DNA of 64,000 nucleotides from Gemmatimonadota bacterium (GTDB lineage Bacteria; Gemmatimonadota; Gemmatimonadetes; Longimicrobiales; RSA9), in assembly GCA_039715185.1 (NCBI GenBank), contig JBDLIA010000008.1, positions 4,207 to 68,206 of the forward strand. The letters are read 5' to 3'. The position numbers were made by a program, and so were the translations under genes. This document shows positions 1 through 64,000 of the stretch, one piece after another. The notes under the pieces were generated by a model, which worked only from the letters and a program-made list of their open reading frames with translations, was not told the DNA's origin and did no database searches. The number at the start of each line of letters is the position of its first letter. Position 1 is the first letter of the stretch.

Positions 1-1399
1 CGAAGAGGACATCCGGTTGCGAGGATATCAGATCCGTCACCAGAGCGTCGAACTGGTACCGCTCGGCCGGCCCCATCCGTTCCGGCTCGTTGTAGGCGAA
101 AGGTCGGCATGGCTCGGGGCAGGCGCCATCGTACAAGCCCGCCAGCAGCCAAAGCGAGTGGAAGCGGGACACGTACTCCACGTCCGCAGCGAGCGCGAGC
201 GGGAACGACGAGCGCATCGTGGCGCCGATTGTGAAGAACGACCTGGCTCCGCCGTCTGCCTTGAGAAAATCCGTCATGGGCGTCAGGTAGAACGGGTCGG
301 CTTGGTACGCCGCCCTCCAGCGACTCGTTGTGTTCGCCGCGTTCGCTGCGGCGAGCAGGATGAGGGCGAAGGCGGCCGGCCAGAGCAGCCATACACGGAG
401 CGTTCGGAGCCGATGAGCCCAGCGGACGTCAGACACCTCCGCCAGAGTCTGGTAGCCGGCGAGGAGAAGGAGCCCCTCCGCAGGATACCAGTGATTCGTG
501 AACGACTTCCCCTGCGCGGCGACCGCGCCGATGTAGCCTACCAGCGCGACCAGCAACACGGTGCGCAGTGGCCCGACCGGATATCGCTTCCTGAGGAGGA
601 TGGCGAACAGGACGACGATGTAGGCAGCCAACGCACGTGGATCGAAAAGGATCTCGGCGAGGGAGATCCGAGCGCCGTAGCTCCGATAAAGAGTCGCCCC
701 CCAGCCGGCTACCCGTAGATACGCCGGGGCCCACAGGGCGACCGCAGCGCCATACAGGATCCCTGCCGCCACGACCGCGATGCTTTCCGGCCGAGCCAAG
801 CGCCGGACTCCCAAGCGGACCGCCACCACTCCTTCCACCAGGAGCCAGATCGGCAGGTAGAACGGCTTCAGCCAGAACCCGACCCCGCCGACTGCACCAA
901 CCAGAACGACCAACGGTAGAGGTACGTCGACCCGGGCGAGGCGGGCCGAGGCGAGACAGAGGTACGGGAGGGTGAGCGCCAGGAAGACGTGCTCTCGCTG
1001 GAAGAAATGGTGGTCGACGACGCTGAGGAGGACGAATGCTGACGCCATTAGCAGCAGGTCTCGCCCGCGCGGCCCTATTGGCGGCGCATCGCGAAGGCAC
1101 GCCGCGCAAAGCCAGACGGATCCCGCCGCCATGACCAGTCCCCCCAAGCGGAGGAATATCCCCGCTTGGATACCGGTCCACGTCGAGACTAGTTGGAAGG
1201 GAAGGTTCAACCAGACAATAAGCGGCGGATTGGGCTCGACCCAGTCCACGTACAGAGTGGCACCTTCTACAATGCGGGAGGCGCCGTACAGGTACCAAGA
1301 AACGTCAAAGTTGATGGGCAGCCGGAACTGTGCGACGGCCGCGAAGCCCATCAGACCCACTGTAACGACCGGCCAGAGGGGCCGCCGAACTTCCGGCAT
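1..1399 (-). CDS. Polytopic membrane glycosyltransferase-like protein (GT-C / ArnT-PMT-like), 3' end cut by window edge
   Basis: Absent from the ORF track because it runs off the window. Manual translation from ATG at 1399-1397 gives MPEVRRPLWPVVTVGLMGFAAVAQFRLPINFDVSWYLYGASRIVEGATLYVDWVEPNPPLIVWLN... It stays open to position 1, has many hydrophobic helices and G/C-rich third codon positions. The start lies 2 nt after the stop of the upstream GT2 gene (1402-1404). Confidence 0.55.
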   Translation of the reverse strand, partial: MPEVRRPLWPVVTVGLMGFAAVAQFRLPINFDVSWYLYGASRIVEGATLYVDWVEPNPPLIVWLNLPFQLVSTWTGIQAGIFLRLGGLVMAAGSVWLCAACLRDAPPIGPRGRDLLLMASAFVLLSVVDHHFFQREHVFLALTLPYLCLASARLARVDVPLPLVVLVGAVGGVGFWLKPFYLPIWLLVEGVVAVRLGVRRLARPESIAVVAAGILYGAAVALWAPAYLRVAGWGATLYRSYGARISLAEILFDPRALAAYIVVLFAILLRKRYPVGPLRTVLLVALVGYIGAVAAQGKSFTNHWYPAEGLLLLAGYQTLAEVSDVRWAHRLRTLRVWLLWPAAFALILLAAANAANTTSRWRAAYQADPFYLTPMTDFLKADGGARSFFTIGATMRSSFPLALAADVEYVSRFHSLWLLAGLYDGACPEPCRPFAYNEPERMGPAERYQFDALVTDLISSQPDVLF

Positions 1400-1401
1400 C
1401 C

Positions 1402-2400
1402 TCAGGCGGATGCCGAGGCCCCGGAGCGTGGAGTGATCCCTCGTCCGCTCCAGTGCTCCACTCGATCGATGAAGTGCTCGAAATCCCGTCTCGGTATCAC
1501 CGGCGCCGCGCGACGTCCGCGATGGATGAGAAAGCCGACCACCAGCGCACCCACGTTCAGTTGGGTCAGCAGAATCAACGCCGCCGCCGCGGCCCAGACG
1601 CCACCAGCAGCCCACTCGACCGCCTCGGTGGCCACCGCCACCCAGGCCGCAACGACGAGCACGCCGGCGGCCAAGCTCGCGGCTGCCGCGGCGATGAGAA
1701 GCCTTACGCTGACGATGTCTCCGAACACGGCGATGGCCGCCAGACCGTGGGTGACGAGCCCGACGAACTTCATCTTCGGCGGACCCTTGAGTCGCTTAGC
1801 ACGGGCAATGTCCACGACCGCGACTGGTAGCCGGGTCTGGTAAACCGCCGCGGCGTAGTGACTCCATGCGTCCGGGGAGCAGGTGATCGCTCCCACCGCT
1901 CGTCCTGGCAATACGCTGAAGTTCCCAACGCGGATGGTCCTGCCGGTCAGCAAACGGTGCAGGACCCGATAAAGCCAGTAGAAAGCTTTGAATAGTGAGC
2001 CCTCTGGTCGCTTCGTGCGTCCCGCAAAGACGACCCTGCGACCCGCGTGCCGTTCGAACTCTTCGACCAAGGCAGGAATGTCGGCGGGAGCATCCTGGCC
2101 ATCTCCGTCCATGACGATGACATGTGCGCCAGTCTTCGAGCGCTCGAGATGGCACAGGCCTACGGAAATCGCCCGCTGGTGCCCGAGGTTGCGGCGCAGG
2201 CGGATCACCTCGACCGTCTGCAGTGAGGCTGGCGAAAAGTCGAGCGGCGCGGCGTTCTCACTGGAGCCGTCATCGACGATGAGCGCGGAGCCGGCCCACC
2301 CCCGTGCCGAGAAAGTCGAGTCAACCTCAGCCAGGACGGAGGCCGCGTTGGCCCAGTCGTTGAGGACGGGCATCAGGACGACAAAACGGGGCTCGGTCAT
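1402..2400 (-). CDS. Family 2 glycosyltransferase with C-terminal TM helices (polyprenyl-phosphate sugar synthase, GtrB/ArnC/DPM1-like)
   Basis: 332-aa ORF. N-terminus VVLMPVLNDW...LIVDDGSSE and DGDGQD motifs are typical of GT-A/GT2. Hydrophobic C-terminal segments. Tightly followed by the GT-C-like gene. Confidence 0.8.
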   Translation of the reverse strand: MTEPRFVVLMPVLNDWANAASVLAEVDSTFSARGWAGSALIVDDGSSENAAPLDFSPASLQTVEVIRLRRNLGHQRAISVGLCHLERSKTGAHVIVMDGDGQDAPADIPALVEEFERHAGRRVVFAGRTKRPEGSLFKAFYWLYRVLHRLLTGRTIRVGNFSVLPGRAVGAITCSPDAWSHYAAAVYQTRLPVAVVDIARAKRLKGPPKMKFVGLVTHGLAAIAVFGDIVSVRLLIAAAAASLAAGVLVVAAWVAVATEAVEWAAGGVWAAAAALILLTQLNVGALVVGFLIHRGRRAAPVIPRRDFEHFIDRVEHWSGRGITPRSGASASA

Positions 2401-2734
2401 GTGCTCATCACCGTGCTCGGTTGGACCAGGCCGCAGCTTCGGCCCGTCAAGGCCGTTGTCCCGGGCCCGACTACAGCCTCAGGACGCTTCGACCGTGGCG
2501 CTCTCCCCCCGAAACCGGACCTGGTCTCAACCGACACGGCGGCCAGGACGACCCACCCTCGTCAGCGAGCCGCCCCGGACCGTCCGTCACTGGATGCGGC
2601 ATTCCTAGAGACAAGTCGCGTGCCACCCTCGAGGGTTTTTCCAAAGCGCTTCCGTAAAACAACTTAGCCGACAACGGCCGTCCCGCTGTAAGCCCGGCCG
2701 AAACGGTTTGTTACGCTCGCGATCCTTCGTTTCG

Positions 2735-4096
2735 TTACGACGGTACCGAGATGTCGTACTTCTCTATCAAGCGATTCAGCCGCGGCCGTGAGATTCCGAG
2801 CATGCGCGCCGCGTTGGCCTTGTGGCCCCGCGTCTTGGCGAGAACGCGCTGGATGTGGTAGCGCTCCATCGACTCGAGCGAGGCCTGCGTCGGGTCGTCC
2901 AGGTCAGGAGCGGCGGTCGGTGCCCTGTCCGTCGCGCCGAGGAACAGGTTTTCCCTCGCGATCGCGCCCTGCGCGTGCACCGCCGCCCGCGTCAACGCGT
3001 TCTCCAGCTCGCGGACGTTGCCCGGCCAGTCGTAGGTGACCAGGCGCTCCATCACGTTCTCGGGGATGACCAGCTCGCCCTTGCCCATCTCGGTGGCTAC
3101 CTGGCGCAGGAGGTGGCGGGCCAACTCGGGGATGTCGCCGCGCCGCTCCCTGAGCGGAGGCACCGAGATCTCCATGACGCGCAGCCGGAAGTACAGGTCC
3201 TCGCGGAAATCGCCCTCGGCGACCAGATCCTCCATGGGCCGGTGGGTGGCCGCTATCACCCGCGCCTCGGTCCGGCGGGGCTGCTCCGCGCCGACCGGCT
3301 GGAACTCCTTTTCCTGGAGCACCCGCAGGAGCTTGGCCTGGAAGGCCGGGCTCACGTCGCCCACCTCGTCCAGCAGGATGGTGCCACGGCCCGCCAACTC
3401 GAAGCGCCCCTTGCGGTCCCCTACCGCGCCGGTGAACGCCCCGCGCACGTGCCCGAAGAGCTCGGACTCGAGCAGCGTATCGGGCAGCGCCGTGCAGTTG
3501 ACCGCCATGAACGGCTCGTCAGGCGCCGGGGAGTGCGCGTGTATGGCCCGCGCGATGCGCTCCTTCCCGGTCCCGGTTTCGCCCCGGATGAGCACAGGAG
3601 TCCGCACCGCCGCCAGCTTCCCGATGAGCTTGTAGATCTCGATCATCTTGGGATCGGATCCGACCATCAGGTTGCGCAGGTCCAGCGCCGGGACGGCTTC
3701 CTGCACCGAAGCCGCCTGGCGCCGGTTCCGGCGCTCCCAGAAGCAACGCTCCAGCGCGGCGTCGATACGGTCCAGATCCAGCGGCTTCACCAGGTAGTCG
3801 TAGGCCCCGATCTTCATGGCCTCGACCGCCGTCTGCATGTCCTCGAACGCGGTGATCAGGATGATGTCGGCGGCGTGCTCGCTGTCGATGAGCTTGCGCA
3901 GCAGGTCGAGCCCCGACAGTCCGGGCATGCGGATGTCGGACAGGATCACCTCGGGGTCCGCGTCCGCCAGCATCATCAGCGCCTGCTCGGCGCTGTCCGC
4001 CGCCGCGACCCGGTACCCCTGCCGGCTCAGGTAGCCGGTCAGCGTCTTCCTGTGCGCGTCGTCGTCGTCGACGACCAGGAGCCTGCCATCGCTCAT
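2735..4096 (-). CDS. Sigma-54-dependent two-component response regulator (NtrC family: REC + AAA+ + Fis-type HTH)
   Basis: Start trimmed to MSDGRLLVVDDDD (ATG 4096-4094), which overlaps the kinase stop as ATGA. Motifs: GETGTGKE Walker A, ESELFGHVRGAFTGA (GAFTGA sigma54-contact motif), C-terminal AARMLGISRPRLNRLIEKY HTH. The 108-aa N-terminal extension in the track ORF (to 4420) is Arg/Pro/Gly junk overlapping the kinase. Confidence 0.9.
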   Translation of the reverse strand: MSDGRLLVVDDDDAHRKTLTGYLSRQGYRVAAADSAEQALMMLADADPEVILSDIRMPGLSGLDLLRKLIDSEHAADIILITAFEDMQTAVEAMKIGAYDYLVKPLDLDRIDAALERCFWERRNRRQAASVQEAVPALDLRNLMVGSDPKMIEIYKLIGKLAAVRTPVLIRGETGTGKERIARAIHAHSPAPDEPFMAVNCTALPDTLLESELFGHVRGAFTGAVGDRKGRFELAGRGTILLDEVGDVSPAFQAKLLRVLQEKEFQPVGAEQPRRTEARVIAATHRPMEDLVAEGDFREDLYFRLRVMEISVPPLRERRGDIPELARHLLRQVATEMGKGELVIPENVMERLVTYDWPGNVRELENALTRAAVHAQGAIARENLFLGATDRAPTAAPDLDDPTQASLESMERYHIQRVLAKTRGHKANAARMLGISRPRLNRLIEKYDISVPS

Positions 4097-5847
4097 GGAT
4101 TTCCTCGCACCTGGTCTGCCGGCGCTCCCGCGTCGTCCGGGGAGCTTGGGGGGCGGCGAGCCGACCCGGCCCCGGCGGGTCGCGCGGGGAGTTCCATCAC
4201 GAACTCCGTTCCGCCCAGCATTTCCGAACGGCGGGCCAGGTAGAGCCGGCCGCCGTGCTCTCGCACCGACCTCAGCGCCTGCGAGAGCCCCAGGCCCGTG
4301 CCGCCGTCCTTGGTCGTGTAGAACGGCTGAAAGATGCGCTCGCGCGTTTCGGGAGGGATGCCCGGCCCCTGGTCGGCGACGTGGATCCGCAGCACATCCG
4401 GACTCCTCGCGGAATTCCACGACGTCCTCACCTTCAGCGTACCGCCCTGGGGCGTGGCCTCCATGGCGTTGTAGAGCAGGTTCATCAGCGCGCCCTGCAG
4501 GTCGGCGTGGCGGCCGAGGAGGATACCTTCGCCCAACGTGGACAACTCTGTCTCCAGCATCACCCCTCGTTCGCGCAGCTCGGGACTGAGCACCCTCGTC
4601 GAATCGAGCACCAGCCGGTGCAGCTCCACGTCCGTCGGCTCCTCGGCGGGGGCGTCCGACCGCGCCATCGACAGCACGGACTGGACCACCGTCTCCAGGC
4701 GACTGATTTCCTGCAGGCAGATCGTGACCGGCTCGCCGATCTCGTCCGGCAGACGCCCCTTGCGGACGTCGCGGTCAAGCTCCTGGAGATTCAGCCGGAT
4801 GGAGCTCAGCGGATTGCGGATTTCGTGCGCCAGGTTGGGCGCGAATTCGGCCATCATGGCGAGCGGCCGCGCCACCGAGATCTCCTGCATCAGCTCGCGC
4901 AGGCGCGCGCTCATGTCGCCGAAGGCTAGCGTCAGCCTACCCACCTCGTCGTTCTGCGGGATGGGCAGCCACGGCTGTAGGTCTCCACCGGCCACCTGGT
5001 CGGTTGCGCGGGTCAGCTCGGTCAGAGAGCCCATGACCCTGCGCAAGAGCAGGCTGAAGGCCAGCGCCGTCCCCAACGTGATCAGCACCACCATGAGCAG
5101 GTAAACCAGACGGGCGTCCGCGTAGGGCGCGGTGAACTCGGTGGGCCTGAGCACGCTCGCGACCACCCAGTCGCCCGCCACCAACGGCGCGAACGACCCG
5201 AACCAGCCCTCGCCGCGATCCGCGAAGCGGACGTCCCCGCGGGCGCCCTCCCGCACCGCTCCCGCGAGCCTGGAGCCGGCGGCCGCCTGAAGCCCTTCGC
5301 AACTAGCGTGGCTGAGCAGCTCTCCGGAGGCGCGGTCGGCGATCACCGAGTAGCCCTCCGACCCCAGCCGCATGCGGCGCGCTTCGGCGGGGAAAACGTC
5401 CTCGAAGCGCGCGTAGACGAGGAGCTCGCCGCCGCCCTGGATCCCTCGGCGCAGCGGAATCAGCAGTCGGTGCCCGCCCACGCACGCGTCTAGCGCGGCG
5501 GGCTGCGGTACGGGTAGATCGAGCAGCAGGGCGCCCGTCTCGTCGCGCAACTGAGCGCCTTCCACCCAGGCGTTGGCGGAGACGAGCGAGAGCAGCGCGG
5601 CTTCGGCGGACCCGGCGCTGCCGCCTACGACAGCGGGATCCTGGGCCCACACGGCCACCTCGTCGGCGCGGCGCCCGGCGCCGCGGTCCAGCTCCGCGGC
5701 CAACCGGGCCGCGAGGTTTCGGTTCTCGCCCTCGATCAGGCGAGAAAGCGCGGCGACCGAATCGAAGTAGTCGAAGAACCCGATGGCCAGCAGGGGGACG
5801 ACCGCGAACGTCGCGAAGAGCAACAGGACCTTGCCACGAAGGCTCAT
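4093..5847 (-). CDS. Membrane sensor histidine kinase (periplasmic sensor, HAMP, HisKA, HATPase_c)
   Basis: 584 aa. N-terminal TM (VLLLFATFAVVPLLAIGFF) and a second TM before a HAMP-like segment. H-box NLAHEIRNPL, N-box LYNAMEA, G-boxes DQGPGI and GTGLGL. Confidence 0.9.
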   Translation of the reverse strand: MSLRGKVLLLFATFAVVPLLAIGFFDYFDSVAALSRLIEGENRNLAARLAAELDRGAGRRADEVAVWAQDPAVVGGSAGSAEAALLSLVSANAWVEGAQLRDETGALLLDLPVPQPAALDACVGGHRLLIPLRRGIQGGGELLVYARFEDVFPAEARRMRLGSEGYSVIADRASGELLSHASCEGLQAAAGSRLAGAVREGARGDVRFADRGEGWFGSFAPLVAGDWVVASVLRPTEFTAPYADARLVYLLMVVLITLGTALAFSLLLRRVMGSLTELTRATDQVAGGDLQPWLPIPQNDEVGRLTLAFGDMSARLRELMQEISVARPLAMMAEFAPNLAHEIRNPLSSIRLNLQELDRDVRKGRLPDEIGEPVTICLQEISRLETVVQSVLSMARSDAPAEEPTDVELHRLVLDSTRVLSPELRERGVMLETELSTLGEGILLGRHADLQGALMNLLYNAMEATPQGGTLKVRTSWNSARSPDVLRIHVADQGPGIPPETRERIFQPFYTTKDGGTGLGLSQALRSVREHGGRLYLARRSEMLGGTEFVMELPARPAGAGSARRPPSSPDDAGAPADQVRGNP

Positions 5848-6133
5848 GGGATCGCTATGCTATTGGCGGCCGCGGAACGCGGCAAGACGGGCGGCGCTCC
5901 AGGGCCGCCCGAATTGCCCTTCAGGGCATAACATAGGTGACGAACCGGCGTCTGGTTCGTCCCATCCAGGCATGGTACTTTGAGCGAACTGCTAACAAGA
6001 ATGCTAGCGGGGATGCTCCGTTAATGCCTTTTCTTCCCGGCACGCTCTTCCCCCTGCCGGACAAATCGAGTGTGGCGACGCGCTCGGCGGGACCTCGGTC
6101 CGGCCCCCGGCGTCGCCCTTATAGGCGTCCGAT

Positions 6134-7963
6134 GTGACCCGAATTGGCCACGATTTAGCCTTTCGCGCACTGTTTCAGCGCATGCCGGAGCCCACCTGGG
6201 TGGTGTCCGGTGATGGCCGAGTTGTGGCCGCGAACGAGGCCGCGTGCGCGCTCCTGGGCCGGGCCGAGCAGGATCTGGTGGGGCGTCCGGCGGCCGCTCT
6301 GTTCGCGTCCGCGTCCGATTTCGAGCGGCTGGAGCGGGAGTTGGCCGGCGAGGGCCTGGTCCCGGGTCGCGAAATGCGCCTGCGGGCGGGCTCCAACGGC
6401 TACGTGCAGTGCCTGGTCTCGGCGGCGACCGCGTCCGCGCAGGACACGGCCGAGGGCTACGTCCTCACCGCGCGGGACGTTTCCACGCAGACGCACCGCA
6501 TCCGCAAGCTCCAGCACAACGCGCTGCACGACGGGCTCACCGGCCTGCCGAACCGCAGCCTCTTCCGCGACCGCCTGGAACGCGCGATTCAGAGGGCACA
6601 GCGGAGCGACGAGGACCAGTTCGCGGTGCTGTTCCTGGATCTGGACCGGTTCAAGGTCGTCAACGACAGCCTGGGCCACATGGTGGGCGACGAGTTCCTG
6701 GTGCTGGTGGCGGCGGCGCTCAAGTCCTGCCTGCGCGAGGTCGACACCGTCGCGCGCATGGGCGGCGACGAGTTCGCCATCCTGCTGGACACCGTGGACG
6801 GCGTCGACGACGCCAAGCGCGTTGCCGAACGGATAGGCGAAGTTCTGGAGACGCCGCTCAACCTGCGCGGCCACGAGGTGTTCGCCTCCACGAGCATCGG
6901 CGTCGCGCTCGGCCAGCGGCACTACAAGAACCCCGAGGAGGTGCTGCGGGACGCGGACATCGCCATGTACCGCGCCAAGTCCTTCGGACCCGGACGCTAC
7001 GAGATCTTCGACGAGACCATGCGCGCCGAGGTGGAGGAGCTGCTGCAGACGCAGACCGACCTGTCACGGGCGCTCAAGGAGGAGCAGCTCCTGGTCCACT
7101 ACCAGCCCATCGTCACGCTGTCCACGAATCGGCTGGCGGGGTTCGAGGCGCTGCTGCGCTGGCAGCACCCCAGCCGTGGCCTCCTGTACCCGAAGTCCTT
7201 CCTGTCGCTGGCGGAGGAAACGGGGCTGATCGGGCCTATCGGCTGGTGGCTGTTCGAGGAAGCGTGCAGGCAGCTCGGAGCCTGGCGCCGCGATTATCCG
7301 CGCGATCCGCAGCTCACCCTGAGCATCAACGTGGCGGGGTCTCAGTTGCGAGAACCTGGCGCCGCGGAGCGCATCCGGGACATCCTTGCTAGCAGCGGCC
7401 TGGGGTCCGGCAAGGGAATCACGCTGGACGTCACCGAGCGCGCGATCATGGGCGAGTCGGAGTCGCTGAGCAGCACGCTGCAGACCTTGAAGACTATGGG
7501 GCTGCGGCTGTCGATCGACGATTTCGGCACCGGCTACAGCTCGCTCGGGTACCTGCATCGCTACCCGTTCGACACCGTCAAGATCGATCGCTCCTTCATC
7601 AGGGAGCTCGGCCGCGACGAGAGCGACTCGGGACTGGTCTGGTCGATCGCGGCGCTTGCCCACAACTTGGGTATGGACGTGATCGGCGAGGGGGTAGAGA
7701 CTCCGGGGCAGTTGGAGGAGCTACGGGTGCTCCGGTGCGAGTACGGCCAGGGGAACCTCTTCTCCGGCCCGCTGGAAGGCGAAAAGGCGAGTCGATTCCT
7801 CGCCGATGCGGCAGGGCGATCCGGGTCGGAGGCCCCTACCGGGGATCCGGATCCGGAGGCAGGTGGGGCAGCGACCGCCGCGAGTCAGGGGTCCGCGGAC
7901 CCCGCGAAGCGAGGCCGCTGGGCGGCGAGGTTCGGAGCACGCGGCGGCGGGCGCGGAAAGTAG
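6134..7963 (+). CDS. PAS-GGDEF-EAL c-di-GMP turnover protein
   Basis: 609 aa. PAS-like N-terminus, RMGGDEFAIL (GGDEF), FEALLRW and DDFGTGYSSL (EAL) motifs all intact. Divergent from the kinase/regulator pair. Confidence 0.9.
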   Translation: MTRIGHDLAFRALFQRMPEPTWVVSGDGRVVAANEAACALLGRAEQDLVGRPAAALFASASDFERLERELAGEGLVPGREMRLRAGSNGYVQCLVSAATASAQDTAEGYVLTARDVSTQTHRIRKLQHNALHDGLTGLPNRSLFRDRLERAIQRAQRSDEDQFAVLFLDLDRFKVVNDSLGHMVGDEFLVLVAAALKSCLREVDTVARMGGDEFAILLDTVDGVDDAKRVAERIGEVLETPLNLRGHEVFASTSIGVALGQRHYKNPEEVLRDADIAMYRAKSFGPGRYEIFDETMRAEVEELLQTQTDLSRALKEEQLLVHYQPIVTLSTNRLAGFEALLRWQHPSRGLLYPKSFLSLAEETGLIGPIGWWLFEEACRQLGAWRRDYPRDPQLTLSINVAGSQLREPGAAERIRDILASSGLGSGKGITLDVTERAIMGESESLSSTLQTLKTMGLRLSIDDFGTGYSSLGYLHRYPFDTVKIDRSFIRELGRDESDSGLVWSIAALAHNLGMDVIGEGVETPGQLEELRVLRCEYGQGNLFSGPLEGEKASRFLADAAGRSGSEAPTGDPDPEAGGAATAASQGSADPAKRGRWAARFGARGGGRGK

Positions 7964-8005
7964 ATCGGCGCCCGACAGCGCAGGGGACACGGGAGTGGAG
8001 AGGTC

Positions 8006-8347
8006 GTGATGCGTGTGATCAATGCGGCGGTGGCCGGCTTCGGAAGCGCGGTATACATCCTTCTCCTGGCGGGCGCGATCGTGGGCGCGGCCTGGGCAGC
8101 GTCCTACCTGCGGGACCGGTCCTCGGACCAGATTCGAACGGCGCGCATGGTGGGGCTGGCGGTCCTGGGGATCGCGCTGCTGTCGGCCGCAATGTTCTCG
8201 GGGAGGCGGATTACGATGTTCTTCTTCCTCCTCACCCTCTTCGGGGTCCCCGTCGCGATCGGGATGGCGCCCCGGGGGTACTTCAAGAACCTCATCAAGC
8301 CTGACTCCGGCGGCGCGGAAGACCACCTGGGCGACCGCCTCCGCTAG
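8006..8347 (+). CDS. Small integral membrane protein, hypothetical
   Basis: 113 aa with three hydrophobic segments. Purine-rich GGAGTGGAGAGG upstream of the GTG/ATG start. Function unknown. Confidence 0.5.
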   Translation: MMRVINAAVAGFGSAVYILLLAGAIVGAAWAASYLRDRSSDQIRTARMVGLAVLGIALLSAAMFSGRRITMFFFLLTLFGVPVAIGMAPRGYFKNLIKPDSGGAEDHLGDRLR

Positions 8348-8383
8348 CGTCCTTCCCCGCCAGGCCGCCTCCAGGCTCCCTCT

Positions 8384-9217
8384 GTGGGCCCCGAGCTCTT
8401 TCGGCTGCACGCCCGGATCGAGGGCCGCCACTGGTGGTTCGCGGGCCGCAGGCGCGTCCTGCGCGCTCTGGGCGACGCAGTGCTCCCGGACGGGGGCGGC
8501 GTGGTGGTGGACATCGGCTGCGGCACGGGCGCCAACATCGCGGCGTTCGCCGCGGCCAACGACGCGGTGGGGGTGGACCCCTCCGCGGACGGCGTACGCC
8601 TGGCGCGCGAGCGATTCCCCACGGCCCGCTTCGTGGAGGGGACCGTGCCGGGGGCCGGCGACGACGAGGTTCGGCGCGCGGACCTGGTGCTGCTGACGGA
8701 CGTCATCGAGCACGTGCGCGACGACTTCCTGCTCACGTCCTCGGTGCTGGCCCTCATGGCGCCGGGCAGCCACCTGCTCCTGACCGTGCCCGCCCACCCG
8801 GACCTGTGGAGCGTCCACGACGTGACCTTCGGCCACTACCGCCGCTACACCGCCGATCGCCTGCGCCTGGTATGGCGCGACCTGCACGTCACCGAGCGCC
8901 TGCTCTCGCCCTACAACAGCAGGCTTTTCCCGCTGATCCGGCTCGTGCGGAGGGCGGGCGCCAGGCTGGGGCGCACCACGGGCCGCGAGGGGACCGACCT
9001 GCGCATGCCGCCGGCGCCCGCCAACGCGGCGCTCGCTTCGATCTTCGGCGGCGAGGCACGCGCGCTCCTGGCGGCGCTGAGGGAAGGCGGACCCGCCTAC
9101 CGCGACGGGCTCAGCCTGATCGCGCTCCTGCGCCGCGAGGATGGACCCCTGGAAGCCAGGCGGCGCGGCCCGGACGTGCCCGGCGACGCCCACAACCCGA
9201 ACCCCACCACCGCATGA
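8384..9217 (+). CDS. Class I SAM-dependent methyltransferase
   Basis: 277 aa with VVDIGCGTGAN motif I. Its stop overlaps the next gene's start as ATGA (9214-9217). Confidence 0.8.
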   Translation: MGPELFRLHARIEGRHWWFAGRRRVLRALGDAVLPDGGGVVVDIGCGTGANIAAFAAANDAVGVDPSADGVRLARERFPTARFVEGTVPGAGDDEVRRADLVLLTDVIEHVRDDFLLTSSVLALMAPGSHLLLTVPAHPDLWSVHDVTFGHYRRYTADRLRLVWRDLHVTERLLSPYNSRLFPLIRLVRRAGARLGRTTGREGTDLRMPPAPANAALASIFGGEARALLAALREGGPAYRDGLSLIALLRREDGPLEARRRGPDVPGDAHNPNPTTA

Positions 9218-10008
9218 GCGCACCCAGCGGACGCACTACCCTGGTCATTCCGTGTTTCAACGAGGCGGACCGGCTACCCGTGGCCGACTACCGGGCGTTT
9301 CTGGTGGGCGCCGAAGCGGTGGACTTCCTGTTCGTCGACGACGGCAGCACGGACCGGACCTTCGAGATTCTCCAGCAGATGTCCGACAGCGGGGGCGACC
9401 GCGTCCGCGCCGTGCGCCTTCCGCGCAACCGCGGCAAGGCGGAAGCGGTGCGCACTGGTATCCTGGCGGCGCTGGAGGGCGGGCCCCGCTACGTGGGCTT
9501 CTGGGACGCGGACCTGGCCACCCCCCTGGAGTCGGCGCTGGAGTTCCGCGAAACGCTGGAGCAGAACGACGCGCTGGACTGGGTGCTGGGGAGTCGCGTG
9601 CGGCTGCTCGGCCGACGCATCGACCGCAAGATCCACCGCCACTACGTGGGTCGAGCCATGGCGACCATGTTCTCCGCCTGGCTGCACCTGCCGGTGTACG
9701 ACACGCAGTGCGGCGCCAAGCTCTTCAGGGCATCCGACGAGCTGCGCGAGATCTTCCGGGCTCCCTTCGTCACCGGCTGGCTGTTCGACGTCGAGCTTCT
9801 GGCCCGCCTGATCGGCGTCCGCGGGGACGTCGCCGACGTCCGCCGCAGCGTGATCGAGTATCCGCTGCCGCGCTGGATCGACGTGAAGGGATCCAAGCTG
9901 GGCCTTCGCTCGGTGCTGCCGGTGCTGCGAGACCTGTTGCGACTCAGGATCGCCTACCGCGGCTCGATCGGGCGCGGCGTCGGCCGCCGCCTTCCCCCTA
10001 CTCGGTAA
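9214..10008 (+). CDS. Family 2 glycosyltransferase (dolichyl/polyprenyl-phosphate glycosyltransferase-like)
   Basis: Only the C-terminal 264 aa of track ORF 8434..10008 look real: MSAPSGRTTLVIPCFNEADRL...FLFVDDGSTDRT...WDADLATP. The upstream part of that ORF is an alternate frame of the methyltransferase. Confidence 0.8.
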   Translation: MSAPSGRTTLVIPCFNEADRLPVADYRAFLVGAEAVDFLFVDDGSTDRTFEILQQMSDSGGDRVRAVRLPRNRGKAEAVRTGILAALEGGPRYVGFWDADLATPLESALEFRETLEQNDALDWVLGSRVRLLGRRIDRKIHRHYVGRAMATMFSAWLHLPVYDTQCGAKLFRASDELREIFRAPFVTGWLFDVELLARLIGVRGDVADVRRSVIEYPLPRWIDVKGSKLGLRSVLPVLRDLLRLRIAYRGSIGRGVGRRLPPTR

Positions 10009-11662
10009 GCCGCGGAGCGCTGTCGGCGCGCGCGTCAGCCTCCTGGCGGCAGCCGGCCAGCCGTTCGTGGGCGGCCGCGCCCCGCTCGCCGCCCTGGCGC
10101 AGGACGATCACGGCGGCGGTGCCGTCGCAGTGACGCAGGCCCCAGCCCGGCTCGTCCACCAGGTGCTCGGCCAGAGCCCCTCCCGGCGCGACGAGCGCCA
10201 GCCGCATGCCGCGGCCCTCGATGGCCTCGCGCCACCCGGGCCTGGCCATGGCGATGGTGCGGTACTCCTCCAGCAGCTCCCCGTCGTAGAGCAGCCCGTC
10301 GATGTAGGCGCGGCGCTCGGGCCAGGCGTAGGCGACGTAACCGCCCCACACCATTTCGTTGAACAGCGGGCCGGCCAGGTCGGCGGCGCGCGCCGCGCGC
10401 ACGGCCTCCACCGGGAAGCGGTCGGGCGAGAAGCCGTTGGGCAGCAGTTGCGCGCCCGCCAGCCGGCCTTCGTTGACAGCCACCAGGCTCAGGCCGAGGG
10501 CGAACACGAAGGACAGCCAACCGGGCCCCTGGAGCGCCTTCTCCTGTAGAAAATCCCCCCCGGGTCGCGCCGGGCGAACCGCCAGAGCCGGCCAGCCGCG
10601 CGCCGCGAAGATCACCATGAGCGGGAAGGCCACCAGCAGGAAAAGCGGGATGTTCCGGGCCGAGTACAGCGCGTAGTAGGTGTTGGCCAGCAGAACCAGG
10701 ATCCAGGCCGTCGGCAGCCGCGCGCGACGCAGGGCCAGCGCGGCGTAGGCAAGCAGGAGCGCGAGCAGGAACGGCGTCGCGAAGCCCCAGTGGAAGTCGG
10801 GCGACTGGAATTCGTTGATCCGGTCGATGATGCTCGCGTCGCCCAGCAGGGTGGCGATCTCCAGGTATAGCAGCGGGCCGCGCGGGTTCACCAGGCTGCC
10901 CGCGATGGCCCAGCCCAGGAAGCCGGCGTAGCGGCGCACCGTGGCGTCCTGGCGCGCACGACGTAGGGCCGTTCGCCACGTGGGCTCGGCGCCCTCGCGC
11001 CGGCCCGTGACGAGCGCGTCGATGGCCGCCGCGAGGAGGTAGAGCCCCACCAGCAGGATCCCGTACGTGAAGCCGCCGTGCAGGTTGGTCCATAGCACGA
11101 ACAGCGGCGCCAGCCACCACGCCCGCGCGCGTGGATTCTCGAGCAGGATCAGCAGCAGGAGCGCGAAGTACCAAGTGAACAGGTGGGAGCGTCCCAGCCA
11201 GTGGAGCACCGAGCCTCCGGCGGCCAGGCCGGTGGCGGCGAGCGCGGCGTAAACCCCCACCCCGCGGGCCACCAGGAAGCGGCACAGCATGGCGAAGCAG
11301 AGCCCTATGAGGACGCCCGCGAGGACGAGCACGGCGGCCAGGCCTCCAGCTGAGTGTGTCGCGGCCAGCACCACCTCGCCCAGCCACGCATGACCCAGGA
11401 AGCGCGAGCCCTCCATGGCGTACGTGAACGGGTAGGCTTCCGGAATGGTCCCGCCGGCGAGGATCAGCTCGCCCATCCGGATGTGACTGGCCAGGTCGCC
11501 GTCGCCCGTGAGCACGGGCAGCGCGGCGGCGCTGACCACGAGCGAAGCCATGCCTATGAAGACCAGGTCGGCGACGGTGGGCAGGGCGCCGGCCAGGCGG
11601 CCCCGCTGGAGGGGCTCGTGCGCCATCGACCTAGTGTACCGTTGCAGAAGTCCCGTAGGCAT
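9998..11662 (-). CDS. Large polytopic membrane protein, possible GT-C-type glycosyltransferase
   Basis: 554 aa with more than 10 hydrophobic helices and a C-terminal soluble domain. Convergent with, and overlapping, the GT2 gene end. No catalytic motif recognised by eye. Confidence 0.6.
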   Translation of the reverse strand: MPTGLLQRYTRSMAHEPLQRGRLAGALPTVADLVFIGMASLVVSAAALPVLTGDGDLASHIRMGELILAGGTIPEAYPFTYAMEGSRFLGHAWLGEVVLAATHSAGGLAAVLVLAGVLIGLCFAMLCRFLVARGVGVYAALAATGLAAGGSVLHWLGRSHLFTWYFALLLLILLENPRARAWWLAPLFVLWTNLHGGFTYGILLVGLYLLAAAIDALVTGRREGAEPTWRTALRRARQDATVRRYAGFLGWAIAGSLVNPRGPLLYLEIATLLGDASIIDRINEFQSPDFHWGFATPFLLALLLAYAALALRRARLPTAWILVLLANTYYALYSARNIPLFLLVAFPLMVIFAARGWPALAVRPARPGGDFLQEKALQGPGWLSFVFALGLSLVAVNEGRLAGAQLLPNGFSPDRFPVEAVRAARAADLAGPLFNEMVWGGYVAYAWPERRAYIDGLLYDGELLEEYRTIAMARPGWREAIEGRGMRLALVAPGGALAEHLVDEPGWGLRHCDGTAAVIVLRQGGERGAAAHERLAGCRQEADARADSAPRLTE

Positions 11663-11710
11663 TCGGCTCGCGCTGCATCCCGCGGAGCCTGCGTTGGAAC
11701 TCCTCCGCCG

Positions 11711-12391
11711 TCACGCGTCGACCGCGTCCGCGACTTCTTCGCCGCCCTCGACGTGGGCGCCGTCGGAGACGATCGTGACCCGAAGGGCCCGAGACCAGTG
11801 GGCGCGCTGATCGAATTCGGCCTCGCCCTCCGTCTCGTTTCGGGTGGCGAAAACGCGGCCGTACACGGCGTCGGCGCCCTCGGTGTCGCCCAACTCCATG
11901 AGGTGCTCGGCGATCATCTCGCGGATTTCCTCCTGGCCCGTCGCCTCGGCCATGATGCGCAGTCGCTCCGCGGCGTATTTATCGTTGTCCTTCGCCTTGG
12001 CCGCCTTGACGTAGAGTCCGATCTCGCGGCGGGCGTCCTGGGCGACGCCGTCGAAGGAGGAGTGCTCCAGGTCCTCCGCCAGGGACAGGAACGCCAGCGT
12101 CCCGCGGGCGCGAACCACGTCCGGGTACAGCTCCACGAGGCGCCGACATATGGACGCGGCGCTGTCGTAGTAGCCGTTCCCGAGATAGGCGTCCACCGCA
12201 CGGCCGAGAAACTCCTTGGCGCGCGCCTCCTGGCCCGCCTCCGCGGCGCGCTCGCCCGCCTGCTTGAGTTTCATGGCCTTGAACACCAACGAATCGGTGG
12301 TCTCTGCCGTCTCCTCGAGCTGGGCGAGATCTTCCTCCAGGCGCTCCCGTGATCCGGCGCGCCGAAACCGTGACATCAGGCCTCGAAGCAT
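11711..12391 (-). CDS. Hypothetical acidic helical protein (possibly TPR-like)
   Basis: 226 aa with coding-like composition and helical repeats (GRAVDAYLGNGYYDSAASICRRLVELYPD). No family recognised. Confidence 0.5.
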   Translation of the reverse strand: MLRGLMSRFRRAGSRERLEEDLAQLEETAETTDSLVFKAMKLKQAGERAAEAGQEARAKEFLGRAVDAYLGNGYYDSAASICRRLVELYPDVVRARGTLAFLSLAEDLEHSSFDGVAQDARREIGLYVKAAKAKDNDKYAAERLRIMAEATGQEEIREMIAEHLMELGDTEGADAVYGRVFATRNETEGEAEFDQRAHWSRALRVTIVSDGAHVEGGEEVADAVDA

Positions 12392-12570
12392 GTTCCTCGA
12401 CGTAAGGAGATTGTCTGCGGGGAGGAAGGCCGCGCACCATTACCGCCGGCGCGTGCCCGGGATGAGACGAGTGCCCCCCGGCACCCGTCACACGGGAAGG
12501 AAATGTCTCCCCGGTGCTGCGCACGCGCAACGTTCATGTTTTTCGCCACCCCTCCCCTTTGGCCCGGGGC

Positions 12571-13350
12571 CTACGTTCCGGGCTCGAGCCGCACCGATCC
12601 AGCCGACGCCGAGTCCCCACCGTCGTCGGCTCCGCTGCGCAGAGCTTCTACCATCGCGGCCACGGTCTCGGCCGGCACCACGCCCGGCAGCAACTGGGAC
12701 GCCTCTCCGAACCGCACGATCGTGGTGGGCGTGGAGCGCGCCCCCTCCGCCAGCGCGCGGCGCAGGTTACGGTTGAGGATCTGCCCCACCGTCACGCGCT
12801 GGCTGTCCAGGCACGCGTCCAGCGCCGCCGGGTCGGCCACCAGCGGCGCGACCATGGCGCGCAGCAGGGTGTCGGCCCCGAGCGAGCCGGACCACTCCTC
12901 CTGGCGCGAATAGAGCGCGTGCCGCGCCTCGGCGTATGCGCCCTGATCGCCCGCACAGCGTGCCGCGACCGTGGCGTCCAGCGCCTGCGGGTGAGCCGGG
13001 CCGGCCAGCTCGTAGTACTCGTAGCGGATTCCGCCCCCCCCGATCAGCGCGTCGATGGCTTCGTGGTTCTCCTCGTGGTGGCGCGCGCAGAAGGGGCACT
13101 GGAAGTCCGCATACTCCTCGATGACGACCGGCCCAGCCAGGTCACCGGCGATCATGCCGGGGCTCGCGTCGGGAGTCGACGCGGGCAGCGGAATGGACGA
13201 CTCGACGGGGACGCTCGTCTCTTCGCCCTGGCCAGCGTCGCACGCCGTCACCAGAGCCAGCGCCGCCAACGCGGCTGGCACGGCCGCCCCGCGGCCCCGG
13301 GCGGACCATCCCGCGTGGCGGCGCTCGAACTTCTCGTTTTGTGCGGTCAC
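12571..13350 (-). CDS. DsbA-family thiol:disulfide oxidoreductase lipoprotein
   Basis: Thioredoxin-fold motif FQCPFCARHH. Lipobox LALVTAC near the N-terminus. Start placed at in-frame GTG 13350, so the start is uncertain. Track ORF extends to 13479. Confidence 0.7.
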   Translation of the reverse strand: MTAQNEKFERRHAGWSARGRGAAVPAALAALALVTACDAGQGEETSVPVESSIPLPASTPDASPGMIAGDLAGPVVIEEYADFQCPFCARHHEENHEAIDALIGGGGIRYEYYELAGPAHPQALDATVAARCAGDQGAYAEARHALYSRQEEWSGSLGADTLLRAMVAPLVADPAALDACLDSQRVTVGQILNRNLRRALAEGARSTPTTIVRFGEASQLLPGVVPAETVAAMVEALRSGADDGGDSASAGSVRLEPGT

Positions 13351-13495
13351 GCTCAGCTCGGTTTCGGGGCGACGGAAGCACGGGTCCTCCCTGAGTGCCG
13401 CAGCATACTCCGCGCCAGCCGGCGTGAAAAGAGCCGGGGGGCGCCGGCAGTGCCGACGCCCCCCGGGTTGAGAGGTCAAACGCTACGCCAGGGAA

Positions 13496-16400
13496 TCAGT
13501 TCGCTGACTCGTCATCCTCGGTGCAGTGTCCGGGTCCGATCAGACCCTCGTTGTAATCCGTCAGCAACGACATCGCCGCGACGATCTCCGCGCGGCTGTC
13601 GATCACGCCAGGCGTGCCCGGATCCTGCTTGGGCAACGCCTTGGCCTGCGCCGGCGTGTACGTCGAGAAGAAGACATAGCCGGCCGCCAGGGCATCATCG
13701 ACCTCCGGCGTCGTCGCCGCGTTGAAGTCGTTCAGCGTGGCGGCTATCCACTGGCGGGCCAGCTGCCAGTACATGTTGCCCTTCGGCGCCGTCCACATGG
13801 CCCCGAACCAGCTCGTGCCGCTGAGGAAGAAGTCCTCTGCATGCCCTTCGGACGCCATGTCACCGTCGACGTCGCCGATCTCGAACCAGGTGGAGTCGGC
13901 CTTGTTGGACGCTCCGCCCCAGAACCAGTCGTTGTGCGTCTTCCAGTAGCCCTGCGTGAGGGTGCAGCCCTCCTCGCACACCACGTTGACCCAGAACAGC
14001 TCGGTGTCCGTGTGCTGGGTGCTGTTGTCGATCTCGGTGGCGGTCACGGTGTTGGTGAACTCGTTCACGCCGCACCGCGTGTCATCGAGCTGGATGACCA
14101 CCTCGTGCGGTGACGCCGGGAACGTATGCGGCAGCGCCACCACGTCGGACGCATCCGGCTCGTCGCCCTGCTCCACGCAGAAGCGGCCGAGGTCGGTCGT
14201 GTCAGCGGTCATGGCGTTGACGTCCTGGAAGATGTCCTCGACGTCCACGCACTCGTCGATGATCATCGAGGGATCGCCGAAGTCGACGGTCTCCGCCGAC
14301 GACATGAACGTCGTCGTGCCCGAAGGCGTCGGCACGCCGTCCTTGTCGAACGAGTTGTTCTCCAACTCGGCCGTGGCCTTGTTGGTGCCGTCGAAGTCGC
14401 CGCTCAGGGAGTCGGAATACGCACAGGAGATCGAATCGCCCGCGGCGATCGTCTCGTCCAGTCCGTCACCGTCACCGCAATCGACCGTTAGACCCATCAT
14501 GTCGGACAGCTCATCCGACACATCCACAGTCGCCGGCAGATCCGGGTTCGGGTTGACCACCTTGATGTCACCGCTGACGAAGAAGCCGAAGTCCTCCACG
14601 CCAGTGGTGTCGACAGTGAACTCGAACTTCGGGGTCAGGATCTGACCCGGCACGACCGTGGCCGTGTCGTTGACGAAGTTGACCAGCATGTCGGTCAGGA
14701 GCTCCTTGTCGACGTCCCAATCGTAGCGGCGCTTGAAGTCGGTATCGACCGTCTTGCTGACCGTCAGATCGTGGCAGACGACCTCCATCAGCTCGTCGTC
14801 CGAAGCGACGGTGTCGCCCGAGAACGAGAGGATCGCCGCGGTGTTCGGGTGCATCCCCTCGTCGGCGTCGCACGCGAAGTTCACCGTGTACATGAACATC
14901 GTGTCCGAGCTGATGGTGTCGCCGTTCTCCAGGAACTCGGAGAAGTCGTCCTCGATCGTGACCTCGTCGTTGCCCGGATCATCGTCCATCGTGGCCAGGG
15001 CGAAGCCAGCCGTGTCGGAGTCGATCACCATGCCGCCCATCTCGATGTCGACCACGTTCTGGAAGGACGTCTTCCCGGTCGGGTCGAACTCGATGTCGTA
15101 GTCGAGCGTGTCGGTGTCCTCCGCGCTGATGGTGATGCCCATCGCGACCGTGTCGCACGCCAGGTCCATCCAGGAGGTGCCGCCGTCGTCGCTACCCTGG
15201 ACGCAGTCGATCACGTCGACCGCGGTCTTGTCTATGGTAGCGGTGTTCACGATGACGATCTCACCGGCTACGCTGTGCACCTGCGAGGCCGACATCTTCG
15301 TGACGTTGAGCGTGTACTTCACGTCGCCGTCATCGCCCTTGAACAGGTTCAGCGTGCTGTCGGCGTCGGAATGCGACTTCGTGATGTCCCACTGGAAGTC
15401 TTCCTCCAGGTTGGCCGTGGCCGTCTTCGTCACGGTCACGTTGCCGCAGTTGACGGTCACGTTGGCCGTGTCCGCCTGCATCGTCTCGATGATCTCGGCG
15501 ACGTTCTCGTGCATGCCCTCGTCGCCGTCGCAGACGAACCAGCGGTCGTACATGAACATGGCCGTGTCGGCCACGGCGGAGCCGAGCGGGCCCTCGAAGC
15601 TGTCGGTGATGTTCACCGAGTCGTCCATCTCGGTGATGGTCGCCGACGCGAAGTCGATGGCCGTCGAGCCCATGCCTACGCCCACGTCCACCAGGTCCAC
15701 GAACGCCGTGTTGGTGCGGTTCGTGCCGTCCGGCAGGCTGGCCGTGTAGGTGCAGACGAGCGAATCGCCTGCGGCCACGGTCACGGGGAAGGTCACGCCG
15801 CACACGGGCGTTACCGGGATGTCTCCGGGCGTGATCGTGTCGGCCACGCCTTCGACGCCCACGTCGGAGTCCGACGGGTTCTTGATGACGATGTTGCCCG
15901 AGACCGCCCAGTTGCTGTCGACCGATCCCAGCCAGTTCACCTCGACCGTGTACTTCGACTTGGCCGAGTCGCCCGTGAAGAGGTCGTGCTGGTCGATGTC
16001 GACCGACTTCACGATCTCCCACATGTGGTCCCGATCCAAGCTCGGGTCGGCGGTCTTGGTGACCTCCACGAAGGGTCGCTTGATCGTGGACATCTCCTCG
16101 AAGGTGGCTCCCGTGGTCAGATCGCCACCCTGGAAGCCCATCCGGACGTCCAGCACCAGGAAGATGCCGCACGGGGTGGCGTCGATGCCCTGGAAGGCGC
16201 AGCCCGAAATGTCGGCCGGAATCGCCGCGGCAGCCGCCAGGAAGTTGGCCTCCGGGATCAGAATCTGGTAATCGAGGTCCAGCCCGCTGCCGCTCGTTAC
16301 GGCGTCCGTCGCCTTGATGTGGTCGACGTCGCTGCCGCCGATATCGTCGTCGATGTCGTAGACGAGCTCGCAGGAGGCGTTGCTCTGGAAGTCTGACCGA

Positions 16401-16885
16401 TCATCGTACGCCGGCGCACCGGCGTCGTCGCACATCCACAGATCGAAGCGGTCGATGGAGAACAGCGCGTCCGGCTCGCTGTTCGACTCGTTCGCGTCCA
16501 GGATGATCTCGCGGGCGAGGCCCACGGAGCTTTCGATGATCGGCACGAAATTCAGCGGAAGCGCGTTGGTGAAGTTCGGCCGCGTGTCGTCCAGGGGCAG
16601 CGGCGAGTCGTCGGTGTTGAACCCTTCCTCGTTGGGATTGTTCTGGACGCTGAGGAAGGGATTGATGAGCCCAGTGCCGACGTTGAACGGCACCGGGAAG
16701 GTCCACAACGCGTCGTTGACGACGATAGAGTCGCCCGCGGTGTTGGAAAGGTCGATTTCCGCGAGCTGCGGAGTCGGCCCATCGATCGGGGTGATCACAT
16801 CCGTCGCCGTCTCGCTACACGCAGCGACGGCGACGGCCAACCCCGCGAGCGCGGCAAGCCGCCACGTTCGCATGAACTCGGTCAT
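13496..16885 (-). CDS. Giant hyper-acidic surface lipoprotein with three internal repeat units and a Trp-rich C-terminal domain
   Basis: 1129 aa. Signal/lipobox MRTWRLAALAGLAVAVAAC. GGAGG lies 8 nt upstream of the ATG. Repeated V[TS]KT...W[DE][IV].K modules, conserved Cys pairs and MFMY...CD[GA]DEGMH linkers. Confidence 0.85.
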   Translation of the reverse strand: MTEFMRTWRLAALAGLAVAVAACSETATDVITPIDGPTPQLAEIDLSNTAGDSIVVNDALWTFPVPFNVGTGLINPFLSVQNNPNEEGFNTDDSPLPLDDTRPNFTNALPLNFVPIIESSVGLAREIILDANESNSEPDALFSIDRFDLWMCDDAGAPAYDDRSDFQSNASCELVYDIDDDIGGSDVDHIKATDAVTSGSGLDLDYQILIPEANFLAAAAAIPADISGCAFQGIDATPCGIFLVLDVRMGFQGGDLTTGATFEEMSTIKRPFVEVTKTADPSLDRDHMWEIVKSVDIDQHDLFTGDSAKSKYTVEVNWLGSVDSNWAVSGNIVIKNPSDSDVGVEGVADTITPGDIPVTPVCGVTFPVTVAAGDSLVCTYTASLPDGTNRTNTAFVDLVDVGVGMGSTAIDFASATITEMDDSVNITDSFEGPLGSAVADTAMFMYDRWFVCDGDEGMHENVAEIIETMQADTANVTVNCGNVTVTKTATANLEEDFQWDITKSHSDADSTLNLFKGDDGDVKYTLNVTKMSASQVHSVAGEIVIVNTATIDKTAVDVIDCVQGSDDGGTSWMDLACDTVAMGITISAEDTDTLDYDIEFDPTGKTSFQNVVDIEMGGMVIDSDTAGFALATMDDDPGNDEVTIEDDFSEFLENGDTISSDTMFMYTVNFACDADEGMHPNTAAILSFSGDTVASDDELMEVVCHDLTVSKTVDTDFKRRYDWDVDKELLTDMLVNFVNDTATVVPGQILTPKFEFTVDTTGVEDFGFFVSGDIKVVNPNPDLPATVDVSDELSDMMGLTVDCGDGDGLDETIAAGDSISCAYSDSLSGDFDGTNKATAELENNSFDKDGVPTPSGTTTFMSSAETVDFGDPSMIIDECVDVEDIFQDVNAMTADTTDLGRFCVEQGDEPDASDVVALPHTFPASPHEVVIQLDDTRCGVNEFTNTVTATEIDNSTQHTDTELFWVNVVCEEGCTLTQGYWKTHNDWFWGGASNKADSTWFEIGDVDGDMASEGHAEDFFLSGTSWFGAMWTAPKGNMYWQLARQWIAATLNDFNAATTPEVDDALAAGYVFFSTYTPAQAKALPKQDPGTPGVIDSRAEIVAAMSLLTDYNEGLIGPGHCTEDDESAN

Positions 16886-17628
16886 AGGGTACCTCCGGAG
16901 AGAGTGGATGGCGGGTGAGGCATGCGGCAGGGGATGCCGGTGTGCAGGCTTTCTCGCGCCACGATACCTCCTCCCGAGACCCGCCTTTCGGCAGGGCTCG
17001 AAGCCTGGTTGCCGGCCGTCGCGTCCGTGCGACGGCGGTGTCTCTTCGGCAACCAGGCGATCTCTCAGGGGGAGAGCTGCTGAGAGAGAGATCCTGGGCT
17101 TTGCGAGCCGACCTCGCGGTCGGGGTGCCTTTCTCGGAGCTGTTCGACCCTATGTGCGGGACGCACGAAGGCGCCGGGCCGCCTGAGTCGACGACGGCCC
17201 CGGGGTCCCCTCTACGGGGGACCGCGTTCGGATGGACGTGGGGAGAACGTCATCCAGTTCCTCGCTTGACTACGGATAAGTGTGCGGACGAATCAGCGTC
17301 TTACCGTCCGCCTTTGGAACAGTCACGCGACAGGCGTGGAGAACCCCGCTCTTACGAACCGCTCATTACGTCGGAAGACGTGTGAGCCAGGCTAGCGGAT
17401 CGTTGATCCTAGACTATCGGATCCGGATATCTCCATTCGCAATGTCGATCGCTCCCGCAACCGGCGCAAGCCTTTTCTTCGACGCGCTTCCGGTCATGGA
17501 AGGCGATTTGTGCGCGGTGCCACGGGGCTTTGCTCCTCCGGTGTGTCGGACGATCGACATGGGTTGTGCGTCACAACGTCACGAGGTGGGAGTTGGCAGC
17601 GCCCGCGGGCTGGACCTACCTGAAACGC

Positions 17629-17656
17629 GACGGGGCCCCACATCGGGAGCCCCGTC
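17629..17656 (-). terminator. Candidate intrinsic terminator after small membrane ORF
   Basis: Inverted repeat GACGGGGC-N12-GCCCCGTC about 30 nt after the stop of the 17687..17839 ORF. On the minus strand it is followed by GCGTTTCAG, a short T tract. Confidence 0.35.
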
Positions 17657-17686
17657 TTACGATCCTGCGTACCGTCTAGGCTGGTT

Positions 17687-17839
17687 TCAGCTGCGCCGCT
17701 TCGCGGCGCGTCGGTAGAGAATGATGGCTACGATAACGCCGGCAATGCTCGCCATGATGCCGCCGAACATGTCGCCGGTCGCCATCAGCCAGACGCCCGA
17801 ACCGATGCCGACCAGGAGCGCGGCCCAAACTAGACCCAT
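17687..17839 (-). CDS. Unlisted 50-aa small membrane protein
   Basis: Below the ORF-track size cutoff. Manual translation: MGLVWAALLVGIGSGVWLMATGDMFGGIMASIAGVIVAIILYRRAAKRRS. Two hydrophobic helices plus a basic tail. GGAGG lies 7 nt upstream of the ATG. Confidence 0.5.
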   Translation of the reverse strand: MGLVWAALLVGIGSGVWLMATGDMFGGIMASIAGVIVAIILYRRAAKRRS

Positions 17840-17973
17840 GAGTACGCCTCCATCTTCGAGTAGTGGGGATCGCGCACCATGAATGGTCTGGCCGCCGCCG
17901 TGGTGTCAAGGGTTGCGTGCCTGGTTGGGCGGGAGCCTGGCACCCCACTACGCGGGGCGTGTATCATTGGCTC

Positions 17974-18831
17974 ATGGGTACGATCCGTCTGCTTCCCTCG
18001 GCAATCCTGGCCGTCTCGCTGGTCGCGAGTTCCGGCGTAATGGACACCGCCGACGCGCAGTCGCGAGGGCGCGCCGCGGTGTCTTCGCGGAGTAGCAGAT
18101 CGTTCCAGCGCGCGGTTCGGTCCTCCCGCTCCGGCCTCTCGGCCCGGTCACCGCGTTCGGCCTTCGGCGTGCCCGTCGTTCGAGACGCACCCATCCGCGA
18201 GTGGGCCCTGCGCGACTCCCCCTTCGGACGCGAGGCCATCGGGCGATCGCTGGACGGCCGCTGGCGGCGAGGGCGTCGCGACGGGCTGCGCCGGCGCGCC
18301 GGCACCCACCTCCGCGGCGCAGCGCGCCCGCTGCTCCGCGGCGGTTGTTACGGCGGGGGCGGCGGCGTGCACGTGGGCGTCGGATCGCGCGGCGTGCGTG
18401 TCGGCGTGTCGACGGGGTACGGATTCGCTTCCTCGCGCTCCCGCTGCGGCCACGGCGCCGGCGGCGTTCTTTACGTGCCTTACGTCTACTCCGGCGGCGG
18501 CTACGTCTACGGCTCGGGCCGAGACGATTACCGGGAGGACGACTACTACGAGGAGAACTCCTCCGGGGCCGCGTTTTCCGGGCACGATCCGTCGGGCGGC
18601 ATGGTGACCGGTTGCGCCGCGGTCAGGGTCCATCTCCGGCGCGGCGAGTGGTACGGGGGCGAGGTTCGGTTGCCGGCGCTCGGGGCCGACACTCCCGAAG
18701 GCCTGGCCGCGGCGCTCCGCGCCCGTCATCGGCACGGCCGCTCCACCATGCTCGAGGGCTTCGAAGGGCTGAGCCTGGCGGTTCCGGCCGGCCCCGGCGT
18801 GGAAGCCGTCGACGTGCAGGCCTGCGGCTGA
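17974..18831 (+). CDS. Secreted low-complexity Arg/Ser/Gly/Tyr-rich protein, hypothetical
   Basis: Start trimmed to MGTIRLLPSAILAVSLVASSGVMDTADAQ (signal peptide). Third codon positions are strongly G/C in this frame. No family recognised. Confidence 0.5.
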   Translation: MGTIRLLPSAILAVSLVASSGVMDTADAQSRGRAAVSSRSSRSFQRAVRSSRSGLSARSPRSAFGVPVVRDAPIREWALRDSPFGREAIGRSLDGRWRRGRRDGLRRRAGTHLRGAARPLLRGGCYGGGGGVHVGVGSRGVRVGVSTGYGFASSRSRCGHGAGGVLYVPYVYSGGGYVYGSGRDDYREDDYYEENSSGAAFSGHDPSGGMVTGCAAVRVHLRRGEWYGGEVRLPALGADTPEGLAAALRARHRHGRSTMLEGFEGLSLAVPAGPGVEAVDVQACG

Positions 18832-19086
18832 GCGCTCCCGCCTGACACATTTTTTCCCGACCGGTATGACGTTTGTCTGCGACATCCGGCTCCCAGCTCC
18901 GGGTCCCACTCCGTTACAGCGTTACCCGACAACGACTTAAGGGCGGTGCCGCTGATGGCACGGCGGGTGCTCACTTTCAAGCCCGCGCGTGAGCCGGGCG
19001 GCACGTCTCGGGGCGCGCAGCCCGCCAGGGCACCGTCCGGTCTCTACTTGGGAAGAGGCCGAGCCTTCTTGCGGTTGGGAGCGGGG

Positions 19087-21231
19087 ATGGGGATTCCCTT
19101 CGAGTCGAAAGCACCGCATCGAGACGGTCGAGACCCCGCACCGGGGGCGCTCGCCGATGGGCCCGGTGTGCCCACCGGCCCTGTAGATCCGGACGATCCG
19201 GCCTCCGTGCTCGAGCAGATTCCGGACGCCTTTCTGGCGTTCGACCGCGACTGGCGCGTCCAGCACCTGAACTGGAAGGCAGCGCACCTGCTGGGGGCCA
19301 GCCGCGCCGAGGTGTTGGGCCGGGAGGTATGGAGCGCGCTCCCCGAGGCCGGCGGCCTGGAGTGGGAAAGCGAACTGCGTCGCGCGGCGCAGGGGTCGTC
19401 TACGCTCCACCTCGAAAAGTACTTCCGCTCACCCGGAGCGTGGTTCGAGATCCATGCCTTCCCCAGCCGAATGGGCGTAGCGCTGTACATGCGCGACATC
19501 TCCGACCGCAAGTGGACCGAGCGGTCGCTGCGCGACTCGGATCATTTCGCCCGCACCATCCTGGCCAGCGTGGGCGAGGGCATCTTCGTGCTCGATCGCG
19601 AGCTGCGCTGCCGGCTGTGGAACGACTTCATGGCGCAGGCAACCGGCCTGACCGCCGAGGAGGTGCTGGGGCGGCCGGTGGGCGAGGTGTTCAACCTGGA
19701 CGCCAGCCCCGGCGCCGGAATCGGCCTCGGTCGTGTGTTGGAAGGCGAAGGTTTTCGCATCCCCTCGACACGCGAGTTGGTGCCCAGCACGCGCTCTCAG
19801 CGCTGGGTGGACCTCGTGCTCAGCCCTCAGGTCTCTCTGGAGGGTGAGGTGGTGGGGGTCGTGGGCATCATGCACGACGTGACCGACCGCCACGCGGTAG
19901 AGGAGCGGCTACTCCACTCCGCCATGCACGACCCGCTCACGGGCCTGCCGAATCGCAGCTATTTCATGGAACAGCTGCGCCAGGCCAACGATCGCGCGCG
20001 CCGTTACGAGGACTTCCACTTCGGGCTCGTGTTCCTGGACGTCGATCACTTCAAGGTGATCAACGACAGCCTCGGCCACCAAGCCGGCGACGACCTCCTG
20101 CTCCAGTTCGCCCGCAAGCTGGAGGATTGCGTCCGGCCCGGCGACATCGCCGCTCGCATAGGCGGCGACGAATTCGCCGTGTTGCTCTACGACATGGGGG
20201 ACGAGGTCGACGCCACGGACATCGCACAGCGGATCCAGTCCAGCCTGGGCAACAGGTTCGTAATCCAGGGGCGTGAAGTGTTCGTGACGCTCAGCGCGGG
20301 CGTCGCGGTCGGTACGGTAGGCTACGAGCGCCCGGAGGACCTGCTGCGGGACGCCGACACCGCGATGTATCGGGCCAAGGAGAAGGGCCGCGGGCGCTTC
20401 GAGCTCTTCGACGCCGAGATGCACAAGAGCGCGGTGGCACTCCTGCTCATGCAGACCGACCTGCAGCGCGCCGTGGAGCGCGAGGAATTCGCGCTGCACT
20501 ACCAGCCCATCTTCGACATCCGCGACGCCACGCTGGTGGGCTTCGAGGCTCTGCTGCGGTGGGAGCACCCGCGCAACGGTCTGATCGCACCGGGCGCCTT
20601 CATCCACGTCGCGGAGGACACCGGCGTGATCGTGGAGATCGGCCGCTGGGCGGCCCGCGAGGCGTGCCGCCAGTTGGGCGAATGGCGCGCGACGAGCCCG
20701 GGCGCCTCCGAGCTGTCCGTACACGTGAACCTGTCCGGCAAGGAATTCGTCCAGCCGGACGGCGTGGGCGAGATACTGGACATCGTGCGCGGCGCCGGCC
20801 TGGGCCCGGGCAGCTTGAAGCTGGAGGTCACCGAGAGCATCATCCTGGAAAACGCCGACCTGGTGGCGCGCGCGCTCGAGGAACTGCGCGAGCACGGCAT
20901 TGAGCTGTCCATCGACGATTTCGGCACCGGGTACTCTTCGCTGAGCTACCTGCACCGCTTTCCGTTCGACACGGTCAAGATCGACCAGTCCTTCGTCAGC
21001 GGCGCGGCGGCGGAGGTCAGCAATCAGGAAATCATCCGGGCGATCATCTCGCTGTCCCACAACCTGGGCATGGACGTGATCGCCGAGGGCGTGGAGACCT
21101 CGGAGCAGATGGAGATGCTGCTGCGGCTGGGCTGCGACTTCGCGCAGGGCTTCTTTTTCTCGGGGCCGATGGCGGGCGGCGACGCCGGGGCCTACATCGA
21201 CAGGGCCACGGCCACGGCGCTCGCGGGCTAG
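19087..21231 (+). CDS. PAS-PAS-GGDEF-EAL c-di-GMP turnover protein
   Basis: Two PAS-like segments, RIGGDEFAVL, FEALLRW and DDFGTGYSSL motifs. Start uncertain: the track ORF begins at 18946, and the internal Met MGIPFES at 19087 was chosen. Confidence 0.85.
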   Translation: MGIPFESKAPHRDGRDPAPGALADGPGVPTGPVDPDDPASVLEQIPDAFLAFDRDWRVQHLNWKAAHLLGASRAEVLGREVWSALPEAGGLEWESELRRAAQGSSTLHLEKYFRSPGAWFEIHAFPSRMGVALYMRDISDRKWTERSLRDSDHFARTILASVGEGIFVLDRELRCRLWNDFMAQATGLTAEEVLGRPVGEVFNLDASPGAGIGLGRVLEGEGFRIPSTRELVPSTRSQRWVDLVLSPQVSLEGEVVGVVGIMHDVTDRHAVEERLLHSAMHDPLTGLPNRSYFMEQLRQANDRARRYEDFHFGLVFLDVDHFKVINDSLGHQAGDDLLLQFARKLEDCVRPGDIAARIGGDEFAVLLYDMGDEVDATDIAQRIQSSLGNRFVIQGREVFVTLSAGVAVGTVGYERPEDLLRDADTAMYRAKEKGRGRFELFDAEMHKSAVALLLMQTDLQRAVEREEFALHYQPIFDIRDATLVGFEALLRWEHPRNGLIAPGAFIHVAEDTGVIVEIGRWAAREACRQLGEWRATSPGASELSVHVNLSGKEFVQPDGVGEILDIVRGAGLGPGSLKLEVTESIILENADLVARALEELREHGIELSIDDFGTGYSSLSYLHRFPFDTVKIDQSFVSGAAAEVSNQEIIRAIISLSHNLGMDVIAEGVETSEQMEMLLRLGCDFAQGFFFSGPMAGGDAGAYIDRATATALAG

Positions 21232-21242
21232 GCCTCCGCCGG

Positions 21243-21608
21243 TCAGCCCTCGCGGGGGGGCAGCAGCGTGGCGATCCGCCGCGCCAGCGCGCCGCGGCGA
21301 GCGACCACGCCGTCCAGCGCGTCGCGGAGATCCGGGGGGAGCCGCTCGAAGGGAACGCCGTCGCGGTAGTGGCCGAGCAGGACCGCCGAGATGACCTCGT
21401 CGTCGTGGTCGTCCCACCGAAAGGCGGCGTCCGTGCCGCGTAACGCGAGCGCCGCGAACGCCGTGCGATCGGCGCCGTCCACGCGCACCTCATCCACGCG
21501 TCCGTCCGTGCGCGTCTGCATCAGGTAGATCGCGCCGTCGTCCGCGGCGTTCATCGCCACCCCCGCGCGTTCCACATACCCTTCGCCCCACTCGCCATCC
21601 GTCAGCAT
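21243..21608 (-). CDS. Hypothetical protein
   Basis: 121 aa with non-junk composition. Convergent with the GGDEF-EAL gene. No motif recognised. Confidence 0.4.
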   Translation of the reverse strand: MLTDGEWGEGYVERAGVAMNAADDGAIYLMQTRTDGRVDEVRVDGADRTAFAALALRGTDAAFRWDDHDDEVISAVLLGHYRDGVPFERLPPDLRDALDGVVARRGALARRIATLLPPREG

Positions 21609-21703
21609 TCGTCCCCCTTGTCCGGTGGGCCGCGAGAGGCATAGCTTTGCGCCATGCGTTTCTCCCGTCGCCGCCCGAACTTACGCCGCGTGCGCATCGC
21701 CTC

Positions 21704-22861
21704 ATGAACGACGCCACTCTGCTCGGCGCGAGTGCCCTCGTTGCCCTCCTGGCCCTGGCCACGGCGGCCGTAGCCTGGGCCTCCAAGATTCGGTCTGATC
21801 GCCGGCACCGAATCGTCCTGGAAGAGGCGATTCGCTCCAGGGATAAGCAGATCGCGGCGCTCGAGCAACAGGTCGATTTCCTGCGCCAACTGGAGGCCGT
21901 GAAGTTCGTAGAGCGCTACATAGCGACGCGGCGCGGGCTCCAGCAGCGGCTGGACCGGCTCGCGGCGGACGAAGAGGCCGGACGCGCGCACGAGCGCCAC
22001 ATCGAACGCGAGATCCGCGAGCTGTCACGCTCCGATGAGGAGCGCCAGGAGGACGTGCAGCGGCTTCGAGCAGAGCTCTCGCGCAATCAGCAGGAGGCGC
22101 ACCGGCTGGAGCAGGCGATCGACGCGGTGTACTCGATCGGCGAAATCCAGGTGGACGAGGTGCGTCGCGAGGTGGCCAGGCGCAGGCGACTGGCGGTAGA
22201 GCTCAGGGGTCGCATCGAGCGCATGGCGCTGGACGCGGACGCGAAGGTGGCCGAGATCGCGCGCTTGAGCGCCGAACTCGAGAGCGGCCGCGAAGGCATG
22301 GAGGCGCTCAGGCGCGAGCTGGACCTGACGCGCTCCGCGGGACCCATCGTCGACGGGCTGCTCGGCATCGACGAGGATCTCGCGGACCAGGTGGACGACA
22401 TCGACCACCACCTGGCGCAGGCGGGCCTGGACCTGGGCTCGGGCGGCGACGCCGACACCGTGGGCCATTTCCTGGCCGTCGTCGAGAGGGAGCGCTCACA
22501 GCGCGGGAAGCTGCTCGGCGCCGGGGGGGGCAAGGCGACGGACGGCGCCGCGGCCCAGAGGGGTCGCGAGGCTACGGCCGCGGCGGAGCGCGGGGGCGCG
22601 GGGACCGAAGAGGAGGCGGCGGAATGGGTGGCAGACGCGGTAGGACTCGAAGGCGGCCCCGAGCAGGATCCGTGGGACGCGGTGACGGCGGGCTCGAGCG
22701 GCAACAACAACGGCACCAACGCGGACGCGGCCACGCCGCCGCCTCCGGAGCCGGAGTCCAGGCGCCCGGTGGCCGTGCCGGGTCCGGTCGTGGCGGAATC
22801 CCCGCCGGCCGAGGAGCACAGCCCGGAAGAGGAGCCGCCGGAACCTCGCGTCTGGTACTGA
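21704..22861 (+). CDS. Membrane-anchored coiled-coil protein with acidic/Pro-rich tail
   Basis: Start trimmed to MNDATLLGASALVALLALATAAVAWA (TM). About 200 aa of heptad-like charged helix (RLRAELSRNQQEAHRLEQ...), then a PPPPEPE tail. Confidence 0.6.
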   Translation: MNDATLLGASALVALLALATAAVAWASKIRSDRRHRIVLEEAIRSRDKQIAALEQQVDFLRQLEAVKFVERYIATRRGLQQRLDRLAADEEAGRAHERHIEREIRELSRSDEERQEDVQRLRAELSRNQQEAHRLEQAIDAVYSIGEIQVDEVRREVARRRRLAVELRGRIERMALDADAKVAEIARLSAELESGREGMEALRRELDLTRSAGPIVDGLLGIDEDLADQVDDIDHHLAQAGLDLGSGGDADTVGHFLAVVERERSQRGKLLGAGGGKATDGAAAQRGREATAAAERGGAGTEEEAAEWVADAVGLEGGPEQDPWDAVTAGSSGNNNGTNADAATPPPPEPESRRPVAVPGPVVAESPPAEEHSPEEEPPEPRVWY

Positions 22862-22892
22862 TGGTCCGCGCGGGCCACCCTCGCGGGGCGCC

Positions 22893-25367
22893 ATGAGCGG
22901 GCCGGACTACTACGCGCTTCTAGGCGTCTCCCGCGACGCCGAACTCGCCGCCATCAAGCAGGCGTACCGTCGGCTCGCGCTGCGCTACCATCCCGATCGG
23001 CGCGGCGGCGATCCGTCCGCGGCCGAGGCGTTCAGGCTCGTCACCGAGGCCTACCGCGTCCTGCGCGATCCGCGCAAGCGACCCATCTACGACCGCTTCG
23101 GCAGCACCGGGCTCACCATTCAAGAGGGCCCCGCGGCGGACCTCACCATGGCGGAGGCGCTGGAGACCTTCGTGCGCGACTTCGGGGCCTTCTCCGACAT
23201 CGGCACCGAGGCCGCGGCGGCCGCGGAGGCCGCGCTGCGGGCCGACCCGGCGGGGCGGCGGACCACGCGGGACCGGCCGCGCGCGGGCCCCGTTCGCTCG
23301 CCTGAGACCGCGCGTTCGGGGCAGCGAACCCAGCAGCGGCGGGAGGCACGCCCACCCGGCCGCAAGGCCCCGGTGCGGGCGGTGGCCCTCACGTTGGAGG
23401 AGGTCGATGCGGGCGTCGTGCGGGCGCTGCGGCCGCCCTGCGGCGCGTGCCGGGGCAGCGGCGAGCGCCGCGGCGAGCTCCAGCGTGTGTGCGAGCGCTG
23501 CGACGGCGTGGGCGACGTTCAGGTGCTCAAGCGCACCCTGCTCGGACCCACCAAGGCGCCGCAGCGCTGTCCGGACTGCGGCGGCTCGGGGCGGCGCCCC
23601 CTGCCCCCCTGCCCCGCGTGCCGTGGCACCGGCGATCTGCCGAACAGCAACGCGCACGTGGTGGAAATCCCGCCGGGCGTCAGGGACGGCGGGAGGATCG
23701 AGGTCGGGCCGGCGGACGACCGCCTGGACGTCCGCGTCCAGGTCATGGAGCACGAGCGCTTCGTGCGCGTGGGCGACGACCTGCAGGCCGAGCTGCCGCT
23801 CACCTTCACTCAGGCGGCGCTGGGCGCCGTGATGGACGTGCCCACGCTGCGGGGCCGGGGCCGGGTGCGGGTGCCGGCCGGCACTCAACCCGGTGAGGAG
23901 CTGCGCGTGCAGGGCGACGGCCTGCCGGAGACGAGCGGCGTGGGCCGGGGAGACCTGCTGCTACGCACCACGCTGACGGTGCCGCGCAAGCTCGCCAAGG
24001 AAGACCGCAAGCTCCTCAAGGAGTTGGAGTTCGGCGGGGGACGCATCGGCGGCTTGCGCTACATCCTGCCGGCGGCGGCGCTGCTGATCGCGACGGTTTC
24101 AATGGCGCTGTGGTACTGGCAAGGCCCGCAGCGCGCCCCGGGTGGCGACGGGCTGGTGGCGGCCGGCCCGCCGGGCGCGGCGGCTCCCGAGCTGGCGAGC
24201 ACGCTCCCCGCGGCGACCGAGCCGGCCGCGGGTGGCGGCGCCCAGCGCGCCGACCCGGAGCGAGCCGGCGGCGGGCCGACTCAGCCGGAGCCGCCGCCAG
24301 CCGGACCGGAGGAGGTCGCCGGGGCGCTGGCCGTCCTCCCGGCGGCGACGGGGGCTGACGCGGCGGCGGGGTCCGACGATGCGCGCCTGCTGGTGGGTGG
24401 CGCGGCCACGTGCGCGGGCTTGGACGGCGGCCGGCTGCGTTGCTGGGGAAGCGGACGCGGCCCGCTCCGCCTGGCGGCGATCCCGCGTACCGGCGACCCC
24501 AGATCGATTTCGGTCGGGATGCGGCACGCGTGCGTGGTGGACGTGGCAGGCGCGCTGAGCTGCTGGGGGGCCAACGAATCGGGCCAGATCGGCGACGGCG
24601 GCACGCGCGACCGACGCGGTCCGTGGCCGGTCCGCGCGCAGGCGCCTTTCGCGGAGGTGGCGGTGGGCGCCGGCCATACGTGCGCGCTGGGCGAGACCGG
24701 GGCGCTGAGCTGCTGGGGCGCGATAGCGGGCGGTCGCTCGGCTCCCGGCGTAGCCCTGGACGGAGCCATGTACGGCGGGCTCGTGGGCGGCTGGACGCAC
24801 GCCTGCGCGCTCGACACCGACGGCTACGCCCACTGCCTGGGCGGCAACAGGTTCGGGCAGGTGGGAGACGGGACGACGCGGGACCGAGACGTCCCAGCGC
24901 CGGTGGCGTCCGACGCCCGCTTCGTCGCCCTCGCGGCCGGCTCCGGGCATACCTGCGGCGTGGACGTTGCCGGTCGCGCCTGGTGTTGGGGACGGAACGA
25001 TGGCGGACAGCTAGGCCTGTCCGGCGGGGCACCCGCGGTCAGGCCGGTCGAGCTGGAAGCTCCGGTGGTATTCGTGTTCGTAACGGCGGGCGCGCGCTTT
25101 ACGTGCGCGCTGGATGAGGAGGCACGGGCATGGTGTTGGGGAGCCAACGGATACGGGCAGTTGGGAACGGGCGACACGGACGGTCGCGCGCGGCCCTCAC
25201 CGGTGCGGGGCGGGTTGCGCTTCCGCACCATCCAGGCGGGCGCGGCGCACGTGTGCGGGCAGACCACCCAGGGCGAGCTGGTGTGTTGGGGGGCGAACGT
25301 CGCCGGCCAGTTGGGCGACGCGTCGCGCGGCAACCGCTCGAGTCCGGTGCTCCTGCCGGGCGACTAG
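22893..25367 (+). CDS. Membrane-spanning DnaJ (J domain + CR zinc finger + DnaJ C-terminal region) fused to a 7-repeat RCC1-like beta-propeller
   Basis: J domain DYYALLGVSRDAELAAIKQAYRRLALRYHPDR. Cys-rich zinc-finger-like region containing CxxCxGxG motifs (CGACRGSG, CPDCGGSG, CPACRGTG) plus CERCDGVG. TM LRYILPAAALLIATVSMALWYW. Seven CWG..xxGQ[LIV]GDG-type repeats. Confidence 0.85.
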   Translation: MSGPDYYALLGVSRDAELAAIKQAYRRLALRYHPDRRGGDPSAAEAFRLVTEAYRVLRDPRKRPIYDRFGSTGLTIQEGPAADLTMAEALETFVRDFGAFSDIGTEAAAAAEAALRADPAGRRTTRDRPRAGPVRSPETARSGQRTQQRREARPPGRKAPVRAVALTLEEVDAGVVRALRPPCGACRGSGERRGELQRVCERCDGVGDVQVLKRTLLGPTKAPQRCPDCGGSGRRPLPPCPACRGTGDLPNSNAHVVEIPPGVRDGGRIEVGPADDRLDVRVQVMEHERFVRVGDDLQAELPLTFTQAALGAVMDVPTLRGRGRVRVPAGTQPGEELRVQGDGLPETSGVGRGDLLLRTTLTVPRKLAKEDRKLLKELEFGGGRIGGLRYILPAAALLIATVSMALWYWQGPQRAPGGDGLVAAGPPGAAAPELASTLPAATEPAAGGGAQRADPERAGGGPTQPEPPPAGPEEVAGALAVLPAATGADAAAGSDDARLLVGGAATCAGLDGGRLRCWGSGRGPLRLAAIPRTGDPRSISVGMRHACVVDVAGALSCWGANESGQIGDGGTRDRRGPWPVRAQAPFAEVAVGAGHTCALGETGALSCWGAIAGGRSAPGVALDGAMYGGLVGGWTHACALDTDGYAHCLGGNRFGQVGDGTTRDRDVPAPVASDARFVALAAGSGHTCGVDVAGRAWCWGRNDGGQLGLSGGAPAVRPVELEAPVVFVFVTAGARFTCALDEEARAWCWGANGYGQLGTGDTDGRARPSPVRGGLRFRTIQAGAAHVCGQTTQGELVCWGANVAGQLGDASRGNRSSPVLLPGD

Positions 25368-25369
25368 CG

Positions 25370-27538
25370 ATGTTCTCCCAGAAGGGCGTCTCGCGCTCGA
25401 CCTGGCTGCGCGGCGTGCTCGCCGGCGGAGCGATTCTCTGGGCGCTGGGCGCCTCGGCCGAGCCGGCCGCGGCGCAGGATCGCACGACCGAGGCGTGCCG
25501 CGCATACGTGAGCGCGGGAGGCGCCGTACCGGTGGCCCCCACGTCCGATCCCGACGAGGTCGAACGGCTGGTGTCGGCGGCGCTCCAGGCGAGCCTGCTG
25601 GAGGACCACGAGACCGCCGGACAGTTGCTCCAGCGCGCGCGGCGGTTGGCCCCCTCGGACCCCGACGTGGCCTACTACATGGGCCGCGCGCAGGTGGCCG
25701 CGGGTGACTCCGCCAACGCCATCGCCTCCTATTGCGCCTACCTGAATCTGGCGCCCAACGCCCCCGATCGCGCCGTGGTGCAGGCCACCGTCGCCGGCCT
25801 GCTGGATGGCGTACCCGCGCCGTCCCCCGCCGTCGAGGCGAGCGCGCCCGAGGGGTCTGGCCTGGCGTTCGGCCGCCTGGAGATCCTGGCCGTCGTGGGC
25901 GTCCTGTTGGCGATCCTGCTGGCCCTCCTGGCTGCCGGCACGGACGGGTCGCGCGTCCTGACGCGGGCGCGAGCCTACCTGGCCGAGCGCCGCCAGCGCC
26001 GCGTGGGAAGCATCGCCGCGTCCGCGCGCCGCGGAGTCTCGGAGGCCTGGCTAGAGCACGGCCTCAGGGATCGTGGCTCTCCGGGCCGGAGGCTGGAGCG
26101 GCTATCAGAAGCCCTCGAGCGACTCGGCGACCGCGAGATAGCCACGCTCGAGAGGCTCGAGGCGCGGCTCGCCGCGGGCGCGCGCGCGCTGACCCGTGTC
26201 ATGGTCCGGCGCGACACCGCCTCCGGTGAGCGATCGCGCGAAGGGGAGCTCATCCCGCGGGGTGGCGACAGCGTCGCCATCGTGGTCATGCTCGCCATCG
26301 TGGCGGTGGCCGTCGTGGCGCTCAACACCATCCTGCTCCACGACGCGGTCGCCCAGGCGTTGCCTGCGCCCTCTTCCTTGACCGGGGTGGACGTCGCCCT
26401 GCTGGTGGCATTGGGCCTCGGCATCGCCGCCCTGGGCGCTGGCCTGCTGTGGTACGCGCTCGAGAGCGTGGAGGCGGCCAGCCTGCACACCCTTCTGTTC
26501 AAGCTCACGCCGTTCCTGCTGGTGTTCGGATTGACCACCGTGCAGGTTCTGGCCTACACGGTGGTAAGCGGTCGGCTGGACATTCCGGGCCGCCTGGACG
26601 TCGAACCGGGCACCATGCTCTATCCGGTGCTGAGCTACCTGGTGGTTCTCATCGGCGGGCTGATCCCGCTGTCTCTGGCCACCACCGGGTACTCGCTCTT
26701 CAACGGCCTCCAACGCGCGCGCGTGGCGACCAGTGAGCGGCGGCTGCAACGGGCCCTCGCCGACCGTCCGGAGGAGACTCTGGCGCGCATCGCCGAGCAC
26801 ACCGAACGGTTCCACCACGAGCTGATTCACGGCTTCAGGGACGCCGCGGGCATCGGCGGGGAAGACGAGGAGTCGGTGGCTCTCATCGTCAGGGAGGAGA
26901 TCACGGCGCTTCAGCGCACCGCCCCGGCGGCGGTCGCCGTGCGTCCCACCACCGAGGTGCTCGGGCCGTTCCTCCTGGACCTCGGCGTGGTGGCCGCGTG
27001 GGCGCTCGTGGTCGGTCACGCGTTCCAGCTGTTTTCGCGCCCCGGCGGCGGGCTCGATCCGGTAGCTTGGGGAATCGCAGCGCTGGCCGCCGCGCTGGCG
27101 GTCACCGCCGCCGGCATCGTCGCCAAGCGCGTGCTGTTCGGGCGCGCCGGGCTCGGCACCACGCCTTCCCTGCCGCGCGGCCGGCCGGGCAAGCTCGTGC
27201 TCGGATTCGCGGCGGCGTGCGGGCTCCTCGGCGGGTTGCTCCTTCTCGCGCTCGCGTACGGCCTGCAGCCGCTTTCCAGCGGCCCGACGCTCAACCTGCT
27301 GTACGGCGGCCTGCTCACTCTCCTGCTGGCGCTCGCCGCCGCCGCGCTGGACGACGCCATCCTCGCTCTCGCCACTCTGCTCCGGATGACCGGGCACGGG
27401 AGCGTCTGGCTCTTGGCCGAGATCGCCGCCGGGGCGTCCTTCGTGGCCGAGGCCGCGCTCGCCACGCTCGCGCTGGTCGCCAGCGGCGGAGCCGGCAGCC
27501 GGCGCGAAGGCGCCGGAGAGCCGGACGCGGCGGGCTAG
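25370..27538 (+). CDS. Polytopic membrane protein with N-terminal signal peptide and TPR-like periplasmic segment, hypothetical
   Basis: Start at ATG 25370 (MFSQKGVSRSTWLRGVLAGGAILWALGASA), 2 nt after the DnaJ-RCC1 stop. About 10 hydrophobic helices. The track ORF start (25130) lies inside the upstream gene. Confidence 0.6.
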   Translation: MFSQKGVSRSTWLRGVLAGGAILWALGASAEPAAAQDRTTEACRAYVSAGGAVPVAPTSDPDEVERLVSAALQASLLEDHETAGQLLQRARRLAPSDPDVAYYMGRAQVAAGDSANAIASYCAYLNLAPNAPDRAVVQATVAGLLDGVPAPSPAVEASAPEGSGLAFGRLEILAVVGVLLAILLALLAAGTDGSRVLTRARAYLAERRQRRVGSIAASARRGVSEAWLEHGLRDRGSPGRRLERLSEALERLGDREIATLERLEARLAAGARALTRVMVRRDTASGERSREGELIPRGGDSVAIVVMLAIVAVAVVALNTILLHDAVAQALPAPSSLTGVDVALLVALGLGIAALGAGLLWYALESVEAASLHTLLFKLTPFLLVFGLTTVQVLAYTVVSGRLDIPGRLDVEPGTMLYPVLSYLVVLIGGLIPLSLATTGYSLFNGLQRARVATSERRLQRALADRPEETLARIAEHTERFHHELIHGFRDAAGIGGEDEESVALIVREEITALQRTAPAAVAVRPTTEVLGPFLLDLGVVAAWALVVGHAFQLFSRPGGGLDPVAWGIAALAAALAVTAAGIVAKRVLFGRAGLGTTPSLPRGRPGKLVLGFAAACGLLGGLLLLALAYGLQPLSSGPTLNLLYGGLLTLLLALAAAALDDAILALATLLRMTGHGSVWLLAEIAAGASFVAEAALATLALVASGGAGSRREGAGEPDAAG

Positions 27539-27679
27539 CCGCCGGCGCAGCGAAGTCCCCCTCGCGGGCGACGCGCACGGGCCTCCGCCACCGCGCGTCG
27601 TCCGCGTCGAAGGAAGCGCGGCCGAGCCTCGTATCCGGGCGCGAGATCCGGTCCCGGCCACTCCCGACAGCGGAGGCGC

Positions 27680-28657
27680 ATGAGCGACGCGCTCATCCTG
27701 GAGAAGGTCACGAAGAGCTACGCGGAGCACGTGGCGGTGCGCGACTTGAGCATCCGCGTACCGACCGGCTCCGTCTACGGCATCCTCGGTCCCAACGGCG
27801 CGGGCAAGTCGACCACGCTACGCATGGTGATGAACATCCTGCTCAGGGACGAAGGAACCATTCGCCTGCTCGGTCGAGACCCCGAAACGGACCGGACGGT
27901 GCTGCGCAGGGTCGGCTATCTGCCCGAGGAGCGTGGGCTCTACAAGAAGATGAAGGTCATTGACGTGATCGTCTTCTTCGCGCGCCTGAAGGGGGTGGAC
28001 GCGACCGAGGCAAGGCGGCGCGGCGGCGCCTGGCTCGAACGCATGGGGCTGGAAGAGTGGGTCCACGCCAACGTCGATACCCTGTCCAAGGGCATGCAGC
28101 AGAAGGTCCAGTTCATCACGACCGTGCTGCACGACCCGGAAGTGCTGATCCTGGACGAGCCGCAAGCCGGTTTGGACCCGGTGAACCAGGAGGTTCTGCG
28201 GGAGACGATCCTCAACGCCAGCCGGTCCGGGCACACCGTGATACTCAGCACGCACAACATGGCGGAAGCCCAGCGCATGTGTGATTCGGTGTGCATCATC
28301 GCCGACGGAGCCAAGGTGCTGGAAGGAGACGTGCGCGAGCTGCGGCGCCGGCATCGCGGCGATCGCTACGTGGTCGAATTCGATCGCGACACGGAGGAAG
28401 CGCGTCGGTTCATGGCCCAGAGTCGGTTGATCGGAGACGCCCGCGAGTCCGAGGAGGCCTGGCACGTGGAGTTGGCCGAGGGCGCCGATGCGCGCTCGTT
28501 CCTGGGTCAGCTCAGCGCCCTGGACATGCCCTTGACGCGCTTCGAGCACCTGCAGCCAACGCTGCACGAGATCTTCGTGAGCCACGTGGGCAACGCCGCT
28601 CACCCCCGGCGTCGAGACGAAGCCCAGCTCCACGCCGAGGAGGCGCTCCGTGCGTGA
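27680..28657 (+). CDS. ABC transporter ATP-binding protein (ABC-2/NatA-like)
   Basis: Walker A GPNGAGKST, signature LSKGMQQK, Walker B LILDEP. Confidence 0.9.
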   Translation: MSDALILEKVTKSYAEHVAVRDLSIRVPTGSVYGILGPNGAGKSTTLRMVMNILLRDEGTIRLLGRDPETDRTVLRRVGYLPEERGLYKKMKVIDVIVFFARLKGVDATEARRRGGAWLERMGLEEWVHANVDTLSKGMQQKVQFITTVLHDPEVLILDEPQAGLDPVNQEVLRETILNASRSGHTVILSTHNMAEAQRMCDSVCIIADGAKVLEGDVRELRRRHRGDRYVVEFDRDTEEARRFMAQSRLIGDARESEEAWHVELAEGADARSFLGQLSALDMPLTRFEHLQPTLHEIFVSHVGNAAHPRRRDEAQLHAEEALRA

Positions 28658-29921
28658 GATCCTGATCGTCCTGCAGCGCGAGTTTCTGGAGCGCGTGCGA
28701 TCGCGGGCCTTCCTCATCGGCACGCTCGCCTTTCCGCTGCTGTTCATCGCGCTCATGGCGATGCCGGCCATGGTCGAGGACAGGGCCGAGCAGAGGCGCA
28801 TCGTGGTCGTCGACGACGCCCCCGCGGGCGTGGGCGAGCGCTTCGAGCAGATCCTTACGGCCGAGCGCGAGGACGGGGCCGCCAACAGCTACGACGTCGA
28901 ACGCACGGGCGGGACGTTCGCCGACCGGCGTGAGGAGCTGAACGCGCGCGTCCTGGACGAGACGATCGACGGTTGGGTGGCGCTCCCCGCGGGCGTGCTG
29001 GAGGACAACCTGATTCACTTCCGCGCCAGCAACATCGCCAACCGCACGGTGCTTCGGGATCTGCGCAACGCCGCCAGCCAGGCGGTGCAGTCGGTCCGGC
29101 TGGAGAGAGCCGGCCTGGACGTGGCGGAGATCGCTTCGCTCGTGCGCAGCGTGGACGTCGATGAAGCGCAGATCACCGCCAGCGGAGAGGAGGGCGGCGG
29201 AGCGTTCTCCACGTTCTTCTTCGCCTACGGCGTGACCTTCCTGATCTACTTCATCACCTTCTTTTACTCGCTCGCGGTGATGCGCAGCGTGCTGGAGGAA
29301 AAGACGAACCGTATTTCGGAGGTGCTCGTCAGCTCCGTGCCCGCGAGCAGGCTCCTGGCGGGCAAGATCATGGGGGTCAGCGCCGCCGCCATCCTCCAGG
29401 TGGGAATCTGGGTGGGGATCGTGACCCTCGCGGTGAGCCGATCCGACACCCTGATCGAGCGCTTCGGGATCCCCGCGGAGGTGTTCGCGGCGATGAGCAT
29501 AGACCCCCTGACGCTGGCCCAGTTCCTCAGTTTCTTCCTGCTGGGATTCGTCCTCTACTCGTCTCTCTTCGCGGGGCTCGGCGCGGCGGTCACCTCCGAG
29601 CACGAGGCGCAGTCCTATCAGTTCATCCTGCTGATTCCGCTGATCCTGCCGCTGCTATTCCTGAGCGCGATCACCGGGGAGCCCACGGGCCGCATCGCCA
29701 CCACCCTGGGGCTGATCCCGTTCACCGCGCCCATCGCCATGCCGATGCGAATCGCGTCCGCGCCCATACCGGCGTGGCAGATCGCCGGCTCGCTGCTCGG
29801 GATTCTCCTCGCGGCGACGGTCGTGGCCTGGATCGCCGGCAAGATCTACCGGGTCGGGATGCTCGCCACGGGCCGCAAGGCGTCGCTTCGGGATCTGAGG
29901 CGCTGGCTGCGCGCAACCTAG
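28650..29921 (+). CDS. ABC-2 family transporter permease (NatB-like)
   Basis: 423 aa. One N-terminal TM, a large extracytoplasmic loop, then five C-terminal TMs. Overlaps the ATPase gene by 8 nt. Confidence 0.8.
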   Translation: MREILIVLQREFLERVRSRAFLIGTLAFPLLFIALMAMPAMVEDRAEQRRIVVVDDAPAGVGERFEQILTAEREDGAANSYDVERTGGTFADRREELNARVLDETIDGWVALPAGVLEDNLIHFRASNIANRTVLRDLRNAASQAVQSVRLERAGLDVAEIASLVRSVDVDEAQITASGEEGGGAFSTFFFAYGVTFLIYFITFFYSLAVMRSVLEEKTNRISEVLVSSVPASRLLAGKIMGVSAAAILQVGIWVGIVTLAVSRSDTLIERFGIPAEVFAAMSIDPLTLAQFLSFFLLGFVLYSSLFAGLGAAVTSEHEAQSYQFILLIPLILPLLFLSAITGEPTGRIATTLGLIPFTAPIAMPMRIASAPIPAWQIAGSLLGILLAATVVAWIAGKIYRVGMLATGRKASLRDLRRWLRAT

Positions 29922-30178
29922 GCACGGCGCGGATATCGGGCGAAATCGTTGCTCCGGAGCCATCTTGGGATTAGCTTTTTTGCATGCCTGGCTTCTCCCC
30001 CTTGCCCGGCAAGTAGCCACACATAAGCTGGACCGGTAGTCGGCGGTTCGAGTGACCGCGGGGTCGGCGTGCGCGTCGAATCTCCGCGGGGATGTTGCTC
30101 GGTTCGCCCGCGGCAAGGGCGTAGGGATAGCCGTTCGGTTAGTGCCGCTTGCGGCCGGCCGACGCGAAGGAGGATGAG

Positions 30179-30403
30179 ATGCCAGTACCCACCAAGGGCA
30201 TTGTGGCCCATACGAGGGCATTCTGGCTAGATGAGGCTGGGCAGGATCTGACCGAGTACGCGTTCCTGCTGGCCATTCTGGCGCTCGCGATCGTGGTGAT
30301 GCTGCTCAACTTTCGCGATACGATTGCCAAGGTCATCGGGCAGGCGACGGACTGCCTGAACGCGGTGGAGACCAACAATCCGGGCAGTTGTCCGGGGGGG
30401 TAG
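30179..30403 (+). CDS. flp: Flp/Fap family type IVb pilin precursor
   Basis: Motif EAGQDLTEYAFLLAILALAIVV matches the Flp G/xxxxEY processing motif followed by a hydrophobic helix. AAGGAGGA lies 5 nt upstream of ATG 30179. The track ORF starts earlier, at 30149. Confidence 0.8.
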   Translation: MPVPTKGIVAHTRAFWLDEAGQDLTEYAFLLAILALAIVVMLLNFRDTIAKVIGQATDCLNAVETNNPGSCPGG

Positions 30404-30429
30404 GGACTCGCGCTGACCGGCTGTACCAG

Positions 30430-30460
30430 ACGGCCGCTCCAGTAAGGAGCGGCCGTTTTG
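30430..30460 (+). terminator. Intrinsic terminator downstream of flp
   Basis: Perfect 11-bp stem ACGGCCGCTCC / GGAGCGGCCGT with loop AGTAA, followed by TTTTG. Confidence 0.65.
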
Positions 30461-30478
30461 CGTGGAGAAGCGGCCCCC

Positions 30479-32197
30479 CTAGCCGTCGTCAGATTCGGGC
30501 GACGAGCGGCCCCGCCATGCGGCCTGAAACCGTACCTCGACCGCGCGTGCCTCGGCGTCTCGCCCCTGCGCCTGGAGGCTGCGCTGAAGCCCGAACAGCG
30601 CCCAGCCGTTCTCGGCGTCGCGCCGCAGCGCCTCGCGGTACACGCGCTCCGCTTCTTCGGCCCGCCCGGCCTGGCGCAGGGCCCTGCCGAGGTCCACGCG
30701 CACCGGCGTGGGCCAGTCCGAGGGCTCCATGTGGCCCAGTGCATCCTCCAGCTCGGTCGCGCGGCCGTACGCCGCCGCGGCGGCGTCCCACTGGCCCAGC
30801 GCCGCGGCGATGTCGCCATCGAGCACCAAGCCGGCGATCTCGAGCAGGTCCGTCACCGGATTGACCATGGCCCGGTCACTGCCAGCCGCCCCGGCCGCAG
30901 CAGCCCGCAGGCTGTCCAGCGTGACCCTGGCCCCGTCCACATCGCCCAGAGCCGCCAGAGCGCTGCCCCTGGTCATGTGCCAGACACCTTGCACGTACGG
31001 CGGTAGATCGGGCGGCGGCAGCGTGCCCAGGATGTCCTCCCAGCGACCGAACCGGCGCAGCGCGAGCCAGCCGCGCACCGCGCGGGCCTGCGTGACGCCG
31101 TCGCGCAGGCGCTCGGGCGTAAGCACGCCGGTGGCGTCCCGGGCGAACCGCAGCGCAGGGGGCGCCATGCCCAGCCGCAGTGCGGCCAGGTACAGGATGT
31201 CGTTCGCGTGCGCCGTGTGCGCGAGCGGCGAAAGCCCATAGGTAACGCCGTCCGTGGGAGGGGCGCTCTCACCCCAGGCCTCGGCCAGCATCGCGTCCGC
31301 CGCGATCGACGCGCGGTTGAGCTGCATGGCTCGCACGTATCGCCCAGTCCGCAGGTAAATGTGGGATGCAACGTGCACCAGGTGCCCGGCTCCGGGCGCC
31401 AGCCCACGCAGGGCATCGGCCTTGGGCAGCGCCGACTCTGGCTCGGGGGATCGCTCCAGCAAGCGCACGACGAAGTGGTGCGCGCCGGGGTGCTCTGGGG
31501 CCGATGCGATCGCGGCTTCGAGCGCTTCCCGCGCCTCCTGGGTCCCCGTGGCCGGCTCGCCCGTGGCCGTCCAGTAGGTCCACGGAGAGCGCATCATCAG
31601 GGCCTGCGCCAACAGCGCGGCCGCGTCCGGGTCGTCCGGGCTGGCCACGCGCGCCCGTCGTAGCCCCTCCACGTACGCGGAGTCGGCCGCGGGGCGGCTC
31701 CGACCGTCGGCGTAGCGCTCGGCCATGGCGTCGATGAGCGCCTGGTCCGCGTCGCTGGCGCCGCCCCTCGCGGCCGCCGCGCGCGCCGCGGCCGCGGCGG
31801 CGCCGGCGGGGTCATCGGGCATCCCCAGGTAGCGACTGGTCGGGTTCGGGCCGAGCGCGAGCGCCAGCCCCCAGTACGCCATGGCACAGCCGTCGTCCAG
31901 GCGGATGGCCTCCCGAAACGACGCCGCCGCCTCGGCCGCGTAGTAGGCATACCCCAGGCGCAGGCCCTGGTCGAAGTACGCCACCGCCTCGGTGCCGCAC
32001 CCGGCGATCGAGCGCCGATAGTCGCCGAGGCCGAGGCCCTCCAGGAGCGGGGCGAGCGCGTCCGCGCCAGGCGGCGAAACGTCCGCGGGGAGCGGCGCCG
32101 GCCGGGTCGGCGCCGGGGGCCGGGTCTGGGCACCCGAGCAGGAGGCGGCCAGGGCGACACCGAAGGCCGCGCCGGCCAGGGAAGTTGTGATCCTCAT
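30479..32197 (-). CDS. TPR-repeat lipoprotein
   Basis: 572 aa. Lipobox GVALAASC. Multiple TPR-like helices throughout. Confidence 0.7.
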   Translation of the reverse strand: MRITTSLAGAAFGVALAASCSGAQTRPPAPTRPAPLPADVSPPGADALAPLLEGLGLGDYRRSIAGCGTEAVAYFDQGLRLGYAYYAAEAAASFREAIRLDDGCAMAYWGLALALGPNPTSRYLGMPDDPAGAAAAAARAAAARGGASDADQALIDAMAERYADGRSRPAADSAYVEGLRRARVASPDDPDAAALLAQALMMRSPWTYWTATGEPATGTQEAREALEAAIASAPEHPGAHHFVVRLLERSPEPESALPKADALRGLAPGAGHLVHVASHIYLRTGRYVRAMQLNRASIAADAMLAEAWGESAPPTDGVTYGLSPLAHTAHANDILYLAALRLGMAPPALRFARDATGVLTPERLRDGVTQARAVRGWLALRRFGRWEDILGTLPPPDLPPYVQGVWHMTRGSALAALGDVDGARVTLDSLRAAAAGAAGSDRAMVNPVTDLLEIAGLVLDGDIAAALGQWDAAAAAYGRATELEDALGHMEPSDWPTPVRVDLGRALRQAGRAEEAERVYREALRRDAENGWALFGLQRSLQAQGRDAEARAVEVRFQAAWRGRSSPESDDG

Positions 32198-32225
32198 GAA
32201 CGGTCCGAGGAAGGCGTCGAAAGAA

Positions 32226-32304
32226 TGGGCGTTGAGGGATTCGAACCCTCGACCACCTGCTTGTAAGGCACTCTCTGGGCGCTCGCTCGCGCTAGCCTGC
32301 GCCC
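32226..32304 (-). pseudogene. Degenerate tRNA-Val(TAC)-like sequence (good 3' half, broken acceptor/D/anticodon stems)
   Basis: Minus strand reads GGGCGCAGGCTAGCGCGAGCGAGCGCCCAGAGAGTGCCTTACAAGCAGGTGGTCGAGGGTTCGAATCCCTCAACGCCCA. The T-arm and anticodon loop CTTACAA are intact. Only 5/7 acceptor pairs and 3/5 anticodon-stem pairs form, and there is no canonical D-arm. Confidence 0.6.
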
Positions 32305-32664
32305 ATTTTACAACAACTTACGGGATTTCGCGCTCGCTCCCGCTTGCTCGCGACAGAGGGTTTGACACCGGCAACGACACCGGGTTTGGCCAAGTCGCGG
32401 GACATCAGTTGGGACACGGTCGAACCCCGTCCGTGAGGGCCGAGGATGCACCGGAGCCCCCGAGACAAAGCGGATCGCGGCCTCTCCCAACTGCTCTGAA
32501 AAAACTTCCAGGGATCATGATACCAGGTCTCGCTCTCAAAGCCGCATTTTCGCCCTGATTCCGCTCCGCCAGGGGACATTCCGGGGGTTCGGCCCAAGGG
32601 AACGGGCCTTGCACACCATTGCTCGCGAATGAGAATGAATCGCTGACCGGAAGGGAATCTGCAC

Positions 32665-33087
32665 ATGAAGACGCGCTTGATCTGGATGGCAGCTGCGGCG
32701 GGGCTCGTGCTCTCGGCCTGCGGCGACGATGGCAGTGGCATCGAGGCTCAGGATCTGCGGGGTTCGTGGTCGGCCACGATATACCAGTTGACAGACGACG
32801 CCGACGGACAGAACCAGGTCGATCTGATCCAGCGGGACGGAGCGAGCTTCACCCTGACGGTGGACGCGGCGGGCGTCGCCAGCACCGTCTTCGACGACGG
32901 CGTCGGAGGAACGAGTTCGGACTCCGGCACGCTCGACTCGACCGGCACGACGCTCACGCTGAGCGGCACACCGTTCACCGCGGTCAGGGCCGGCGACGTG
33001 CTGACGCTGAACGACTTCGACGCGTCCTTCGACTTCGGCAGCGGTATGACCGCAGCCTCGCTGCTGATCGTGATGAGCCGGAACTAG
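32665..33087 (+). CDS. Small lipoprotein, hypothetical (beta-rich, lipocalin-like size)
   Basis: 140 aa with lipobox AAGLVLSAC. Thr/Asp/Gly-rich beta-like sequence. Confidence 0.6.
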   Translation: MKTRLIWMAAAAGLVLSACGDDGSGIEAQDLRGSWSATIYQLTDDADGQNQVDLIQRDGASFTLTVDAAGVASTVFDDGVGGTSSDSGTLDSTGTTLTLSGTPFTAVRAGDVLTLNDFDASFDFGSGMTAASLLIVMSRN

Positions 33088-33154
33088 TGTACCGTCGCAC
33101 ACTAGATCGTCGGGGCGAGCCCGGCTTCTTTCCGGGGGCCTCGTTTGCAAGACA

Positions 33155-33200
33155 TGGGCGCTGAGGGATTCGAACCCCCGACCTCCTGCTTGTAAGGCAA
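33155..33200 (-). pseudogene. 3'-half remnant of tRNA-Val(TAC) (anticodon arm to acceptor end), att-like direct repeat
   Basis: Minus strand reads GTTGCCTTACAAGCAGGAGGTCGGGGGTTCGAATCCCTCAGCGCCCA with no matching 5' half upstream. It shares an identical 20-nt stretch with the intact tRNA at 39862..39936. Confidence 0.6.
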
Positions 33201-33430
33201 CACCGGCGCATCCTACAGACGCCAGATCGCCGCGCCAACCCTGGCTATCTGCGTCCCCGGCGTCCGCTGGCGTCGGTACCCGTCCGTGTAGTTTGTCACC
33301 ACGGCTGGCACCGCGTCTAGCGGGTAGGGTGGTCGAAGGGGTCGCATTCGAACCGACCCACCCCGTGGGCTGACCATCCGGGCGTCTGCCGAGTTTGACT
33401 CGCCGGCCACGGCCCGTCATCATCGGCGCG

Positions 33431-33778
33431 ATGCGATTCCGTCGGACGACCCGCGTGGCCGCGTGCTGGTGCCTACTGTCCCTACTGGGGGTTCTGGCCA
33501 CCGGACTGCCCACGCACCACCACGAAGTAGCCGCGAGCGAACTGCGCGAGGAGGGTCAGAGGGCCGCGCCCCTGCATCATTCGCACGGCAGCGAGCTCGT
33601 CGAGCAGGATGAGCGGGTGGTATCGAGCGGCCCCCTGGTCGTTTTCGACGCGATCGAGGTCGGCTTTCTCATGCGGACGACGTCTGTCCCGCTGCCGGTC
33701 GCGGTCACGGCGCCCATTCGTCCCACCGGGCGTGCCCCGCCGCCCGTCGCTCCCCGTGCCCCGCCCCTGACCGTCTGA
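33431..33778 (+). CDS. Small His-rich exported protein upstream of metal efflux operon, hypothetical
   Basis: Start trimmed to MRFRRTTRVAACWCLLSLLGVLATG (signal-like). Contains His clusters THHHE and HHSHG. Its position directly upstream of the czc-type genes suggests metal binding, which is inference. Confidence 0.45.
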   Translation: MRFRRTTRVAACWCLLSLLGVLATGLPTHHHEVAASELREEGQRAAPLHHSHGSELVEQDERVVSSGPLVVFDAIEVGFLMRTTSVPLPVAVTAPIRPTGRAPPPVAPRAPPLTV

Positions 33779-33880
33779 TCTCTCCGGCCACCCGGCCGGC
33801 CACCTCCGTACATCCGTGAAGGAACGACATACGCCCCTCCGGTGAGGGACGAACCGACTGCGGGAGTCTGGCCCGTGCAC

Positions 33881-35140
33881 ATGACTTTGCGATCGACCAT
33901 CTTCGCCGCTACGGCCCTGCTCGCGCTGGCCGCGCCCGCGGAATCGCAGCAGCCGCGCCGCGTCACGCTTGCCGAAGCGCTGGACCTCTTCGCGCGCAAC
34001 AGCCTGGAGCTCAGTCTCGGGCGAGCACAGGCGGCCGAAGCCATGGCGCTTGCGCGTCAGGCGGCGGCGTTCCCGAACCCTGCCGTCGCGACCACACACG
34101 AGCCCCTATCCGACGGCACCGAAGACTACTCGGAGACGTACGTCATGCTGAGTCAGCGACTGGAGTGGCCCGGCGCACGGGCGGCCCGGCGTGCGGCGGC
34201 CTCGGGTACAGCAGACGCGGCGGTCGCGCGGTTCGTTGCGGACAGTTCCCGCCTCGCTTTCGAGGTGAAGCGCGCATTCACCGAAGCCGCGCGCGCCGAG
34301 CGCGTGGAACGCGTGTTGGAGCGCGTGACATCGGTGTTCCGGGAAGGTGCGCGGAGCGCAGAGGTCAGGTACGCCGAGGGCGACATCTCGCTCTACGACA
34401 GCCGCCGAATCCGGGTCGAACGGGCCAAATACGAGACGCTGCTGGCGGAGGCCACGCTCGAGGCGTCAGCTGCGCGCCGGCGGCTGGCGCTTCTCGTGGC
34501 GCCCGTGGCAGAAGCCCTGGAACTCTCGCCCGCCGACTCTCTGGACGGCCTGCCCCCGGCGATCGCCGCCGAGCACGTACTGGAGGACGCCCTCGCCCGG
34601 CGAAGCGACATCGCCGCGGCGGACGCCGCGCTCGAGTCGGCGCGCGCGGGTGCGACGGCCGTCCGCCGCGAGCGCATCCCCGACGTTACGGCCACGGTGG
34701 GCTACAAGACGCAGTCGGACGGATTCGGAGGCGCGTTTCTAGGGCTGTCACTGCCGCTGCCTTTGTGGGACCGCAGGGGCGGCGCGGTCGCGGCAGCCGA
34801 CGCGCGCCTGCAAGCAGCACAATCGCGCCGCTCCCTGGTCCGTCGTCAGGTCGAAAACGATATGCGGCGCGCGTTGGAGGCCTACAGATCGCTGCGGCGG
34901 CGGGTCGAGTTGCTCGCCGAGTCTCGACCGGACGAGGGCGCCGACCTGCTGGCGATCGCTCGCGCGGCGTACGCGGAGGGAGAGTTGGAGTTGATCGCGC
35001 TGTTCGATGCGGCGGAGGCCCTGCTGGAAGCGCAGACCGCCGAGGTGAGCCTGCGCGCGGACCTGTGGACCGCTTACTACGACATTGAACGTGCCGCCGG
35101 GGGCTTCGACGGCTCGTTGGACCGAGGAGATGACCGATGA
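33881..35140 (+). CDS. TolC-family outer membrane efflux protein (CzcC/CusC-like)
   Basis: Start trimmed to MTLRSTIFAATALLALAAPAESQQ (signal peptide). Two-repeat helical OMF-like sequence. Stop overlaps the next gene's start (35137-35140). Confidence 0.8.
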   Translation: MTLRSTIFAATALLALAAPAESQQPRRVTLAEALDLFARNSLELSLGRAQAAEAMALARQAAAFPNPAVATTHEPLSDGTEDYSETYVMLSQRLEWPGARAARRAAASGTADAAVARFVADSSRLAFEVKRAFTEAARAERVERVLERVTSVFREGARSAEVRYAEGDISLYDSRRIRVERAKYETLLAEATLEASAARRRLALLVAPVAEALELSPADSLDGLPPAIAAEHVLEDALARRSDIAAADAALESARAGATAVRRERIPDVTATVGYKTQSDGFGGAFLGLSLPLPLWDRRGGAVAAADARLQAAQSRRSLVRRQVENDMRRALEAYRSLRRRVELLAESRPDEGADLLAIARAAYAEGELELIALFDAAEALLEAQTAEVSLRADLWTAYYDIERAAGGFDGSLDRGDDR

Positions 35141-36639
35141 TGAACGCGAGCCCTCAGGGAGGGCGGGCGGCCCGCAGGCTGGTAGCGGCGATCGCGTTTG
35201 CCGCCCTCGCTCCAGCGGGATGCGCCGTGGCGCCGGAGCCCCAAGCCGATGAGCCCGGCAGCGTGGTGGTGACCCAGTGGAACGACTCGACGGAGCTGTT
35301 CCTGGAATACCCGCATCTCCTGGCGGGGGAGCCCACGGGGAACTGGGCGATCCACCTGACCGACATGCAGGACTTCAAGCCGATCAGGGCGGGCGCGCTG
35401 ACCGTGCGCTTTCTGGACGGCCCCGCCGCGCAGAGGTTCACCGTCGCGGATGTAGCCCGAGACGGGATCTTCCTGCTCGATCCCGTCGTCGAGCGGCCCG
35501 GCACGTACACGGTCGAGCTGACCCTGGAGAGCCCGCAGGCTCGCAGCCGCCACGTCCTGTCCGAGGTGAAGGTGTACGCGGATGAGGGGGAGCTTCCGCG
35601 AGCGGAAGAGGAGGCCGCCGGCGGCATCGCGTTCCTCAAAGAGCAGCAGTGGCAGATCCCGTTCGCGGTCACGGCGGTCGGGGAGGAAACGGTGCGGCGT
35701 ACGGTCGCGGCACCCGGGGAGATCGTCGCCCCCGACGGCGCGCTCGTGCTGGTGAGCGCACCCGTCGATGGAATCGCCGCGGCCGGCGCTAACAGGAGCG
35801 CGCCGTCGGTAGGGCAGACCGTGCGCGCGGGTCAGGTCCTGGCAGTGTTGTCGCCCACCACTCAGGAGGGTGGCTTCGCGCAGATCAGGGCGAGCGTCGA
35901 GCGGCTCGAGCGCGAAGTGGCCCGAGCGGAACGCCTCTACGAGGCCGGTGCCATCGCCGAAAAGCGGCTCGAGGAAGCGCGCCACGACCTGGCGGTGACG
36001 CGAGCGCAGGCCGCGTCCCTGGGGGCTTCGGGGACGGCTGGAGACTACCTACTGCGCATCACCTCGCCCATCTCGGGCGTGGTCGCGCGCCGGGCCTTCG
36101 TACCCGGCGGGCGGGTGGCCGCGGGCGAGTCGCTCTTCACGATCGTAGACCCTCGCAACGCGTGGCTGCGCGCTCACGTCCCTGCCTCCGTTGCGGCCTC
36201 GGTCCCGGCTGACGCCACGGCCTTCTTCACGGTGGAGGGCGATGAAGCGATCCACGAGACGGCGCGTCTGATCTCCGTCGGTAGCGTCCTGGATCCCGAG
36301 ACGCGCACGGTCCCGGTGACCTTTCTGCTGGCGGACGGCGGCCGGCCGATCGCCTTCGGCCAGCTCGCCCAGGCCGCCGTCCCCACCGGCGACGCCGTCA
36401 CTGGGATCGTGATTCCGAATCGCGCCATCATTGACGACAACGGCACACCCGTCGCCTATGTGCAGGCGGGCGGAGAGACCTTCGAGCGCCGAGTCCTCAC
36501 ACTCGGGGCCACCGACGGGGCAGTTACCCAGGTGGTGGCAGGGATCGACAGCGGGGAGATGGTCGTGACGACCGGCGCGTATCAGGTGCGTCTGGCATCC
36601 ATGTCCGGCGGCGATTTCGCCGGCGGCCACGCGCACTGA
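35137..36639 (+). CDS. Efflux RND periplasmic adaptor (CzcB/CusB-like membrane fusion protein)
   Basis: 500 aa with lipobox-like ALAPAGC. Barrel-sandwich hybrid/hairpin signatures (ERLEREVARAERLYEAGAIAEKRLEEAR). Operonic with the RND pump. Confidence 0.85.
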   Translation: MMNASPQGGRAARRLVAAIAFAALAPAGCAVAPEPQADEPGSVVVTQWNDSTELFLEYPHLLAGEPTGNWAIHLTDMQDFKPIRAGALTVRFLDGPAAQRFTVADVARDGIFLLDPVVERPGTYTVELTLESPQARSRHVLSEVKVYADEGELPRAEEEAAGGIAFLKEQQWQIPFAVTAVGEETVRRTVAAPGEIVAPDGALVLVSAPVDGIAAAGANRSAPSVGQTVRAGQVLAVLSPTTQEGGFAQIRASVERLEREVARAERLYEAGAIAEKRLEEARHDLAVTRAQAASLGASGTAGDYLLRITSPISGVVARRAFVPGGRVAAGESLFTIVDPRNAWLRAHVPASVAASVPADATAFFTVEGDEAIHETARLISVGSVLDPETRTVPVTFLLADGGRPIAFGQLAQAAVPTGDAVTGIVIPNRAIIDDNGTPVAYVQAGGETFERRVLTLGATDGAVTQVVAGIDSGEMVVTTGAYQVRLASMSGGDFAGGHAH

Positions 36640-36649
36640 GGGGGCCACC

Positions 36650-39600
36650 ATGCTCGATTCATTGGTTCGGTGGTCGCTCGAGAACAGGCTTCCGGTAGTC
36701 GGCGCGGCGGGCCTCCTGCTCGCGGCCGGCACCATTACCGCAGTTCGGATGCCCGTCGACGTCTTCCCCGACCTCACTGCGCCCACGGTGGCCGTGCTCA
36801 CCGAGGCCCACGGGATGGCCCCCGAGGAGGTCGAGACGCTCGTCACCTTCCCGATCGAGACGGCCGTCAACGGGGCCACCGGCGTACGCCGCGTCCGCTC
36901 GTCCACGTCGCAGGGGATCAGCATCGTGTGGGTGGAGTTCGACTGGGGCACGGACATCTACCGGGCGCGTCAGATCGTCAACGAGAAGCTGCAGCTCGTG
37001 GGCGCCACCCTGCCGACGGAGGCCGGGCCTCCGGTGCTCGCTCCGATTTCATCGATCATGGGCGAGATCATGCTCATCGCTATCACCGGCGATGAAGGCG
37101 CATCGGAAATGGACATGCGCACGGTCGCCGACTGGACGGTGCGGCGCCGGCTGCTCGCGGTCCCGGGAGTGTCCCAGGTCATTCCGCTCGGCGGCGAGGT
37201 GCGTCAGTACCAGGTCCTCGTCGACCCCGACCGCCTCGCCGCTTACGACGTCACGCTCGAGGAGGTCGCGGGCGCGGCGGAGGGCTCGAACGTGAACGCC
37301 TCAGGCGGGGTGTTCATGGAGGGCGGGCAGGAGTACCTGATCCGCGCAACCGGCCGGGTCCAGACGATCGGGGACATCGGCGCCACGGTCGTCGCCGAGC
37401 GTGGCGGGACTCCTGTGCTGATCCGGGATGTCGCGGACGTACGCGTGGGAGCGGGAGTGCCGATCGGCCGTGGCTCGGCGAACGCCTCTTCCGCCGTAAT
37501 CCTGTCCATACAGAAGCAGCCCGATACGAACACGCTGGAGTTGACCGAGCGTATCGACCGGACGCTCGCCGACATCGAGGAGAGCCTGCCGGTGGGCATC
37601 TCGATCAACCGCGGGATCTTCCGACAGTCGAGCTTCATCGAGACGGCCATCGACAACGTGCTCGAGGCGCTGAGGGACGGGGCGATTCTGGTGGTCGTGA
37701 TCCTGTTCCTTTTCCTGTGGAGCTTCCGTACGACCTTCATATCCGTCCTGGCGATCCCGCTCTCGCTGGTCACGGCGGTGTTCGCCCTGAAACTCCTCGG
37801 GATCACCATCAACACGATGACCCTCGGGGGGATGGCCATCGCGATCGGCGCTCTGGTGGACGACGCGGTGATCTTCGTGGAGAACTCCTTCCGCAGGCTC
37901 CGCGAAAACTCGCTCCTGCCCCAGGCCGAGCAGAAACCCCCGCTCTCGGTCGTGTTCCTGGCGGCGCGGGAGATCCGCGACAGCATCGTCACAGCGACTT
38001 TCATCATCGGCATCGTCTTCGTGCCGCTCTTCTTTCTCAGCGGCGTCGAGGGCCGGATGCTCCAGCCTCTGGGGGTGGCCTACATCGTCTCCATCATGGC
38101 CTCGCTAGCGGTAGCGTTGACCGTTACGGCAGCGCTCAGCGCTTACCTGCTGCCTCGCTCCGCAGCCACCGAGGCGAGCCGCGACAGCTGGGTCGTGCGC
38201 ACGCTCAAGGCGGGCTACGCCCGGACGCTGGATGTGGCGCTTCGGCGGCCGGTGTCTGTAATGGCGGGGTCCGGACTGCTGGTGCTGGCCGCGGTCGCCG
38301 TCGTGCCGGTGCTGGGGCGGTCGTTCCTCCCGGAGTTCCAGGAGGGCACCCTGGTCATCAGTGCCATAACGCTTCCAGGGACGTCCCTCGACGAGTCTGA
38401 CGCGCTCGGCCGGCGCGTCGAGGAGATCCTGCTGGCACACCCGGCGGTGGTCGAAACGGCCCGCCGCACCGGCCGCGCCGAGTTGGACGAGCACGCGCAG
38501 GGTGCCAACGCCGCGGAAATCGACGTGCGGCTGGACCTCGAGGGCCATGTTTACGAGGAGGTGGCCGAGGAGCTACGCCGGAATCTGGGTGCCGTGCCCG
38601 GCACGCAGATCACCATCGGGCAGCCGATCGGCCATCGCATCGATCACATGCTCTCGGGGACTCGCGCGAGCATCGCCGTCAAGGTGTTCGGGCCGGAGCT
38701 GCGGGAGCTGCGCGCGCTGGCAGCCGAGGTCGAGGCGGCGATGGTGGATGTGCCCGGCACGGCGGACGTCGCGGTGGAGCAGCAGGCCGACGTACCGCAG
38801 GTGCGGGTGACGATGGACCGCGCGGCCATGGCGCGTCACGGCGTAACCCCCCAGCACCTCGCTCTGGCCATAGATGTCGCGTTCGCCGGAGAGGCGGTAT
38901 CGCAGGTTCTGGAGGAGCAGCGGAGCTTCGATCTCGTGGTCCGCTTCGCGGAACGGCACCGGGGCAGCTTGGAGGCCGTCCGGGCCGCACGCGTCAGCGT
39001 TCCAACGGGCGCACAGGTCCCCCTGTCCTCCCTCGCCGACGTGCGCCGGGACGTCGGGCCGAACATGATTTCGCGGGAGAACGTGCAGCGTAAGATCGTC
39101 GTCCAGGCGAACGTAGCCGGACGGGACGTGGGCAGCGTCGTCGAGGACATCCGCGGCCGCGTCGGCCGAGAGGTCCGGCTCCCACCGGGCTACTACGTGG
39201 AGTACGGGGGACAGTTCGAGTCGGCGGAGCAGGCGACCCGGCGGATCACGCTCCTCTCGCTGCTCTCGCTCGCCGCCATCGTCCTGCTGCTCTACATGGA
39301 GTTCCGGTCGATCCGGCAGGCCCTACTCGTGATGGTCAACCTGCCCCTGGCCCTCGTGGGGGGCGTGTTCGCGGTGCTCGTCACGGGTGGAGTGCTGAAC
39401 GTCGCCACGCTCGTGGGCTTCATAACGCTTTTCGGGATCGCGGTCCGGAACGGCATCCTGATGGTATCCCACTACAACCACCTGCTGGGCGAGGGAGAAT
39501 CGCTCCGGGAGGCCGTGTGGCGGGGCTCCATGGAGCGCCTCAACCCGGTCTTCATGACCGCCTTGACCGCGGGGCTGGCTCTGCTGCCCCTGGCCCTCGC

Positions 39601-39745
39601 GGGAGGCGAACCCGGCAACGAGATCCAGAGCCCGATGGCCGTGGTGGTGCTCGGCGGCCTGCTGACCTCGCTGGCGCTCAACATGGTGGTGGTACCGGTG
39701 CTGTTCCTGCGCCACGGTGTGGCGGACGCTCGGCCCAGGACGTGA
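36650..39745 (+). CDS. CusA/CzcA-family heavy-metal efflux RND transporter
   Basis: 1031 aa. N-terminus MLDSLVRWSLENRLPVV...VDVFPDLTAPTV.VLTEA.GMAPEEVE is characteristic of HME-RND pumps. 12-TM architecture. Confidence 0.9.
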   Translation: MLDSLVRWSLENRLPVVGAAGLLLAAGTITAVRMPVDVFPDLTAPTVAVLTEAHGMAPEEVETLVTFPIETAVNGATGVRRVRSSTSQGISIVWVEFDWGTDIYRARQIVNEKLQLVGATLPTEAGPPVLAPISSIMGEIMLIAITGDEGASEMDMRTVADWTVRRRLLAVPGVSQVIPLGGEVRQYQVLVDPDRLAAYDVTLEEVAGAAEGSNVNASGGVFMEGGQEYLIRATGRVQTIGDIGATVVAERGGTPVLIRDVADVRVGAGVPIGRGSANASSAVILSIQKQPDTNTLELTERIDRTLADIEESLPVGISINRGIFRQSSFIETAIDNVLEALRDGAILVVVILFLFLWSFRTTFISVLAIPLSLVTAVFALKLLGITINTMTLGGMAIAIGALVDDAVIFVENSFRRLRENSLLPQAEQKPPLSVVFLAAREIRDSIVTATFIIGIVFVPLFFLSGVEGRMLQPLGVAYIVSIMASLAVALTVTAALSAYLLPRSAATEASRDSWVVRTLKAGYARTLDVALRRPVSVMAGSGLLVLAAVAVVPVLGRSFLPEFQEGTLVISAITLPGTSLDESDALGRRVEEILLAHPAVVETARRTGRAELDEHAQGANAAEIDVRLDLEGHVYEEVAEELRRNLGAVPGTQITIGQPIGHRIDHMLSGTRASIAVKVFGPELRELRALAAEVEAAMVDVPGTADVAVEQQADVPQVRVTMDRAAMARHGVTPQHLALAIDVAFAGEAVSQVLEEQRSFDLVVRFAERHRGSLEAVRAARVSVPTGAQVPLSSLADVRRDVGPNMISRENVQRKIVVQANVAGRDVGSVVEDIRGRVGREVRLPPGYYVEYGGQFESAEQATRRITLLSLLSLAAIVLLLYMEFRSIRQALLVMVNLPLALVGGVFAVLVTGGVLNVATLVGFITLFGIAVRNGILMVSHYNHLLGEGESLREAVWRGSMERLNPVFMTALTAGLALLPLALAGGEPGNEIQSPMAVVVLGGLLTSLALNMVVVPVLFLRHGVADARPRT

Positions 39746-39817
39746 ACCGAGGCGGGCTCGCAGGCAGCTCCCCACCAGCGGCTGACACCGCGCCCGTTCA
39801 CTGTCGAATGACGAAAG

Positions 39818-39856
39818 AGCCCTCGCAACCGTAACCAACTGCGAGGGCTTCTTTTC
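39818..39856 (+). terminator. Intrinsic terminator after RND pump gene
   Basis: 10-bp stem AGCCCTCGCA / TGCGAGGGCT with a 12-nt loop, followed by TCTTTTCC. It abuts the 3' end of the tRNA on the opposite strand. Confidence 0.6.
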
Positions 39857-39861
39857 CGCGA

Positions 39862-39936
39862 TGGGCGCTACTGGATTCGAACCAGTGACCTCCTGCTTGT
39901 AAGGCAGGCGCTCTGGACCAACTGAGCTAAGCGCCC
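39862..39936 (-). tRNA. tRNA-Val(TAC): tRNA-Val, anticodon TAC
   Basis: Minus strand reads GGGCGCTTAGCTCAGTTGGTCCAGAGCGCCTGCCTTACAAGCAGGAGGTCACTGGTTCGAATCCAGTAGCGCCCA. This gives a full cloverleaf: 7-bp acceptor, GCTC/GAGC D-stem, CCTGC/GCAGG anticodon stem, loop CTTACAA, ACTGG/CCAGT T-stem. CCA is not encoded. Confidence 0.9.
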
Positions 39937-40153
39937 TGTAACGAGTTACGACCCTTTCGAGTGATCGATCCTTGGGGGTAAGGGCACCTTTAGGGCCCAC
40001 ACGTAGGCTGTCCCGGCGGCACACCCCCTTCCCTGCCGCCACCAAGTCTAATCCACAGGACGAGGGGACAGAAGGGACGGAAAGTCACGGAGGACCAGTA
40101 GCCTCGGGGCCCAACCCCGTGCACACGGGACTTTCTGCGCCGGCACACTCACG

Positions 40154-41074
40154 CTAGTAACGGCCTGGATCGGGGTACGCGGTGCGAAGTGCGGCGGCGG
40201 CTTCAGGGTCGTGGCTGGGCAGGATCACGAGGTCGGGCATGCGCTCACGCAGTGCCCGCACCCGACTGTAGCTTTCGAGAAGCGTCTCCCGGTCTCCCGT
40301 GCCCGGGAGGCGGCCTTCCATCAGCATGTCGACGGAGTAGCAGAGGTCTCCCACAAGCAGAAGCGGTGGTCTCCCGCCGCTCCTCACCAGCATCGAAAGC
40401 GATCCCGGCAGGTGTCCGGGAGTCGGCAGGAGCATCATCGAGGCGTCGCCCAGCAGGTCGTATGCCCGGGTGAACGGAGCCAGCGTCGGGTCGTTCGTCG
40501 GCGGAAGCGTGATCTGACGCCACTTCGCGCCGGGAATATCAATGTCCCGGCGGAGAACCATCTCCCGCTCCGGGTGAGGTCCGAGCATGTGCTGCCAGGC
40601 CTCGGCGCTCACGACCAGCTCCGCTTGGGGGATCTCGCGGATGCACCCGACGTGGTCGGCGTGGAGGTGCGAGATGACGGCCATGCGCACGTCGCCTGCC
40701 TCGTAGCCCGCGGCTGCGAGTCGCTCCGTGAGCGTGTCCTCCGGTCCGAGTCGGAGCCGGAAGATGTGCCGCATGAAGAAGGCGGTGACGCGATCGGGCC
40801 AGTAGTCGGGATCCGTGACGACGGCCCTGTCCTGGCCGGCGTCGAACAGGATCAGTCCGTCGGAGTGCTCTATCACATAGACGTTGATCGGCAGACGTAC
40901 CCAACTCCGACCCGCGAAAATCCACCAGAGCGCGGGCTTCCTGGTGCCCCGGACGTGCTCTCGGTGCGCCTCACCCCAGCCCGTGCTGATGACAGCAGCC
41001 CGCCGGATCTGACGTTGGCCATGCGGGAACGCCTCCTTGGGCTCGGCGTCGGGTCCTTTGGCTACGGTCTCCAT
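40154..41074 (-). CDS. MBL-fold metallo-hydrolase (lactonase-like)
   Basis: 306 aa with HxHxDH motif SHLHADHVG. Divergent from the TetR gene. Confidence 0.8.
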   Translation of the reverse strand: METVAKGPDAEPKEAFPHGQRQIRRAAVISTGWGEAHREHVRGTRKPALWWIFAGRSWVRLPINVYVIEHSDGLILFDAGQDRAVVTDPDYWPDRVTAFFMRHIFRLRLGPEDTLTERLAAAGYEAGDVRMAVISHLHADHVGCIREIPQAELVVSAEAWQHMLGPHPEREMVLRRDIDIPGAKWRQITLPPTNDPTLAPFTRAYDLLGDASMMLLPTPGHLPGSLSMLVRSGGRPPLLLVGDLCYSVDMLMEGRLPGTGDRETLLESYSRVRALRERMPDLVILPSHDPEAAAALRTAYPDPGRY

Positions 41075-41257
41075 CTTCGATTAGTTGCAGGCCCTGGGTA
41101 AGCTTCGGAACTGCGCTTAGTCTAAATGAAGGCGAGTCGACGGTCTGTCGGGCTCTGCTTGAGAGCGATGTGGGGGAAGACCCCTCAGTCACGGCTCAGA
41201 TTCGAGAGAATGGCCCACTGCTCATCCCGCACCGCAGCGCGAATCTCCGACGCTCCC

Positions 41258-41286
41258 TTGACAAATCCTACCCGAAGGTAAAAAAT
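41258..41286 (+). promoter_or_regulatory. Candidate sigma70-type promoter for the TetR/benzoyl-CoA operon
   Basis: TTGACA (41258-41263) followed 15-17 nt later by TAAAAAAT in an unusually AT-rich patch, about 30 nt upstream of the proposed TetR start. Confidence 0.35.
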
Positions 41287-41316
41287 CTACTAAGAGTTCA
41301 AAACAGGATAGGGCCT

Positions 41317-41928
41317 GTGTCTCGACAAGCCACGTTGACCGTCTCACCGCACGTTCGCGAGAAGCGGAAGCGGAGGCGCGCGGAGATTCTCCACGCCGCC
41401 CTCGCGACCGTCCGTGATCGGGGCTATCACGCCACCACCCTCGACCATATCGCCGAGCGCCTGGGCGTTCGGAAGGCCGCGCTCTACCACTACTTCCCGG
41501 ACAAGGACTCCATCCTCTACGCCTGTCACAAGGAGTCGTTGGCGGAGCTGGATCGGATGATCGAAGAGTCGGCGTCGTGCTGCACCTCGCACGGTGCACA
41601 ACTCGCGCACCTCATTCGCGAGCACGTGCGCGTCATGACGGAGAAGCTCGAGGGATCCCCTCTCGCCTTCGAGGTCTCCGCCCTCTCCCCCGAGCGCCGC
41701 GCCGAAATCATCGCGGGCAGGGATCGCTTCGAGCGCGTTCTACGCGAACTGGTGGCCGGAGGTGTCGAGAACGGTGAGTTCCGGGACGTGGATCCGAAGA
41801 TCGCGGTGTTCGCGATCCTGGGGGCCATCAACTGGATCGCGCGCTGGTACGACCCCGCAGGCGGAATCGACGGCACCGAGTTGGGCGATCAGTTCGCGGA
41901 TCTGCTCATAGGGGGGCTGGTGGAGTGA
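41317..41928 (+). CDS. TetR/AcrR family transcriptional regulator
   Basis: HTH ILHAALATVRDRGYHATTLDHIAERLGVRKAALYHYF. Start moved to in-frame GTG 41317, downstream of the promoter-like site, giving about 203 aa (typical TetR size). The track ORF begins at 41170. Confidence 0.8.
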   Translation: MSRQATLTVSPHVREKRKRRRAEILHAALATVRDRGYHATTLDHIAERLGVRKAALYHYFPDKDSILYACHKESLAELDRMIEESASCCTSHGAQLAHLIREHVRVMTEKLEGSPLAFEVSALSPERRAEIIAGRDRFERVLRELVAGGVENGEFRDVDPKIAVFAILGAINWIARWYDPAGGIDGTELGDQFADLLIGGLVE

Positions 41929-41929
41929 C

Positions 41930-42985
41930 ATGAGGGCGGTACGATTGCTGGCGCCTTCGGCGCCGCTGGAAGTCTTGGATGTCGAGCAGCCCACGGCGGG
42001 CGCCGACGAGGTCATCGTGCGCGTCGCCGGGTGCGGCGTCTGTCACACCGACATCGGCTTCTGGAGGGACGGAGTACCCACCCGGCACCCCCTCCCCATC
42101 ACGCTCGGCCACGAGATCTCCGGAGTGGTGGTCGACGCCGGAAGCGACTTCACCCACCTGCTCGATCGCGAGGTCATCGTGCCTTCGGTGATCCCTTGCG
42201 GCGCGTGCGACCTCTGCCTGTCCGGACGCGGCAACGTGTGCCTGTCCCAACTGATGCCGGGCAACGACATGGACGGCGGCTTCGCCGACTACATCAAGGT
42301 GCCCGGCCGCGGCATCTGCACGGTGGACGACAGGGGAGAGCTGGAGCTCGCCGAGCTGTCCGTCGTCGCGGACGCCGTGACTACCCCCTATCAGGCGGTG
42401 GTGCGGAGCGGTCTTCGGCCAGGGGACATGGCGATCGTGGTGGGCGTGGGAGGCGTCGGCGCGCACTGCGTGCAGATCGCCGCCGCGCTCGGCGCGCGTG
42501 TCGTCGCCATCGACGTCGAACCCGTCCGTCTCGAGCGCATCGCCTCCTTTGGAGCGTCGCTCTGCGTCGACTCCAGCCAGGCGGCGTTCAAGGAGCTCCG
42601 GAGTCAGGTCCGCGATGCCGCGAGCAGGTGGGGCTGTCCGGCGCACGGCTGGAAGATCTTCGAGTGCTCCGGGCATCCCGCCGGCCAGGAGACCGCGTTC
42701 GGGCTGTTGAACCACGCGGCGACGCTCATGCTCGTGGGCTTCACTCTGGAGAAGGTGAACGTCCGCCTGAGCAATCTCATGGCGTTCGACGCGACCGCGC
42801 AGGGCACGTGGGGCTGCAAGCCCGAATTGTATCCCGCGGCGCTGGAGCTGGTGACCAGCGGGAAGATCGCGCTGCGCCCCTTCATCCAGACCTTTCCGCT
42901 GGCCGACGGGCCATCGGTGATCCGCAAGGTGGCGGATCACGAGATCGGCCGCCGCGCGATCCTCACACCGGACGGAGCCGGCTGA
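41930..42985 (+). CDS. had: Zn-dependent alcohol dehydrogenase family; likely 6-hydroxycyclohex-1-ene-1-carbonyl-CoA dehydrogenase
   Basis: 351 aa with GCGVCHTD and GHEISGVV zinc-ADH motifs. The functional call comes from its position directly upstream of the oah/bamA-like gene and the BCR genes. Confidence 0.7.
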   Translation: MRAVRLLAPSAPLEVLDVEQPTAGADEVIVRVAGCGVCHTDIGFWRDGVPTRHPLPITLGHEISGVVVDAGSDFTHLLDREVIVPSVIPCGACDLCLSGRGNVCLSQLMPGNDMDGGFADYIKVPGRGICTVDDRGELELAELSVVADAVTTPYQAVVRSGLRPGDMAIVVGVGGVGAHCVQIAAALGARVVAIDVEPVRLERIASFGASLCVDSSQAAFKELRSQVRDAASRWGCPAHGWKIFECSGHPAGQETAFGLLNHAATLMLVGFTLEKVNVRLSNLMAFDATAQGTWGCKPELYPAALELVTSGKIALRPFIQTFPLADGPSVIRKVADHEIGRRAILTPDGAG

Positions 42986-44100
42986 TGCCGACTCAAGGAG
43001 AGAGCATGCAGCAGTTGAAGAGTCACACGCTGGTTCCCGAGCGAGAGTTCTCGGAGATCCTGTACGAGCTCCGCCCGGCGCTCGACCCCTCGGGCGCCCC
43101 GGTCGAGGGCCTGCACAACGCCTGGATAAGCCTCGACAACGCGGCTCAATACAACAGCTACACGACCGCAGCGGTGAAGGAGCTGATCCTCGCCTTCCGG
43201 CAGGCCTCGATGGATCGGAGCGTGGTCGCCGTGGTCTTTACCGCGGTGGGGGACAAGGCGTTCTGCACGGGGGGCAATACCAAGGAGTACGCCGAGTATT
43301 ACGCCGGCAACCCGCAGGAATACAAGCAGTACATGCGCCTGTTCAACGACATGATCGACGGCATTCTCCGGTGCGACAAGCCCGTGGTGAACAGGGTGAA
43401 CGGCATGCGGGTCGCCGGCGGTCAGGAGATCGGCATGGCGTGCGATTTCACCATCGCCGCCGACACCGCCCGTTTCGGCCAGGCCGGCCCGAAACACGGT
43501 TCCGCACCCGACGGAGGATCGACCGACTTCCTGCCGCTCTACGTGGGCTTCTCGAGGGCGATGGAAAGCGGCGTTTTGTGCGAAATGTGGAGCGCACACA
43601 AGGCGCTCTTCTACGGCTTGATCAACGAGGTCGTCCCGGTCCTCAAGCTCGGCGACGACTGGATTCCCAACCCCCTCGTCGTGACGGACCGCTTCCTGGG
43701 GCCGTTCGGAGCCCTCGACTTCGGTGATTTCAGGACCGGAGACGAGCTGGTCGCCGCCAAGGCGATCATGGCCGACGCCGCAACCGACCATAGCCTTCTG
43801 GACCGGGCCGTGGAGGCGCTGTGCACGAAGGTCCTGATGCTGATGCCGGACTGCACGTCGAAGACGGTCAACAGCCTGCGCAAGCACAAGCAGAAGCACT
43901 GGGATTTGAACGCGATCACCAATCGCGAGTGGTTGGGTCTGAACATGATGACCGAAGGGAAGGCCGGCTTCCGCGCGTTCAACGAGGGACCCAAGGGCCG
44001 CCGAGAGGTCGACTTCATCGAACTTCGGCAGCGTCTAGCCCGGGGGCATCCGTGGGACGATGAGCTCATCCGGGCTATCTCGCCGCAGTTCGACGGCTGA
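42985..44100 (+). CDS. oah: 6-oxocyclohex-1-ene-1-carbonyl-CoA hydrolase (ring-cleaving crotonase, Oah/BamA)
   Basis: Crotonase-fold protein of about 365-371 aa (VVFTAVGDKAFCTGGN...VNGMRVAGGQEIGMACDF) with the long C-terminal extension typical of Oah/BamA. Start is ATG 42985 (TGATG overlap with had) or ATG 43006 (AAGGAG upstream). Track ORF 42031..44100 is an over-extension. Confidence 0.75.
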   Translation: MPTQGESMQQLKSHTLVPEREFSEILYELRPALDPSGAPVEGLHNAWISLDNAAQYNSYTTAAVKELILAFRQASMDRSVVAVVFTAVGDKAFCTGGNTKEYAEYYAGNPQEYKQYMRLFNDMIDGILRCDKPVVNRVNGMRVAGGQEIGMACDFTIAADTARFGQAGPKHGSAPDGGSTDFLPLYVGFSRAMESGVLCEMWSAHKALFYGLINEVVPVLKLGDDWIPNPLVVTDRFLGPFGALDFGDFRTGDELVAAKAIMADAATDHSLLDRAVEALCTKVLMLMPDCTSKTVNSLRKHKQKHWDLNAITNREWLGLNMMTEGKAGFRAFNEGPKGRREVDFIELRQRLARGHPWDDELIRAISPQFDG

Positions 44101-44125
44101 TCGGCGGGTAAGGGAGACGGCGCGC

Positions 44126-44872
44126 ATGGACATGGGCCTCGAAGGCAAGGTGGCGCTGGTCACCGGAGCCGCCCGCGGGATCGGCGCGGAGATCGCGCGC
44201 GCCTTCGCCCTCGAGGGGTGCGATCTGTGCCTCGTCGACCTCGATGAGGAAGGGATCGAGAGGGTCGCTGGGGAGATACGCGCCGAAGGTCGCTCCGCGC
44301 TCGCCGTTCGGTGCGACGTGCGGAACGTCGAGGAAGCGACGCGCGCCGTGGAGCAAGCCGTCGAACAGCTCGGAGAGCTCCACGTCCTCGTGTGCAACGC
44401 TGGCATCACCAGCGACGCCGTGGTGTGGAAGATGTCGGAGCGGGCGTGGGACGACGTCGTGGACGTCAACCTCAAGGGCTGCTTCACGATGGTTCGCGCC
44501 GCCGTCCCGCGGCTACGGGAGCGGCGGTGGGGACGCATCGTGGCCGTGGCCTCCATCAACGGGCTCCGAGGGAAGGCGGGACAGGCGAACTACGCGGCCT
44601 CGAAGGCGGGGCTCATCGGGCTCATCAAGTCATCGGCCCGCGAGTTGGGAGGGTTCGGAGTCACGGCGAACGTGGTCGCCCCGGGCATGGTCATGACCGA
44701 AATGACGCGTCGACTCCCGGAGAGCTTCGTAACCCGGGCGCTCGACGACGCCGCGCTGGACCGACTCGCGAGCCCCCGGGACGTCGCCGACGCGGTGGTC
44801 TTCCTGTGCTCCGAGCGCGCCCGGAGCGTCACGGGCGAAGTCCTGCGCGTAGACAGCGGCCAGTACATATGA
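44126..44872 (+). CDS. Short-chain dehydrogenase/reductase (FabG/BadH-like)
   Basis: Start trimmed to MDMGLEGKVALVTGAARGIG (TGxxxGIG). Contains NAG, and YAASK (YxxxK) motifs. Confidence 0.85.
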   Translation: MDMGLEGKVALVTGAARGIGAEIARAFALEGCDLCLVDLDEEGIERVAGEIRAEGRSALAVRCDVRNVEEATRAVEQAVEQLGELHVLVCNAGITSDAVVWKMSERAWDDVVDVNLKGCFTMVRAAVPRLRERRWGRIVAVASINGLRGKAGQANYAASKAGLIGLIKSSARELGGFGVTANVVAPGMVMTEMTRRLPESFVTRALDDAALDRLASPRDVADAVVFLCSERARSVTGEVLRVDSGQYI

Positions 44873-44906
44873 CGGCGCGCCGAGAGCGGCGGGGAGTAGA
44901 CGAATA

Positions 44907-45662
44907 ATGCCGATCGACGTGAAGACCCACGAAGGGATCGCCCACGTCGTCCTGAGCGATCCCCCGCTCAACATCCTGACGCGGGCTCTCCTCTCGGACC
45001 TGCGCCGCGCCCTGACCGAGCTGTCCGCGGATGGCACGCTCCGGGTCCTGCTGCTGCGGGCCGAGGGAAAGCACTTCTCCTCGGGGGCATCCGTCGAGGA
45101 GCATCTCCCCGGGACCGTCGAGCGGATGATCCCTGAGTTCATGCAGACGATCGGGGCCGTGCGAGACTTCCCCGTGCCGACGATTTGCGCGGTGCAGGGG
45201 CGGTGCCTGGGCGGCGCGCTGGAGTTGGCGCTCGCCGCCGACTTGGTCATCGCCGCGGACAACGCCTCGTTCGGCGTGCCGGAGATCAGCCTGGGCGTGA
45301 TCCCTCCCGCGGCGTGCGTTCAGCTCCCGCGCATGGTCCCGCCCGGCGTCGCGGCCGAGCTGGTCTTCACGGGGAGACCGATCGACGCGCGTTCCGCCGT
45401 GGCGGTAGGGCTGGTGACGCACGTGGTGGAGGTGGATTCGCTGCACGACGCGGCGATGCGCCTGGCCCATGCCATTTCTGCGCACAGCGCCGCAGCGCTC
45501 CGCAGCGCGAAGGAAGCGCTGAGGGCCGGCGCGGAGGCGGTCGACAGAACGATGACCGAAGCGTCCCGGATCTACCTCGAGGACCTGATGCGCACGACTG
45601 ACGCCGCCGAAGGCCTGCTGTCGTTCATGGAGAAACGCCAACCTCACTGGACCCATTCATGA
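44907..45662 (+). CDS. dch: Enoyl-CoA hydratase (crotonase); likely cyclohexa-1,5-diene-1-carbonyl-CoA hydratase
   Basis: 251 aa crotonase fold ([34 protein letters not shown]). The specific function is inferred from context. Confidence 0.65.
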
Positions 45663-46828
45663 CCTCCGAACCGATCGTCCCGGAGCTTTCCACCGAGTCG
45701 CTGGAGGAGCTGCTGTGGAGCGCGCGTGAGCTGCTCGAAGACGACTCCTTCCCCACCGTGAGCCGTTGGCGAGAGGCTGGAGGCAAGGTCGTTGGACACT
45801 TCCAGGTCTACTTCCCGGAAGAGATCGCCCACGCCGCCGGCGCCCTTCCCTTCCGCATGCGCGGGGCGCCGGTCGAGCCACTCCAATCCGACTCCCGCTT
45901 CGGGTCGTACCTCTGCTCGATCCTCAAGACCTCTCTGGAGATCGCCCTCACGGGACGCGTGGAGCTCGACCTGTTCGTCACCCATCCGATCTGCGACGCC
46001 GCCCGCAACATGGCCGGCATCTTCGGTCGCAACTTCGACTACCCGTGCCAGATCCTGTACCTGCCGCAGAACACGGCCTCGGCCCACACGGTCACGTACC
46101 TGCGCGGCGAGTACGCGCGCCTGCAGCGCGTGGTGGAGGAGGCCACCGGCACCGCGGTGTCTGATGAAGCGCTGCGTTCCTCGATCGGCGTCTACAACCG
46201 GAATCGTGCGCTGCTGAGGGATCTGTACGCCGTCAAGCGAGACACCCCCTGGCAGATCTCCGCGGACGAAGCGTACGCGCTCATGGCGCTGGGCGGCGTG
46301 ATGAGGCGCGAGGACCACAACGCCGTACTCGAGACGGCGCTGCCGCTGATCCGGGCGCGGGATGCGCCTCGACCCGACCGCATTCGCGTCGTCTACGAGG
46401 GCGGCTTCTGCGAGCAGCCGCCGCTCGACCTCATCCGCGCGGTGGCGCGCTCGTGCTACGTGGTGGACGATGATCTGCTGATCGGCATGCGCTGGATCCT
46501 CAGCGATATCCCGACCACCGGCGACCTGCTGGCGAACATGGCCGAGGCGTACATCGAGGACTCCTCGTACTCGCCGGTGCAGCACGACGACCGGAAGAAG
46601 AAGGAGGACATGCTCCTGGAGCGCATCCGCGCCGCCGGGGCAGAAGCGGCCATCGTGACGGCGGCCAAGATGTGCGAGCCCGGACTCGAGGAGCAGGTCG
46701 CCTATACGCGGAGCCTGGACGAGGCCCGGGTCCCGTACTTCGTGAGCGAATTCGAGGAGAACATGACGAGCTTCGACCACCTGGAGATCCAGCTGGAGAC
46801 GTTCGTCGAGAACCTGATGTTCGACTGA
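45659..46828 (+). CDS. bcrC: Benzoyl-CoA reductase subunit C-like (BcrC/BadD/BzdN; 2-hydroxyacyl-CoA dehydratase family)
   Basis: 389 aa. N-terminal pattern [31 protein letters not shown] is typical of the BcrC/HgdB family. Overlaps dch by 4 nt. Confidence 0.75.
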
Positions 46829-46838
46829 GGAGCGGGAG

Positions 46839-48137
46839 ATGTCACAAGCGACGACCAGCCTGGTGGGCCGAGGCAACGCGGACGGTGCCCGTCTCTTCAA
46901 GGAATGGTTCACGGAACTCGGCCAGGCGGCCGAGGAAGGACGGGGCGGAGCGTACGTGTTCGTGATGGGGAGTCTGGTCGAACTGCTTCGCTGTTTCGAT
47001 CTGCCCGTGGTCTTTCCCGAGATCAACTCCCTGCAGACCGCGGTCCGCCACGAAGCGCACGAGTACCTGAACGAAGCGGAGGACTACGGCTACTCGCCCG
47101 ATATCTGCGGTTACGTGAAAGCCGACGTCGCCACGCAACTCCGAGGGGGGCGCCTGCCGATGGGCCGCATCCCGCCGCCCGGAATCGCGGTCTACACCAA
47201 CGCGTGCAACACGTACATCAAGTGGGCCGAGATCTGGGAGCGGATGTACGACTGCCCCATCGTCACGATCGACGTCCCCGGCAGCCGGGCGGCGGGCCTA
47301 CGCCCCGGGCGAGGAGACCCGGACTTCGAGAACGATCTGGGTTACGTCCTCGGCCAACTCCGGGAACTCATCCCGGTCCTCGAGAAGGTGAGCGGAAAGG
47401 CGTTCGATATCGACCGGCTCCGCGAGACCCTCGGGCACGCCAACACCATGGCTCGGGGGTGGCAACGGGTGCTGGAGCTGAACAAGTCGACGCCTTCCCT
47501 GTTCAACGCGCTCACGGACGGAACGATCTATCTCGGAGTATCGAACTGCCTTCGTGGGACCGCCGACGGGGCCGCGTATTTCGACGACCTCGTCGAGGAG
47601 ATGGAGTTCAAGAGTGACAACGGCATCGGCACGCTCACCGAGGAGCTCTACCGACTCCTGTTCGTCGGCGTGCCGTGCTATCCGATCTTCCGCCGCTTCG
47701 GCGAGCTGTTCAGCGAATGGGGCGGCACGTTCGTAAATTCGACCTACCTGTGGTTCGCCTCCGGCGGCGCGAACGAGGGGTATCAGTACGACGTCGATCG
47801 GCCCGTGGAGAGCCTGGCCGAGGGGCTTCTTCTGGGGACCCGGGCCGCCATGGACAGCATGTTCTTCCAGACCGAGCCGCTGCTCGAGATGTTCGACAGC
47901 TATCAGGCCGACGGCGTGGTCTACCACCCCATCAAGAGCTGCCGGACGGTCTCGACGGGCCTGGCGGACAACCGCCGCGAGGTCATGTCACGCGGCGACG
48001 TCCCTTCCCTCTTCATCGAGTCCGACATGATGGATCGTCGCGTGGTCTCCGAGGCTCAGCTGAAGAACCGGATCGACGCGTTCTTCGAGGGTCTCGCGTC
48101 CCGCCGCATCAAGGCCGCCACCACCACCGCCCAGTAG
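46839..48137 (+). CDS. bcrB: Benzoyl-CoA reductase subunit B-like (BcrB/BadE/BzdO)
   Basis: 432 aa member of the same dehydratase-component family (YVFVMGSLVELLRCFDLPVVFPEINSLQ...DICGYVK). Confidence 0.75.
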   Translation: MSQATTSLVGRGNADGARLFKEWFTELGQAAEEGRGGAYVFVMGSLVELLRCFDLPVVFPEINSLQTAVRHEAHEYLNEAEDYGYSPDICGYVKADVATQLRGGRLPMGRIPPPGIAVYTNACNTYIKWAEIWERMYDCPIVTIDVPGSRAAGLRPGRGDPDFENDLGYVLGQLRELIPVLEKVSGKAFDIDRLRETLGHANTMARGWQRVLELNKSTPSLFNALTDGTIYLGVSNCLRGTADGAAYFDDLVEEMEFKSDNGIGTLTEELYRLLFVGVPCYPIFRRFGELFSEWGGTFVNSTYLWFASGGANEGYQYDVDRPVESLAEGLLLGTRAAMDSMFFQTEPLLEMFDSYQADGVVYHPIKSCRTVSTGLADNRREVMSRGDVPSLFIESDMMDRRVVSEAQLKNRIDAFFEGLASRRIKAATTTAQ

Positions 48138-48299
48138 TGTGCCGTAACAGAAGTGTCGGTGGCATTCAGCGCGCGCTGCATCCCGCGAGCGCATCGTTGC
48201 CGCTCCTCACCGTAGCTATGGCTACGCTTCGTCGCGCCGCCTTGCTTCGCGGGCGCTTCGCGCGCTTCGGTACACACCCAACTTCCGTTACGGCACACT
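48136..48299. repeat. 164-bp imperfect palindrome (MITE/REP-like or large mRNA hairpin) between BCR core and ATPase genes
   Basis: Terminal 19-nt arms AGTGTGCCGTAACAGAAGT (48136-48154) and ACTTCCGTTACGGCACACT (48281-48299) are reverse complements with one mismatch. Inner arms pair partially (GCGCGCG, CCCGCGA blocks). Confidence 0.7.
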
Positions 48300-48311
48300 A
48301 GGGGAGCCCGC

Positions 48312-49130
48312 ATGGCATACGCAGCCGGAGTGGACGTGGGGTCCACGCAGACCAAGGCGGTCATCGTCGATGAGACCGGCGTCATCGTGGCGCGGGCGCT
48401 GACCGAGACGGGCGCCAACGTCATCCAGGCGGCGCAGACCGCGTTCGAGGAGGCTCTGGCAAAGGGTGGACTCGAGGAACGCGAGGTGGAGTACGTGATC
48501 GGCACCGGATACGGGCGCTACAAGGTGACCTTCGGAAACGCCCAGGTGACGGAGATAAGCTGCCACGGTCGCGGAGCCGTACACATGTTTCCCCGGACCC
48601 GCACGGTCGTGGACATGGGCGGACAGGACACGAAGGCGATACGGGTCGCCGAAGATGGCGAGATCCTCGACTTCTGCATGAACGACAAGTGCGCCGCCGG
48701 CACGGGACGCTTTCTGGGAGCCGCCTCGAGCGCGCTGGAGATTCCGCTCGACGAGCTCGGGCCCACCGCCCTCAGAGGCGAGCGGCCCGTAAAGATCAGC
48801 ACGACGTGCACCGTCTTCGCGGAGTCGGAGGTGCTGTCCTGGCTCGGGAAAGGCAAGAAGATCCAGGACATTCTTCTCGGCGTGCACCAATCGATCGCCG
48901 CGCGCTCGGCGGGTCTCCTGCGCAGGGTTGGCGTCGAGGATGAGGTCACGTTCACCGGAGGTGTCGCCCGGAACAGCGCCATGGTGGAGACCCTGGAGCA
49001 GCGTCTCGGACTCTCCCTCAACGTCAGCGACGAGTCGCACTACATGGGCGCGCTAGGCGCAGGCCTGTTCGCCCTGGATCGCATCCTGGCCAGCCGACAA
49101 CCCACGGAAGCGGAGGCGGCGGCGTCATGA
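48312..49130 (+). CDS. Benzoyl-CoA reductase ATPase subunit (BcrA/BcrD = BzdQ/BzdP, BadF/BadG/BcrA/BcrD ATPase family)
   Basis: 272 aa acetate/sugar-kinase fold ([14 protein letters not shown]). Cluster-ligand motifs [11 protein letters not shown] and [10 protein letters not shown]. Confidence 0.8.
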
Positions 49131-49945
49131 GATACACGGCTGGAGTCGACCTGGGCTCGACCTATACCAAGGCGGTCGTCCTGGACGCGGACTACCGCAT
49201 CGTGGGCAAGGCCATGCGTCCCACCGGCTTCCGACTCGGCGAGGTGGGGCGCGAGGCCCTGGACGAGGCGCTGGGTGCCGCGGGACTCGCGCGGCACGAG
49301 GTGGGCTACACGGTGACCACGGGCTTCGGCAGGCACCAGATGGCGGAGGCCGACACCCACGTGACCGACCTCACCGCGGCCGCCCGCGGCGCCACGCTCC
49401 TGTACCCGGGCACCGCGACCGTGCTGGACGTGGGCGGTCAGACGATGAAGGCGACGCGCGTCGGGACCGACGGCAAGGTCAAGTCGTTCAGGCTCAACGA
49501 CAAGTGCGCCGCCGGGACCGGGGCTTTCCTGGAAAAGACGGCCCGTTACATGGGTTTCGAGACGGAGGAGATCGGCCCCCTGGTCTCCACCTCGAAGACC
49601 CCCGTACCGATCTCGGGCGTGTGCGCCGTCTTCGCCGAGTCGGAAGTGATCAACCAGCTCTCACAGGGCGCCGCCCCCGCCGACATCATGCACGGCGCGG
49701 TCGTCTCGCTCGTGGGTCGGTCGGTACAGCTCATGAAGCGGGTGAGGATGGAACCGGAGTACACGCTCATCGGAGGCATCCTCCGCTTCCAACGCATGGC
49801 CGACGTGATCCGCGCCGAGCTGGACTCGGAGGTGAACGTCCCGCACGGAGACCTGGTCCAATTCACGTCGGCTCTGGGCGCCGCCTACCTGGCCCACCTC
49901 CGGGTTGCCCGGCTGGAATCGTCCGAAGCCACCACCCGCTCATGA
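49127..49945 (+). CDS. Benzoyl-CoA reductase ATPase subunit (second BcrA/BcrD-family protein)
   Basis: 272 aa with [25 protein letters not shown] and [11 protein letters not shown]. Overlaps the previous gene by 4 nt. Two similarly small ATPase subunits resemble the Azoarcus Bzd type. Confidence 0.8.
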
Positions 49946-50286
49946 ACAGAAGCGAGCGTCGATCCCTGCCCGTCCTCGGGGCGCCTCACTCCCGCCGGTC
50001 GTCCGATGCCGCGACCGGCAGCGACTCCTGGCTGGCGGGGGTGCAGCCCGATCCGGAGCGGCTTCGGGCGGGATGGGAGCACCGCTTCGTGGCCGACGCA
50101 GAACGAGCCAGGGAGATGGTCCAGCTCTACCTCGAGTTGGGCTTCGAGGTGGCCGCCGACCCCGTTCGCCTGGACGCCGCCGAAGGCGGGTGCACCGCCT
50201 GTTTCGAGGAGAGCGACCAAGGCTATCGATCCATCTACACGCGGCGCGCGTCGGAACGCGCCGCCGACCTCCGCCCGGAAGGATGA
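49942..50286 (+). CDS. Small hypothetical protein translationally coupled to BCR ATPase gene
   Basis: ATG 49942 overlaps the upstream stop as ATGA. 114 aa: [12 protein letters not shown]...WEHRFVADAERAREMVQLYLELGFEV...GGCTACFEE. No family recognised. Only the C-terminal part of track ORF 49504..50286. Confidence 0.45.
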   Translation: MNRSERRSLPVLGAPHSRRSSDAATGSDSWLAGVQPDPERLRAGWEHRFVADAERAREMVQLYLELGFEVAADPVRLDAAEGGCTACFEESDQGYRSIYTRRASERAADLRPEG

Positions 50287-50293
50287 GCGCGTG

Positions 50294-50842
50294 ATGGAGA
50301 AACACCCGACCCAGGTACTGCGCGACGAGCATCAGTGGATCCTGGCCGTGGCGGACGTCCTCTCCTCGCTCCTGGACGACCCCGCCGACCGCCTGGACTA
50401 CGACCGGATCGGCGAGTGCATCGACTTCATGCGACTCTTCGCCGACGCGTGTCATCACGGGAAAGAGGAAGATCACCTCTTCACCGCGCTAGTCGAGCAG
50501 GGGATGCCCAGAGAGCAGGGGCCGATCGCCGTGATGTTGCACGAACACCGACTCGGCCGCGAGCGCGTGTCCGACATGGCCAGCGCCATGCCTGGCGCCC
50601 GCGCCGGCGACTCGAACGATCGGCGGCGTCTGCTTCAGGCTGGTCGAGGATACGTCGAGCTGATCCGCAACCACATCCTCAAGGAAGACAACGTGCTCTT
50701 CGAGATGGCGGATGAGGTCATCACCGGTCCGGCGTGCGCACGACTGTGCGCGGCCTACGACGGCACCTGCGATCACACGTTCGAGGGCCGTACCAAGGAG
50801 CAGCTCGAGGCCCTGGGACGGTCGCTGTTCTCGTCGCCTTGA
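50294..50842 (+). CDS. Hemerythrin (HHE cation-binding) domain protein
   Basis: 182 aa starting MEKHPTQVLRDEHQ. His/Glu ligand pattern: DEHQ, HHGKEEDHLF, LHEHR, HILKEDN. Confidence 0.75.
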   Translation: MEKHPTQVLRDEHQWILAVADVLSSLLDDPADRLDYDRIGECIDFMRLFADACHHGKEEDHLFTALVEQGMPREQGPIAVMLHEHRLGRERVSDMASAMPGARAGDSNDRRRLLQAGRGYVELIRNHILKEDNVLFEMADEVITGPACARLCAAYDGTCDHTFEGRTKEQLEALGRSLFSSP

Positions 50843-51613
50843 TCAGCGCCGCACGGAAATCCGGCGCGTGGTCATTCCGAAGTTGGCGGTGCGGGCGTCG
50901 GTGGCGATCACCTGCAGCTCGAAATCGCCAGCCTCCTGCGCGGAGATCTCGGCCGCATAAAGGCTTCTCTCCCCGCTGAAGCTCAGCGGCCATTCCCCGA
51001 TTACATCCGAGCCTCGAACCAGGCGAGCGCTGATCTCGTAGCCATCGGAATCCCAGGTGCCGCCCGGCTCGGTGGGGCAGCCGCAGAGCATGGTGACGCT
51101 GGCGCGCACGTGGAAGGGGACGCCTACCTGCACCGAATCCTGCGTGGGTTCCTGCAGCTCCACGGTGAAGCCGTTGAGCACCAGTATCACGCCCTCCCCG
51201 ACCACGTGCCGCCCAGGGACGACCAGCAGCGTCTTGGTCGTCGTATGCTGCGTTTCGGCGCCCAGCGGACCGGTACCGCGGATCTCGACGAGCGTGGGGC
51301 GGGCGAGGCTGAGCTCGGCCAGGAATCCGGCCGCGCCTTCGGTGTCGAAGACTGACTCCCCGCGTCCCCGCGGGCCCATTATCTTCGCCGTGTTGCCGGT
51401 AGACCCTTGTTGGACTCCCTCGGCCAGAAGCGCCCCGGTTTCGGCATCCCGTATCGAGATCGACGCGCCCCCCACGCCCGTACCGATGATCTTCGCGTCG
51501 TTCGCGACCACTCGCACCAGTACCTGCGTCGGTTCCTGAGCAGCGAGCGTTCCGGCGACCATCGAACAGGCCGCAAGGCACAGCGCGCAGGCCACAAGAC
51601 GTGCCGTCTTCAT
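50843..51613 (-). CDS. Secreted/lipoprotein of unknown function (beta-sandwich-like)
   Basis: Real start MKTARLVACALCLAACS at 51613. The upstream 400 aa of track ORF 50843..52825 are junk overlapping other genes. Confidence 0.55.
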   Translation of the reverse strand: MKTARLVACALCLAACSMVAGTLAAQEPTQVLVRVVANDAKIIGTGVGGASISIRDAETGALLAEGVQQGSTGNTAKIMGPRGRGESVFDTEGAAGFLAELSLARPTLVEIRGTGPLGAETQHTTTKTLLVVPGRHVVGEGVILVLNGFTVELQEPTQDSVQVGVPFHVRASVTMLCGCPTEPGGTWDSDGYEISARLVRGSDVIGEWPLSFSGERSLYAAEISAQEAGDFELQVIATDARTANFGMTTRRISVRR

Positions 51614-51627
51614 GAAAGCGCTCCGGG

Positions 51628-51819
51628 TCAGCGAATCAGCGCGAGCGGAAGTAGGACCACGTAGCCCAGAACCAGCAGCAGTGGCGCCGCGACGGTCGAG
51701 CCGCCGTTGAGCAGGACGTACCCCAGCACGATGGCGAGAACTCCCGCCCCCATTAGTACCCAGTTCACTCGGGAAAAGCTGAGCGAGTCCGCTCTGGATC
51801 GATTCGATTTTCTTGCCAT
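51628..51819 (-). CDS. Small two-TM membrane protein, hypothetical
   Basis: 63 aa: basic N-terminus followed by two hydrophobic helices (WVLMGAGVLAIVLGYVLL, AAPLLLVLGYVVLLPLALI). Confidence 0.5.
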   Translation of the reverse strand: MARKSNRSRADSLSFSRVNWVLMGAGVLAIVLGYVLLNGGSTVAAPLLLVLGYVVLLPLALIR

Positions 51820-51852
51820 GGCGGCGGAAATCTAACCGCGCCCACCGGCCGG

Positions 51853-52884
51853 TCAACGGTCCGGAGGCGTTTCCGGGCGAGAAGCGGGCGCGTCGTCCTC
51901 CGGGTGCGTGCCGCCATCCGGTCCCGGGCGGATCTCCTCCCCCAGCCAGTAGGCCGGACGGTCGGGCGGCTCCACCAGCGCCTCCCGCCGCTCCGCAGTG
52001 CGACGCCGCCGCAGCCCGTACATGGCGATCAGGATGAGTGCCGCAAAGGCCCAGAACACGGTGGCGTGGGACAGCGCGGTGGCCCAACCGTAGCGTGCCT
52101 TGACGGAGCGCTGCCAGTCGTGCTCGAGCTGGCCGAGGGTGCGGCCGTAGGTGGCGCGCAGAGCCGCGTCCAGCGACCCCATGTCGCGCCAGCGGCGCAG
52201 AAAGCGGGTCAGGCCCTCCTCCCCGCCCTGCTCCAGCAGGTAGCCGACCGCGCTTACGGACAGCAGGTATGCCACCTCCGCCTCCACCGAGCGCGCGGGC
52301 CAGGCGAACGAGATGGAGTCCAACGGCGGCGTCCGGTTCAGCGCGAAGGCAAGCCTGAGCCGCCATTCCGCGCCGGTGCTCCACTCGCCGGCTACCCAGC
52401 GCGCGTACCCCTCGTCGAACCAGCGCGGCACCCGTGCGGGCGCGACGGCGTCGCGCAGCGCGATGTGGGCGAGCTCGTGGCGGAGGGTCCGGAGCAGGGC
52501 CTGCGGGTCTCGATTGCGGCGGCCGAACGCCGGCAGCACGACCGTGCGCGTCGCGGGAAACGCGAACCCCGCCCCCCACTCGGGCAGTCCGCCGCCCGAC
52601 AGCCGGGTCAGCTCGTCCTCCGACCCCGCTACCTCCACGGTAACGGGCGCGCGGTCCACCACCAGCGGCGAGTCGATCGGCAGGCTCGGGAATGGCGCCA
52701 TGTCGCGCGCGGCATCCTCCAGAAAGCGGAGGAGCTCGTCCGCCACTCCGTGTCCGCGCATCTCCACCGCGGGGACCGGGCGCTGGGCCAGCGCCGGCGC
52801 TGCCACCGTGGTGCTCAGCGCGCACATGGCAGCGCAGCTCAGCGCGATCCGGCTCAGGCTCCGGGCGCGGGGCGACAGGAACAC
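51853..52884 (-). CDS. Putative zinc metallopeptidase (HExxH) with signal peptide and C-terminal TM anchor
   Basis: 343 aa. Signal CAAMCALSTTVAAPALAQ, motif LRHELAHIAL, C-terminal TM VFWAFAALILIAMYGL. Confidence 0.6.
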   Translation of the reverse strand: MFLSPRARSLSRIALSCAAMCALSTTVAAPALAQRPVPAVEMRGHGVADELLRFLEDAARDMAPFPSLPIDSPLVVDRAPVTVEVAGSEDELTRLSGGGLPEWGAGFAFPATRTVVLPAFGRRNRDPQALLRTLRHELAHIALRDAVAPARVPRWFDEGYARWVAGEWSTGAEWRLRLAFALNRTPPLDSISFAWPARSVEAEVAYLLSVSAVGYLLEQGGEEGLTRFLRRWRDMGSLDAALRATYGRTLGQLEHDWQRSVKARYGWATALSHATVFWAFAALILIAMYGLRRRRTAERREALVEPPDRPAYWLGEEIRPGPDGGTHPEDDAPASRPETPPDR

Positions 52885-52895
52885 TCTTATTCGAC

Positions 52896-53768
52896 TCAGC
52901 GTGTCCCCGTCTCTCCCTGCAGAACGCCGCGCTGGTGGGGCTCGAGCAGGGCGCTGGCGCGCAGCACCAGGAGGGGCGCCGCTCCGCCGTCGCTCACCAC
53001 GCCCGACACGAGCGCCGCGCTCCGGCCGCTGAAGAGCGCTGGCAGGGGCGCCCAGCGACTCCGCTGGATGGCCTCCACCGCGACGACCTCGTCAACAACC
53101 CAGCCCACCCGCTGGTCCTCCTCCCCCAGTATCAGGACGCGGCGGTCCGGCCCGCGCTCGGGTTCCAGGCCCAGGTGCGGCCCCAGGTCCAGAACCGGCA
53201 TGGCGAACCCCCGCAGCGGCAGCATGCCCAGCACGTAGGACGGCAGTCCGGGGACCGGCTGCGGATCATCGTACGGCCAGATCCTGTCGACGTCGTCGGA
53301 CTCGAACGCGAACTGGTGCGCTCCTATCCGGAAGCGGACCAGCGACAGCGCGTCGGCGGCGCCATCGACGCCGGGCACCGGCGCCTGGCCGCCCTCGCGC
53401 ACCGGCGCGGCGAACAGGCGTTCGAGGTCCAGGCGCGTCACCACGCGGCCGTCCTCGGTCCACGCCTCGACGTCTTCCTCATCCTCTCGCTCCGCGACGC
53501 CGCGCACGGTCTCGACCAGCAACGCGTACACGGTCGACCCCCGGTCCAGTATCAGCGCCACCCCCGGCCCAGGGATCGCCTTCAGCTCCAGCGCCCGCCC
53601 GAGGTCGATGACCGGGAGCCACGATTCTCGATGCTCGATCACGCCGCGGACGCGCTCCGGCATGCCGGGCATGGCGTCCACCACGGGCTCGTCCACGGCC
53701 TCGGTCACGGCGTCCGACGGAATGGCCCAGGTCTCCCCTCCGGCCACGACGAGCAGGTAGCGCGTCAC
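52896..53768 (-). CDS. cheW: Tandem CheW-domain coupling protein
   Basis: 290 aa with two CheW-like halves (LLVVAGGETWAIPSDAV...GVIEHRESWLPVIDL and LVRFRIGAHQFAFESDDV...GMLPLRGFAMPVLDL). Confidence 0.75.
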   Translation of the reverse strand: MTRYLLVVAGGETWAIPSDAVTEAVDEPVVDAMPGMPERVRGVIEHRESWLPVIDLGRALELKAIPGPGVALILDRGSTVYALLVETVRGVAEREDEEDVEAWTEDGRVVTRLDLERLFAAPVREGGQAPVPGVDGAADALSLVRFRIGAHQFAFESDDVDRIWPYDDPQPVPGLPSYVLGMLPLRGFAMPVLDLGPHLGLEPERGPDRRVLILGEEDQRVGWVVDEVVAVEAIQRSRWAPLPALFSGRSAALVSGVVSDGGAAPLLVLRASALLEPHQRGVLQGETGTR

Positions 53769-54841
53769 CGGCGCCCTCGGCGGCTCCGAGCGCGCGGCCG
53801 CGGCCGCTCCGCCACGGCCTCGGCAAGAGCGTCGGCCATCCCGTGCAGTGGAGCGACGCGAGCCGCGTACGGCGCCGCCGCCGCCGGCATGCCGAAGATC
53901 ACGGACGTATCGCGATCCTGCGCCAGCGTGCCGCCGCCCACCTCGCGGATTGCTCGCAGCCCCTCCGCGCCGTCCCGCCCCATCCCCGTCAGCACGGCGC
54001 CCACGGCGCGAGGCCCGGCGTGACGCGCCAGCGACGCCAGCAGGATGTCCCCCGAGGGCCGCACGCCGTGCACGGGCGGGCTGTCCACGAGCCGCTGGAT
54101 CCAGTGTTCCCCGTCGCGGCCGATCTCCAGGTGGGTCCCACCCGGTGCCAGGTAGGCGCAGCCGGCCGCCACCGGCTCGCCGTGCGCCGCCTCGCGCACG
54201 GGAAGCCGCGCGACGCCGTCCAGGCGCTCCGCCAGCGACGCCGTGAAGCGCGGCGGCATGTGCTGCGCGATGAGCACCGCGGCGGGCAGGGTGGGTGACA
54301 GACCGGGCACCAGCTCCATGAGCGCGCGCGGCCCCCCGGTGGAGGCCACGATGCCCACCACCGCCGGCGCCGGCGCCGATTCGGTGCGCGACGCCCGGCG
54401 GCGTCGGCGAGGCGGCACCGGCGGGCGAAACCGCAGGTTCGTGATCCGGGCCATGGCGGCCGCGCGAAGCGCCCTCAGGAGGCGTTCCGCGAACGGCGCC
54501 TCGTCCTCCAGGGTAGCCGGCTTCGCGACGATCTCGGCGGCGCCGTAGTCGAGCGCCCTCAGCACCTCCTCCCCGCGCGCATCCAGCGCGGACACGACGA
54601 CGACCGGCCGCGGGGCCTCGCTCATGATGTACCCCAGCGCGTCGAGGCCGTCGAGGTCGGGCATGCGCAGGTCGAGCGCTACGATCGCGGGGTCGGTCTC
54701 GTGCACCTGCCGGATCGCCTCGTACCCGGTCGCCGCCTCTCCGACCACGGAGAATTCCTGTGACCGCTCGACGACGTCGCGCACGAAGGAGCGCATCATC
54801 ACGCTGTCGTCCACGACCAGAACTCCGGGCGGGCCGGTCAC
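53765..54841 (-). CDS. cheB: Protein-glutamate methylesterase CheB (REC + methylesterase)
   Basis: VLVVDDSVMMR...ALDLRMPDLDG receiver. VVGIVASTGGPRAL and GMGRDGAEGL...VIFGMP catalytic-domain motifs. Confidence 0.9.
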   Translation of the reverse strand: MTGPPGVLVVDDSVMMRSFVRDVVERSQEFSVVGEAATGYEAIRQVHETDPAIVALDLRMPDLDGLDALGYIMSEAPRPVVVVSALDARGEEVLRALDYGAAEIVAKPATLEDEAPFAERLLRALRAAAMARITNLRFRPPVPPRRRRRASRTESAPAPAVVGIVASTGGPRALMELVPGLSPTLPAAVLIAQHMPPRFTASLAERLDGVARLPVREAAHGEPVAAGCAYLAPGGTHLEIGRDGEHWIQRLVDSPPVHGVRPSGDILLASLARHAGPRAVGAVLTGMGRDGAEGLRAIREVGGGTLAQDRDTSVIFGMPAAAAPYAARVAPLHGMADALAEAVAERPRPRARSRRGRR

Positions 54842-55737
54842 GGGCGCCGCCTGTACACGCGCAGCGGGACGGAAACCGTGTCGTAGAGGGTCGCCGAAGC
54901 CCCTACCAGGCTCTCGGCGCGGCCCAGCACGAGGAACCCACCGGGCACGAGCGCCTGGTGCAGCCTCTCCAGAATGGCCGCCTGGGACTCGGAATCGAAG
55001 TACATGATGACGTTGCGGCAGCAGATCAGGTGCTGACCGCGGGGATACCGGCCCGCGAGCAGATCCAGGTGCCAGAAAGCCGCCTTTCGCCTGATGCGAT
55101 CCACCGGTCTGTGGGGCGGGCCGCCCGCCTCGAACCAGCGAGCTCGGTCTTCGTCCGTGGTCTCCGCGAGCCCCAGGTCCGCGTACGCCGCGGCGCGCGC
55201 CGCGTCCAGCGCGTCGGGGTCGATGTCCGTCGCTACGAGGCGAAAGCGGCGGGAGCCGGAGCCGGGTCGGAGCCGGTCGAACTCGTCCAGGAGCATCGCC
55301 AGCGTGTACGCCTCCTCGCCGGCCGCGCAGCCCGCGCTCCAGAGGTTCAGAAACGCGTCGGGGCGCGCGACGAGCTCCGGCAGCACCCGCTCGGCCATGT
55401 GGCGCCAGACGTCGCGGTTCCGGAAGAACCTGCTGACGTTGATCGTGACCGCGGCGAGCAGGCGCTCGTACTCCGCGGGGTCCGCGTGGAGGACGCCAGC
55501 GTACTCCTGGTAGCTGGCGGCCCCGGTGGCCCGCATGCGCACCGCCACTCTGCGCCGAAAACAGGCCTCCTTGTAGCGCGACAGCGAGAGCCCGGTGGCC
55601 AGGTCTATCTGGCGCGTGAGCGCATCCAGTTCCGCCGCCTGCTCCGGCGAGAGCGTGCCGGACGCCAGCGGAAGCAGAGCGGCCGACCCATCGATCGCGC
55701 TCTCGATCGAAGCGGGCGCGTCACTCCGCATTCCCAA
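54838..55737 (-). CDS. cheR: Chemotaxis protein methyltransferase CheR
   Basis: TINVSRFFRN, LWSAGCAAGEEAYTLAM and ICCRNVIMYF motifs. Confidence 0.9.
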   Translation of the reverse strand: MGMRSDAPASIESAIDGSAALLPLASGTLSPEQAAELDALTRQIDLATGLSLSRYKEACFRRRVAVRMRATGAASYQEYAGVLHADPAEYERLLAAVTINVSRFFRNRDVWRHMAERVLPELVARPDAFLNLWSAGCAAGEEAYTLAMLLDEFDRLRPGSGSRRFRLVATDIDPDALDAARAAAYADLGLAETTDEDRARWFEAGGPPHRPVDRIRRKAAFWHLDLLAGRYPRGQHLICCRNVIMYFDSESQAAILERLHQALVPGGFLVLGRAESLVGASATLYDTVSVPLRVYRRRP

Positions 55738-57337
55738 CGACCGCCAGATTCTTGCGGACCACCTCGTTGCGCGGATTCAGGTCCAACGCCCTACGCCAGC
55801 AACGGATCGCGTCTTCCCGCTCGCCGCGCTTGAGGTGCAGATTGCCCATGCGGGCGAACACGTCGTCTCCCAGGTCGGGGGCGGACGTGGTGGCCTTGCG
55901 GTACTGGTCCATCGCGTCGTCGTGGAGGCCCCGGCGATAGGCGATGTCGCCCAGGTTCTTGTAGGTCTGGGGCAACTGCCGATCCGCGTCCAGCGCGCGC
56001 AGGTACAGGCGCTCGGCCTCGTCCAGGTCGGCCTGGCGTTCCGCGATGGCTCCCGCCAGCAGTAGCAGCGGGGCGGACTCCGGAAAGGCACGCAGGCCCG
56101 CTTCCATTGTCGCGCGCGCCTCGTCCAGGCGTCCGGTCACCGCCGCGAGCAGGCCGGCCAGGTGAAAGAACGGCGCCGAGGGGGGTCGGTCGCCCAACCT
56201 GCGCCGGTACTCGACGAGGTGTTCGCCGGCGCCGCCCCAGTCGCCCCGCTCGGCGAGGATCGCCGCCCTGTGGAGCGATACGATCTCCGAATCGGGCGCC
56301 AATGACTCCGCCTCGTCCAGAACCAGCAGCGCGTCGGCGGCGCGCTCGAGCATGCGCAGCCCGTAGGCGAGCGATACGAACGCGCCGTGCTGGGGGCCCT
56401 GTTCTTCCAGGACGGCCTTGAGCCGCTGGACCGCGTCGCGTGGCCGGCCTCGCTGCAGTGCGATCCTGGCCAGGTAGGAACGCGCGGCGGAGTCCTTGGG
56501 CCTGATCTCGAGCACGCGCCGGAACTCCGCCTCGGCCTCCTCGAGCATGCCCGTCGAGTAGAACGCCGTGCCCAGGTTCAGCCGCTCGCTGAAGTCCGCT
56601 TCCCGCTCGGCGCTGGCGCCCTGCGCGCGCTGGCCCACCCGCTGCGCGAACCCCGCCTGAATCAGTCCGTAGAGGGCCTTGCCGGCGTCGAACTCCGCCA
56701 GGCCGCTGCGATCGGCGATCTCCGCGACGGTCGTCGCTCCATCCACGAGCGGCAGGATCCTCTCCTGCTCCGGCGTCAGCGCCAATCCCGCGTCGTGCAG
56801 CCGGTCGTGGTCCAGATCGAAGACGTCCTCCAGAGAAGGGATCTTCTTGGCGATGACGCTCCACTCGTCCACCCTGCGGGCGCCCTCCAGGAGCAGGCTT
56901 TCCGGGTTGATCGACACCAGGAACTCGGTCTCGCCCGGACGTTGATCCACCTCGAAAAAGAAACCCCCCTGAGACCACGTGAACAGGAAGTAAACCGCCT
57001 CTTCGATCTGCGCCCGGACGCGCTCCCGCAGCGCCTCCTCGTCGAGCCACCCGCGCGCGAGCAGGATCTGCCCCAGGCGGCGCTCGGGGGATCGGCCCTG
57101 CTCCTGCAACGCTTCGGCGAGCTGTTCGGCCGACACCACGCCCTCGGCCACCAGGAGGTCGCCCAGCCGGTCGCGCCGGTTCACCACGCTGGCGAACGTG
57201 ATGCGGCCCCCGTCGAAGTAGATGCGGCCGAAGCGCTCGCGGTCGGTGATGGACAGGCAGCCCGACTTCATCCCCATCGCCAGCAGCTGGCACACGTCCG
57301 CCAGGCTCGCCTCTCGGAGGCTCCCCTTGATTGCCAT
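55721..57337 (-). CDS. DUF4388 (PATAN-like) + T2SSE_N-like + TPR-repeat protein
   Basis: N-terminus MAIKGSLREASLADVCQLLAMGMKSGCLSI...IYFDGGRI is typical of DUF4388. LGDLLVAEGVVSAEQLAEAL motif. About 7 TPR repeats at the C-terminus. Overlaps cheR by 17 nt. Confidence 0.75.
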   Translation of the reverse strand: MAIKGSLREASLADVCQLLAMGMKSGCLSITDRERFGRIYFDGGRITFASVVNRRDRLGDLLVAEGVVSAEQLAEALQEQGRSPERRLGQILLARGWLDEEALRERVRAQIEEAVYFLFTWSQGGFFFEVDQRPGETEFLVSINPESLLLEGARRVDEWSVIAKKIPSLEDVFDLDHDRLHDAGLALTPEQERILPLVDGATTVAEIADRSGLAEFDAGKALYGLIQAGFAQRVGQRAQGASAEREADFSERLNLGTAFYSTGMLEEAEAEFRRVLEIRPKDSAARSYLARIALQRGRPRDAVQRLKAVLEEQGPQHGAFVSLAYGLRMLERAADALLVLDEAESLAPDSEIVSLHRAAILAERGDWGGAGEHLVEYRRRLGDRPPSAPFFHLAGLLAAVTGRLDEARATMEAGLRAFPESAPLLLLAGAIAERQADLDEAERLYLRALDADRQLPQTYKNLGDIAYRRGLHDDAMDQYRKATTSAPDLGDDVFARMGNLHLKRGEREDAIRCWRRALDLNPRNEVVRKNLAVVGNAE

Positions 57338-57365
57338 CAGGCGGCTCCGGTGGCCGGAGAGAGCC

Positions 57366-59165
57366 TCATCGGTCCCCCTCCGTCAGCCACTGGGCCACGT
57401 AGGGCCAGCGCCACACGACCTTGTCGCGCGCCAAGAAGAAGGCGTCCTCGTGCCCTCCGGCTCCGTCGGCCCCGCTCGACAGCGACGCCGCCGGCTCCCG
57501 CTGCGGGGGGGGCGGCTCCGCCGGTGCCGCGGCGGCGTCCCCTCCCGGGCCCTCGGCTTCTTCGGCCCCGCCGCCGGCCCTGTCCTCCAGCCCGACCACG
57601 AGGCCGGCCGCCAGACGGGAGCGCAGGCGGTCCTCCAACCCCGCTATCTGCGCCGGCGGTACGGTCCCGGTGAACGCCAACTGCGCGCCGCTCCTGAGCA
57701 GCGCGTCGAACAGGTGGAACAACTCCTCCTGGGCGCGTTCGGTATCGGCCAAGATGTCCACGTCCTCGAGCAACAGTGCGCCGGCGCCGCGGAAGCGCGC
57801 TCGCCACTCCTCGACCTGGTTGCGCTCGAGGGCCTGGATCAGCTCATCCGCGAACGCCTTGCCCGACATGAACGCCACCGGCCGGTCCGGATTGCGCTCG
57901 GCGATGCGGTTCCCCAGTGCGCCGAGCAGCGCGGACCGAACCGGCGAGGCGTGGCCGTGGACGTACAGCGGGTTGTAGCGCGAGCCGGGTTGTTCTGCCG
58001 CCGCGCGGGCGGCGCGCAGAGCCAGGCTGCCGTCATCCAGCTCTACGCGCGCGAATTGATACTCCGACGGGGGGGCGGGCAGCGGTTGACGCCGCTGCCG
58101 CACGGCCGCGAGCATGGCCTCGGCGTCGCCGATCCGGTCCGGATCGCGCAGCACACCCCAGTGCAGCTCGGGTGCGCCCGGATCCACCGAACGGATCTGG
58201 GCGTCGATTTCCCGCAACCGATCCACGTCGGCCTCGAAGGCGCGCACCGCTTCCTCCACTTCGGACGGGCCGTGCGATCCGTGCAGGAGGGCCTCCAGCC
58301 GGCTGGTGCGGTAGCCGTCCGCCTCCCACCTCATGACCGCCCCCGCGAGCTGTTGATCCTCGGCGGAGCGGGACACGACCGTGTCCATCGCGAGCGACAC
58401 GTCGGCCACGAAGTCGCCGAACTCCGACTCCCCCTTCGGCTCGGGACCCACGCCCACGAGGCGCCCCGCTTCATCCGTCCCAACGACGCGTTCCTCGAGT
58501 TCCTGAATGGCGAGCACCCGGTTCAAGGCGCCCTGGAGCTCGCGCACGTTGGAGAAGGTCGAGCGTGCCAGCAGCTCGGCGACACCGTCGGCCAGTTCCT
58601 GGGCCTGCTCCTCGGCCTTGCGGCGCACGATGGCGACCCTGGTCTCCAGGTCGGGGGCACCGATGTCCACTATGAGGCCGCCCGAAAAACGCGACAGGAG
58701 CCTGTCGTCCAACCCGTCGATCTCCTGCGGCGGCCGGTCGCTGGTCAACACGACCTGTCCCCCGCGGGCCGACATGGCGTCCCACACGCGGATCAACTCC
58801 TCCTGCGTCCTGCGTTTCCCGGCCAGGAACTGCACGTCGTCCAGGATGAGCAGACCCACGTCCTGGAAACGGGCGCGGAACGCGTCGCGGTCTCCGGCCT
58901 CGATGGCCTCCATCGCCCGATCCATGAAGCGTTCGAGCGTGTCGTAGACGACCTTGAGCGCCGGGTGGTCCAAGCCGGCCTGGTGGCCGATCGAGGTCAC
59001 GAGGTGCGTCTTGCCGAGCCCGGAGCCGCCGTAGATGAACAGCGGGTTGTACGACGACCCGGGCGACTCCGCCACGCGCTTGGCCGCGGCCACGGAAAGA
59101 CGGTTGCCGGTACCCACGACGAAATTGTCGAAGGTGAACGAGGGAACGAGGTCGACCGAGTTCAC
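57366..59165 (-). CDS. DnaA-like tandem AAA+ protein: intact DnaA domain III + degenerate second copy, no DnaA N-terminal or DNA-binding domain IV
   Basis: aa 10-225 align colinearly with DnaA domain III ([65 protein letters not shown]). aa 369-528 repeat the pattern but with GHASPVRS in place of the Walker A. Start overlaps the mglA stop (59162-59165). Confidence 0.85.
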
Positions 59166-59797
59166 GACCCCACCCCCTGCCCCGCGGTCGGCGCCGGCAC
59201 GATCGGCTGCCTATACCGGTCGGAAAGTCGCCGTAGCACGAGCTCGCTGGCCGTTCTCAGCGTTTCGAACACGCCCTCTCCGCTAATGGCCGTAGCGGCG
59301 TACTCGGGCACGCCCCGGAAGTTGAGCACGTCGCTGAGCACCTCAACCGGCAACGCGTCCGGCAGGTCGCGCTTGTTGTATTGCATCACCAGCGGCACCT
59401 CACGCACGTCCAGGCCCTCGGCGGAGAGATTCTCGTGCAGGTTACGCAGGCTGGTCACGTTCTCCGCGAGCACGCGCGGCTGCGAATCCGCGACGAACAC
59501 GACCCCGTCGGCGCCTCGCAGCACCAGCTTTCGGGTCGCGTCGTAGTAGACCTGCCCGGGCACCGTGTAGAGCTGAAGCCGAGTCCGAAACCCCGAGATG
59601 GATCCCAGATCGAGGGGGAGAAAATCGAAGAACAGGGTGCGGTCGGTCTCCGTGGCGAGGGACATCATTTCGCCCGTGCGGCCGCGCGGCAGCCGGCCGT
59701 GCACGTGCTGAAGATTGGTCGTCTTGCCGGATCGCCCTGGCCCGTAGTAGACGATCTTGCAGGTGATCTCGCGGGTGGAGTAGTTGACCAGCGACAT
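59162..59797 (-). CDS. mglA: MglA, Ras-like polarity GTPase
   Basis: Near-colinear with Myxococcus MglA: [70 protein letters not shown]. Confidence 0.92.
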
Positions 59798-59800
59798 CGG

Positions 59801-60286
59801 CTATCCGCGCTCTCCCATCACCCGTCGAACCCCGGCCTCCAACTCGTGCTCGAAGCGGCTCGCGTCCCGCACGGAGCTGGCCCCGCCGAGCTCCCGGATC
59901 TCCCGGAGCTGGTCGCCGAGCCGGTCGCTGAACAGCCGCACTATCCCCAGCGATGTCGCCCTGTCGAAGATGGCTACGAGGATCAAGTCGGAGCCTCCAA
60001 CTTCGTGCGGCGCCAGCAGCATCTGCTGGGTTCGTCCCTGGTTGTGCAGGTGAGTCCACCTGCGTACGCCCGTCATGTCCGCGAGGGCACCCGCTGCGGC
60101 GTGGGCGGCCGCCGCCAGCGAAGCCACGTTAGTAACCTCGTAGCCGCGGCTGAATCCCTGCTGGGCGAGAAGCTGGCCGCTGGCGTTCACGAGCACGGCC
60201 GTGCGCACCCTGCTCTCGCGCACGAACTCGCGGAGGGGCGCGCGCAGCCGCTCGACGAGGACAGCCAGCTCCTCCTGCGTTCTCAC
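59801..60286 (-). CDS. mglB: MglB, Roadblock/LC7-domain GTPase-activating protein
   Basis: 161 aa Roadblock fold (RTAVLVNASGQLLAQQG...LILVAIFD). Sits immediately upstream of mglA in the canonical mglBA order. Confidence 0.8.
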   Translation of the reverse strand: MRTQEELAVLVERLRAPLREFVRESRVRTAVLVNASGQLLAQQGFSRGYEVTNVASLAAAAHAAAGALADMTGVRRWTHLHNQGRTQQMLLAPHEVGGSDLILVAIFDRATSLGIVRLFSDRLGDQLREIRELGGASSVRDASRFEHELEAGVRRVMGERG

Positions 60287-60630
60287 GCGAGCGCCTCTAC
60301 CGCGCGGCTCGCCTCCACGCTCAACGATGCCAGCTGCGCGTCGGGAGCGGCCAGCGCGACGATGAGCATCTCCCCGGCCCCCGCGACGTGCAGGTAACCG
60401 CCGCTGGCGGCCAACTGCAGCGTGCGCAATCGCCCGGCGCCGGCGAGGTCGCTGCCGCGCGCGGTGCGCCGGAACAGCTCCGCCGCGAGCGCCGCAGTGG
60501 CGTTCCCGTCTACGTCGGAGTCGACCTCCATGACTACCGGCACGCCCATGTCGGCGTCGACCAGCAGGGCGGCGCGCACGCCGTCTACCCTGAGCAGCCG
60601 CTCCAGCGCGCGTTCGTATGCCTCAACCAC
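60283..60630 (-). CDS. Roadblock/LC7 domain protein (MglB paralog)
   Basis: 115 aa: VDGVRAALLVDADMGVPV...GGYLHVAGAGEMLIVALA. Overlaps mglB by 4 nt. Confidence 0.75.
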   Translation of the reverse strand: MVEAYERALERLLRVDGVRAALLVDADMGVPVVMEVDSDVDGNATAALAAELFRRTARGSDLAGAGRLRTLQLAASGGYLHVAGAGEMLIVALAAPDAQLASLSVEASRAVEALA

Positions 60631-61579
60631 GGTCTTCTCCCAGGAACGCGCGCGCGATCTCGGACGCCGCGCCCGCGGTGTGCAGCACCCAGCCGGTCGG
60701 CGCGACGCCGTCGGCGGTTATCAGGACGGCGTGCCGCTTCCCCACAGGACCCAGGTGGGCGGCCGCGTCGTCGGTCTGCATGTGAACCCCCCGCCAGGCG
60801 CCCAGACCCAGCAACTCGGCCGTCCGCTCGGCCTCGCCGGCGGCCCCCCGCAACGCCGCCCCGGCGGCGTCCGACTCCACGGCGGGAGTTCCGAGTCGAC
60901 CGCCTATGACGAAGCCGGCGCCGTCGACCAGGAGCGCGCCGCGAAACGGGCCGTTTCCGGCCAGCTCCTCGAACAGTCGCCCGGGATCACGCGCGCTTGG
61001 CGCCGCGCTCGCGGGGGAGTCTCCCTGGCCGGCGGGCGCTGGCGTGGGGGTCGGGGTCGACCGCGTGTCGGCGACCGGGCCGGGTGGGGGCGCGGGGGCC
61101 GGCGGACGCGACGCCTCGCTTGCGGCCGCCTGGTGCCCCAGGAGCGGCCCGGAGGGCGCCGCCTGCGCTGTCTTGCGCGCCACCAACTCGAGCGCCTCCC
61201 GCGTGAGCGCGTCGGCCGGGCGACGAGCGGCCGCGCGCTCCAGGTATGCGGTGGCCCCGAGCAGGTCGCCACGCTCCAGGCGCACGAAGCCCATGCCCCG
61301 GTTCGCTTCGAAGTGCGCGGGGTCCAGCCGCAGCACGACCCCCCACTCGTCGAAGGCCTTCTCGCGTTCCCCTCGCTCGAGATGGAGCCGCGCCAGGAGC
61401 GCGTGTGCGCCGGCGTGGTCGGGCCGCCGCTCCAGGCCACGCAGACACACGCGCAGCGCGCCGTCCAGGTTCCCCTGCCGCCGGTACGCGTCGGCCAGGT
61501 TCACGAACGTCGGCGCACCCGGATCGCGGGCGACCTCCAGGCTCCACCGCTGCACGTCAGCGGGCGCGGGCTTCGTCAT
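60623..61579 (-). CDS. TPR + Pro/Ala-rich linker + C-terminal Roadblock/LC7-like domain protein
   Basis: Real start MTKPAPADVQRW at 61579 (ATGA overlap with the upstream stop). TPR repeats (ADAYRRQGNLDGALRVCLRGLERRPDH...). C-terminus FRGALLVDGAGFVIGG...AVLITADG is Roadblock-like. The track ORF to 62275 is an over-extension. Confidence 0.7.
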   Translation of the reverse strand: MTKPAPADVQRWSLEVARDPGAPTFVNLADAYRRQGNLDGALRVCLRGLERRPDHAGAHALLARLHLERGEREKAFDEWGVVLRLDPAHFEANRGMGFVRLERGDLLGATAYLERAAARRPADALTREALELVARKTAQAAPSGPLLGHQAAASEASRPPAPAPPPGPVADTRSTPTPTPAPAGQGDSPASAAPSARDPGRLFEELAGNGPFRGALLVDGAGFVIGGRLGTPAVESDAAGAALRGAAGEAERTAELLGLGAWRGVHMQTDDAAAHLGPVGKRHAVLITADGVAPTGWVLHTAGAASEIARAFLGEDRG

Positions 61580-62751
61580 CGTCCTCCTTGGGATGAATCG
61601 GCAGTGGACATCGTGAGGCGTTCGCGCTCCGGGGGATAGGGGCCGTCTCGCAGCACCGAGCTCAGCGCCCGAAGCGCTTCGGTGCCGCGCAACGCGAGCG
61701 GCGCCCGCTCGTCGCCGTGCCCGAGCGCCAGAAACCACTCCCAGGCCTCTCCGGCCCGCTGGAGATCCCCGATCCGGGCCGCCGTGAAGCCCAGCTGAAA
61801 ATGCGCATCCGCCGATGTCGGCTCCAACCCGACGGCCTGCGCGAACGCCTCGGTGGCCGCGCGCATGCGCCCCTGGGCTGCGAGCGCCCTGCCCACAAGC
61901 AGGACCGGCTCGAACCGCCCGGGGTGACCCGCCGCGGCCGCCTGGGCCTCGCGCTCCGCTCCGCGCCAGTCCCCAGCCGCCAGCATCGTCTCCGCCGACG
62001 CCAGCGCTGCCTCGAGTTGCTCGGCGCCGGGCTCCGCCTGCGCGTGTTGGATCTCGACCACCCCCGTCGCGATCAGGCCGTAGACGATCTTGGCGACGGC
62101 GAACGTCCCACGCCCCACGGTCGCGGCCACGCGCCGCAAATCGGCCGCTCCATCGACGGCGGCGAGCACCGCCCATTCGTCGGGCCTGAGGTCCAGCGTC
62201 GTGTTGCCCGGAGGCGCGTCCGAAAGCACCGGCACCGCCTCCATGGTGGGAATACGTGCCTCCAACCGACTCCACTCGTCGATCCGACGCGCGCCTTCCA
62301 TCAACATCGACTCCACGCGCACCAGCACGCCCGTGGCGTCCGTCGCGGGCTTTCCTTCAACGAAACGGAACTCGCCCTCGCGCCATCCCAGCAGGTCGTA
62401 GACCGATTCCTCCATGTGGAAGCGGAGTTGGCGCTCCAGCTCCTCTTCGGACACGCTGCCCATCTCGACGAGGACCTGTCCGATGAGCTGTCCCGGGCGC
62501 TCTTTTTGTAGCGACAGGGCGCGCTGCAACTCTCCCTCCGTCAGCTTGCCCGCCCGCACCAGGTGCTCCGCCAAGCGCCGAACGGGGCGCTTGCGACGCA
62601 CCAGGTAGAGGGCCCCCTCGCTGAAATGCAGCTCCACCTCGTCGCGGTGCCGCTCGGAACGGATGTGCAGCAACCCGCTTTTTTTTGTCAGGTCCAGGAG
62701 CTGGAGCACGTCCTCCAGCCCGAGTTCGTGAAGCGGACCCTCGATCGCCAT
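61576..62751 (-). CDS. DUF4388 (PATAN-like) + TPR protein, paralog of 55721..57337
   Basis: MAIEGPLHELGLEDVLQLLDLTKKSGLLHI...LHFSEGAL matches the N-terminus of the 55721 protein. LAEHLVRAGKLTEGELQRAL motif. C-terminal TPRs. Confidence 0.75.
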   Translation of the reverse strand: MAIEGPLHELGLEDVLQLLDLTKKSGLLHIRSERHRDEVELHFSEGALYLVRRKRPVRRLAEHLVRAGKLTEGELQRALSLQKERPGQLIGQVLVEMGSVSEEELERQLRFHMEESVYDLLGWREGEFRFVEGKPATDATGVLVRVESMLMEGARRIDEWSRLEARIPTMEAVPVLSDAPPGNTTLDLRPDEWAVLAAVDGAADLRRVAATVGRGTFAVAKIVYGLIATGVVEIQHAQAEPGAEQLEAALASAETMLAAGDWRGAEREAQAAAAGHPGRFEPVLLVGRALAAQGRMRAATEAFAQAVGLEPTSADAHFQLGFTAARIGDLQRAGEAWEWFLALGHGDERAPLALRGTEALRALSSVLRDGPYPPERERLTMSTADSSQGGR

Positions 62752-64000
62752 CAGGCGGCTCCCACGTCACGCGGAGCCACGCCCAGGCCGTCCAGAGCGT
62801 CGCGAGCACGCGCGTGGCCCGGGTCGAACGCGAGGACCCGCCGAAACGCGGTTGCCGCGTCCTCGACGCGATCCTGCGCGGCCAGGTACTCGCCGAGCCG
62901 GTGCAGCCCGTCCAGGTGGTAGGGGTCGGCCGACAGGAAGTCTGCCAGGGTAGCGATCGCGCCGGACGGGTCGCCCGTGCGCCGCAGCAGCCTGGCGAGG
63001 GTGATCGCCGCATCTGCGTAGCTGGGGAGCGCCTCCAGCGCGGCCCGCAGGGTGGCCGTGGCTTCCTCCTCCCGGCCGACCGCGGCCAGCGCCCGCCCCA
63101 GGCCGGTCATGGCCGCGGGGCTGTCGGGCTCCAGCGACAGCGCCAGGCGGAAGAGTCGCTCGGCGTCCGGCCCCTGCCCCGACGCCAGGCGGGCGTGGCC
63201 GGCGTCGAGCGCCGCCCCGGCGCGGTCCTCCACGCCCTCTTCCAGCGCGCGTTCGAGCGCCTCGGCCGCCTCGGCCGGGCGCCCGTTGGCCGCGAGCGCC
63301 TGTCCGTGCACGCGCAGCGCCGACGCGGCGTCCCGCGCGCCCGCCAGCTCCGTGGTGACCAGCAGCGCCTCCGCGGCCCGGTCGAGTTGAAGGAGCGAAC
63401 GGGCGCGCCCGAGCTCGGCCGCTATCCGGGTGGCCTCCGGTAGGTCATCGCCCGCTTCGACCGCGAGCAGAGCGTCGAAGCGCTCCAGTGCTTCGCCGGC
63501 GAACCCCTGGCGCAGGAACGCCTCCGCCCGCACCAGCAGCACCTCGGCGCGCGGCGCCCCGCGCTCGGCCGCAGCGCGTGCCGCCCCGTGCACCTCGTGC
63601 AGGTCGCCGCGGGCGAGGGCTCGCCGTGCGACGGCCAGCGGGTCTGCGGGACGATCCGCTTGCCGGGCCGGATCGACGGCGGCCTCGCTCCGCGCAACTC
63701 CCTCGGGCGTTGCGGCGACGGCCGCCGTGGCCGGGTCTCCGGCGGTCCCTTCCGCGAGCGCCAGCACGAAGGGCGAGGGCGAAGTGTCCGCATCCGTCCT
63801 GTCCTGCGTCGGCGAGGCCGTCTCGGCCGCCGGCCGCTGCAGGGACTCGAACACATCGGCCAGCGCTTCAGACTCGAAGCGAAACTCCTCGACTCCCCCC
63901 TCCCCCGCCACGCGCCGTTCCGCGGCCAGCTCCGGAGCGGGGACCCCGGCCTCCTCGAAATGAAGGTCTATGAGAAGCCGAAAACGCGGCGCCGGGAAGA
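62751..64000 (-). CDS. TPR-repeat protein, 5' end probably beyond the window
   Basis: The track gives 62751..63911, but the frame stays open to 64000 (..FPAPRFRLLIDLHFEEAGVPAPELAAERR upstream of the listed GTG). Several TPR-like repeats. Its stop shares one nt with the next start (TGATG). Confidence 0.65.
   Translation of the reverse strand, partial: FPAPRFRLLIDLHFEEAGVPAPELAAERRVAGEGGVEEFRFESEALADVFESLQRPAAETASPTQDRTDADTSPSPFVLALAEGTAGDPATAAVAATPEGVARSEAAVDPARQADRPADPLAVARRALARGDLHEVHGAARAAAERGAPRAEVLLVRAEAFLRQGFAGEALERFDALLAVEAGDDLPEATRIAAELGRARSLLQLDRAAEALLVTTELAGARDAASALRVHGQALAANGRPAEAAEALERALEEGVEDRAGAALDAGHARLASGQGPDAERLFRLALSLEPDSPAAMTGLGRALAAVGREEEATATLRAALEALPSYADAAITLARLLRRTGDPSGAIATLADFLSADPYHLDGLHRLGEYLAAQDRVEDAATAFRRVLAFDPGHARARDALDGLGVAPRDVGAA

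What the first reader, a model, noticed from the sequence alone, without database searches (positions are those of the whole stretch)
22893..25367. Full-length DnaJ fused through a transmembrane helix to a seven-bladed RCC1-like propeller
Seen: one 824-aa ORF combines four parts. First, a J domain with HPD. Second, a Cys-rich zinc-finger-like region and a DnaJ C-terminal substrate-binding-like region. Third, a single hydrophobic helix (LRYILPAAALLIATVSMALWYW) and a Pro/Ala-rich spacer. Fourth, seven repeats of the type H.C.....G...CWG.N..GQ.GDG. Established: J domains act in the cytoplasm with DnaK, and RCC1-type propellers are protein or ligand-binding modules. Membrane-anchored J proteins such as DjlA are known, but I am not aware of a characterised one with an extracytoplasmic propeller. 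Inference: it may signal across the membrane from an envelope ligand or partner to the DnaK system. It is flanked by a membrane coiled-coil protein and a polytopic membrane protein starting 2 nt after its stop.
Basis: partly seen in the sequence, partly recalled or inferred. Interest (0 to 1): 0.6.

Follow-up and report, generated by a model that had tools for sequence, protein, structure and literature searches.

The report
Membrane-embedded DnaJ with periplasmic propeller
This real, conserved gene encodes an almost complete DnaJ co-chaperone that crosses the inner membrane once and carries a seven-bladed propeller outside the cytoplasm; with two neighbouring membrane proteins it forms a gene module, so far seen only in Gemmatimonadota, that probably brings the cell's single DnaK chaperone to a dedicated membrane complex.

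Summary
ORF 22893-25367 (824 aa) contains:
- a J domain with HPD
- four CxxCxGxG zinc-finger motifs
- both DnaJ C-terminal domains and the dimerisation helix
- one hydrophobic helix (388-409)
- a variable Pro/Ala linker
- a seven-bladed RCC1-like propeller (AF2 pLDDT 92; TM 0.89 to UVR8)

It has no G/F region and scores below NCBI's DnaJ equivalog cut-off. The fusion is not an artefact: at least eight independent assemblies carry it, with every domain conserved and only the two linkers variable.

An outside location for the propeller is supported by the positive-inside rule and by one invariant Cys pair per blade, as in the extracellular ACR4 propeller. All five other RCC1 proteins of this genome also carry export signals.

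The neighbours are functional partners. The upstream coiled-coil anchor precedes related membrane DnaJs in other Gemmatimonadota (E 2e-33). In one relative the DnaJ is fused to a homologue of the downstream polytopic protein (E 2e-18). In another genus a DnaJ-TM-Ig-RCC1 gene is followed by the same periplasmic TPR domain.

What the module does is untested. Transmembrane signalling remains only one possibility. I class it as a new variant of the membrane-anchored J proteins.

The parts
21704..22861 (+). Upstream partner. It has an N-terminal TM anchor (LLGASALVALLALATAAVA), about 230 aa of cytoplasmic coiled coil with the conserved motif TRSAGPIVDGLLGID, and an acidic Pro-rich tail ending in PEPRVWY.
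   Evidence: KD profile. No Pfam, NCBIfam or PDB relative. Homologous genes sit immediately upstream of membrane DnaJs in L028 (35% identity over 245 aa, E 2e-33), G139/L033 (E 9e-43) and L039 (E 3e-32). The start at 21704 comes from ortholog alignment A3.
22905..23093 (+). J domain (residues 5-67) with an intact HPD at 33-35.
   Evidence: Pfam PF00226, E 1.8e-23. Matches the E. coli DnaJ J domain of the DnaK complex 5nro_B, E 4.5e-18. Invariant in 7 orthologs.
23139..23240 (+). Conserved helical motif (residues 83-116, DLTMAEALETFVRDFGAF...AAAAAEAALRA) in the place of a G/F region.
   Evidence: Invariant in alignment A1. Predicted helices 86-99 and 102-116 (low confidence). Related motifs occur in G139, G018 and P0260-type proteins.
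23241..23372 (+). Hypervariable basic Arg/Pro/Ala linker (residues 117-160).
   Evidence: Its length varies by tens of residues among orthologs and it shows no conservation.
23439..23633 (+). Zinc-finger-like region (residues 183-247) with four complete CxxCxGxG motifs.
   Evidence: Pfam PF00684, E 8e-11. Cys positions. All invariant.
23655..24029 (+). DnaJ C-terminal substrate-binding domains and dimerisation helix (residues 255-379).
   Evidence: Pfam PF01556, E 5e-23. The TIGR02349 profile is matched to position 351 of 354 at residue 379. PDB 6jzb DnaJ, E 4e-42, and Ydj1 1nlt.
24054..24119 (+). Single transmembrane helix (residues 388-409), about 8 residues after the dimerisation helix.
   Evidence: KD 1.8. 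The flanks carry 7 K/R on the N side and 1 on the C side. AF2 predicts a helix at 387-410. The flanking residues GGLRY..PAAALL...WYW are invariant.
24120..24377 (+). Hypervariable Pro/Ala/Gly spacer (residues 410-495), extracytoplasmic.
   Evidence: Length and sequence are not conserved. pLDDT is below 30.
24378..25367 (+). Seven-bladed RCC1-like beta-propeller (residues 496-824) with one invariant Cys pair per blade, plus the stop codon.
   Evidence: Pfam WD40_RLD / RCC1 / RCC1_2. AF2 pLDDT 92.0, pTM 0.91. Foldseek finds UVR8 at TM 0.89, then HERC2, RCC1 and ACR4. The 14 Cys are invariant.
25370..25939 (+). Downstream partner, N-terminal part: Sec-type signal peptide (residues 1-30, ASA|EP), periplasmic TPR domain (about 36-165) and TM1 (172-190).
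   Evidence: Sequence and KD profile. Weak Pfam TPR_9 and TPR_19 hits. Homologous (37% identity, E 9e-10) to the TPR protein P0287 encoded after G018's DnaJ-TM-Big-RCC1 gene; P0287 scores TPR_9 at 61.7 bits, above the cut-off.
25952..27538 (+). Downstream partner, conserved core: cytoplasmic Arg-rich helical region (residues 195-300), TM2-5 (304-438), cytoplasmic helical loop (439-529) and TM6-10 (530-703).
   Evidence: KD profile. Residues 241-463 are homologous to the membrane domain fused to the DnaJ CTD in G139 (32% identity over 240 aa, E 2e-18; tblastn 1.3e-19 in the same frame as CTD-II). A collinear profile match to the membrane domain of P0260-type fusions gives E 8.7e-5 and probability 60%, against E 0.68 for the reversed control.
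27680..29921 (+). ABC ATPase (27680-28657) and ABC-2 permease (28650-29921). They are adjacent only within this genus, so membership in the module is doubtful.
   Evidence: NCBIfam hits to DrrA/GldA-like ATPases, below their cut-offs. Synteny holds in L012, L015 and L016 but is absent next to the related systems in L028, L033 and L039.

Best explanation
The gene encodes a specialised DnaJ-type co-chaperone built into the inner membrane. It resembles a class-A DnaJ but lacks the G/F region.

Shown or strongly supported:
- The cytoplasmic half has everything needed to activate DnaK and to hold unfolded clients: a J domain with HPD, two zinc centres, both substrate-binding domains and the dimerisation helix.
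- About eight residues after the dimerisation helix the chain crosses the membrane once.
- A flexible spacer then leads to a seven-bladed RCC1-like propeller, which carries one Cys pair per blade and lies outside the cytoplasm.
- The protein belongs to a conserved module. One partner is an N-terminally anchored cytoplasmic coiled-coil protein encoded just upstream. The other is a polytopic membrane protein encoded 2 nt downstream, which has its own periplasmic TPR domain.

Inferred:
- The J protein is probably a dimer, anchored with its tip at the membrane like farnesylated Ydj1.
- It recruits the genome's single DnaK to the cytoplasmic face of this complex.
- Its substrate-binding domains probably act on the Arg-rich helical regions of the polytopic partner and/or on the coiled-coil protein, assembling, remodelling or gating the complex.
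- The propeller and the TPR domain form a periplasmic unit added in this lineage. That unit binds an envelope component, which either positions the complex or modulates it.
For: Architecture.

Not an artefact: six metagenomic orthologs at 59-66% identity, plus G039 and G057, all have every domain conserved and only the two linkers variable.

Specialised paralogue: the genome also has two ordinary J proteins in 383-aa open frames and only one full-length Hsp70. On the tree of DnaJ portions, housekeeping DnaJs form a clade (support 96/92) that excludes this group.

Topology:
- Seven K/R residues precede the helix and one follows it.
- All 14 Cys, paired i/i+10 in each blade, are invariant. ACR4's extracellular RCC1-like propeller has one disulfide per blade, and its authors read this as an adaptation to the outside.
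- The other five RCC1 proteins of this genome have the same Cys pairs together with lipobox signal peptides or a TM anchor.

Propeller fold: pLDDT 92, TM 0.89 to UVR8.

Module:
- The three genes are contiguous in all orthologous loci, with gaps of about 35 nt and 2-14 nt.
- The coiled-coil partner is homologous and directly upstream in three further systems.
- G139 has the DnaJ CTD-II and a homologue of the downstream protein's core in one reading frame.
- G018, from another genus with a DnaJ portion about 38-41% identical, pairs DnaJ-TM-Big-RCC1 with a signal-peptide TPR protein homologous to the downstream protein's periplasmic domain.

Topological consistency: G139 has no TM segment between the DnaJ and the helical region. 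That region must therefore be cytoplasmic, which matches the layout signal peptide, TPR (outside), TM1, helical region (inside) in the window.
Against: - No experiment or expression data exist. All members come from uncultured MAGs or metagenomes.
- The TM segment is only moderately hydrophobic, and no dedicated topology predictor was available.
- Disulfide formation is inferred from sequence pattern only.
- The polytopic and coiled-coil partners match no known family, so what the complex does is unknown.
- Homology between the window's polytopic module and the commoner P0260-type fusion is only moderate. An HMM search failed, and profile-profile comparison gave probability 2.8% at first and 60% only after adding G139.
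- In G139 the DnaJ gene has a frame change upstream of CTD-II. This may be a sequencing error or a pseudogene.
- The G018 variant has HPE instead of HPD and no coiled-coil partner, so not every variant need work through DnaK.
- Synteny within the genus is partly explained by close relatedness.
Confidence: 0.55

Rival explanations
1. Transmembrane sensor. Binding of an envelope ligand or partner to the periplasmic propeller changes the availability or oligomeric state of the cytoplasmic DnaJ. In this way envelope status is reported to the DnaK system, for example by titrating DnaK and altering a stress response.
For: An extracytoplasmic binding domain, one TM helix and a cytoplasmic effector is the classic receptor layout. 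RCC1 propellers are also combined with Ser/Thr kinase domains in related metagenomic proteins (P0043, P0044, P0051, P0061, P0062). The TM flanks are invariant. From general knowledge, overproduced DjlA activates the Rcs envelope pathway through DnaK.
Against: The propeller is joined by an unconserved spacer of about 85 residues that varies in length and is predicted to be disordered. Such a spacer is a poor conduit for conformational signals. Related systems have no periplasmic domain at all. The protein retains complete client-binding domains, which a pure signalling J protein would not need. No regulator gene is part of the conserved core.
Confidence: 0.2
2. General membrane-tethered DnaJ. 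It concentrates DnaK at the inner membrane for the biogenesis or quality control of many membrane proteins. The propeller only anchors or localises it in the envelope, and the neighbouring genes are not specific clients.
For: The full set of generic client-binding domains is conserved. It is analogous to farnesyl-anchored Ydj1 / DNAJA and to tail-anchored Hlj1 and DjlB/C, which act on membrane proteins (PMC9798423; PMC8215388).
Against: The system is very rare. The coiled-coil marker was found in 3 of 401 genomes of the phylum and in 4 species representatives among 185,579. A general housekeeping role would predict wide distribution. The gene fusion with the polytopic module and the constant coiled-coil neighbour argue for dedicated partners.
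Confidence: 0.15
3. DnaK-driven transmembrane motor. The polytopic module forms a conduit. The periplasmic propeller and TPR domain capture a polypeptide. The membrane-proximal DnaJ hands the emerging chain to DnaK, which pulls it into the cytoplasm or out of the membrane. This would be a bacterial analogue of Pam18 with mtHsp70 at the TIM23 translocase, or of Sec63 with BiP.
For: In this system a J protein with client-binding domains lies within about 8 residues of the membrane and is fused, in relatives, to a membrane domain of about 9-10 TM segments. Hsp70 and ATP lie on the side that would be 'trans' for inward movement. Two protein-binding modules are on the opposite face.
Against: This rests entirely on architecture. 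The polytopic module resembles no known channel or transporter. No such process is known in bacteria. Relatives without periplasmic domains would lack the receptor part.
Confidence: 0.07
4. Artefact, or an entirely cytoplasmic protein. Either the fusion results from misassembly or a frameshift, or the hydrophobic segment is not a TM helix and the propeller is cytoplasmic.
For: The assembly is a 253-contig MAG. The segment's hydrophobicity is moderate (KD 1.8). Read mapping was not possible.
Against: The same continuous ORF is present in at least eight independent assemblies from different samples. The positive-inside bias, the per-blade Cys pairs and the exported paralogues all point outside.
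Confidence: 0.03

Closest known systems
Bacterial class-A DnaJ (E. coli DnaJ; PDB 6jzb; NCBIfam TIGR02349)
   Same: J domain with HPD, four CxxCxGxG motifs, CTD-I, CTD-II and the dimerisation helix, collinear with the whole profile.
   Different: There is no G/F-rich region; a conserved helical motif and a basic linker take its place. The score is below the equivalog cut-off (259 against 377 bits). About 440 C-terminal residues are added (TM helix, spacer, propeller). It groups apart from the housekeeping DnaJs of the same order on the tree.
DjlA, and the tail-anchored DjlB / DjlC, of E. coli
   Same: These are J proteins attached to the inner membrane that direct an Hsp70 to the membrane surface (PMC8215388).
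   Different: They are class C proteins with no zinc finger or CTDs. DjlA has the reverse order, with an N-terminal TM and a C-terminal J domain. None has an extracytoplasmic folded domain. The DjlA model scores only 21 bits against a cut-off of 162.
Farnesylated class-A J proteins (yeast Ydj1, human DNAJA1/2, Arabidopsis J2/J3)
   Same: A complete class-A J protein is tethered to a membrane by its extreme C-terminus, right after the dimerisation domain, and acts on membrane-associated clients (PMC9798423). Ydj1's CTDs match residues 162-372 (1nlt).
   Different: Their anchor is a lipid on the cytosolic leaflet. They have no transmembrane helix, no domain on the far side and no dedicated membrane partners encoded alongside.
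CRINKLY4 / ACR4 receptor-kinase ectodomain (PDB 7a0j)
   Same: A seven-bladed RCC1-like propeller outside the cell, with one conserved Cys pair per blade, joined through one TM helix to a cytoplasmic effector domain.
   Different: The effector is a kinase, not a co-chaperone. ACR4 is a plant protein. Its buried N-terminal strand and cysteine-rich domain were not examined or are absent here. By Foldseek this propeller is closer to UVR8, HERC2 and RCC1 than to ACR4.
J proteins of translocases (Pam18/Tim14 at TIM23; Sec63 at the ER translocon)
   Same: A membrane-embedded J protein is physically coupled to a polytopic membrane complex so that Hsp70 works at its exit face (general knowledge; Sec63 is listed in PMC9798423).
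   Different: Those have a bare J domain without client-binding domains, and their polytopic partners are known channels. No channel function is shown here.

Membership tests
Class A J-domain protein (DnaJ / Hsp40 type I) | N-terminal J domain with an HPD motif | tested here: met
   PF00226 at residues 5-67, E 1.8e-23. HPD at 33-35 is invariant in the orthologs.
Class A J-domain protein (DnaJ / Hsp40 type I) | Gly/Phe-rich region after the J domain | tested here: not met
   Residues 68-165 are rich in Ala, Arg and Pro, not in Gly or Phe. A conserved helical motif (83-116) and a hypervariable basic linker take the place of a G/F region.
Class A J-domain protein (DnaJ / Hsp40 type I) | Zinc-finger-like region with four CxxCxGxG motifs inserted in CTD-I | tested here: met
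   PF00684 at 183-247. Cys 183/186, 200/203, 226/229 and 240/243 are each followed by xGxG and are all invariant.
Class A J-domain protein (DnaJ / Hsp40 type I) | Two C-terminal beta-sandwich domains plus a dimerisation helix | tested here: met
   PF01556 at 255-364. The TIGR02349 alignment reaches profile position 351 of 354. PDB 6jzb and 1nlt match.
Class A J-domain protein (DnaJ / Hsp40 type I) | Score above NCBIfam's curated equivalog cut-off for DnaJ (TIGR02349) | tested here: not met
   259.4 bits against a cut-off of 377.2.
Class A J-domain protein (DnaJ / Hsp40 type I) | Stimulates DnaK ATPase and delivers clients | not testable with these tools
   This needs biochemistry. The genome has one full-length DnaK that could serve as partner.
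RCC1-like domain (seven-bladed propeller) | Seven RCC1 repeats that fold into a closed seven-bladed propeller | tested here: met
   PF25390, PF00415 and PF13540 hits. AF2 pLDDT 92 and pTM 0.91 with seven four-stranded units. TM 0.89 to UVR8 and 0.78-0.83 to RCC1 and HERC2.
RCC1-like domain (seven-bladed propeller) | Guanine-nucleotide exchange activity on a Ran-type GTPase | not tested
   This is not expected for an extracytoplasmic bacterial propeller, and no GTPase partner lies nearby.
DjlA-type membrane J protein | N-terminal TM segment(s) with a C-terminal J domain and no DnaJ client-binding domains | tested here: not met
   The order is reversed and the client-binding domains are present. 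NF006948 scores 21 bits against a cut-off of 162.
CRINKLY4-type extracellular propeller | One conserved disulfide in each blade | tested here: inconclusive
   Seven invariant Cys pairs at i/i+10, one per blade. Whether the bonds actually form cannot be tested here. The precedent comes from the ACR4 structure paper.
CRINKLY4-type extracellular propeller | N-terminal strand buried in the propeller pore, followed by a TNFR-like cysteine-rich domain and a kinase | not tested
   No cysteine-rich domain or kinase is present in the sequence. The pore strand was not examined because no model coordinates were available.

The most novel reading that the evidence does not exclude
The three proteins form a DnaK-powered transmembrane machine. 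The polytopic module is a conduit. The periplasmic propeller and TPR domain act as a receptor for a polypeptide or for a damaged envelope protein. The membrane-proximal class-A DnaJ passes the emerging chain to DnaK, which ratchets it into the cytoplasm or out of the bilayer. This would be the first bacterial counterpart of the Hsp70 import motors of mitochondria and the ER, running inward across the inner membrane.
Probability: 0.07. Interest if true: 0.92.

Novelty: new variant of a known kind. Interest (0 to 1): 0.6.

Why it matters
Membrane-anchored J proteins are known, but they are minimal: a bare J domain with an anchor. This one is a complete client-binding DnaJ that is an integral membrane protein with a folded domain on the other side. 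It is encoded with two dedicated membrane partners and occurs in at least four modular variants within one little-studied phylum:
- split, with periplasmic propeller and TPR (this window)
- fused to a polytopic domain of about 4 TM segments (G139)
- fused to a polytopic domain of about 9 TM segments (L039, P0260-P0267)
- an Ig-propeller form without the coiled-coil partner (G018)

This gives a defined and testable case of how Hsp70 power can be wired to a specific inner-membrane complex in bacteria. It also shows how such a complex can acquire extracytoplasmic modules. The fusion and fission pattern supplies interaction hypotheses that can be tested directly in E. coli.

Tried and rejected
1. 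Exhaustive representative search with the whole protein. The top 150 hits were all giant multi-RCC1 proteins, so it said nothing about the architecture.
2. Homology between the window's downstream protein and the membrane half of the P0260-type fusions.
   - BLASTP gave E 0.028.
   - The first hhalign run gave probability 2.8%.
   - An HMM of the fusion halves, searched against all 19,184 ORFs of the own genome, did not recover the downstream gene.
   - Only after adding G139 as a bridge did hhalign reach E 8.7e-5 and probability 60%, against E 0.68 for a reversed control. I treat this as moderate support, not proof.
3. Large-database search with the downstream protein's core. It found only seven close orthologs and no J fusions, because the search depends on shared words.
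4. Full-length AF2 on seven sequences. Mean pLDDT was 47.5, usable only for secondary structure.
5. Promoter and terminator scan. It found nothing beyond the shuffled expectation, so the operon boundaries are unresolved.
6. PADLOC defence models and a PDB profile search for the coiled-coil partner. Both returned only generic coiled-coil noise.
7. Context of P0082, a class-C-like J-TM-RCC1 protein. It has no coiled-coil or polytopic homologue, so it is an independent combination.
8. The first frame I examined downstream of G018's gene was wrong. This was corrected.
10. Programmed recoding across the 2-nt gap between the J gene and the downstream gene was considered and dropped. The two genes are in different frames, and the downstream protein has its own signal peptide.
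Full report
**The observation**

The window holds an uninterrupted ORF at 22893-25367 (+), 824 aa. Pfam finds the following:
- a J domain at residues 5-67 (E 1.8e-23)
- the DnaJ zinc-finger region at 183-247 (8e-11)
- DnaJ_C at 255-364 (5e-23)
- RCC1-type repeats across about 496-821 (WD40_RLD, 4e-48)

HPD is at residues 33-35, and all four CxxCxGxG motifs are complete. The only hydrophobic segment is residues 388-409. The C-terminal domain has seven repeats, each with a Cys pair ten residues apart. NCBIfam's DnaJ_bact profile is matched from position 1 to 351 of 354 by residues 5-379. The DnaJ part is therefore complete through the dimerisation helix, which ends about 8 residues before the hydrophobic segment. 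The score, however, is 259 bits against a cut-off of 377. Residues 68-165 are not Gly/Phe-rich. They consist of a conserved helical motif (83-116) followed by a basic linker of variable length.

**Not an artefact**

Six full-length orthologs at 59-66% identity come from different ENA, JGI, NCBI and Logan assemblies. Two more are in species-representative genomes of the same genus (G039, which is identical to P0005, and G057). In the alignment the J domain, zinc finger, CTDs, TM flanks and all seven blades are largely invariant, while the two linkers differ freely in length and sequence. That is the signature of one selected multidomain protein.

**Topology**

No dedicated predictor was available, so the evidence is indirect, but it all points the same way.
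- There is no N-terminal signal peptide, and a J domain needs cytoplasmic DnaK and ATP (established knowledge).
- The hydrophobic segment has 7 Lys/Arg in the 25 residues before it and 1 in the 25 after it.
- AF2 predicts a 24-residue helix there (low confidence).
- All 14 propeller cysteines are invariant and form one i/i+10 pair per blade.
- The crystal structures of the plant CRINKLY4 / ACR4 ectodomain show a seven-bladed propeller with one conserved disulfide per blade. The authors interpret this as an adaptation to the extracellular environment. Cytoplasmic UVR8 and secreted BLIP-II lack the pattern (10.1101/2020.08.10.245050).
- The five other RCC1-repeat proteins in this genome each have 5-7 of the same Cys pairs. 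Each also has an export signal: four have lipobox signal peptides and one has an N-terminal TM anchor.

A propeller-only AF2 model built on 48 sequences is confident (pLDDT 92.0, pTM 0.91). It superposes on UVR8 (TM 0.89), HERC2 RLDs and RCC1, and also matches ACR4.

**A specialised paralogue**

The genome (a MAG of 3.66 Mb, 96% complete) has two ordinary J proteins, each in a 383-aa open frame, and a single full-length Hsp70. In a tree of DnaJ portions, the housekeeping and other soluble DnaJs of the order form a supported clade (96/92). That clade excludes this group, the DnaJ-polytopic fusions and the G018 variant. The sister relation between the first two of these groups is only weakly supported (84/55).

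**The neighbours are partners**

Within the genus the order is fixed: coiled-coil gene, about 35 nt, J gene, 2-14 nt, polytopic gene. Close relatedness could explain that, so I looked further afield.

1. Scoring only the DnaJ half, while candidate lengths followed the whole protein, found a set of about 810-aa proteins (P0260-P0267). In these a class-A-like DnaJ with the same substitute motif is fused to an Arg-rich helical region and a domain of about 9 TM segments.
2. Immediately upstream of one of them (P0262, overlapping it by 1 nt) lies a 341-aa protein homologous to the window's coiled-coil protein: 35% identity over 245 aa, E 2e-33. The same pair occurs in a Gemmatimonadetes MAG (L039).
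3. In G139, a Longimicrobiales MAG of another family, the coiled-coil homologue (E 9e-43) is followed by a DnaJ. Its CTD-II lies in the same reading frame as a membrane domain homologous to residues 241-463 of the window's downstream protein: 32% identity over 240 aa, E 2e-18 by BLASTP and 1.3e-19 by tblastn. This is a gene fusion of the Rosetta-stone type, and it links the J protein to the downstream gene.
   - Caveat: the G139 DnaJ has a frame change just upstream of CTD-II, in what looks like a long-read assembly.
4. In G018, from another genus of the same family, there is a 1027-aa protein with J (HPE instead of HPD), zinc finger, CTDs, TM, two Big_1 domains and RCC1 repeats. It is followed by a protein with a signal peptide, two TPR units and 2-3 TM segments. 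Its TPR units are homologous to residues 43-144 of the window's downstream protein (E 9e-10) and score above the Pfam TPR_9 cut-off.

So the periplasmic pair (propeller and TPR) travels together, and the cytoplasmic / membrane trio (coiled coil, DnaJ, polytopic module) travels together. The window's system is the union of the two.

The topologies fit. In G139 no TM segment separates the DnaJ from the helical region, so that region is cytoplasmic. In the window the chain goes out through the J protein's TM helix. The downstream protein comes back in through its TM1, after a signal peptide and the TPR domain. The window's two genes therefore look like the G139-type fusion with a periplasmic excursion inserted and split, or the reverse history.

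Whether the P0260-type membrane domain is the same module is only moderately supported. An HMM search was negative. hhalign gave 434 collinear columns, E 8.7e-5 and probability 60% once G139 was added, against E 0.68 for a reversed control.

**Distribution**

The strict ortholog occurs only in the window's genus among 151 genomes of the order. The coiled-coil marker occurs in 3 of 401 genomes of the phylum (one of the three only weakly, E 1.8e-9) and in 4 species representatives of the GTDB collection. All four are labelled Longimicrobiales or Gemmatimonadetes. The searches have limited sensitivity, so these are lower bounds.

**Mechanism**

What is shown is the architecture, its conservation, the linkage of the three genes and the propeller fold. 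The rest is inferred.
- The protein is probably a dimer, because the dimerisation helix is retained.
- It sits with its tip at the membrane, much like class-A Ydj1 / DNAJA proteins, which are anchored by a C-terminal farnesyl group (PMC9798423).
- It recruits the single DnaK to the cytoplasmic face of the complex.
- It keeps full client-binding domains and is fused in relatives to the helical and polytopic module. The most economical reading is therefore that its clients are the cytoplasmic helical regions of that module and/or the coiled-coil protein. DnaK would assemble, remodel or gate the complex.
- The propeller hangs on an unconserved spacer of about 85 residues that is predicted to be disordered. 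This argues against conformational signalling through the helix and for a binding or positioning role, probably together with the TPR domain.

I put this explanation at about 0.55, sensor-type signalling at 0.2, a general membrane DnaJ at 0.15, a DnaK-driven motor at 0.07 and an artefact at 0.03.

**Comparison with what is known**

It works like a membrane-anchored J protein (DjlA, DjlB/C, Hlj1, DNAJB12/14, farnesylated Ydj1). It is not a member of the DjlA family, because the domain order is reversed and the model score is far below the cut-off. It fails two class-A criteria: the G/F region and the equivalog cut-off.

The reviews and the large J-protein survey I could search do not mention RCC1 or this architecture. 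The Barriot et al. catalogue is not in the library, so prior listing of the domain combination in a table cannot be excluded.

Two earlier first-reader notes in this scan, neither checked, describe related things. One proposes the same gene block as a module (e1-3241558). The other describes, in another genome, a J protein with a periplasmic propeller-and-TPR region in the opposite orientation (e1-956409). A followed-up note describes RCC1-propeller receptor kinases in Gemmatimonadota (e1-3023656). I used all three as leads only.

**Verdict**

This is a real and conserved new variant of the membrane-anchored J-protein theme. It is embedded in a three-gene membrane module, restricted to Gemmatimonadota so far, whose parts are shuffled by fusion and fission. 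Its function is unknown, and the interaction hypotheses are specific and testable.

Noticed in passing
L027:4621-7701 (-) (G018:C2): The G018 relative (DnaJ-TM-2xBig_1-RCC1, 1027 aa) has HPE instead of the HPD motif, and its J-domain score is weaker (49 bits). It may be a J protein with altered or lost ability to activate DnaK.
   Followed up: partly
L033:6337-6364 (G139:C2): The DnaJ gene of the G139 fusion changes frame between CTD-I and CTD-II in a GC-rich stretch. The contig naming suggests a long-read assembly. This could be a sequencing indel or a real pseudogene. The G139 DnaJ also has only two CxxCxGxG motifs, so only one zinc centre.
   Followed up: partly
L035:1562-3283 (P0082): A 573-aa metagenomic protein combines a bare J domain (HPD), one TM helix and an RCC1 propeller with Cys pairs. 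It has no zinc finger or CTDs and none of the module's partner genes nearby. It is an independent, class-C-like J plus extracytoplasmic RCC1 combination.
   Followed up: partly
proteins P0043, P0044, P0051, P0061, P0062: Several metagenomic proteins combine a Ser/Thr kinase domain with RCC1 repeats, some also with Big_1. The same type of propeller is thus also coupled to signalling domains.
   Followed up: no
own genome: C175:18823-20904, C173:3009-5492, C236:1214-4011, C217:7236-8999: All five other RCC1-repeat proteins of the genome are exported (four lipobox signal peptides, one N-terminal TM anchor), and each carries 5-7 Cys pairs of the C-x10-CWG type.
   Followed up: yes
window 25130-25369: The 802-aa ORF listed from 25130 overlaps the end of the J gene by 240 nt. 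This is only an open GC-rich frame. The real start is the ATG at 25370, as in the orthologs. Likewise the upstream gene starts at 21704, not at the TTG at 21647.
   Followed up: yes
window 18946-21231 and 21243-21608 (-): A PAS-PAS-GGDEF-EAL protein and a small gene of about 121-137 aa on the opposite strand lie upstream of the module. They are syntenic in the orthologous loci of the genus, but were not seen next to the related systems elsewhere.
   Followed up: partly
window 22750-22861 (C-terminus of the coiled-coil protein): The coiled-coil partner ends in an acidic, Pro-rich tail with an invariant ...EEPPEPRVWY in the genus. It recalls the short C-terminal docking motifs that chaperone partners recognise, but this was not tested.
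   Followed up: no
L028:9516-10232, L029:1797-2924, L039:9416-11944: The genes next to the DnaJ-polytopic fusions differ between loci: a monofunctional transglycosylase, an Omp85 protein, and a PD40/M28 peptidase. All are envelope-related, but none is conserved.
   Followed up: no

What the first reader, a model, noticed from the sequence alone, without database searches (positions are those of the whole stretch)
32226..39936. Metal-efflux operon sits between an intact tRNA-Val(TAC) and two degenerate direct copies of its 3' half: tandem integrase-less islands?
Seen: an intact 75-nt tRNA-Val lies on the minus strand at 39862..39936. Beyond its 3' end lie two more minus-strand copies of the anticodon-arm-to-acceptor portion, at 33155..33200 and 32226..32270. 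The latter extends to 32304 as a broken 79-nt tRNA-like sequence. The 20-nt stretch gacctcctgcttgtaaggca (plus-strand spelling) is identical in the intact gene and the 33155 copy, with one mismatch in the 32226 copy. The T-stems differ (ACTGG/CCAGT, GGGGG/CCCTC, GAGGG/CCCTC). Established: tyrosine-recombinase elements integrate into tRNA 3' ends and leave a direct repeat of that end at the distal border. Inference: 33201..39861 (His-rich protein + czcCBA-type pump) and 32271..33154 (a lipoprotein) were acquired by successive integrations at tRNA-Val. No integrase remains in either segment.
Basis: partly seen in the sequence, partly recalled or inferred. Interest (0 to 1): 0.6.

Follow-up and report, generated by a model that had tools for sequence, protein, structure and literature searches.

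The report
Integration scars at tRNA-Val flanking czc operon
Two leftover copies of the back half of a valine tRNA gene mark where mobile DNA once inserted next to that gene in a Gemmatimonadota genome, leaving a metal-efflux operon and a small lipoprotein gene but no integrase; this is a decayed example of a very common kind of genomic island.

Summary
There is one intact tRNA-Val(TAC) at 39862-39936 (-). Two 45-nt direct copies of its 3' part lie at 33155-33199 and 32226-32270. These are the only three copies in the 3.66-Mb MAG.

Both copies lose similarity at the same point, 3 nt before the anticodon loop. Three integrase-bearing tRNA islands in the same genome have repeats that start at this point too. 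So do displaced tRNA-Val(TAC) fragments in other Gemmatimonadota genomes. The copies are therefore displaced attR-type fragments, not decayed tRNA genes.

All six differences between copy 2 and the resident 3' half are three compensatory T-stem base pairs. The copy-2 45-mer is also the exact 3' end of intact tRNA-Val(TAC) genes in four other species. It is therefore a different functional allele.

The czcCBA operon has no counterpart in either same-genus genome, and its nearest relative found is 82% identical in another genus.

Evidence against or missing:
- Composition is not atypical.
- No integrase or integrase remnant remains.
- No empty site could be shown, because same-genus contigs break at this locus.
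- Two successive integrations cannot be told apart from one composite arrival.

This is a decayed, cargo-only member of a known kind. Interest is low.

The parts
39862..39936 (-). Intact tRNA-Val(TAC), the only UAC-anticodon valine tRNA in the assembly. Its 3' 45 nt (39862-39906) is the attL-equivalent copy, with T-stem ACTGG/CCAGT.
   Evidence: ARAGORN; Rfam RF00005 77.3 bits; one tRNA-Val each for GAC, CAC and TAC in the genome. The resident 45-mer is the exact 3' end of tRNA-Val(TAC) in 14 other species.
33155..33199 (-). Copy 2: a displaced tRNA-Val(TAC) 3' fragment (internal attR-type site) with T-stem GGGGG/CCCTC. It is 39/45 identical to the resident copy, and all 6 differences form 3 compensatory T-stem pairs.
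   Evidence: The exact 45-mer lies inside intact tRNA-Val(TAC) genes in 4 other Gemmatimonadota species. The sequence 5' of it is unrelated to the tRNA.
32226..32270 (-). Copy 3: the distal displaced 3' fragment, with T-stem GAGGG/CCCTC. It is 37/45 identical to the resident copy and 42/45 to copy 2. It ends 28 nt upstream of the TPR gene start.
   Evidence: Scored as a whole tRNA it reaches only 19.2 bits, E 5.8. No similarity to the tRNA 5' half.
33200..39861 (+). Segment 1, between the tRNA and copy 2. It holds only a heavy-metal RND efflux operon: His-rich ORF 33395-33778, OMF (czcC-like) 33842-35140, MFP (czcB-like) 35137-36639, and CzcA/CusA-family pump 36650-39745. A hairpin terminator at 39819-39855 is shared with the convergent tRNA.
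   Evidence: Pfam OEP, HlyD_3/HlyD_D23 and ACR_tran. TIGR00914 scores 824 bits against a cut-off of 701. No same-genus counterpart. 82% aa and 73% DNA identity to G022 over 33482-39712 only. Terminator read from the sequence.
32271..33154 (+). Segment 2, between copy 2 and copy 3. It has 394 nt of non-coding DNA and then one 140-aa lipoprotein gene at 32665-33087.
   Evidence: Codon-position GC (GC3 0.86) supports coding. No Pfam or NCBIfam hit. There are 72 homologues at 47-70% identity; two are named Gemmatimonadota/Longimicrobiales and most are unnamed. All 7 contexts inspected differ.
33330..33357 (-). Orphan T-arm + acceptor strand + CCA fragment from a different, unidentified tRNA. It lies inside segment 1, 130 nt from copy 2, and may be an older att scar.
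Evidence: T-arm-like motifs run at about 27 per Mb genome-wide, real tRNAs included. No tRNA of this genome matches it (at least 6 of 25 mismatches), and this genome's tRNA genes do not encode CCA. No exact source among GTDB species representatives.
33085..33106 (.). A 22-nt sequence, CTAGTGTACCGTCGCACACTAG, made of the two outermost termini of the genome's ~165-bp MITE-like repeat. It looks like a deletion or excision scar and sits just after the lipoprotein stop codon.
   Evidence: Compared by eye with the MITE consensus; sequence. Weak blastn hits of this spot to other contigs.
40119..40149 (+). A truncated 31-nt terminal repeat of the same MITE-like family (about 59 copies, many at contig ends). 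It lies between the tRNA 5' side and the MBL-fold gene and marks a rearrangement junction.
30479..32197 (-). TPR lipoprotein gene flanking copy 3. It is not part of the genus backbone either.
   Evidence: TPR Pfam hits. Best same-genus homologues are only 41% identical. Genus synteny with G002:C10 stops at about 30386.
40154..41074 (-). MBL-fold (AttM/AiiA-like lactonase) gene on the 5' side of the tRNA. It has no orthologue in the same genus.
   Evidence: Pfam Lactamase_B. NCBIfam AttM-family hit is below its cut-off. No close homologue in 40 relatives.

Best explanation
The two partial copies are displaced tRNA 3' fragments (attR-type scars). They were left by tyrosine-integrase elements that recombine in the anticodon loop of tRNA-Val(TAC).

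Such an element carries its own copy of the tRNA from the anticodon stem to the 3' end. Integration rebuilds a working gene from the host 5' half and the element's 3' half, and pushes the previous 3' half to the far end of the insert.

On this model:
- Copy 3 is the oldest 3' end.
- Copy 2 came with an earlier element.
- The present ACTGG/CCAGT T-arm came with the latest insert, which now consists only of the czcCBA metal-efflux operon.
- The integrase and other element genes were later deleted. What remains is two cargo-only segments bounded by att copies that still share an identical 15-20-nt anticodon-arm core.

Shown: the repeats, their boundary, the allele status of copy 2, the absence of an integrase, and the lack of a czc counterpart in either same-genus genome.

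Inferred: the order of events, that czc and the lipoprotein gene arrived as element cargo, and that an integrase was once present.
For: 1. There are three copies only in 3.66 Mb, all in direct orientation on the 3' side of the gene.

2. Both fragments lose similarity to the tRNA at the same base, 3 nt 5' of the anticodon loop. Upstream sequence is unrelated to the tRNA (P = 0.42).

3. The same genome provides internal controls. All three have an integrase, and their perfect repeats start 0-3 nt before the anticodon loop and run to the 3' end:
- tRNA-Leu(CAA), 55 nt repeat, 7.9 kb, integrase frameshifted.
- tRNA-Thr(TGT), 44 nt repeat, 11.3 kb.
- tRNA-Lys(TTT), 43 nt repeat, 4.4 kb.
Integrase-less remnants also exist at tRNA-Gly(TCC) and, in tandem, at tRNA-Ser(TGA).

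4. Other Gemmatimonadota genomes hold tRNA-Val(TAC) fragments starting at position 30, at least two of them with a tyrosine integrase nearby. Three species have an integrase abutting the 3' end of tRNA-Val(TAC).

5. All 6 differences between copy 2 and the resident 3' half fall in 3 T-stem base pairs and keep pairing. Copy 2's 45-mer is the exact 3' end of intact tRNA-Val(TAC) genes in 4 species, and the resident 45-mer in 14.

6. czcA has no match in either same-genus genome. It is 82% identical in another genus and 73% in another family. Vertical che-operon proteins are 81-86% identical within the genus and 42-57% within the family.

7. None of about 87 homologous czc loci sits beside tRNA-Val(TAC).

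8. An orphan fragment of a foreign tRNA 3' end lies inside the czc segment.
Against: - No integrase, excisionase or remnant lies in either segment or anywhere on the contig.
- Segment 1 is almost exactly the czc operon plus promoter and terminator. Loss of every other element gene would have had to be very clean.
- GC content and tetranucleotide profile of 33-39 kb are typical of the genome (19th-67th percentile).
- No empty site could be shown. Both same-genus MAGs break at the edges of this region, and family-level relatives share no 3' flank with this genome.
- CzcA of this type is about 60% identical even across phyla, so 82% is not in itself proof of recent transfer.
- In one other genome a homologous lipoprotein gene lies 2.9 kb from an orthologous czcCBA with no tRNA fragment between them. 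This weakens the idea of two independent acquisitions.
- The arms next to the fragments match none of the tRNA-Val-associated elements found elsewhere.
Confidence: 0.7

Rival explanations
1. There was one arrival, not two. A composite element or tandem array that already held an internal att copy entered tRNA-Val in a single event. Alternatively, the czc operon and/or the lipoprotein gene were inserted later, by MITE/IS-mediated or homologous recombination, into an already decayed island. In that case the att scars do not delimit what the integrase delivered.
For: - Segment 1 equals the operon almost exactly, and DNA homology to G022 covers only 33482-39712.
- MITE-end scars lie at 33085-33106 and 40119-40149.
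- Lipoprotein and czc homologues lie 2.9 kb apart in another genome.
- The whole 30.4-51.6 kb stretch lacks genus synteny.
- tRNA-Val lies 300-450 bp from the che operon in at least 10 other genera, but 11.9 kb from it here.
Against: - Copies 2 and 3 differ at 3 positions, and each differs from the resident allele. Three distinct 3' halves fit serial replacement more simply.
- In the reference set of about 83 czc loci, none carries the lipoprotein gene.
Confidence: 0.2
2. The copies are remains of a tandem array of tRNA-Val(TAC) genes whose extra members decayed into pseudogenes. No mobile element was involved.
For: - Rfam aligns 32226-32304 to the whole tRNA model and 33157-33236 to tRNA-Sec, both weakly (19.2 and 22.7 bits, E 5.8 and 0.98).
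- Short GC-rich 5' stretches can pair with the 3' acceptor strand.
Against: - Both scores are below the gathering thresholds.
- The 5' regions show only chance similarity to the tRNA.
- Both copies are cut at the same base, the one used by integrase-bearing islands in this genome.
- Random decay would not leave 45 nt nearly intact beside a 5' half that is completely unrecognisable.
- The spacers are 0.9 and 6.7 kb and hold protein genes, unlike the tRNA arrays of this genome (contig C12).
Confidence: 0.05
3. The similarity is due to chance or to convergent T-arm-like sequence.
For: None beyond the general GC-richness of the genome.
Against: - A 20-nt exact core occurs only at these three sites in 3.66 Mb.
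- blastn-short gives E 2e-7 and 5e-5 within the window.
- The full 45-mer of copy 2 is identical to real tRNA genes elsewhere.
Confidence: 0.01

Closest known systems
tRNA-gene-targeted genomic islands with an anticodon-centred attachment site (class 'A' of Williams 2002 NAR 30:866; Islander database, PMC4383910)
   Same: An intact tRNA gene is followed by direct repeats of its 3' part, starting in the anticodon arm and ending at the tRNA 3' end. The regenerated gene and the displaced fragment mark the ends of the insert. Islander lists 2083 of 3919 islands with this site class and 125 tandem arrays. Three complete examples occur in this same genome.
   Different: Neither segment has an integrase, so Islander's filters would reject it. 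The fragments are not identical to the resident copy but carry other T-stem alleles. The inserts are reduced to one operon and one gene. Composition is not atypical.
CIMEs (cis-mobilizable elements) and site-specific accretion of ICEs/IMEs in streptococci (reviewed in PMC5704250 and PMC7563491)
   Same: DNA segments bounded by attL and attR but lacking recombination and transfer genes. Tandem arrays with an internal att site arise by repeated integration at one target.
   Different: Mobilisation in trans is not shown here. The phylum and the target gene differ. I did not read those papers beyond title and abstract, so the comparison rests on general knowledge.
pSAM2-type integrative elements of actinomycetes (att identity from the anticodon loop to the 3' end of tRNA-Pro)
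   Same: The same geometry of the identity segment.
   Different: Those elements keep int/xis and replication or transfer genes. No relation to them was tested.
CzcCBA / CusCBA heavy-metal RND efflux systems
   Same: OMF, MFP and an HME-RND pump in operon order C-B-A. The pump passes TIGR00914.
   Different: A His-rich leader ORF precedes the operon. Metal specificity is unknown. czcC and czcB hits are below the equivalog cut-offs.

Membership tests
tRNA-targeted genomic island (Islander criteria) | An intact tDNA plus a cognate tDNA fragment on the same replicon, in direct orientation on the 3' side | tested here: met
tRNA-targeted genomic island (Islander criteria) | The fragment boundary falls at a known crossover sublocation (anticodon loop, T loop, or T/acceptor junction) | tested here: met
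   Identity starts 3 nt before the anticodon loop. Integrase-bearing islands of the same genome start 0-3 nt before it, as do tRNA-Val fragments in other genomes.
tRNA-targeted genomic island (Islander criteria) | A tyrosine integrase gene inside the island | tested here: not met
   No PF00589 hit on contig C232. No remnant in 30000-41200 (best tblastn E 0.47).
tRNA-targeted genomic island (Islander criteria) | The insert is absent from close relatives (an empty site exists) | tested here: inconclusive
   czc has no match in either same-genus genome. Their contigs end at both edges of the locus, and tRNA-Val(TAC) itself is not assembled in them. The read-level test was unavailable.
tRNA-targeted genomic island (Islander criteria) | Composition differs from the host genome | tested here: not met
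   Tetranucleotide distance of 33-39 kb lies at the 19th-67th percentile of genome windows. GC is 0.66-0.71, like the flanks.
CIME-like integrase-less element | Bounded by att copies with an intact crossover core, and with no recombination or transfer genes | tested here: met
   The 20-nt core is identical in the gene and copy 2, and the 15-nt anticodon-arm core is identical in all three. The only genes are czc or the lipoprotein.
CIME-like integrase-less element | Excision or mobilisation by a cognate integrase supplied in trans | not testable with these tools
Functional tRNA (for copies 2 and 3) | A complete cloverleaf scoring above the Rfam or ARAGORN thresholds | tested here: not met
   ARAGORN finds one tRNA only. 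Rfam gives 19.2 and 22.7 bits, below the gathering scores of 29 and 47.
CusA/CzcA heavy-metal efflux RND | The pump scores above the TIGR00914 cut-off, with adjacent MFP and OMF genes | tested here: met
   824 bits against a cut-off of 701. OEP and HlyD domains.

The most novel reading that the evidence does not exclude
The czc segment may still be a mobilisable, integrase-less, CIME-like element. Its attL and attR keep an identical 20-nt anticodon-arm core, so a tRNA-Val-specific integrase supplied in trans could excise and move the metal-efflux operon. Such integrases sit next to this tRNA in other Gemmatimonadota. The three T-arm alleles would then be a readable record of successive donors that each rewrote the 3' half of an essential single-copy tRNA.
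Probability: 0.15. Interest if true: 0.4.

Novelty: new member of a known kind. Interest (0 to 1): 0.2.

Why it matters
The finding gives a clean worked example from Gemmatimonadota, a phylum represented in this analysis almost entirely by MAGs. It shows how tRNA-targeted elements leave cargo-only islets that integrase-dependent island finders miss. It also shows that an essential single-copy tRNA gene can have its T-arm swapped for another functional allele by integration. The displaced fragments supply the evidence that the metal-efflux operon is accessory DNA, which base composition does not reveal. The mechanism itself is textbook, so the value lies in annotation and ecology (metal resistance as accessory DNA) rather than in concept.

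Tried and rejected
1. Empty-site search in 40 relatives. No shared 3' flank was found. The ancestral 3' block of other genera lies on other contigs of this MAG, C226 and C135.

2. Same-genus synteny. The backbone stops at about 30386 and resumes at about 51630, but G001 and G002 contigs end there.

4. Exact-protein look-up of the lipoprotein. It is not on record.

5. Context of the 80 best czcA loci, plus G022, G032 and others. None has tRNA-Val(TAC), Val fragments or a consistent integrase.

6. Seven lipoprotein contexts. None has tRNA-Val.

7. Search for a displaced 5' half near the che operon, to explain the 11.9-kb gap on the tRNA 5' side. Nothing was found.

8. Source of the orphan CCA fragment. 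There is no match in this genome's tRNAs and no exact match among GTDB representatives.

9. Arms next to the fragments compared with tRNA-Val-associated elements elsewhere. No hits.

10. Using the tRNA 5' half to tell whether the gene is a hybrid. The D-loop varies too little to be informative.

11. My vertical marker was translated from the antisense frame. The 53% figure from that call should be ignored. One search gives the right values.
Full report
**What is there**

ARAGORN finds a single tRNA in the 64-kb window, tRNA-Val(TAC) at 39862-39936 on the minus strand. Rfam scores it at 77.3 bits. It is the only UAC-anticodon valine tRNA in the 3.66-Mb, 253-contig assembly, which also has one GAC and one CAC gene.

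Two partial copies lie downstream of its 3' end on the same strand, at 33155-33199 and 32226-32270. In tRNA sense they begin at the third base of the 5' strand of the anticodon stem and run through the discriminator base plus one T.
- Copy 2 is 39/45 identical to the resident sequence.
- Copy 3 is 37/45 identical.
- The two copies are 42/45 identical to each other.

The one detail that fails is the '79-nt broken tRNA'.
- Rfam gives it 19.2 bits, E 5.8.
- The 40 nt upstream of either copy align to the tRNA 5' half no better than random genome segments (P = 0.42).

**Why these are integration scars and not dead tRNA genes**

Both copies lose similarity to the tRNA at exactly the same base. I searched every tRNA of the genome against the assembly and found three islands that still have a tyrosine integrase next to the tRNA:
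- tRNA-Leu(CAA): a perfect 55-nt repeat, 7.9 kb away. The integrase is frameshifted into two pieces.
- tRNA-Thr(TGT): a perfect 44-nt repeat, 11.3 kb away.
- tRNA-Lys(TTT): a perfect 43-nt repeat, 4.4 kb away.

In all three the repeat starts 0-3 nt before the anticodon loop and ends at the tRNA 3' end. That is the geometry of the tRNA-Val copies.

The same genome also has integrase-less remnants at tRNA-Gly(TCC) (34 nt, 1.3 kb) and two tandem ones at tRNA-Ser(TGA). Decay to cargo-only islets is therefore common in this organism.

This is the anticodon-centred site class that accounts for 2083 of 3919 islands in Islander, which also records 125 tandem arrays (PMC4383910).

tRNA-Val(TAC) is a repeated target outside this genome too.
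- In the 18 species that share one of the two 45-mers, displaced fragments starting at position 30 occur in at least four genomes. One of these holds two fragments 7.3 kb apart on one contig, and two of the fragments have an integrase within 1 kb.
- Three species have an integrase directly abutting the 3' end of the gene.
- 5'-half fragments also occur.

**The T-arm alleles**

All six differences between copy 2 and the resident 3' half fall in three T-stem base pairs and preserve pairing: A-T to G-C, C-G to G·T, and T-A to G-C. Six random changes in 45 nt would fill three of the five T-stem pairs with a probability of about 1e-6, on simple counting.

Copy 2's 45-mer is the exact 3' end of intact tRNA-Val(TAC) genes in four other Gemmatimonadota species. 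The resident 45-mer is found in 14 species. Both T-stem types also occur among family-level relatives.

Copy 2 is therefore not degenerate. It is the 3' half of another functional allele. This is what the integration model predicts, because the element supplies a new 3' half and displaces the old one. Copy 3 differs from copy 2 at three positions, one of which turns the G·U pair into A-U.

**The inserted DNA**

Segment 1 (33200-39861) contains only a metal-efflux operon and a terminator hairpin that it shares with the convergent tRNA:
- a His-rich ORF;
- an OMF;
- an MFP;
- a CusA/CzcA-family pump (TIGR00914, 824 bits against a cut-off of 701).

Segment 2 (32271-33154) contains one 140-aa lipoprotein gene with no family assignment.

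No other ORF with coding-type codon bias is present. There is no integrase remnant.

The czc operon has no counterpart in either same-genus genome, by protein or by DNA search.
- Its best relatives are 82% identical in another genus (with the His-rich ORF conserved at 42%) and 73% in another family.
- Vertically inherited che-operon proteins are 81-86% identical within the genus and 42-57% within the family.
- DNA homology to the closest operon covers 33482-39712 only.
- None of the 80 best czcA loci in GTDB representatives, nor the seven fetched from relatives, lies beside tRNA-Val(TAC) or carries Val fragments.

The lipoprotein family has 72 homologues at 47-70% identity. Two are named Gemmatimonadota or Longimicrobiales, and most are unnamed. 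It sits in a different context in each of seven genomes inspected.

**Evidence against, and limits**

- Composition is not foreign. The 3-kb windows across 33-39 kb fall at the 19th-67th percentile of genome-wide tetranucleotide distance, and GC matches the flanks. The likely donors are other Gemmatimonadota of similar GC, so this is weak evidence.
- No empty site could be shown. Genus-level synteny (G002:C10) ends at about 30386, after the Flp pilin gene, and resumes at about 51630. Same-genus contigs end at both edges, and tRNA-Val(TAC) is not assembled in either.
- The read-level test was unavailable.
- CzcA of this type is about 60% identical even across phyla.
- In one genome a lipoprotein homologue lies 2.9 kb from an orthologous czcCBA with no tRNA fragment between them. 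The two segments may therefore not be independent acquisitions.

**Wider context**

In at least ten other genera, tRNA-Val(TAC) lies 300-450 bp downstream of the last gene of the che/Mgl operon, the homologue of 51853-53091. Here 11.9 kb intervene. They hold an MBL-fold lactonase-like gene, a TetR gene and the benzoyl-CoA cluster. Most of this has no same-genus counterpart.

No displaced 5' tRNA half was found to explain this gap. However, a truncated 31-nt end of a ~165-bp MITE-like repeat lies at 40119-40149. This family has about 59 copies, and 30 of 50 hits lie within 300 bp of a contig end. A 22-nt scar made of its two termini lies at 33085-33106.

An orphan T-arm/acceptor/CCA fragment of an unidentified tRNA lies at 33330-33357, inside the czc segment.

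The finding thus sits inside a roughly 21-kb mosaic (30.4-51.6 kb) shaped by several kinds of mobile DNA.

**Verdict**

The fragments are displaced att-type tRNA halves from anticodon-loop integration (confidence about 0.7). It remains open whether exactly two successive integrations delivered czc and the lipoprotein gene, or whether a composite arrival or later insertion into a decayed island did so.

This is a decayed, integrase-less member of a very well-known class. The allele-swapped T-arm is a good illustration of the mechanism, not a new one.

Noticed in passing
window 40119-40149 and 33085-33106; about 59 copies genome-wide (for example C210:44493-44521, C113:19629-19657): A ~165-bp MITE-like repeat with imperfect terminal inverted repeats (start CTAGTGTACCGTTGCAGAAGTCCCGT, end ACGGGACTTCCGCGCCGGCACAC followed by TAG). 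30 of 50 blast hits lie within 300 bp of a contig end, so it appears to fragment the assembly. The window holds a truncated end and a 22-nt termini-only scar.
   Followed up: partly
window 33330-33357 (-): An orphan tRNA 3' fragment (T-arm, acceptor strand, A, CCA) from a tRNA that matches none in this genome. This genome's tRNA genes do not encode CCA. It may be an older att scar that travelled with the czc DNA. No exact source was found among GTDB representatives.
   Followed up: partly
window 39937-51852: In at least 10 other genera, tRNA-Val(TAC) lies 300-450 bp downstream of the last che/Mgl-operon gene. Here 11.9 kb intervene (MBL-fold lactonase-like gene, TetR, benzoyl-CoA cluster, a lipoprotein). 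Apart from TetR and the start of the next gene, this stretch has no DNA match in either same-genus genome. No displaced 5' tRNA half was found.
   Followed up: partly
window 51853-59800: Codon-position GC (GC3 0.84-0.89) and identity to same-genus genomes show these genes are on the minus strand: 81-86% aa identity on the minus frame against about 53% for the plus-strand frame. A plus-strand translation of 57366-59165 is an antisense artefact that still gives significant hits.
   Followed up: partly
genome contigs C2:5413-13438, C35:14808-26163, C191:11597-16040, C49:3612-4967, C180:18344-22158, C229/C4: At least six further tRNA-associated islands or remnants in the same MAG. Three have integrases (one frameshifted) and perfect 43-55-nt repeats. 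Two are integrase-less. One spans two contigs.
   Followed up: partly
G027:C1:16079-16114, G042:C3:1572817-1572859, G052:C20:107695-107738, G055:C203:2679-2720, G047:C233:12853-12894: 5'-half fragments (positions 1 to about 42) of tRNA-Val(TAC) in other Gemmatimonadota. In one genome an integrase lies on the 5' side of the gene (L182; L188 has one there too, without a 5' fragment). These suggest islands of the rarer type that displace the 5' part.
   Followed up: no
window 32665-33087 (+); homologues P0002-P0072: A 140-aa lipoprotein family with no Pfam or NCBIfam model. Homologues are 47-70% identical; the few named ones are Gemmatimonadota or Longimicrobiales. The gene is monocistronic and lies in a different neighbourhood in every genome inspected, three times next to transposases.
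   Followed up: partly
window 40026-40078 against C240:13486-13538: The region upstream of tRNA-Val shares an 83%-identical 53-nt stretch with the region upstream of tRNA-Pro(TGG) on another contig. It may be a shared tRNA promoter or leader element.
   Followed up: no

Follow-up and report, generated by a model that had tools for sequence, protein, structure and literature searches.

What does a Ras-like polarity switch do when its genes lie in line with those of chemotaxis enzymes and a DnaA-like ATPase? The question is raised by one end of the window, a term used here for the whole 64,000-nucleotide stretch of Gemmatimonadota DNA that was analysed. A first-pass annotation had described eleven minus-strand genes from position 52,896 to the end as one expression unit, containing an mglBA core and a kinase-less CheR-CheB-CheW set, and had proposed that they might form a new polarity, motility or cell-cycle switch.

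Gene content of the locus

ORF listing, translation and Pfam searches bore out all eleven genes and the domains assigned to them. To these can be added a twelfth, a Peptidase_MA_2 gene that follows the double CheW gene after an 11-nt gap and is found at the same place in most related loci. Read from the 5' end, the genes are:

62751..64000 and beyond, minus strand: big TPR protein, 3' part (416 codons), with no in-frame stop up to 64000; Pfam TPR
61576..62751, minus strand: PATAN1, a DUF4388/PATAN domain followed by TPR, 391 aa; Pfam PF14332, E 1.5e-29
60623..61579, minus strand: TPR protein with a C-terminal Roadblock domain, 318 aa; Pfam TPR, and Robl_LC7 at 21.8 bits
60283..60630, minus strand: stand-alone Roadblock/LC7 protein, 115 aa; Pfam Robl_LC7, E 5.7e-9
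59801..60286, minus strand: MglB homologue, 161 aa; PDB phmmer match to M. xanthus MglB, E 2.5e-13
59162..59797, minus strand: MglA, group-1 Ras-like GTPase, 211 aa; match to M. xanthus MglA, E 3.5e-74
57366..59165, minus strand: tandem DnaA-type AAA+ protein (DnaA2x), 599 aa; Pfam Bac_DnaA twice, E 3.9e-90
55721..57337, minus strand: PATAN2, a DUF4388/PATAN domain followed by a long TPR region, 538 aa; Pfam E 3.9e-36
54838..55737, minus strand: CheR methyltransferase, 299 aa; Pfam CheR_N and CheR
53765..54841, minus strand: CheB, receiver domain and methylesterase, 358 aa; Pfam
52896..53768, minus strand: double CheW-domain protein (CheW2), 290 aa; Pfam CheW in two stretches, E 5.3e-45
51853..52884, minus strand: Peptidase_MA_2 protein (HExxH), 343 aa; Pfam PF13485, E 1.9e-14

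The first eleven are joined by overlaps of 1 to 17 nt or gaps of at most 28 nt. With the longest ORF taken for each gene, the junctions in order are overlaps of 1, 4, 8 and 4 nt, a gap of 3 nt, an overlap of 4 nt, a gap of 28 nt, and overlaps of 17, 4 and 4 nt. Consensus scans for promoters and terminators, which could split such a unit into separate operons, found none within the array above shuffled expectation. The big TPR gene does run past the end of the window, as had been supposed. The ORF tool gives 62751-63911, yet the frame is open through 64000, and the Logan contig L001, identical to the window over 4257 nt (0 mismatches), extends the protein to at least 928 residues, all of them TPR; in relatives it has 832-960 aa. 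At the other end, the peptidase has hydrophobic segments at its N and C termini and is the conserved final gene of the array, even in versions without che and mgl genes.

Conservation and layering of the array

A common gene order is found in 80 species-representative Gemmatimonadota genomes, drawn from Longimicrobiales, Gemmatimonadales and Gemmatimonadaceae. It begins with (cheW)-cheY-cheA-cheC, continues with an eight-gene inner module (big TPR, PATAN-TPR, TPR-Roadblock, Roadblock, mglB, mglA, tandem DnaA-type AAA+, PATAN-TPR), and ends, 3' of this module, with cheR-(cheD)-cheB-(cheW-cheW)-peptidase. The big TPR gene is the first of the inner module and keeps its place between cheC and PATAN1. 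Over the stretch from cheY to cheB, the median spacing between one gene's stop codon and the next gene's first aligned codon is 0-23 nt in every pair. The recurrence of the array is far beyond chance, because the same order and equally tight junctions are seen in 47-78 orthologous loci. The proposal of a tightly packed, single unit whose neighbourhood is conserved in related genomes thus stands, in an enlarged form: about 17 closely spaced genes, all in one direction, form an array conserved across Gemmatimonadota, and the eleven are its downstream two-thirds. All homologues of the array that were found belong to this one phylum.

The unit is layered, with a minimal core of DnaA2x, PATAN-TPR protein and peptidase, to which the mgl, Roadblock and TPR genes are added, and with two che blocks placed around those. 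Two minimal loci, L088 and L089, retain only the DnaA2x-PATAN2 pair and the peptidase. The layers can work apart, since 7 of 48 loci have the module but no che genes, and L017/L003, L028, L088 and L089 have it but no mglA. Many loci come from isolates labelled SMAG_, which we take to be a soil MAG catalogue. No pilus genes were seen in the window or in the flanks examined. Among Gemmatimonadota MAGs, type IV pilus genes occur in all environments bar marine, and flagellar genes in only one or two soil genomes (PMC10581226). A weak side observation concerns the flagella-co-regulated CheA of G. phototrophica, whose locus tag is apparently far from both Roadblock genes in the supplement of the paper concerned.

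Chemosensory genes and the upstream kinase

The kinase only appears to be lacking because the window ends where it does. In the two nearest relatives (L005 and L024, with 84% and 81% identity to the window in the C-terminal half of DnaA2x), cheW-cheY-cheA-cheC lies immediately 5' of the big TPR gene, and the kinase block is present upstream in 40 of the 48 loci with enough flank. The two che blocks stand eight genes apart and co-vary: both are found in 40 loci, neither in 7, the upstream block only in 1 and the downstream block only in 0. The sequencing run that gave the window-identical contigs also gave contig L085, which has the genes rluD-cheW-cheY-cheA-cheC and stops 28 nt past cheC, approximately where L001 begins in the big TPR gene. 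The CheA of L085 (MEN8376733.1) and the DnaA2x of the window (MEN8374393.1) are both Gemmatimonadota MAG proteins, 2340 accession numbers apart, and no sequence overlap was found between L085 and the window contig. L085 is probably from the same MAG as the window, and we infer that the two contigs are contiguous. Within the downstream block, cheR and cheB overlap by 4 nt with no cheD between them; most relatives have cheD.

Receptors are another matter. The first-pass annotation saw none in 11 kb, and a search of 1.53 Mb by tblastn with the MCP signalling domain, together with a scan for the hairpin-tip motif, found no MCP gene in the window, nor in any related locus and its surroundings out to about 10 kb. 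Dispersal of receptor genes in the genome is common among bacteria. It had also been considered that a canonical cheA-mcp block might lie immediately upstream, in which case the locus would simply be a Frz-like cluster abutting mglBA. The first part is largely borne out, as a cheW-cheY-cheA-cheC block is present there. It comes with no MCP gene, its CheA has no fused receiver, and the mgl module sits within the che array, between cheC and cheR, and not beside a Frz cluster.

MglA and the Roadblock proteins

MglA can be aligned to M. xanthus MglA without gaps over residues 1-192 and is, by eye from this alignment, about two-thirds identical to it. Its catalytic motifs are intact, with the P-loop GPGRSGKTT, Arg53, Thr78 and Gln82 all conserved relative to the Myxococcus protein. 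Three proteins of the array contain Roadblock domains. The MglB homologue is a candidate Roadblock-fold GAP of MglA and scores 48.7 bits against the NCBIfam MglB model, below the equivalog cutoff of 200 bits. The stand-alone Roadblock protein, for which the PDB search gave generic Roadblock matches only, occupies the position of an MglC-like partner and is a positional candidate for an MglC orthologue. In the TPR-Roadblock protein, the Robl_LC7 score falls below the cutoff of 23 bits; by hhalign, the family of its C-terminal domain matches the neighbouring Roadblock family with a probability of 95% (E 3e-8).

PATAN-TPR proteins and c-di-GMP motifs

The MshEN c-di-GMP receptors, the N termini of MshE and PilB, are characterized by two tandem 24-residue motifs, RLGxx(L/V/I)(L/V/I)xxG...LxxxLxxQ (PMC5013675), and this pattern was used for motif scans of the PATAN proteins. 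Like these receptors, PATAN2 fits both motifs, with strict matches at residues 57-80 and 87-110 of its insertion, and exceeds the cutoff of NCBIfam model NF053729 (54.8 bits, cutoff 38). Unlike them, it carries the pair inside a PATAN domain and not at the N terminus of a secretion ATPase, the spacer is six residues and not five, and many orthologues deviate, only 10 of 78 having two strict matches. The insertion of PATAN1 (residues 59-110) also matches NF053729, an MshE-related c-di-GMP-binding model, at 42.8 bits; neither motif of the window copy passes the strict or relaxed pattern, and its orthologues mostly fail the strict one. The PATAN2 insertion is predicted from these motifs to be an MshEN-type c-di-GMP sensor.

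A tandem DnaA-type ATPase

DnaA2x consists of a complete DnaA domain III (residues ~6-235), a helical middle (268-358) and a second AAA+ core (381-525), followed by a disordered linker and a conserved C-terminal peptide. Its PDB match is B. subtilis DnaA domain III (E 3.8e-64), the mean pLDDT of its AF2 model is 81.5, and Foldseek matches it to 8bv3 (TM 0.93, rmsd 1.6 Å). The catalytic motifs of the first module are intact: among 83 orthologues, the Walker A lysine is kept in 80 and the threonine in 79, the Walker B DD in 82 and the sensor II arginine in all 83. In the second module, Walker A is degenerate in the window copy and intact in 61 of 83, and both box VII arginines are present in 83 of 83. 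DnaA2x therefore shares with DnaA and Hda the domain III AAA+ fold, Walker A and B, box VII arginines and sensor II. It differs from both in having two modules per chain, a family-specific helical middle and C-terminal peptide, and genomic partners that are signalling proteins. An Hda-like supply of arginine fingers between the tandem modules is plausible; the score against the Hda model itself is 117 bits, below its cutoff of 194.8.

The earlier hint of an initiator-type or cell-cycle protein is not supported. Pfam gives the DnaA AAA+ domain only, with no DnaA domain I or IV family among the matches, and no clamp-binding motif was seen in the sequence. In E. coli DnaA, R245 is an arginine that contacts single-stranded DNA; in our own mapping of alignment A1, its equivalent is not conserved across the DnaA2x family. 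Judged by its sequence, DnaA2x is unlikely to be a replication initiator. Its gene always adjoins that of the downstream PATAN-TPR protein, with a median junction of 0 nt to PATAN2 over 78 loci, and in one lineage the two are fused (P0329 in L088). A possible parallel is offered by MshEN-DnaA-III fusion proteins encoded between pilD and pilB-pilT-pilC (L090) and between pilD and pilB (L091, a contig that stops just past pilB). Their identity is 57% to canonical DnaA and only 45% to DnaA2x, so they can serve as an analogy only: not orthologues, but apparently an independent counterpart of the DnaA2x-PATAN pairing.

Proposed mechanism and alternatives

We think it somewhat likely that the array has a Frz-like layout, in which polarity, probably that of type IV pili, is set by an MglA/MglB switch driven by a chemosensory pathway, with an input from c-di-GMP. 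Receptors encoded elsewhere would control CheA via CheW and CheW2, with adaptation provided by CheR, CheD and CheB, and with CheC dephosphorylating CheY. CheY~P could then act, in the way that Frz acts on MglA/MglB of Myxococcus, on the Roadblock/MglB side of the MglA GTPase switch, and MglA-GTP would bring the TPR and PATAN-TPR proteins to one pole. Their most likely target there would be the type IV pilus motor, since in Synechocystis PilB1 and PilC are bound by the PATAN domain, which serves as an output domain (bioRxiv 10.1101/2021.06.11.447907). The second input, c-di-GMP, would enter through the MshEN-like PATAN insertion. DnaA2x may be an ATP-dependent partner of the downstream PATAN-TPR protein, acting either as a scaffold that oligomerises or as a timer. 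The first of its modules would be the complete ATPase, and the second would suit an arginine-finger donor because it keeps its box VII arginines while its own Walker A is often lost.

Alternatively, the array could be two or three independent units (a conventional chemotaxis operon, an mglBA-Roadblock-TPR set and a DnaA2x-PATAN-peptidase set) that are adjacent by descent in one phylum and share only read-through transcription. The housekeeping genes ileS, lspA and rluD upstream are equally syntenic, so gene order within a phylum is by itself no proof of functional coupling, and both the single-phylum distribution and the versions without che or mglA agree with such a history. It is made unlikely, however, by the two che blocks, which stand on either side of the inner module and yet are gained or lost together, with a single mixed locus. 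The seams (cheC-big TPR and PATAN2-cheR) are as tight as the junctions within blocks, even in lineages with 38-45% identity in the C-terminal half of DnaA2x, and links between the components are known elsewhere (Frz with MglA; PATAN in chemosensory output).

If DnaA2x instead bound or inactivated the genuine DnaA in the manner of Hda, through its domain III surface and arginine fingers, the operon would tie chemosensory and polarity state to initiation or division. Such coupling would suit the closeness of the first module to DnaA domain III, its retained box VII and sensor II arginines, and the position of the module immediately upstream of mraW-ftsI in L061, with DivIVA a few genes upstream in L088 and L089. 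We hold it to be rather improbable, given the missing domain I and IV matches, clamp-binding motif and R245 equivalent; dcw adjacency is confined to some loci, and the constant partners of DnaA2x are the PATAN-TPR protein and the peptidase, not replication genes. A self-contained switch with neither kinase nor receptor, whose CheR, CheB and CheW had a substrate other than an MCP inside the operon, would explain why MCP genes are absent from the window and all related loci searched. This seems highly improbable with cheA, cheY, cheW and cheC directly upstream in relatives and in the same-run contig; dispersed receptor genes are common, and having CheD, CheR and CheB implies that the substrate is a classical receptor. 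Hardly any weight can be given to an anti-phage or conflict system, for all that the array holds an AAA+ protein, a GTPase, TPR proteins and a peptidase: PADLOC matches are marginal only (TPR/AAA, E 6e-5 or weaker), the chromosomal place beside housekeeping genes is fixed across the phylum, and MglA closely resembles a Myxococcus motility protein.

Comparison with known systems

For the Frz-like layout favoured here, the closest system is that of Myxococcus xanthus, where Frz is combined with MglA/MglB/MglC/RomR and the TPR effector SgmX for type IV pili. Both have a Che-type pathway, a group-1 MglA, MglB, an extra Roadblock protein and large TPR proteins, and in both the chemosensory output would presumably reset the GTPase polarity axis. 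However, mglBA of Myxococcus is not encoded near its interaction partners (PMC4316618), whereas the Gemmatimonadota module has cheC on one side and cheR on the other. The array showed no RomR-like gene, and no Myxococcus counterpart has been described in such a role for the PATAN-TPR proteins and the tandem DnaA-type ATPase. With the content of Frz as the reference, the array also differs in its CheA without a receiver fusion, in the lack of an MCP, and in the presence of CheC and CheD. The cyanobacterial Tax/Pix systems, in which PatA-type PATAN-REC regulators control PilB1/PilC, likewise join PATAN proteins to a che cluster, and these clusters contain their own receptor gene. In the Gemmatimonadota array, by contrast, PATAN is fused to TPR and not to a receiver, hence there is no PatA-type response regulator, and the array places an MglA/MglB switch and an AAA+ protein in between.

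In actinobacteria, the conserved operons called conservons (CvnA-D) couple a sensor kinase in a fixed arrangement to a Roadblock protein and a GTPase of the MglA family (PMC4316618). They differ in having a group 2 GTPase and a membrane histidine kinase in place of CheA, and are without PATAN, TPR and AAA+ proteins. No paper was found that describes the composition of the array. An MglA-PATAN neighbourhood had been noted previously, including G. aurantiaca GAU_1409, and the sole printed trace of the array that we found is the string "PATAN>MglA>-PATAN>" given for Gemmatimonas aurantiaca (PMC4316618).

Gene content of the array

Eleven consecutive minus-strand genes at the 3' end of the window had been proposed to form a tightly joined array, and ORF listing, translation and Pfam scans bear out all eleven with the domains originally assigned. 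Their coordinates give overlaps of 1-17 nt and gaps of 3 and 28 nt, and a twelfth gene follows 11 nt after the CheW-CheW gene.

Genes of the array, with the basis of each assignment
62751 to past the window edge (-): big TPR gene; ORF listing, translation, Pfam
61576-62751 (-): PATAN/DUF4388 plus TPR protein (PATAN1); ORF listing, translation, Pfam
60623-61579 (-): TPR plus Roadblock protein; TPR by Pfam, Roadblock by profile-profile comparison
60283-60630 (-): Roadblock protein; ORF listing, translation, Pfam
59801-60286 (-): MglB; Pfam Robl_LC7 (E 3.1e-7) and a PDB match
59162-59797 (-): MglA; alignment to M. xanthus MglA
57366-59165 (-): DnaA2x, with two Bac_DnaA ATPase domains; Pfam
55721-57337 (-): second PATAN plus TPR protein (PATAN2); Pfam
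54838-55737 (-): CheR; Pfam
53765-54841 (-): CheB; Pfam
52896-53768 (-): CheW-CheW; Pfam
51853-52884 (-): Peptidase_MA_2, the twelfth gene; Pfam

As had been suspected, the big TPR gene runs beyond the window. The start reported by the ORF tool (63911) is just the first start codon inside the edge, since the reading frame is open with no in-frame stop. Contig L001, which matches the window over 4257 nt with 0 mismatches, extends it by 1.5 kb while still within this gene and gives at least 928 residues, all TPR. Consensus scans of the array for internal promoters and terminators, using a promoter model that may not suit the phylum, found nothing beyond shuffled expectation (two promoter-like and two terminator-like sites, with the terminator count below that expectation). 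The G+C content is 63-76% in 2-kb steps. The co-directional block closes at its 3' end with a small secreted or lipoprotein-like ORF (50843-51650, -; 256 aa in the gene call of L004, another window-identical contig) and a convergent hemerythrin-domain gene (50006-50842, +).

Group 1 MglA proteins are marked by a P-loop, an arginine finger of their own (Arg53), a threonine (Thr78) at the site usually taken by Asp, a catalytic Gln82 and an NKxD motif. The MglA encoded here can be aligned without gaps to residues 1-192 of M. xanthus MglA (E 3.5e-74), and the P-loop, Arg53, Thr78, Gln82 and NKRD are all present in the same numbering, which at the sequence level identifies it as a Ras-like GTPase of the group 1 MglA family. 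Its partner matches M. xanthus MglB in the PDB (E 2.5e-13) and is encoded directly upstream of mglA; homology and position together mark it as a Roadblock-fold putative GAP of MglA, with a score against the NCBIfam MglB equivalog model (48.7 bits) that is short of the 200-bit cutoff. In the case of the TPR plus Roadblock protein, the Pfam Roadblock score is marginal (21.8 bits vs a cutoff of 23). The Roadblock identity of this fusion is settled by profile-profile comparison, in which its C-terminal domain family matches that of the neighbouring Roadblock protein with a probability of 95% (E 3e-8).

Conservation of the array and the upstream kinase block

One genome per species (GTDB representatives) was searched with a profile built on the C-terminal half of DnaA2x, which is specific to the family, and 134 relatives were confirmed. 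Loci were returned and mapped for 80 of the 134, and all 80 are from Gemmatimonadota (Longimicrobiales, Gemmatimonadales and Gemmatimonadaceae). Mapping these loci by tblastn with 17 query proteins reveals a recurrent single-strand order, (cheW)-cheY-cheA-cheC-bigTPR-PATAN1-TPR/Roadblock-Roadblock-mglB-mglA, continuing from mglA as DnaA2x-PATAN2-cheR-cheD-cheB-(cheW-cheW)-Peptidase_MA. Gene calls and precomputed Pfam matches on two long contigs agree with this order, and the spacing of neighbouring genes, measured from the stop codon of one to the first aligned codon of the other, has a median of 0-23 nt for each pair between cheY and cheB (47-78 loci). The neighbourhood is thus conserved in related genomes, with the same order in the 80 returned Gemmatimonadota loci.

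The first-pass annotation had also read the array as kinase-less, and inside the window the only Che proteins found by Pfam are indeed CheW-CheW, CheR and CheB. However, CheW-CheY-CheA-CheC lies directly upstream in 40 of 48 relatives, and in the two nearest by the C-terminal half of DnaA2x (L005 at 84% and L024 at 81% identity) cheY-cheA-cheC is immediately 5' of the big TPR gene. A corresponding kinase, P0129 (MEN8376733.1, "MAG: chemotaxis protein CheA [Gemmatimonadota bacterium]"), can be located by homology on contig L085, which is derived from the same sequencing run as the window-identical L001 and L004 (SRR27843388). L085 reads lspA'-rluD-cheW-cheY-cheA-cheC and ends 28 nt past the cheC stop. 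When aligned to L005, L001 starts roughly 17 codons inside the big TPR gene, so that the two contigs would abut there: the window ends within this gene, and the L085 and L001 assemblies break at its start. Because contig comparison found no sequence overlap between L085 and L001, their contiguity in the MAG is inferred, from the L005 alignment, the shared run and nearby accession numbers. With the kinase block upstream in relatives and present on L085, its apparent lack is most probably an artefact of the window edge.

The accompanying claim that there is no receptor gene holds at the level of the locus. In searches of the window and 91 loci (1.53 Mb), run without a positive control, tblastn (E up to 1e-3) with an approximate Tar signalling-domain query found no MCP signalling domain, and a regular-expression scan found no hairpin-tip motif. 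A receptor may be encoded elsewhere in the genome.

Layers of the array

Differences in gene content among relatives can be used to separate the parts of the array. Among the 48 loci whose flanks each reach 2.6 kb or more, both che blocks are present in 40, neither in seven, the upstream block alone in one and the downstream block alone in none; this split indicates that the two blocks behave as one system despite the eight genes between them. An example of a che-less locus is L061, which reads ileS-dksA-like-lspA-rluD-[eight-gene module]-TPR-peptidase-TPR-mraW-ftsI. At three loci from two Gemmatimonadales genomes (L017/L003, at 9498-11917, and L028) mglA is missing and all else is kept, with no mglA between mglB and the DnaA2x gene; in both genomes the Walker A motif of the second AAA+ module is degenerate too.

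Shorter versions were returned by the representative search. L089 reads rluD-Roadblock (a weak match)-DnaA2x-PATAN2-peptidase, and L088 reads rluD-P0329-peptidase, where P0329 is a 1026-aa fusion of DnaA2x to PATAN-TPR. Such fusions are rare (one 90% cluster) and agree with the DnaA2x-PATAN2 junction being the tightest of all (median 0 nt, 78 loci). Since L088 and L089 keep little else, the minimal core is DnaA2x, a PATAN-TPR protein and the peptidase; the genes for MglA, MglB, Roadblock and TPR proteins make up a second layer, and a third consists of the che genes.

The tandem DnaA-type protein

In the Gemmatimonadota MAG from which the window comes, DnaA2x (599 aa) is deposited as MEN8374393.1 ("MAG: DnaA/Hda family protein [Gemmatimonadota bacterium]"; 100% identity), encoded on a contig of 69,840 nt. 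The named matches of its family are all from Gemmatimonadota, with names recovered for 2 of 10 proteins in cluster look-ups, and source databases label members "chromosomal replication initiator protein". This label is misleading. Initiators carry domain I and the DnaA-box-binding domain IV on either side of AAA+ domain III. In DnaA2x, Pfam finds PF00308 (Bac_DnaA) twice and neither DnaA_N (domain I) nor Bac_DnaA_C (domain IV); residues 6-234 match domain III of B. subtilis DnaA (E 3.8e-64), so that the N-terminus falls at the domain III boundary, and only positions 103-329 of TIGR00362 are covered. An assignment as replication initiator therefore fails. So does one as Hda, which typically has one AAA+ module of some 230 aa and a clamp-binding motif at its N-terminus: DnaA2x is a tandem protein, scores 117 bits against the Hda model TIGR03420 (cutoff 194.8), and inspection of its N-terminus revealed no QL[SD]LF-type motif.

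An AlphaFold model based on 23 family members (mean pLDDT 81.5, pTM 0.46) contains AAA+ cores at about 20-235 and 381-525, a confident helical region at 268-358 and disordered segments at 241-265 and 530-573. The domains are confident, but at this pTM the mutual arrangement of the two modules cannot be read from the model. Among known structures it most closely resembles DnaA domain III (8bv3, with a target TM-score of 0.93 and an rmsd of 1.6 A). A motif census of 83 orthologues shows a first module with conserved Walker A (Lys 80/83, Thr 79/83), Walker B (DD 82/83), box VII (Arg155 83/83, Arg159 79/83) and sensor II (Arg 83/83) residues. In the second module GK[ST] is intact in 61 orthologues and missing from 22, the window copy (GHASPVRS) among them, but both box VII arginines are retained in all 83. 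This pattern would fit a catalytic first module and a second module able to donate an arginine finger. A disordered low-complexity linker of 40-50 residues leads to a conserved C-terminal peptide, D.WFLSREKVVW.WPY (57366-57430), through which DnaA2x may dock onto a TPR protein of the operon.

DnaA-type modules also occur in a separate setting: P0290 (1248 aa; 10001-13747 in L086 and L087) has nine stretches matching a DnaA-type profile, an apparent multi-module AAA+ array in the unrelated context of UQ_con, Peptidase_C25 and H+-PPase genes.

PATAN proteins and c-di-GMP

Both PATAN proteins match NF053729 ("cyclic di-GMP-binding domain, MshE-related"; cutoff 38 bits) within the PATAN domain, PATAN2 with 54.8 bits at residues 57-106 and PATAN1 with 42.8 bits at 59-110. 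We take the matched segment to be the alpha-helical insertion of the domain. The 24-residue MshEN motif, RLGxx(L/V/I)(L/V/I)xxG(L/V/I)(L/V/I)xxxxLxxxLxxQ in its strict form, was defined by Wang et al. (PMC5013675), and an MshEN-type module has two copies of it with a 5-residue spacer. PATAN2 contains two strict motifs, at residues 57-80 and 87-110, with a spacer of 6 residues rather than 5; among its 78 orthologues the strict pattern occurs twice in 10 and once in 23, and a relaxed pattern at least once in 66. The window copy of PATAN1 passes neither pattern and its orthologues mostly fail. From the strict motifs together with the NF053729 match, c-di-GMP binding can reasonably be predicted for PATAN2. 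Neither protein is a PatA-type response regulator, as Pfam finds TPR repeats and no Response_reg domain in either.

The organism clearly uses c-di-GMP, because the window also encodes two PAS-GGDEF-EAL proteins of c-di-GMP turnover (6134-7963, +; 18946-21231, +) and a c-di-GMP-I riboswitch (RF01051; 17045-17139, -; 51.4 bits vs a gathering score of 35). The riboswitch sits 159 nt upstream of a 1129-aa ORF (13496-16885, -). Its product, a very acidic protein (Asp 12.8%, Thr 10%) without a Pfam match whose N-terminus resembles that of a lipoprotein, may be a c-di-GMP-controlled surface protein.

Likely function and alternatives

We lean, by a small measure, towards an explanation in which the output of the chemosensory pathway would be the MglA/MglB polarity switch, acting through the TPR and PATAN scaffolds, most likely on a pilus motor. 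In this scheme c-di-GMP would be a second input to the switch, and DnaA2x an ATP-dependent partner of the PATAN-TPR protein. The pilus as target deserves less confidence than the explanation as a whole, and neither the window nor the examined flanks contain a pilus gene. Each part has a published link to the polarity of type IV pili. In Myxococcus this applies to MglA/MglB with Frz (PMC4316618) and to the TPR effector SgmX (PMC7519303). PATAN is an output domain binding PilB1 and PilC in Synechocystis chemosensory systems (bioRxiv 10.1101/2021.06.11.447907), and a study of regulators of type IV pili in Myxococcus considered PATAN proteins among its candidates. In a phylum-wide genome survey, flagellar genes were confined to one or two Gemmatimonadota genomes from soil, and pilus genes were reported from every environment except the marine one (PMC10581226). 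Many DnaA2x loci come from isolates labelled SMAG_. We assume that this label denotes a soil MAG catalogue.

The serious alternative is that the genes are adjacent simply by descent within the phylum, given that the upstream ileS-lspA-rluD genes are as syntenic as the array itself; the two separated che blocks vary together and the seams are tight, which speaks against it, and we consider it unlikely. A role of DnaA2x in replication or the cell cycle could account for its DnaA domain III fold and for the mraW-ftsI or divIVA genes near some loci. Yet in our mapping (alignment A1) the ssDNA-contacting arginine of E. coli DnaA, R245, is unconserved in the family, which counts against origin unwinding, and such a role seems less probable again. 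The kinase-less switch first envisaged is poorly supported and, with cheA found upstream in relatives, very improbable. For an anti-phage defence system, also poorly supported, a PADLOC search gave only marginal TPR/AAA matches (E 6e-5 or weaker); known defence was rejected on this basis, and we give the idea almost no credence.

Beyond the favoured chemosensory-to-MglA scheme, DnaA2x with the MshEN-like PATAN-TPR protein could conceivably form a switch or scaffold of a kind not recognised before, driven by ATP and c-di-GMP, with an initiator ATPase fold taken over for polarity or pilus control and, in most Gemmatimonadota, wired to the MglA cycle and the chemosensory pathway; we regard this as unlikely. 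In a stronger version, DnaA2x would also cross-talk with genuine DnaA, tying the motility or polarity state to replication.

Fusions of MshEN to DnaA-type AAA+ modules are found in pilus clusters on two unrelated contigs, as several proteins of up to 1990 aa. They lie between pilD and pilB-pilT-pilC-pilS in L090 (3359-14973), and between pilD and pilB in L091 (2681-13179), which ends just past pilB. Their AAA+ modules have 57% identity to domain III of B. subtilis DnaA and by BLAST are nearer to canonical DnaA than to DnaA2x. They were therefore rejected as close relatives and stand as an independent parallel, by analogy and not orthology.

Comparison with known systems

The Frz pathway features a CheA-receiver fusion (FrzE type), a cytoplasmic receptor, FrzCD, in the cluster and the dual receiver FrzZ. 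In contrast, the CheA here is Hpt-P2-HATPase_c-CheW without a receiver, CheY is single-domain and no dual-receiver protein was found in the array, no receptor is present in the window or the 91 loci, and CheC and CheD are encoded in the array. Frz orthology therefore fails. By analogy, the array would work like Frz plus MglAB, yet it lies outside the Frz, DnaA, Hda and PatA-type definitions, and it adds one component of unassigned role, DnaA2x.

Part of this neighbourhood has been seen before. An MglA/MglB-PATAN neighbourhood is credited to Makarova et al. 2006, as cited in PMC4316618. Wuichet and Sogaard-Andersen recorded GAU_1409 of G. aurantiaca as "PATAN>MglA>-PATAN>" and a second pair, GAU_1115, as "MglB>MglA>" (PMC4316618). 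The dash in the former stands for the DnaA-like gene, which was left without a name. For Myxococcus and Bdellovibrio, the paper describes mglA as encoded away from its interaction partners (PMC4316618). In open-access papers and preprints we found no description of an mgl module inside a che operon, of a DnaA-type partner, or of the MshEN-like nature of the PATAN insertion; across the 80 mapped loci and this literature, the original view of the composition as unusual, conserved and undescribed stands.

The chemosensory-to-MglA link has been worked out genetically in Myxococcus, where the genes are dispersed and the proteins at the interface were not easily identified. In Gemmatimonadota, abundant in soil and barely studied, the whole chain of kinase, regulator, phosphatase, Roadblock proteins, GTPase, scaffolds and adaptation enzymes seemingly lies in one conserved array. 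The array nominates interface candidates (the Roadblock trio, the PATAN-TPR proteins and the double DnaA-type ATPase) and also hints at a second-messenger input. Cultured Gemmatimonas carry the locus (GAU_1409), so the model can be tested. DnaA domain III has non-replicative paralogues that are routinely named initiator, an annotation trap.

Other observations in the window

An NtrC-type sigma-54 activator (REC, Sigma54_activat and HTH_8) adjoins a HAMP histidine kinase at 2735-5847 (-), and in L089 an NtrC-type gene also follows the peptidase gene. RCC1 beta-propellers serve as GTPase exchange factors in eukaryotes. The window encodes an unusual fusion of chaperone and beta-propeller (22893-25367, +; 824 aa), in which the J domain, zinc-finger domain and C-terminal domain of DnaJ are followed by C-terminal RCC1 repeats.
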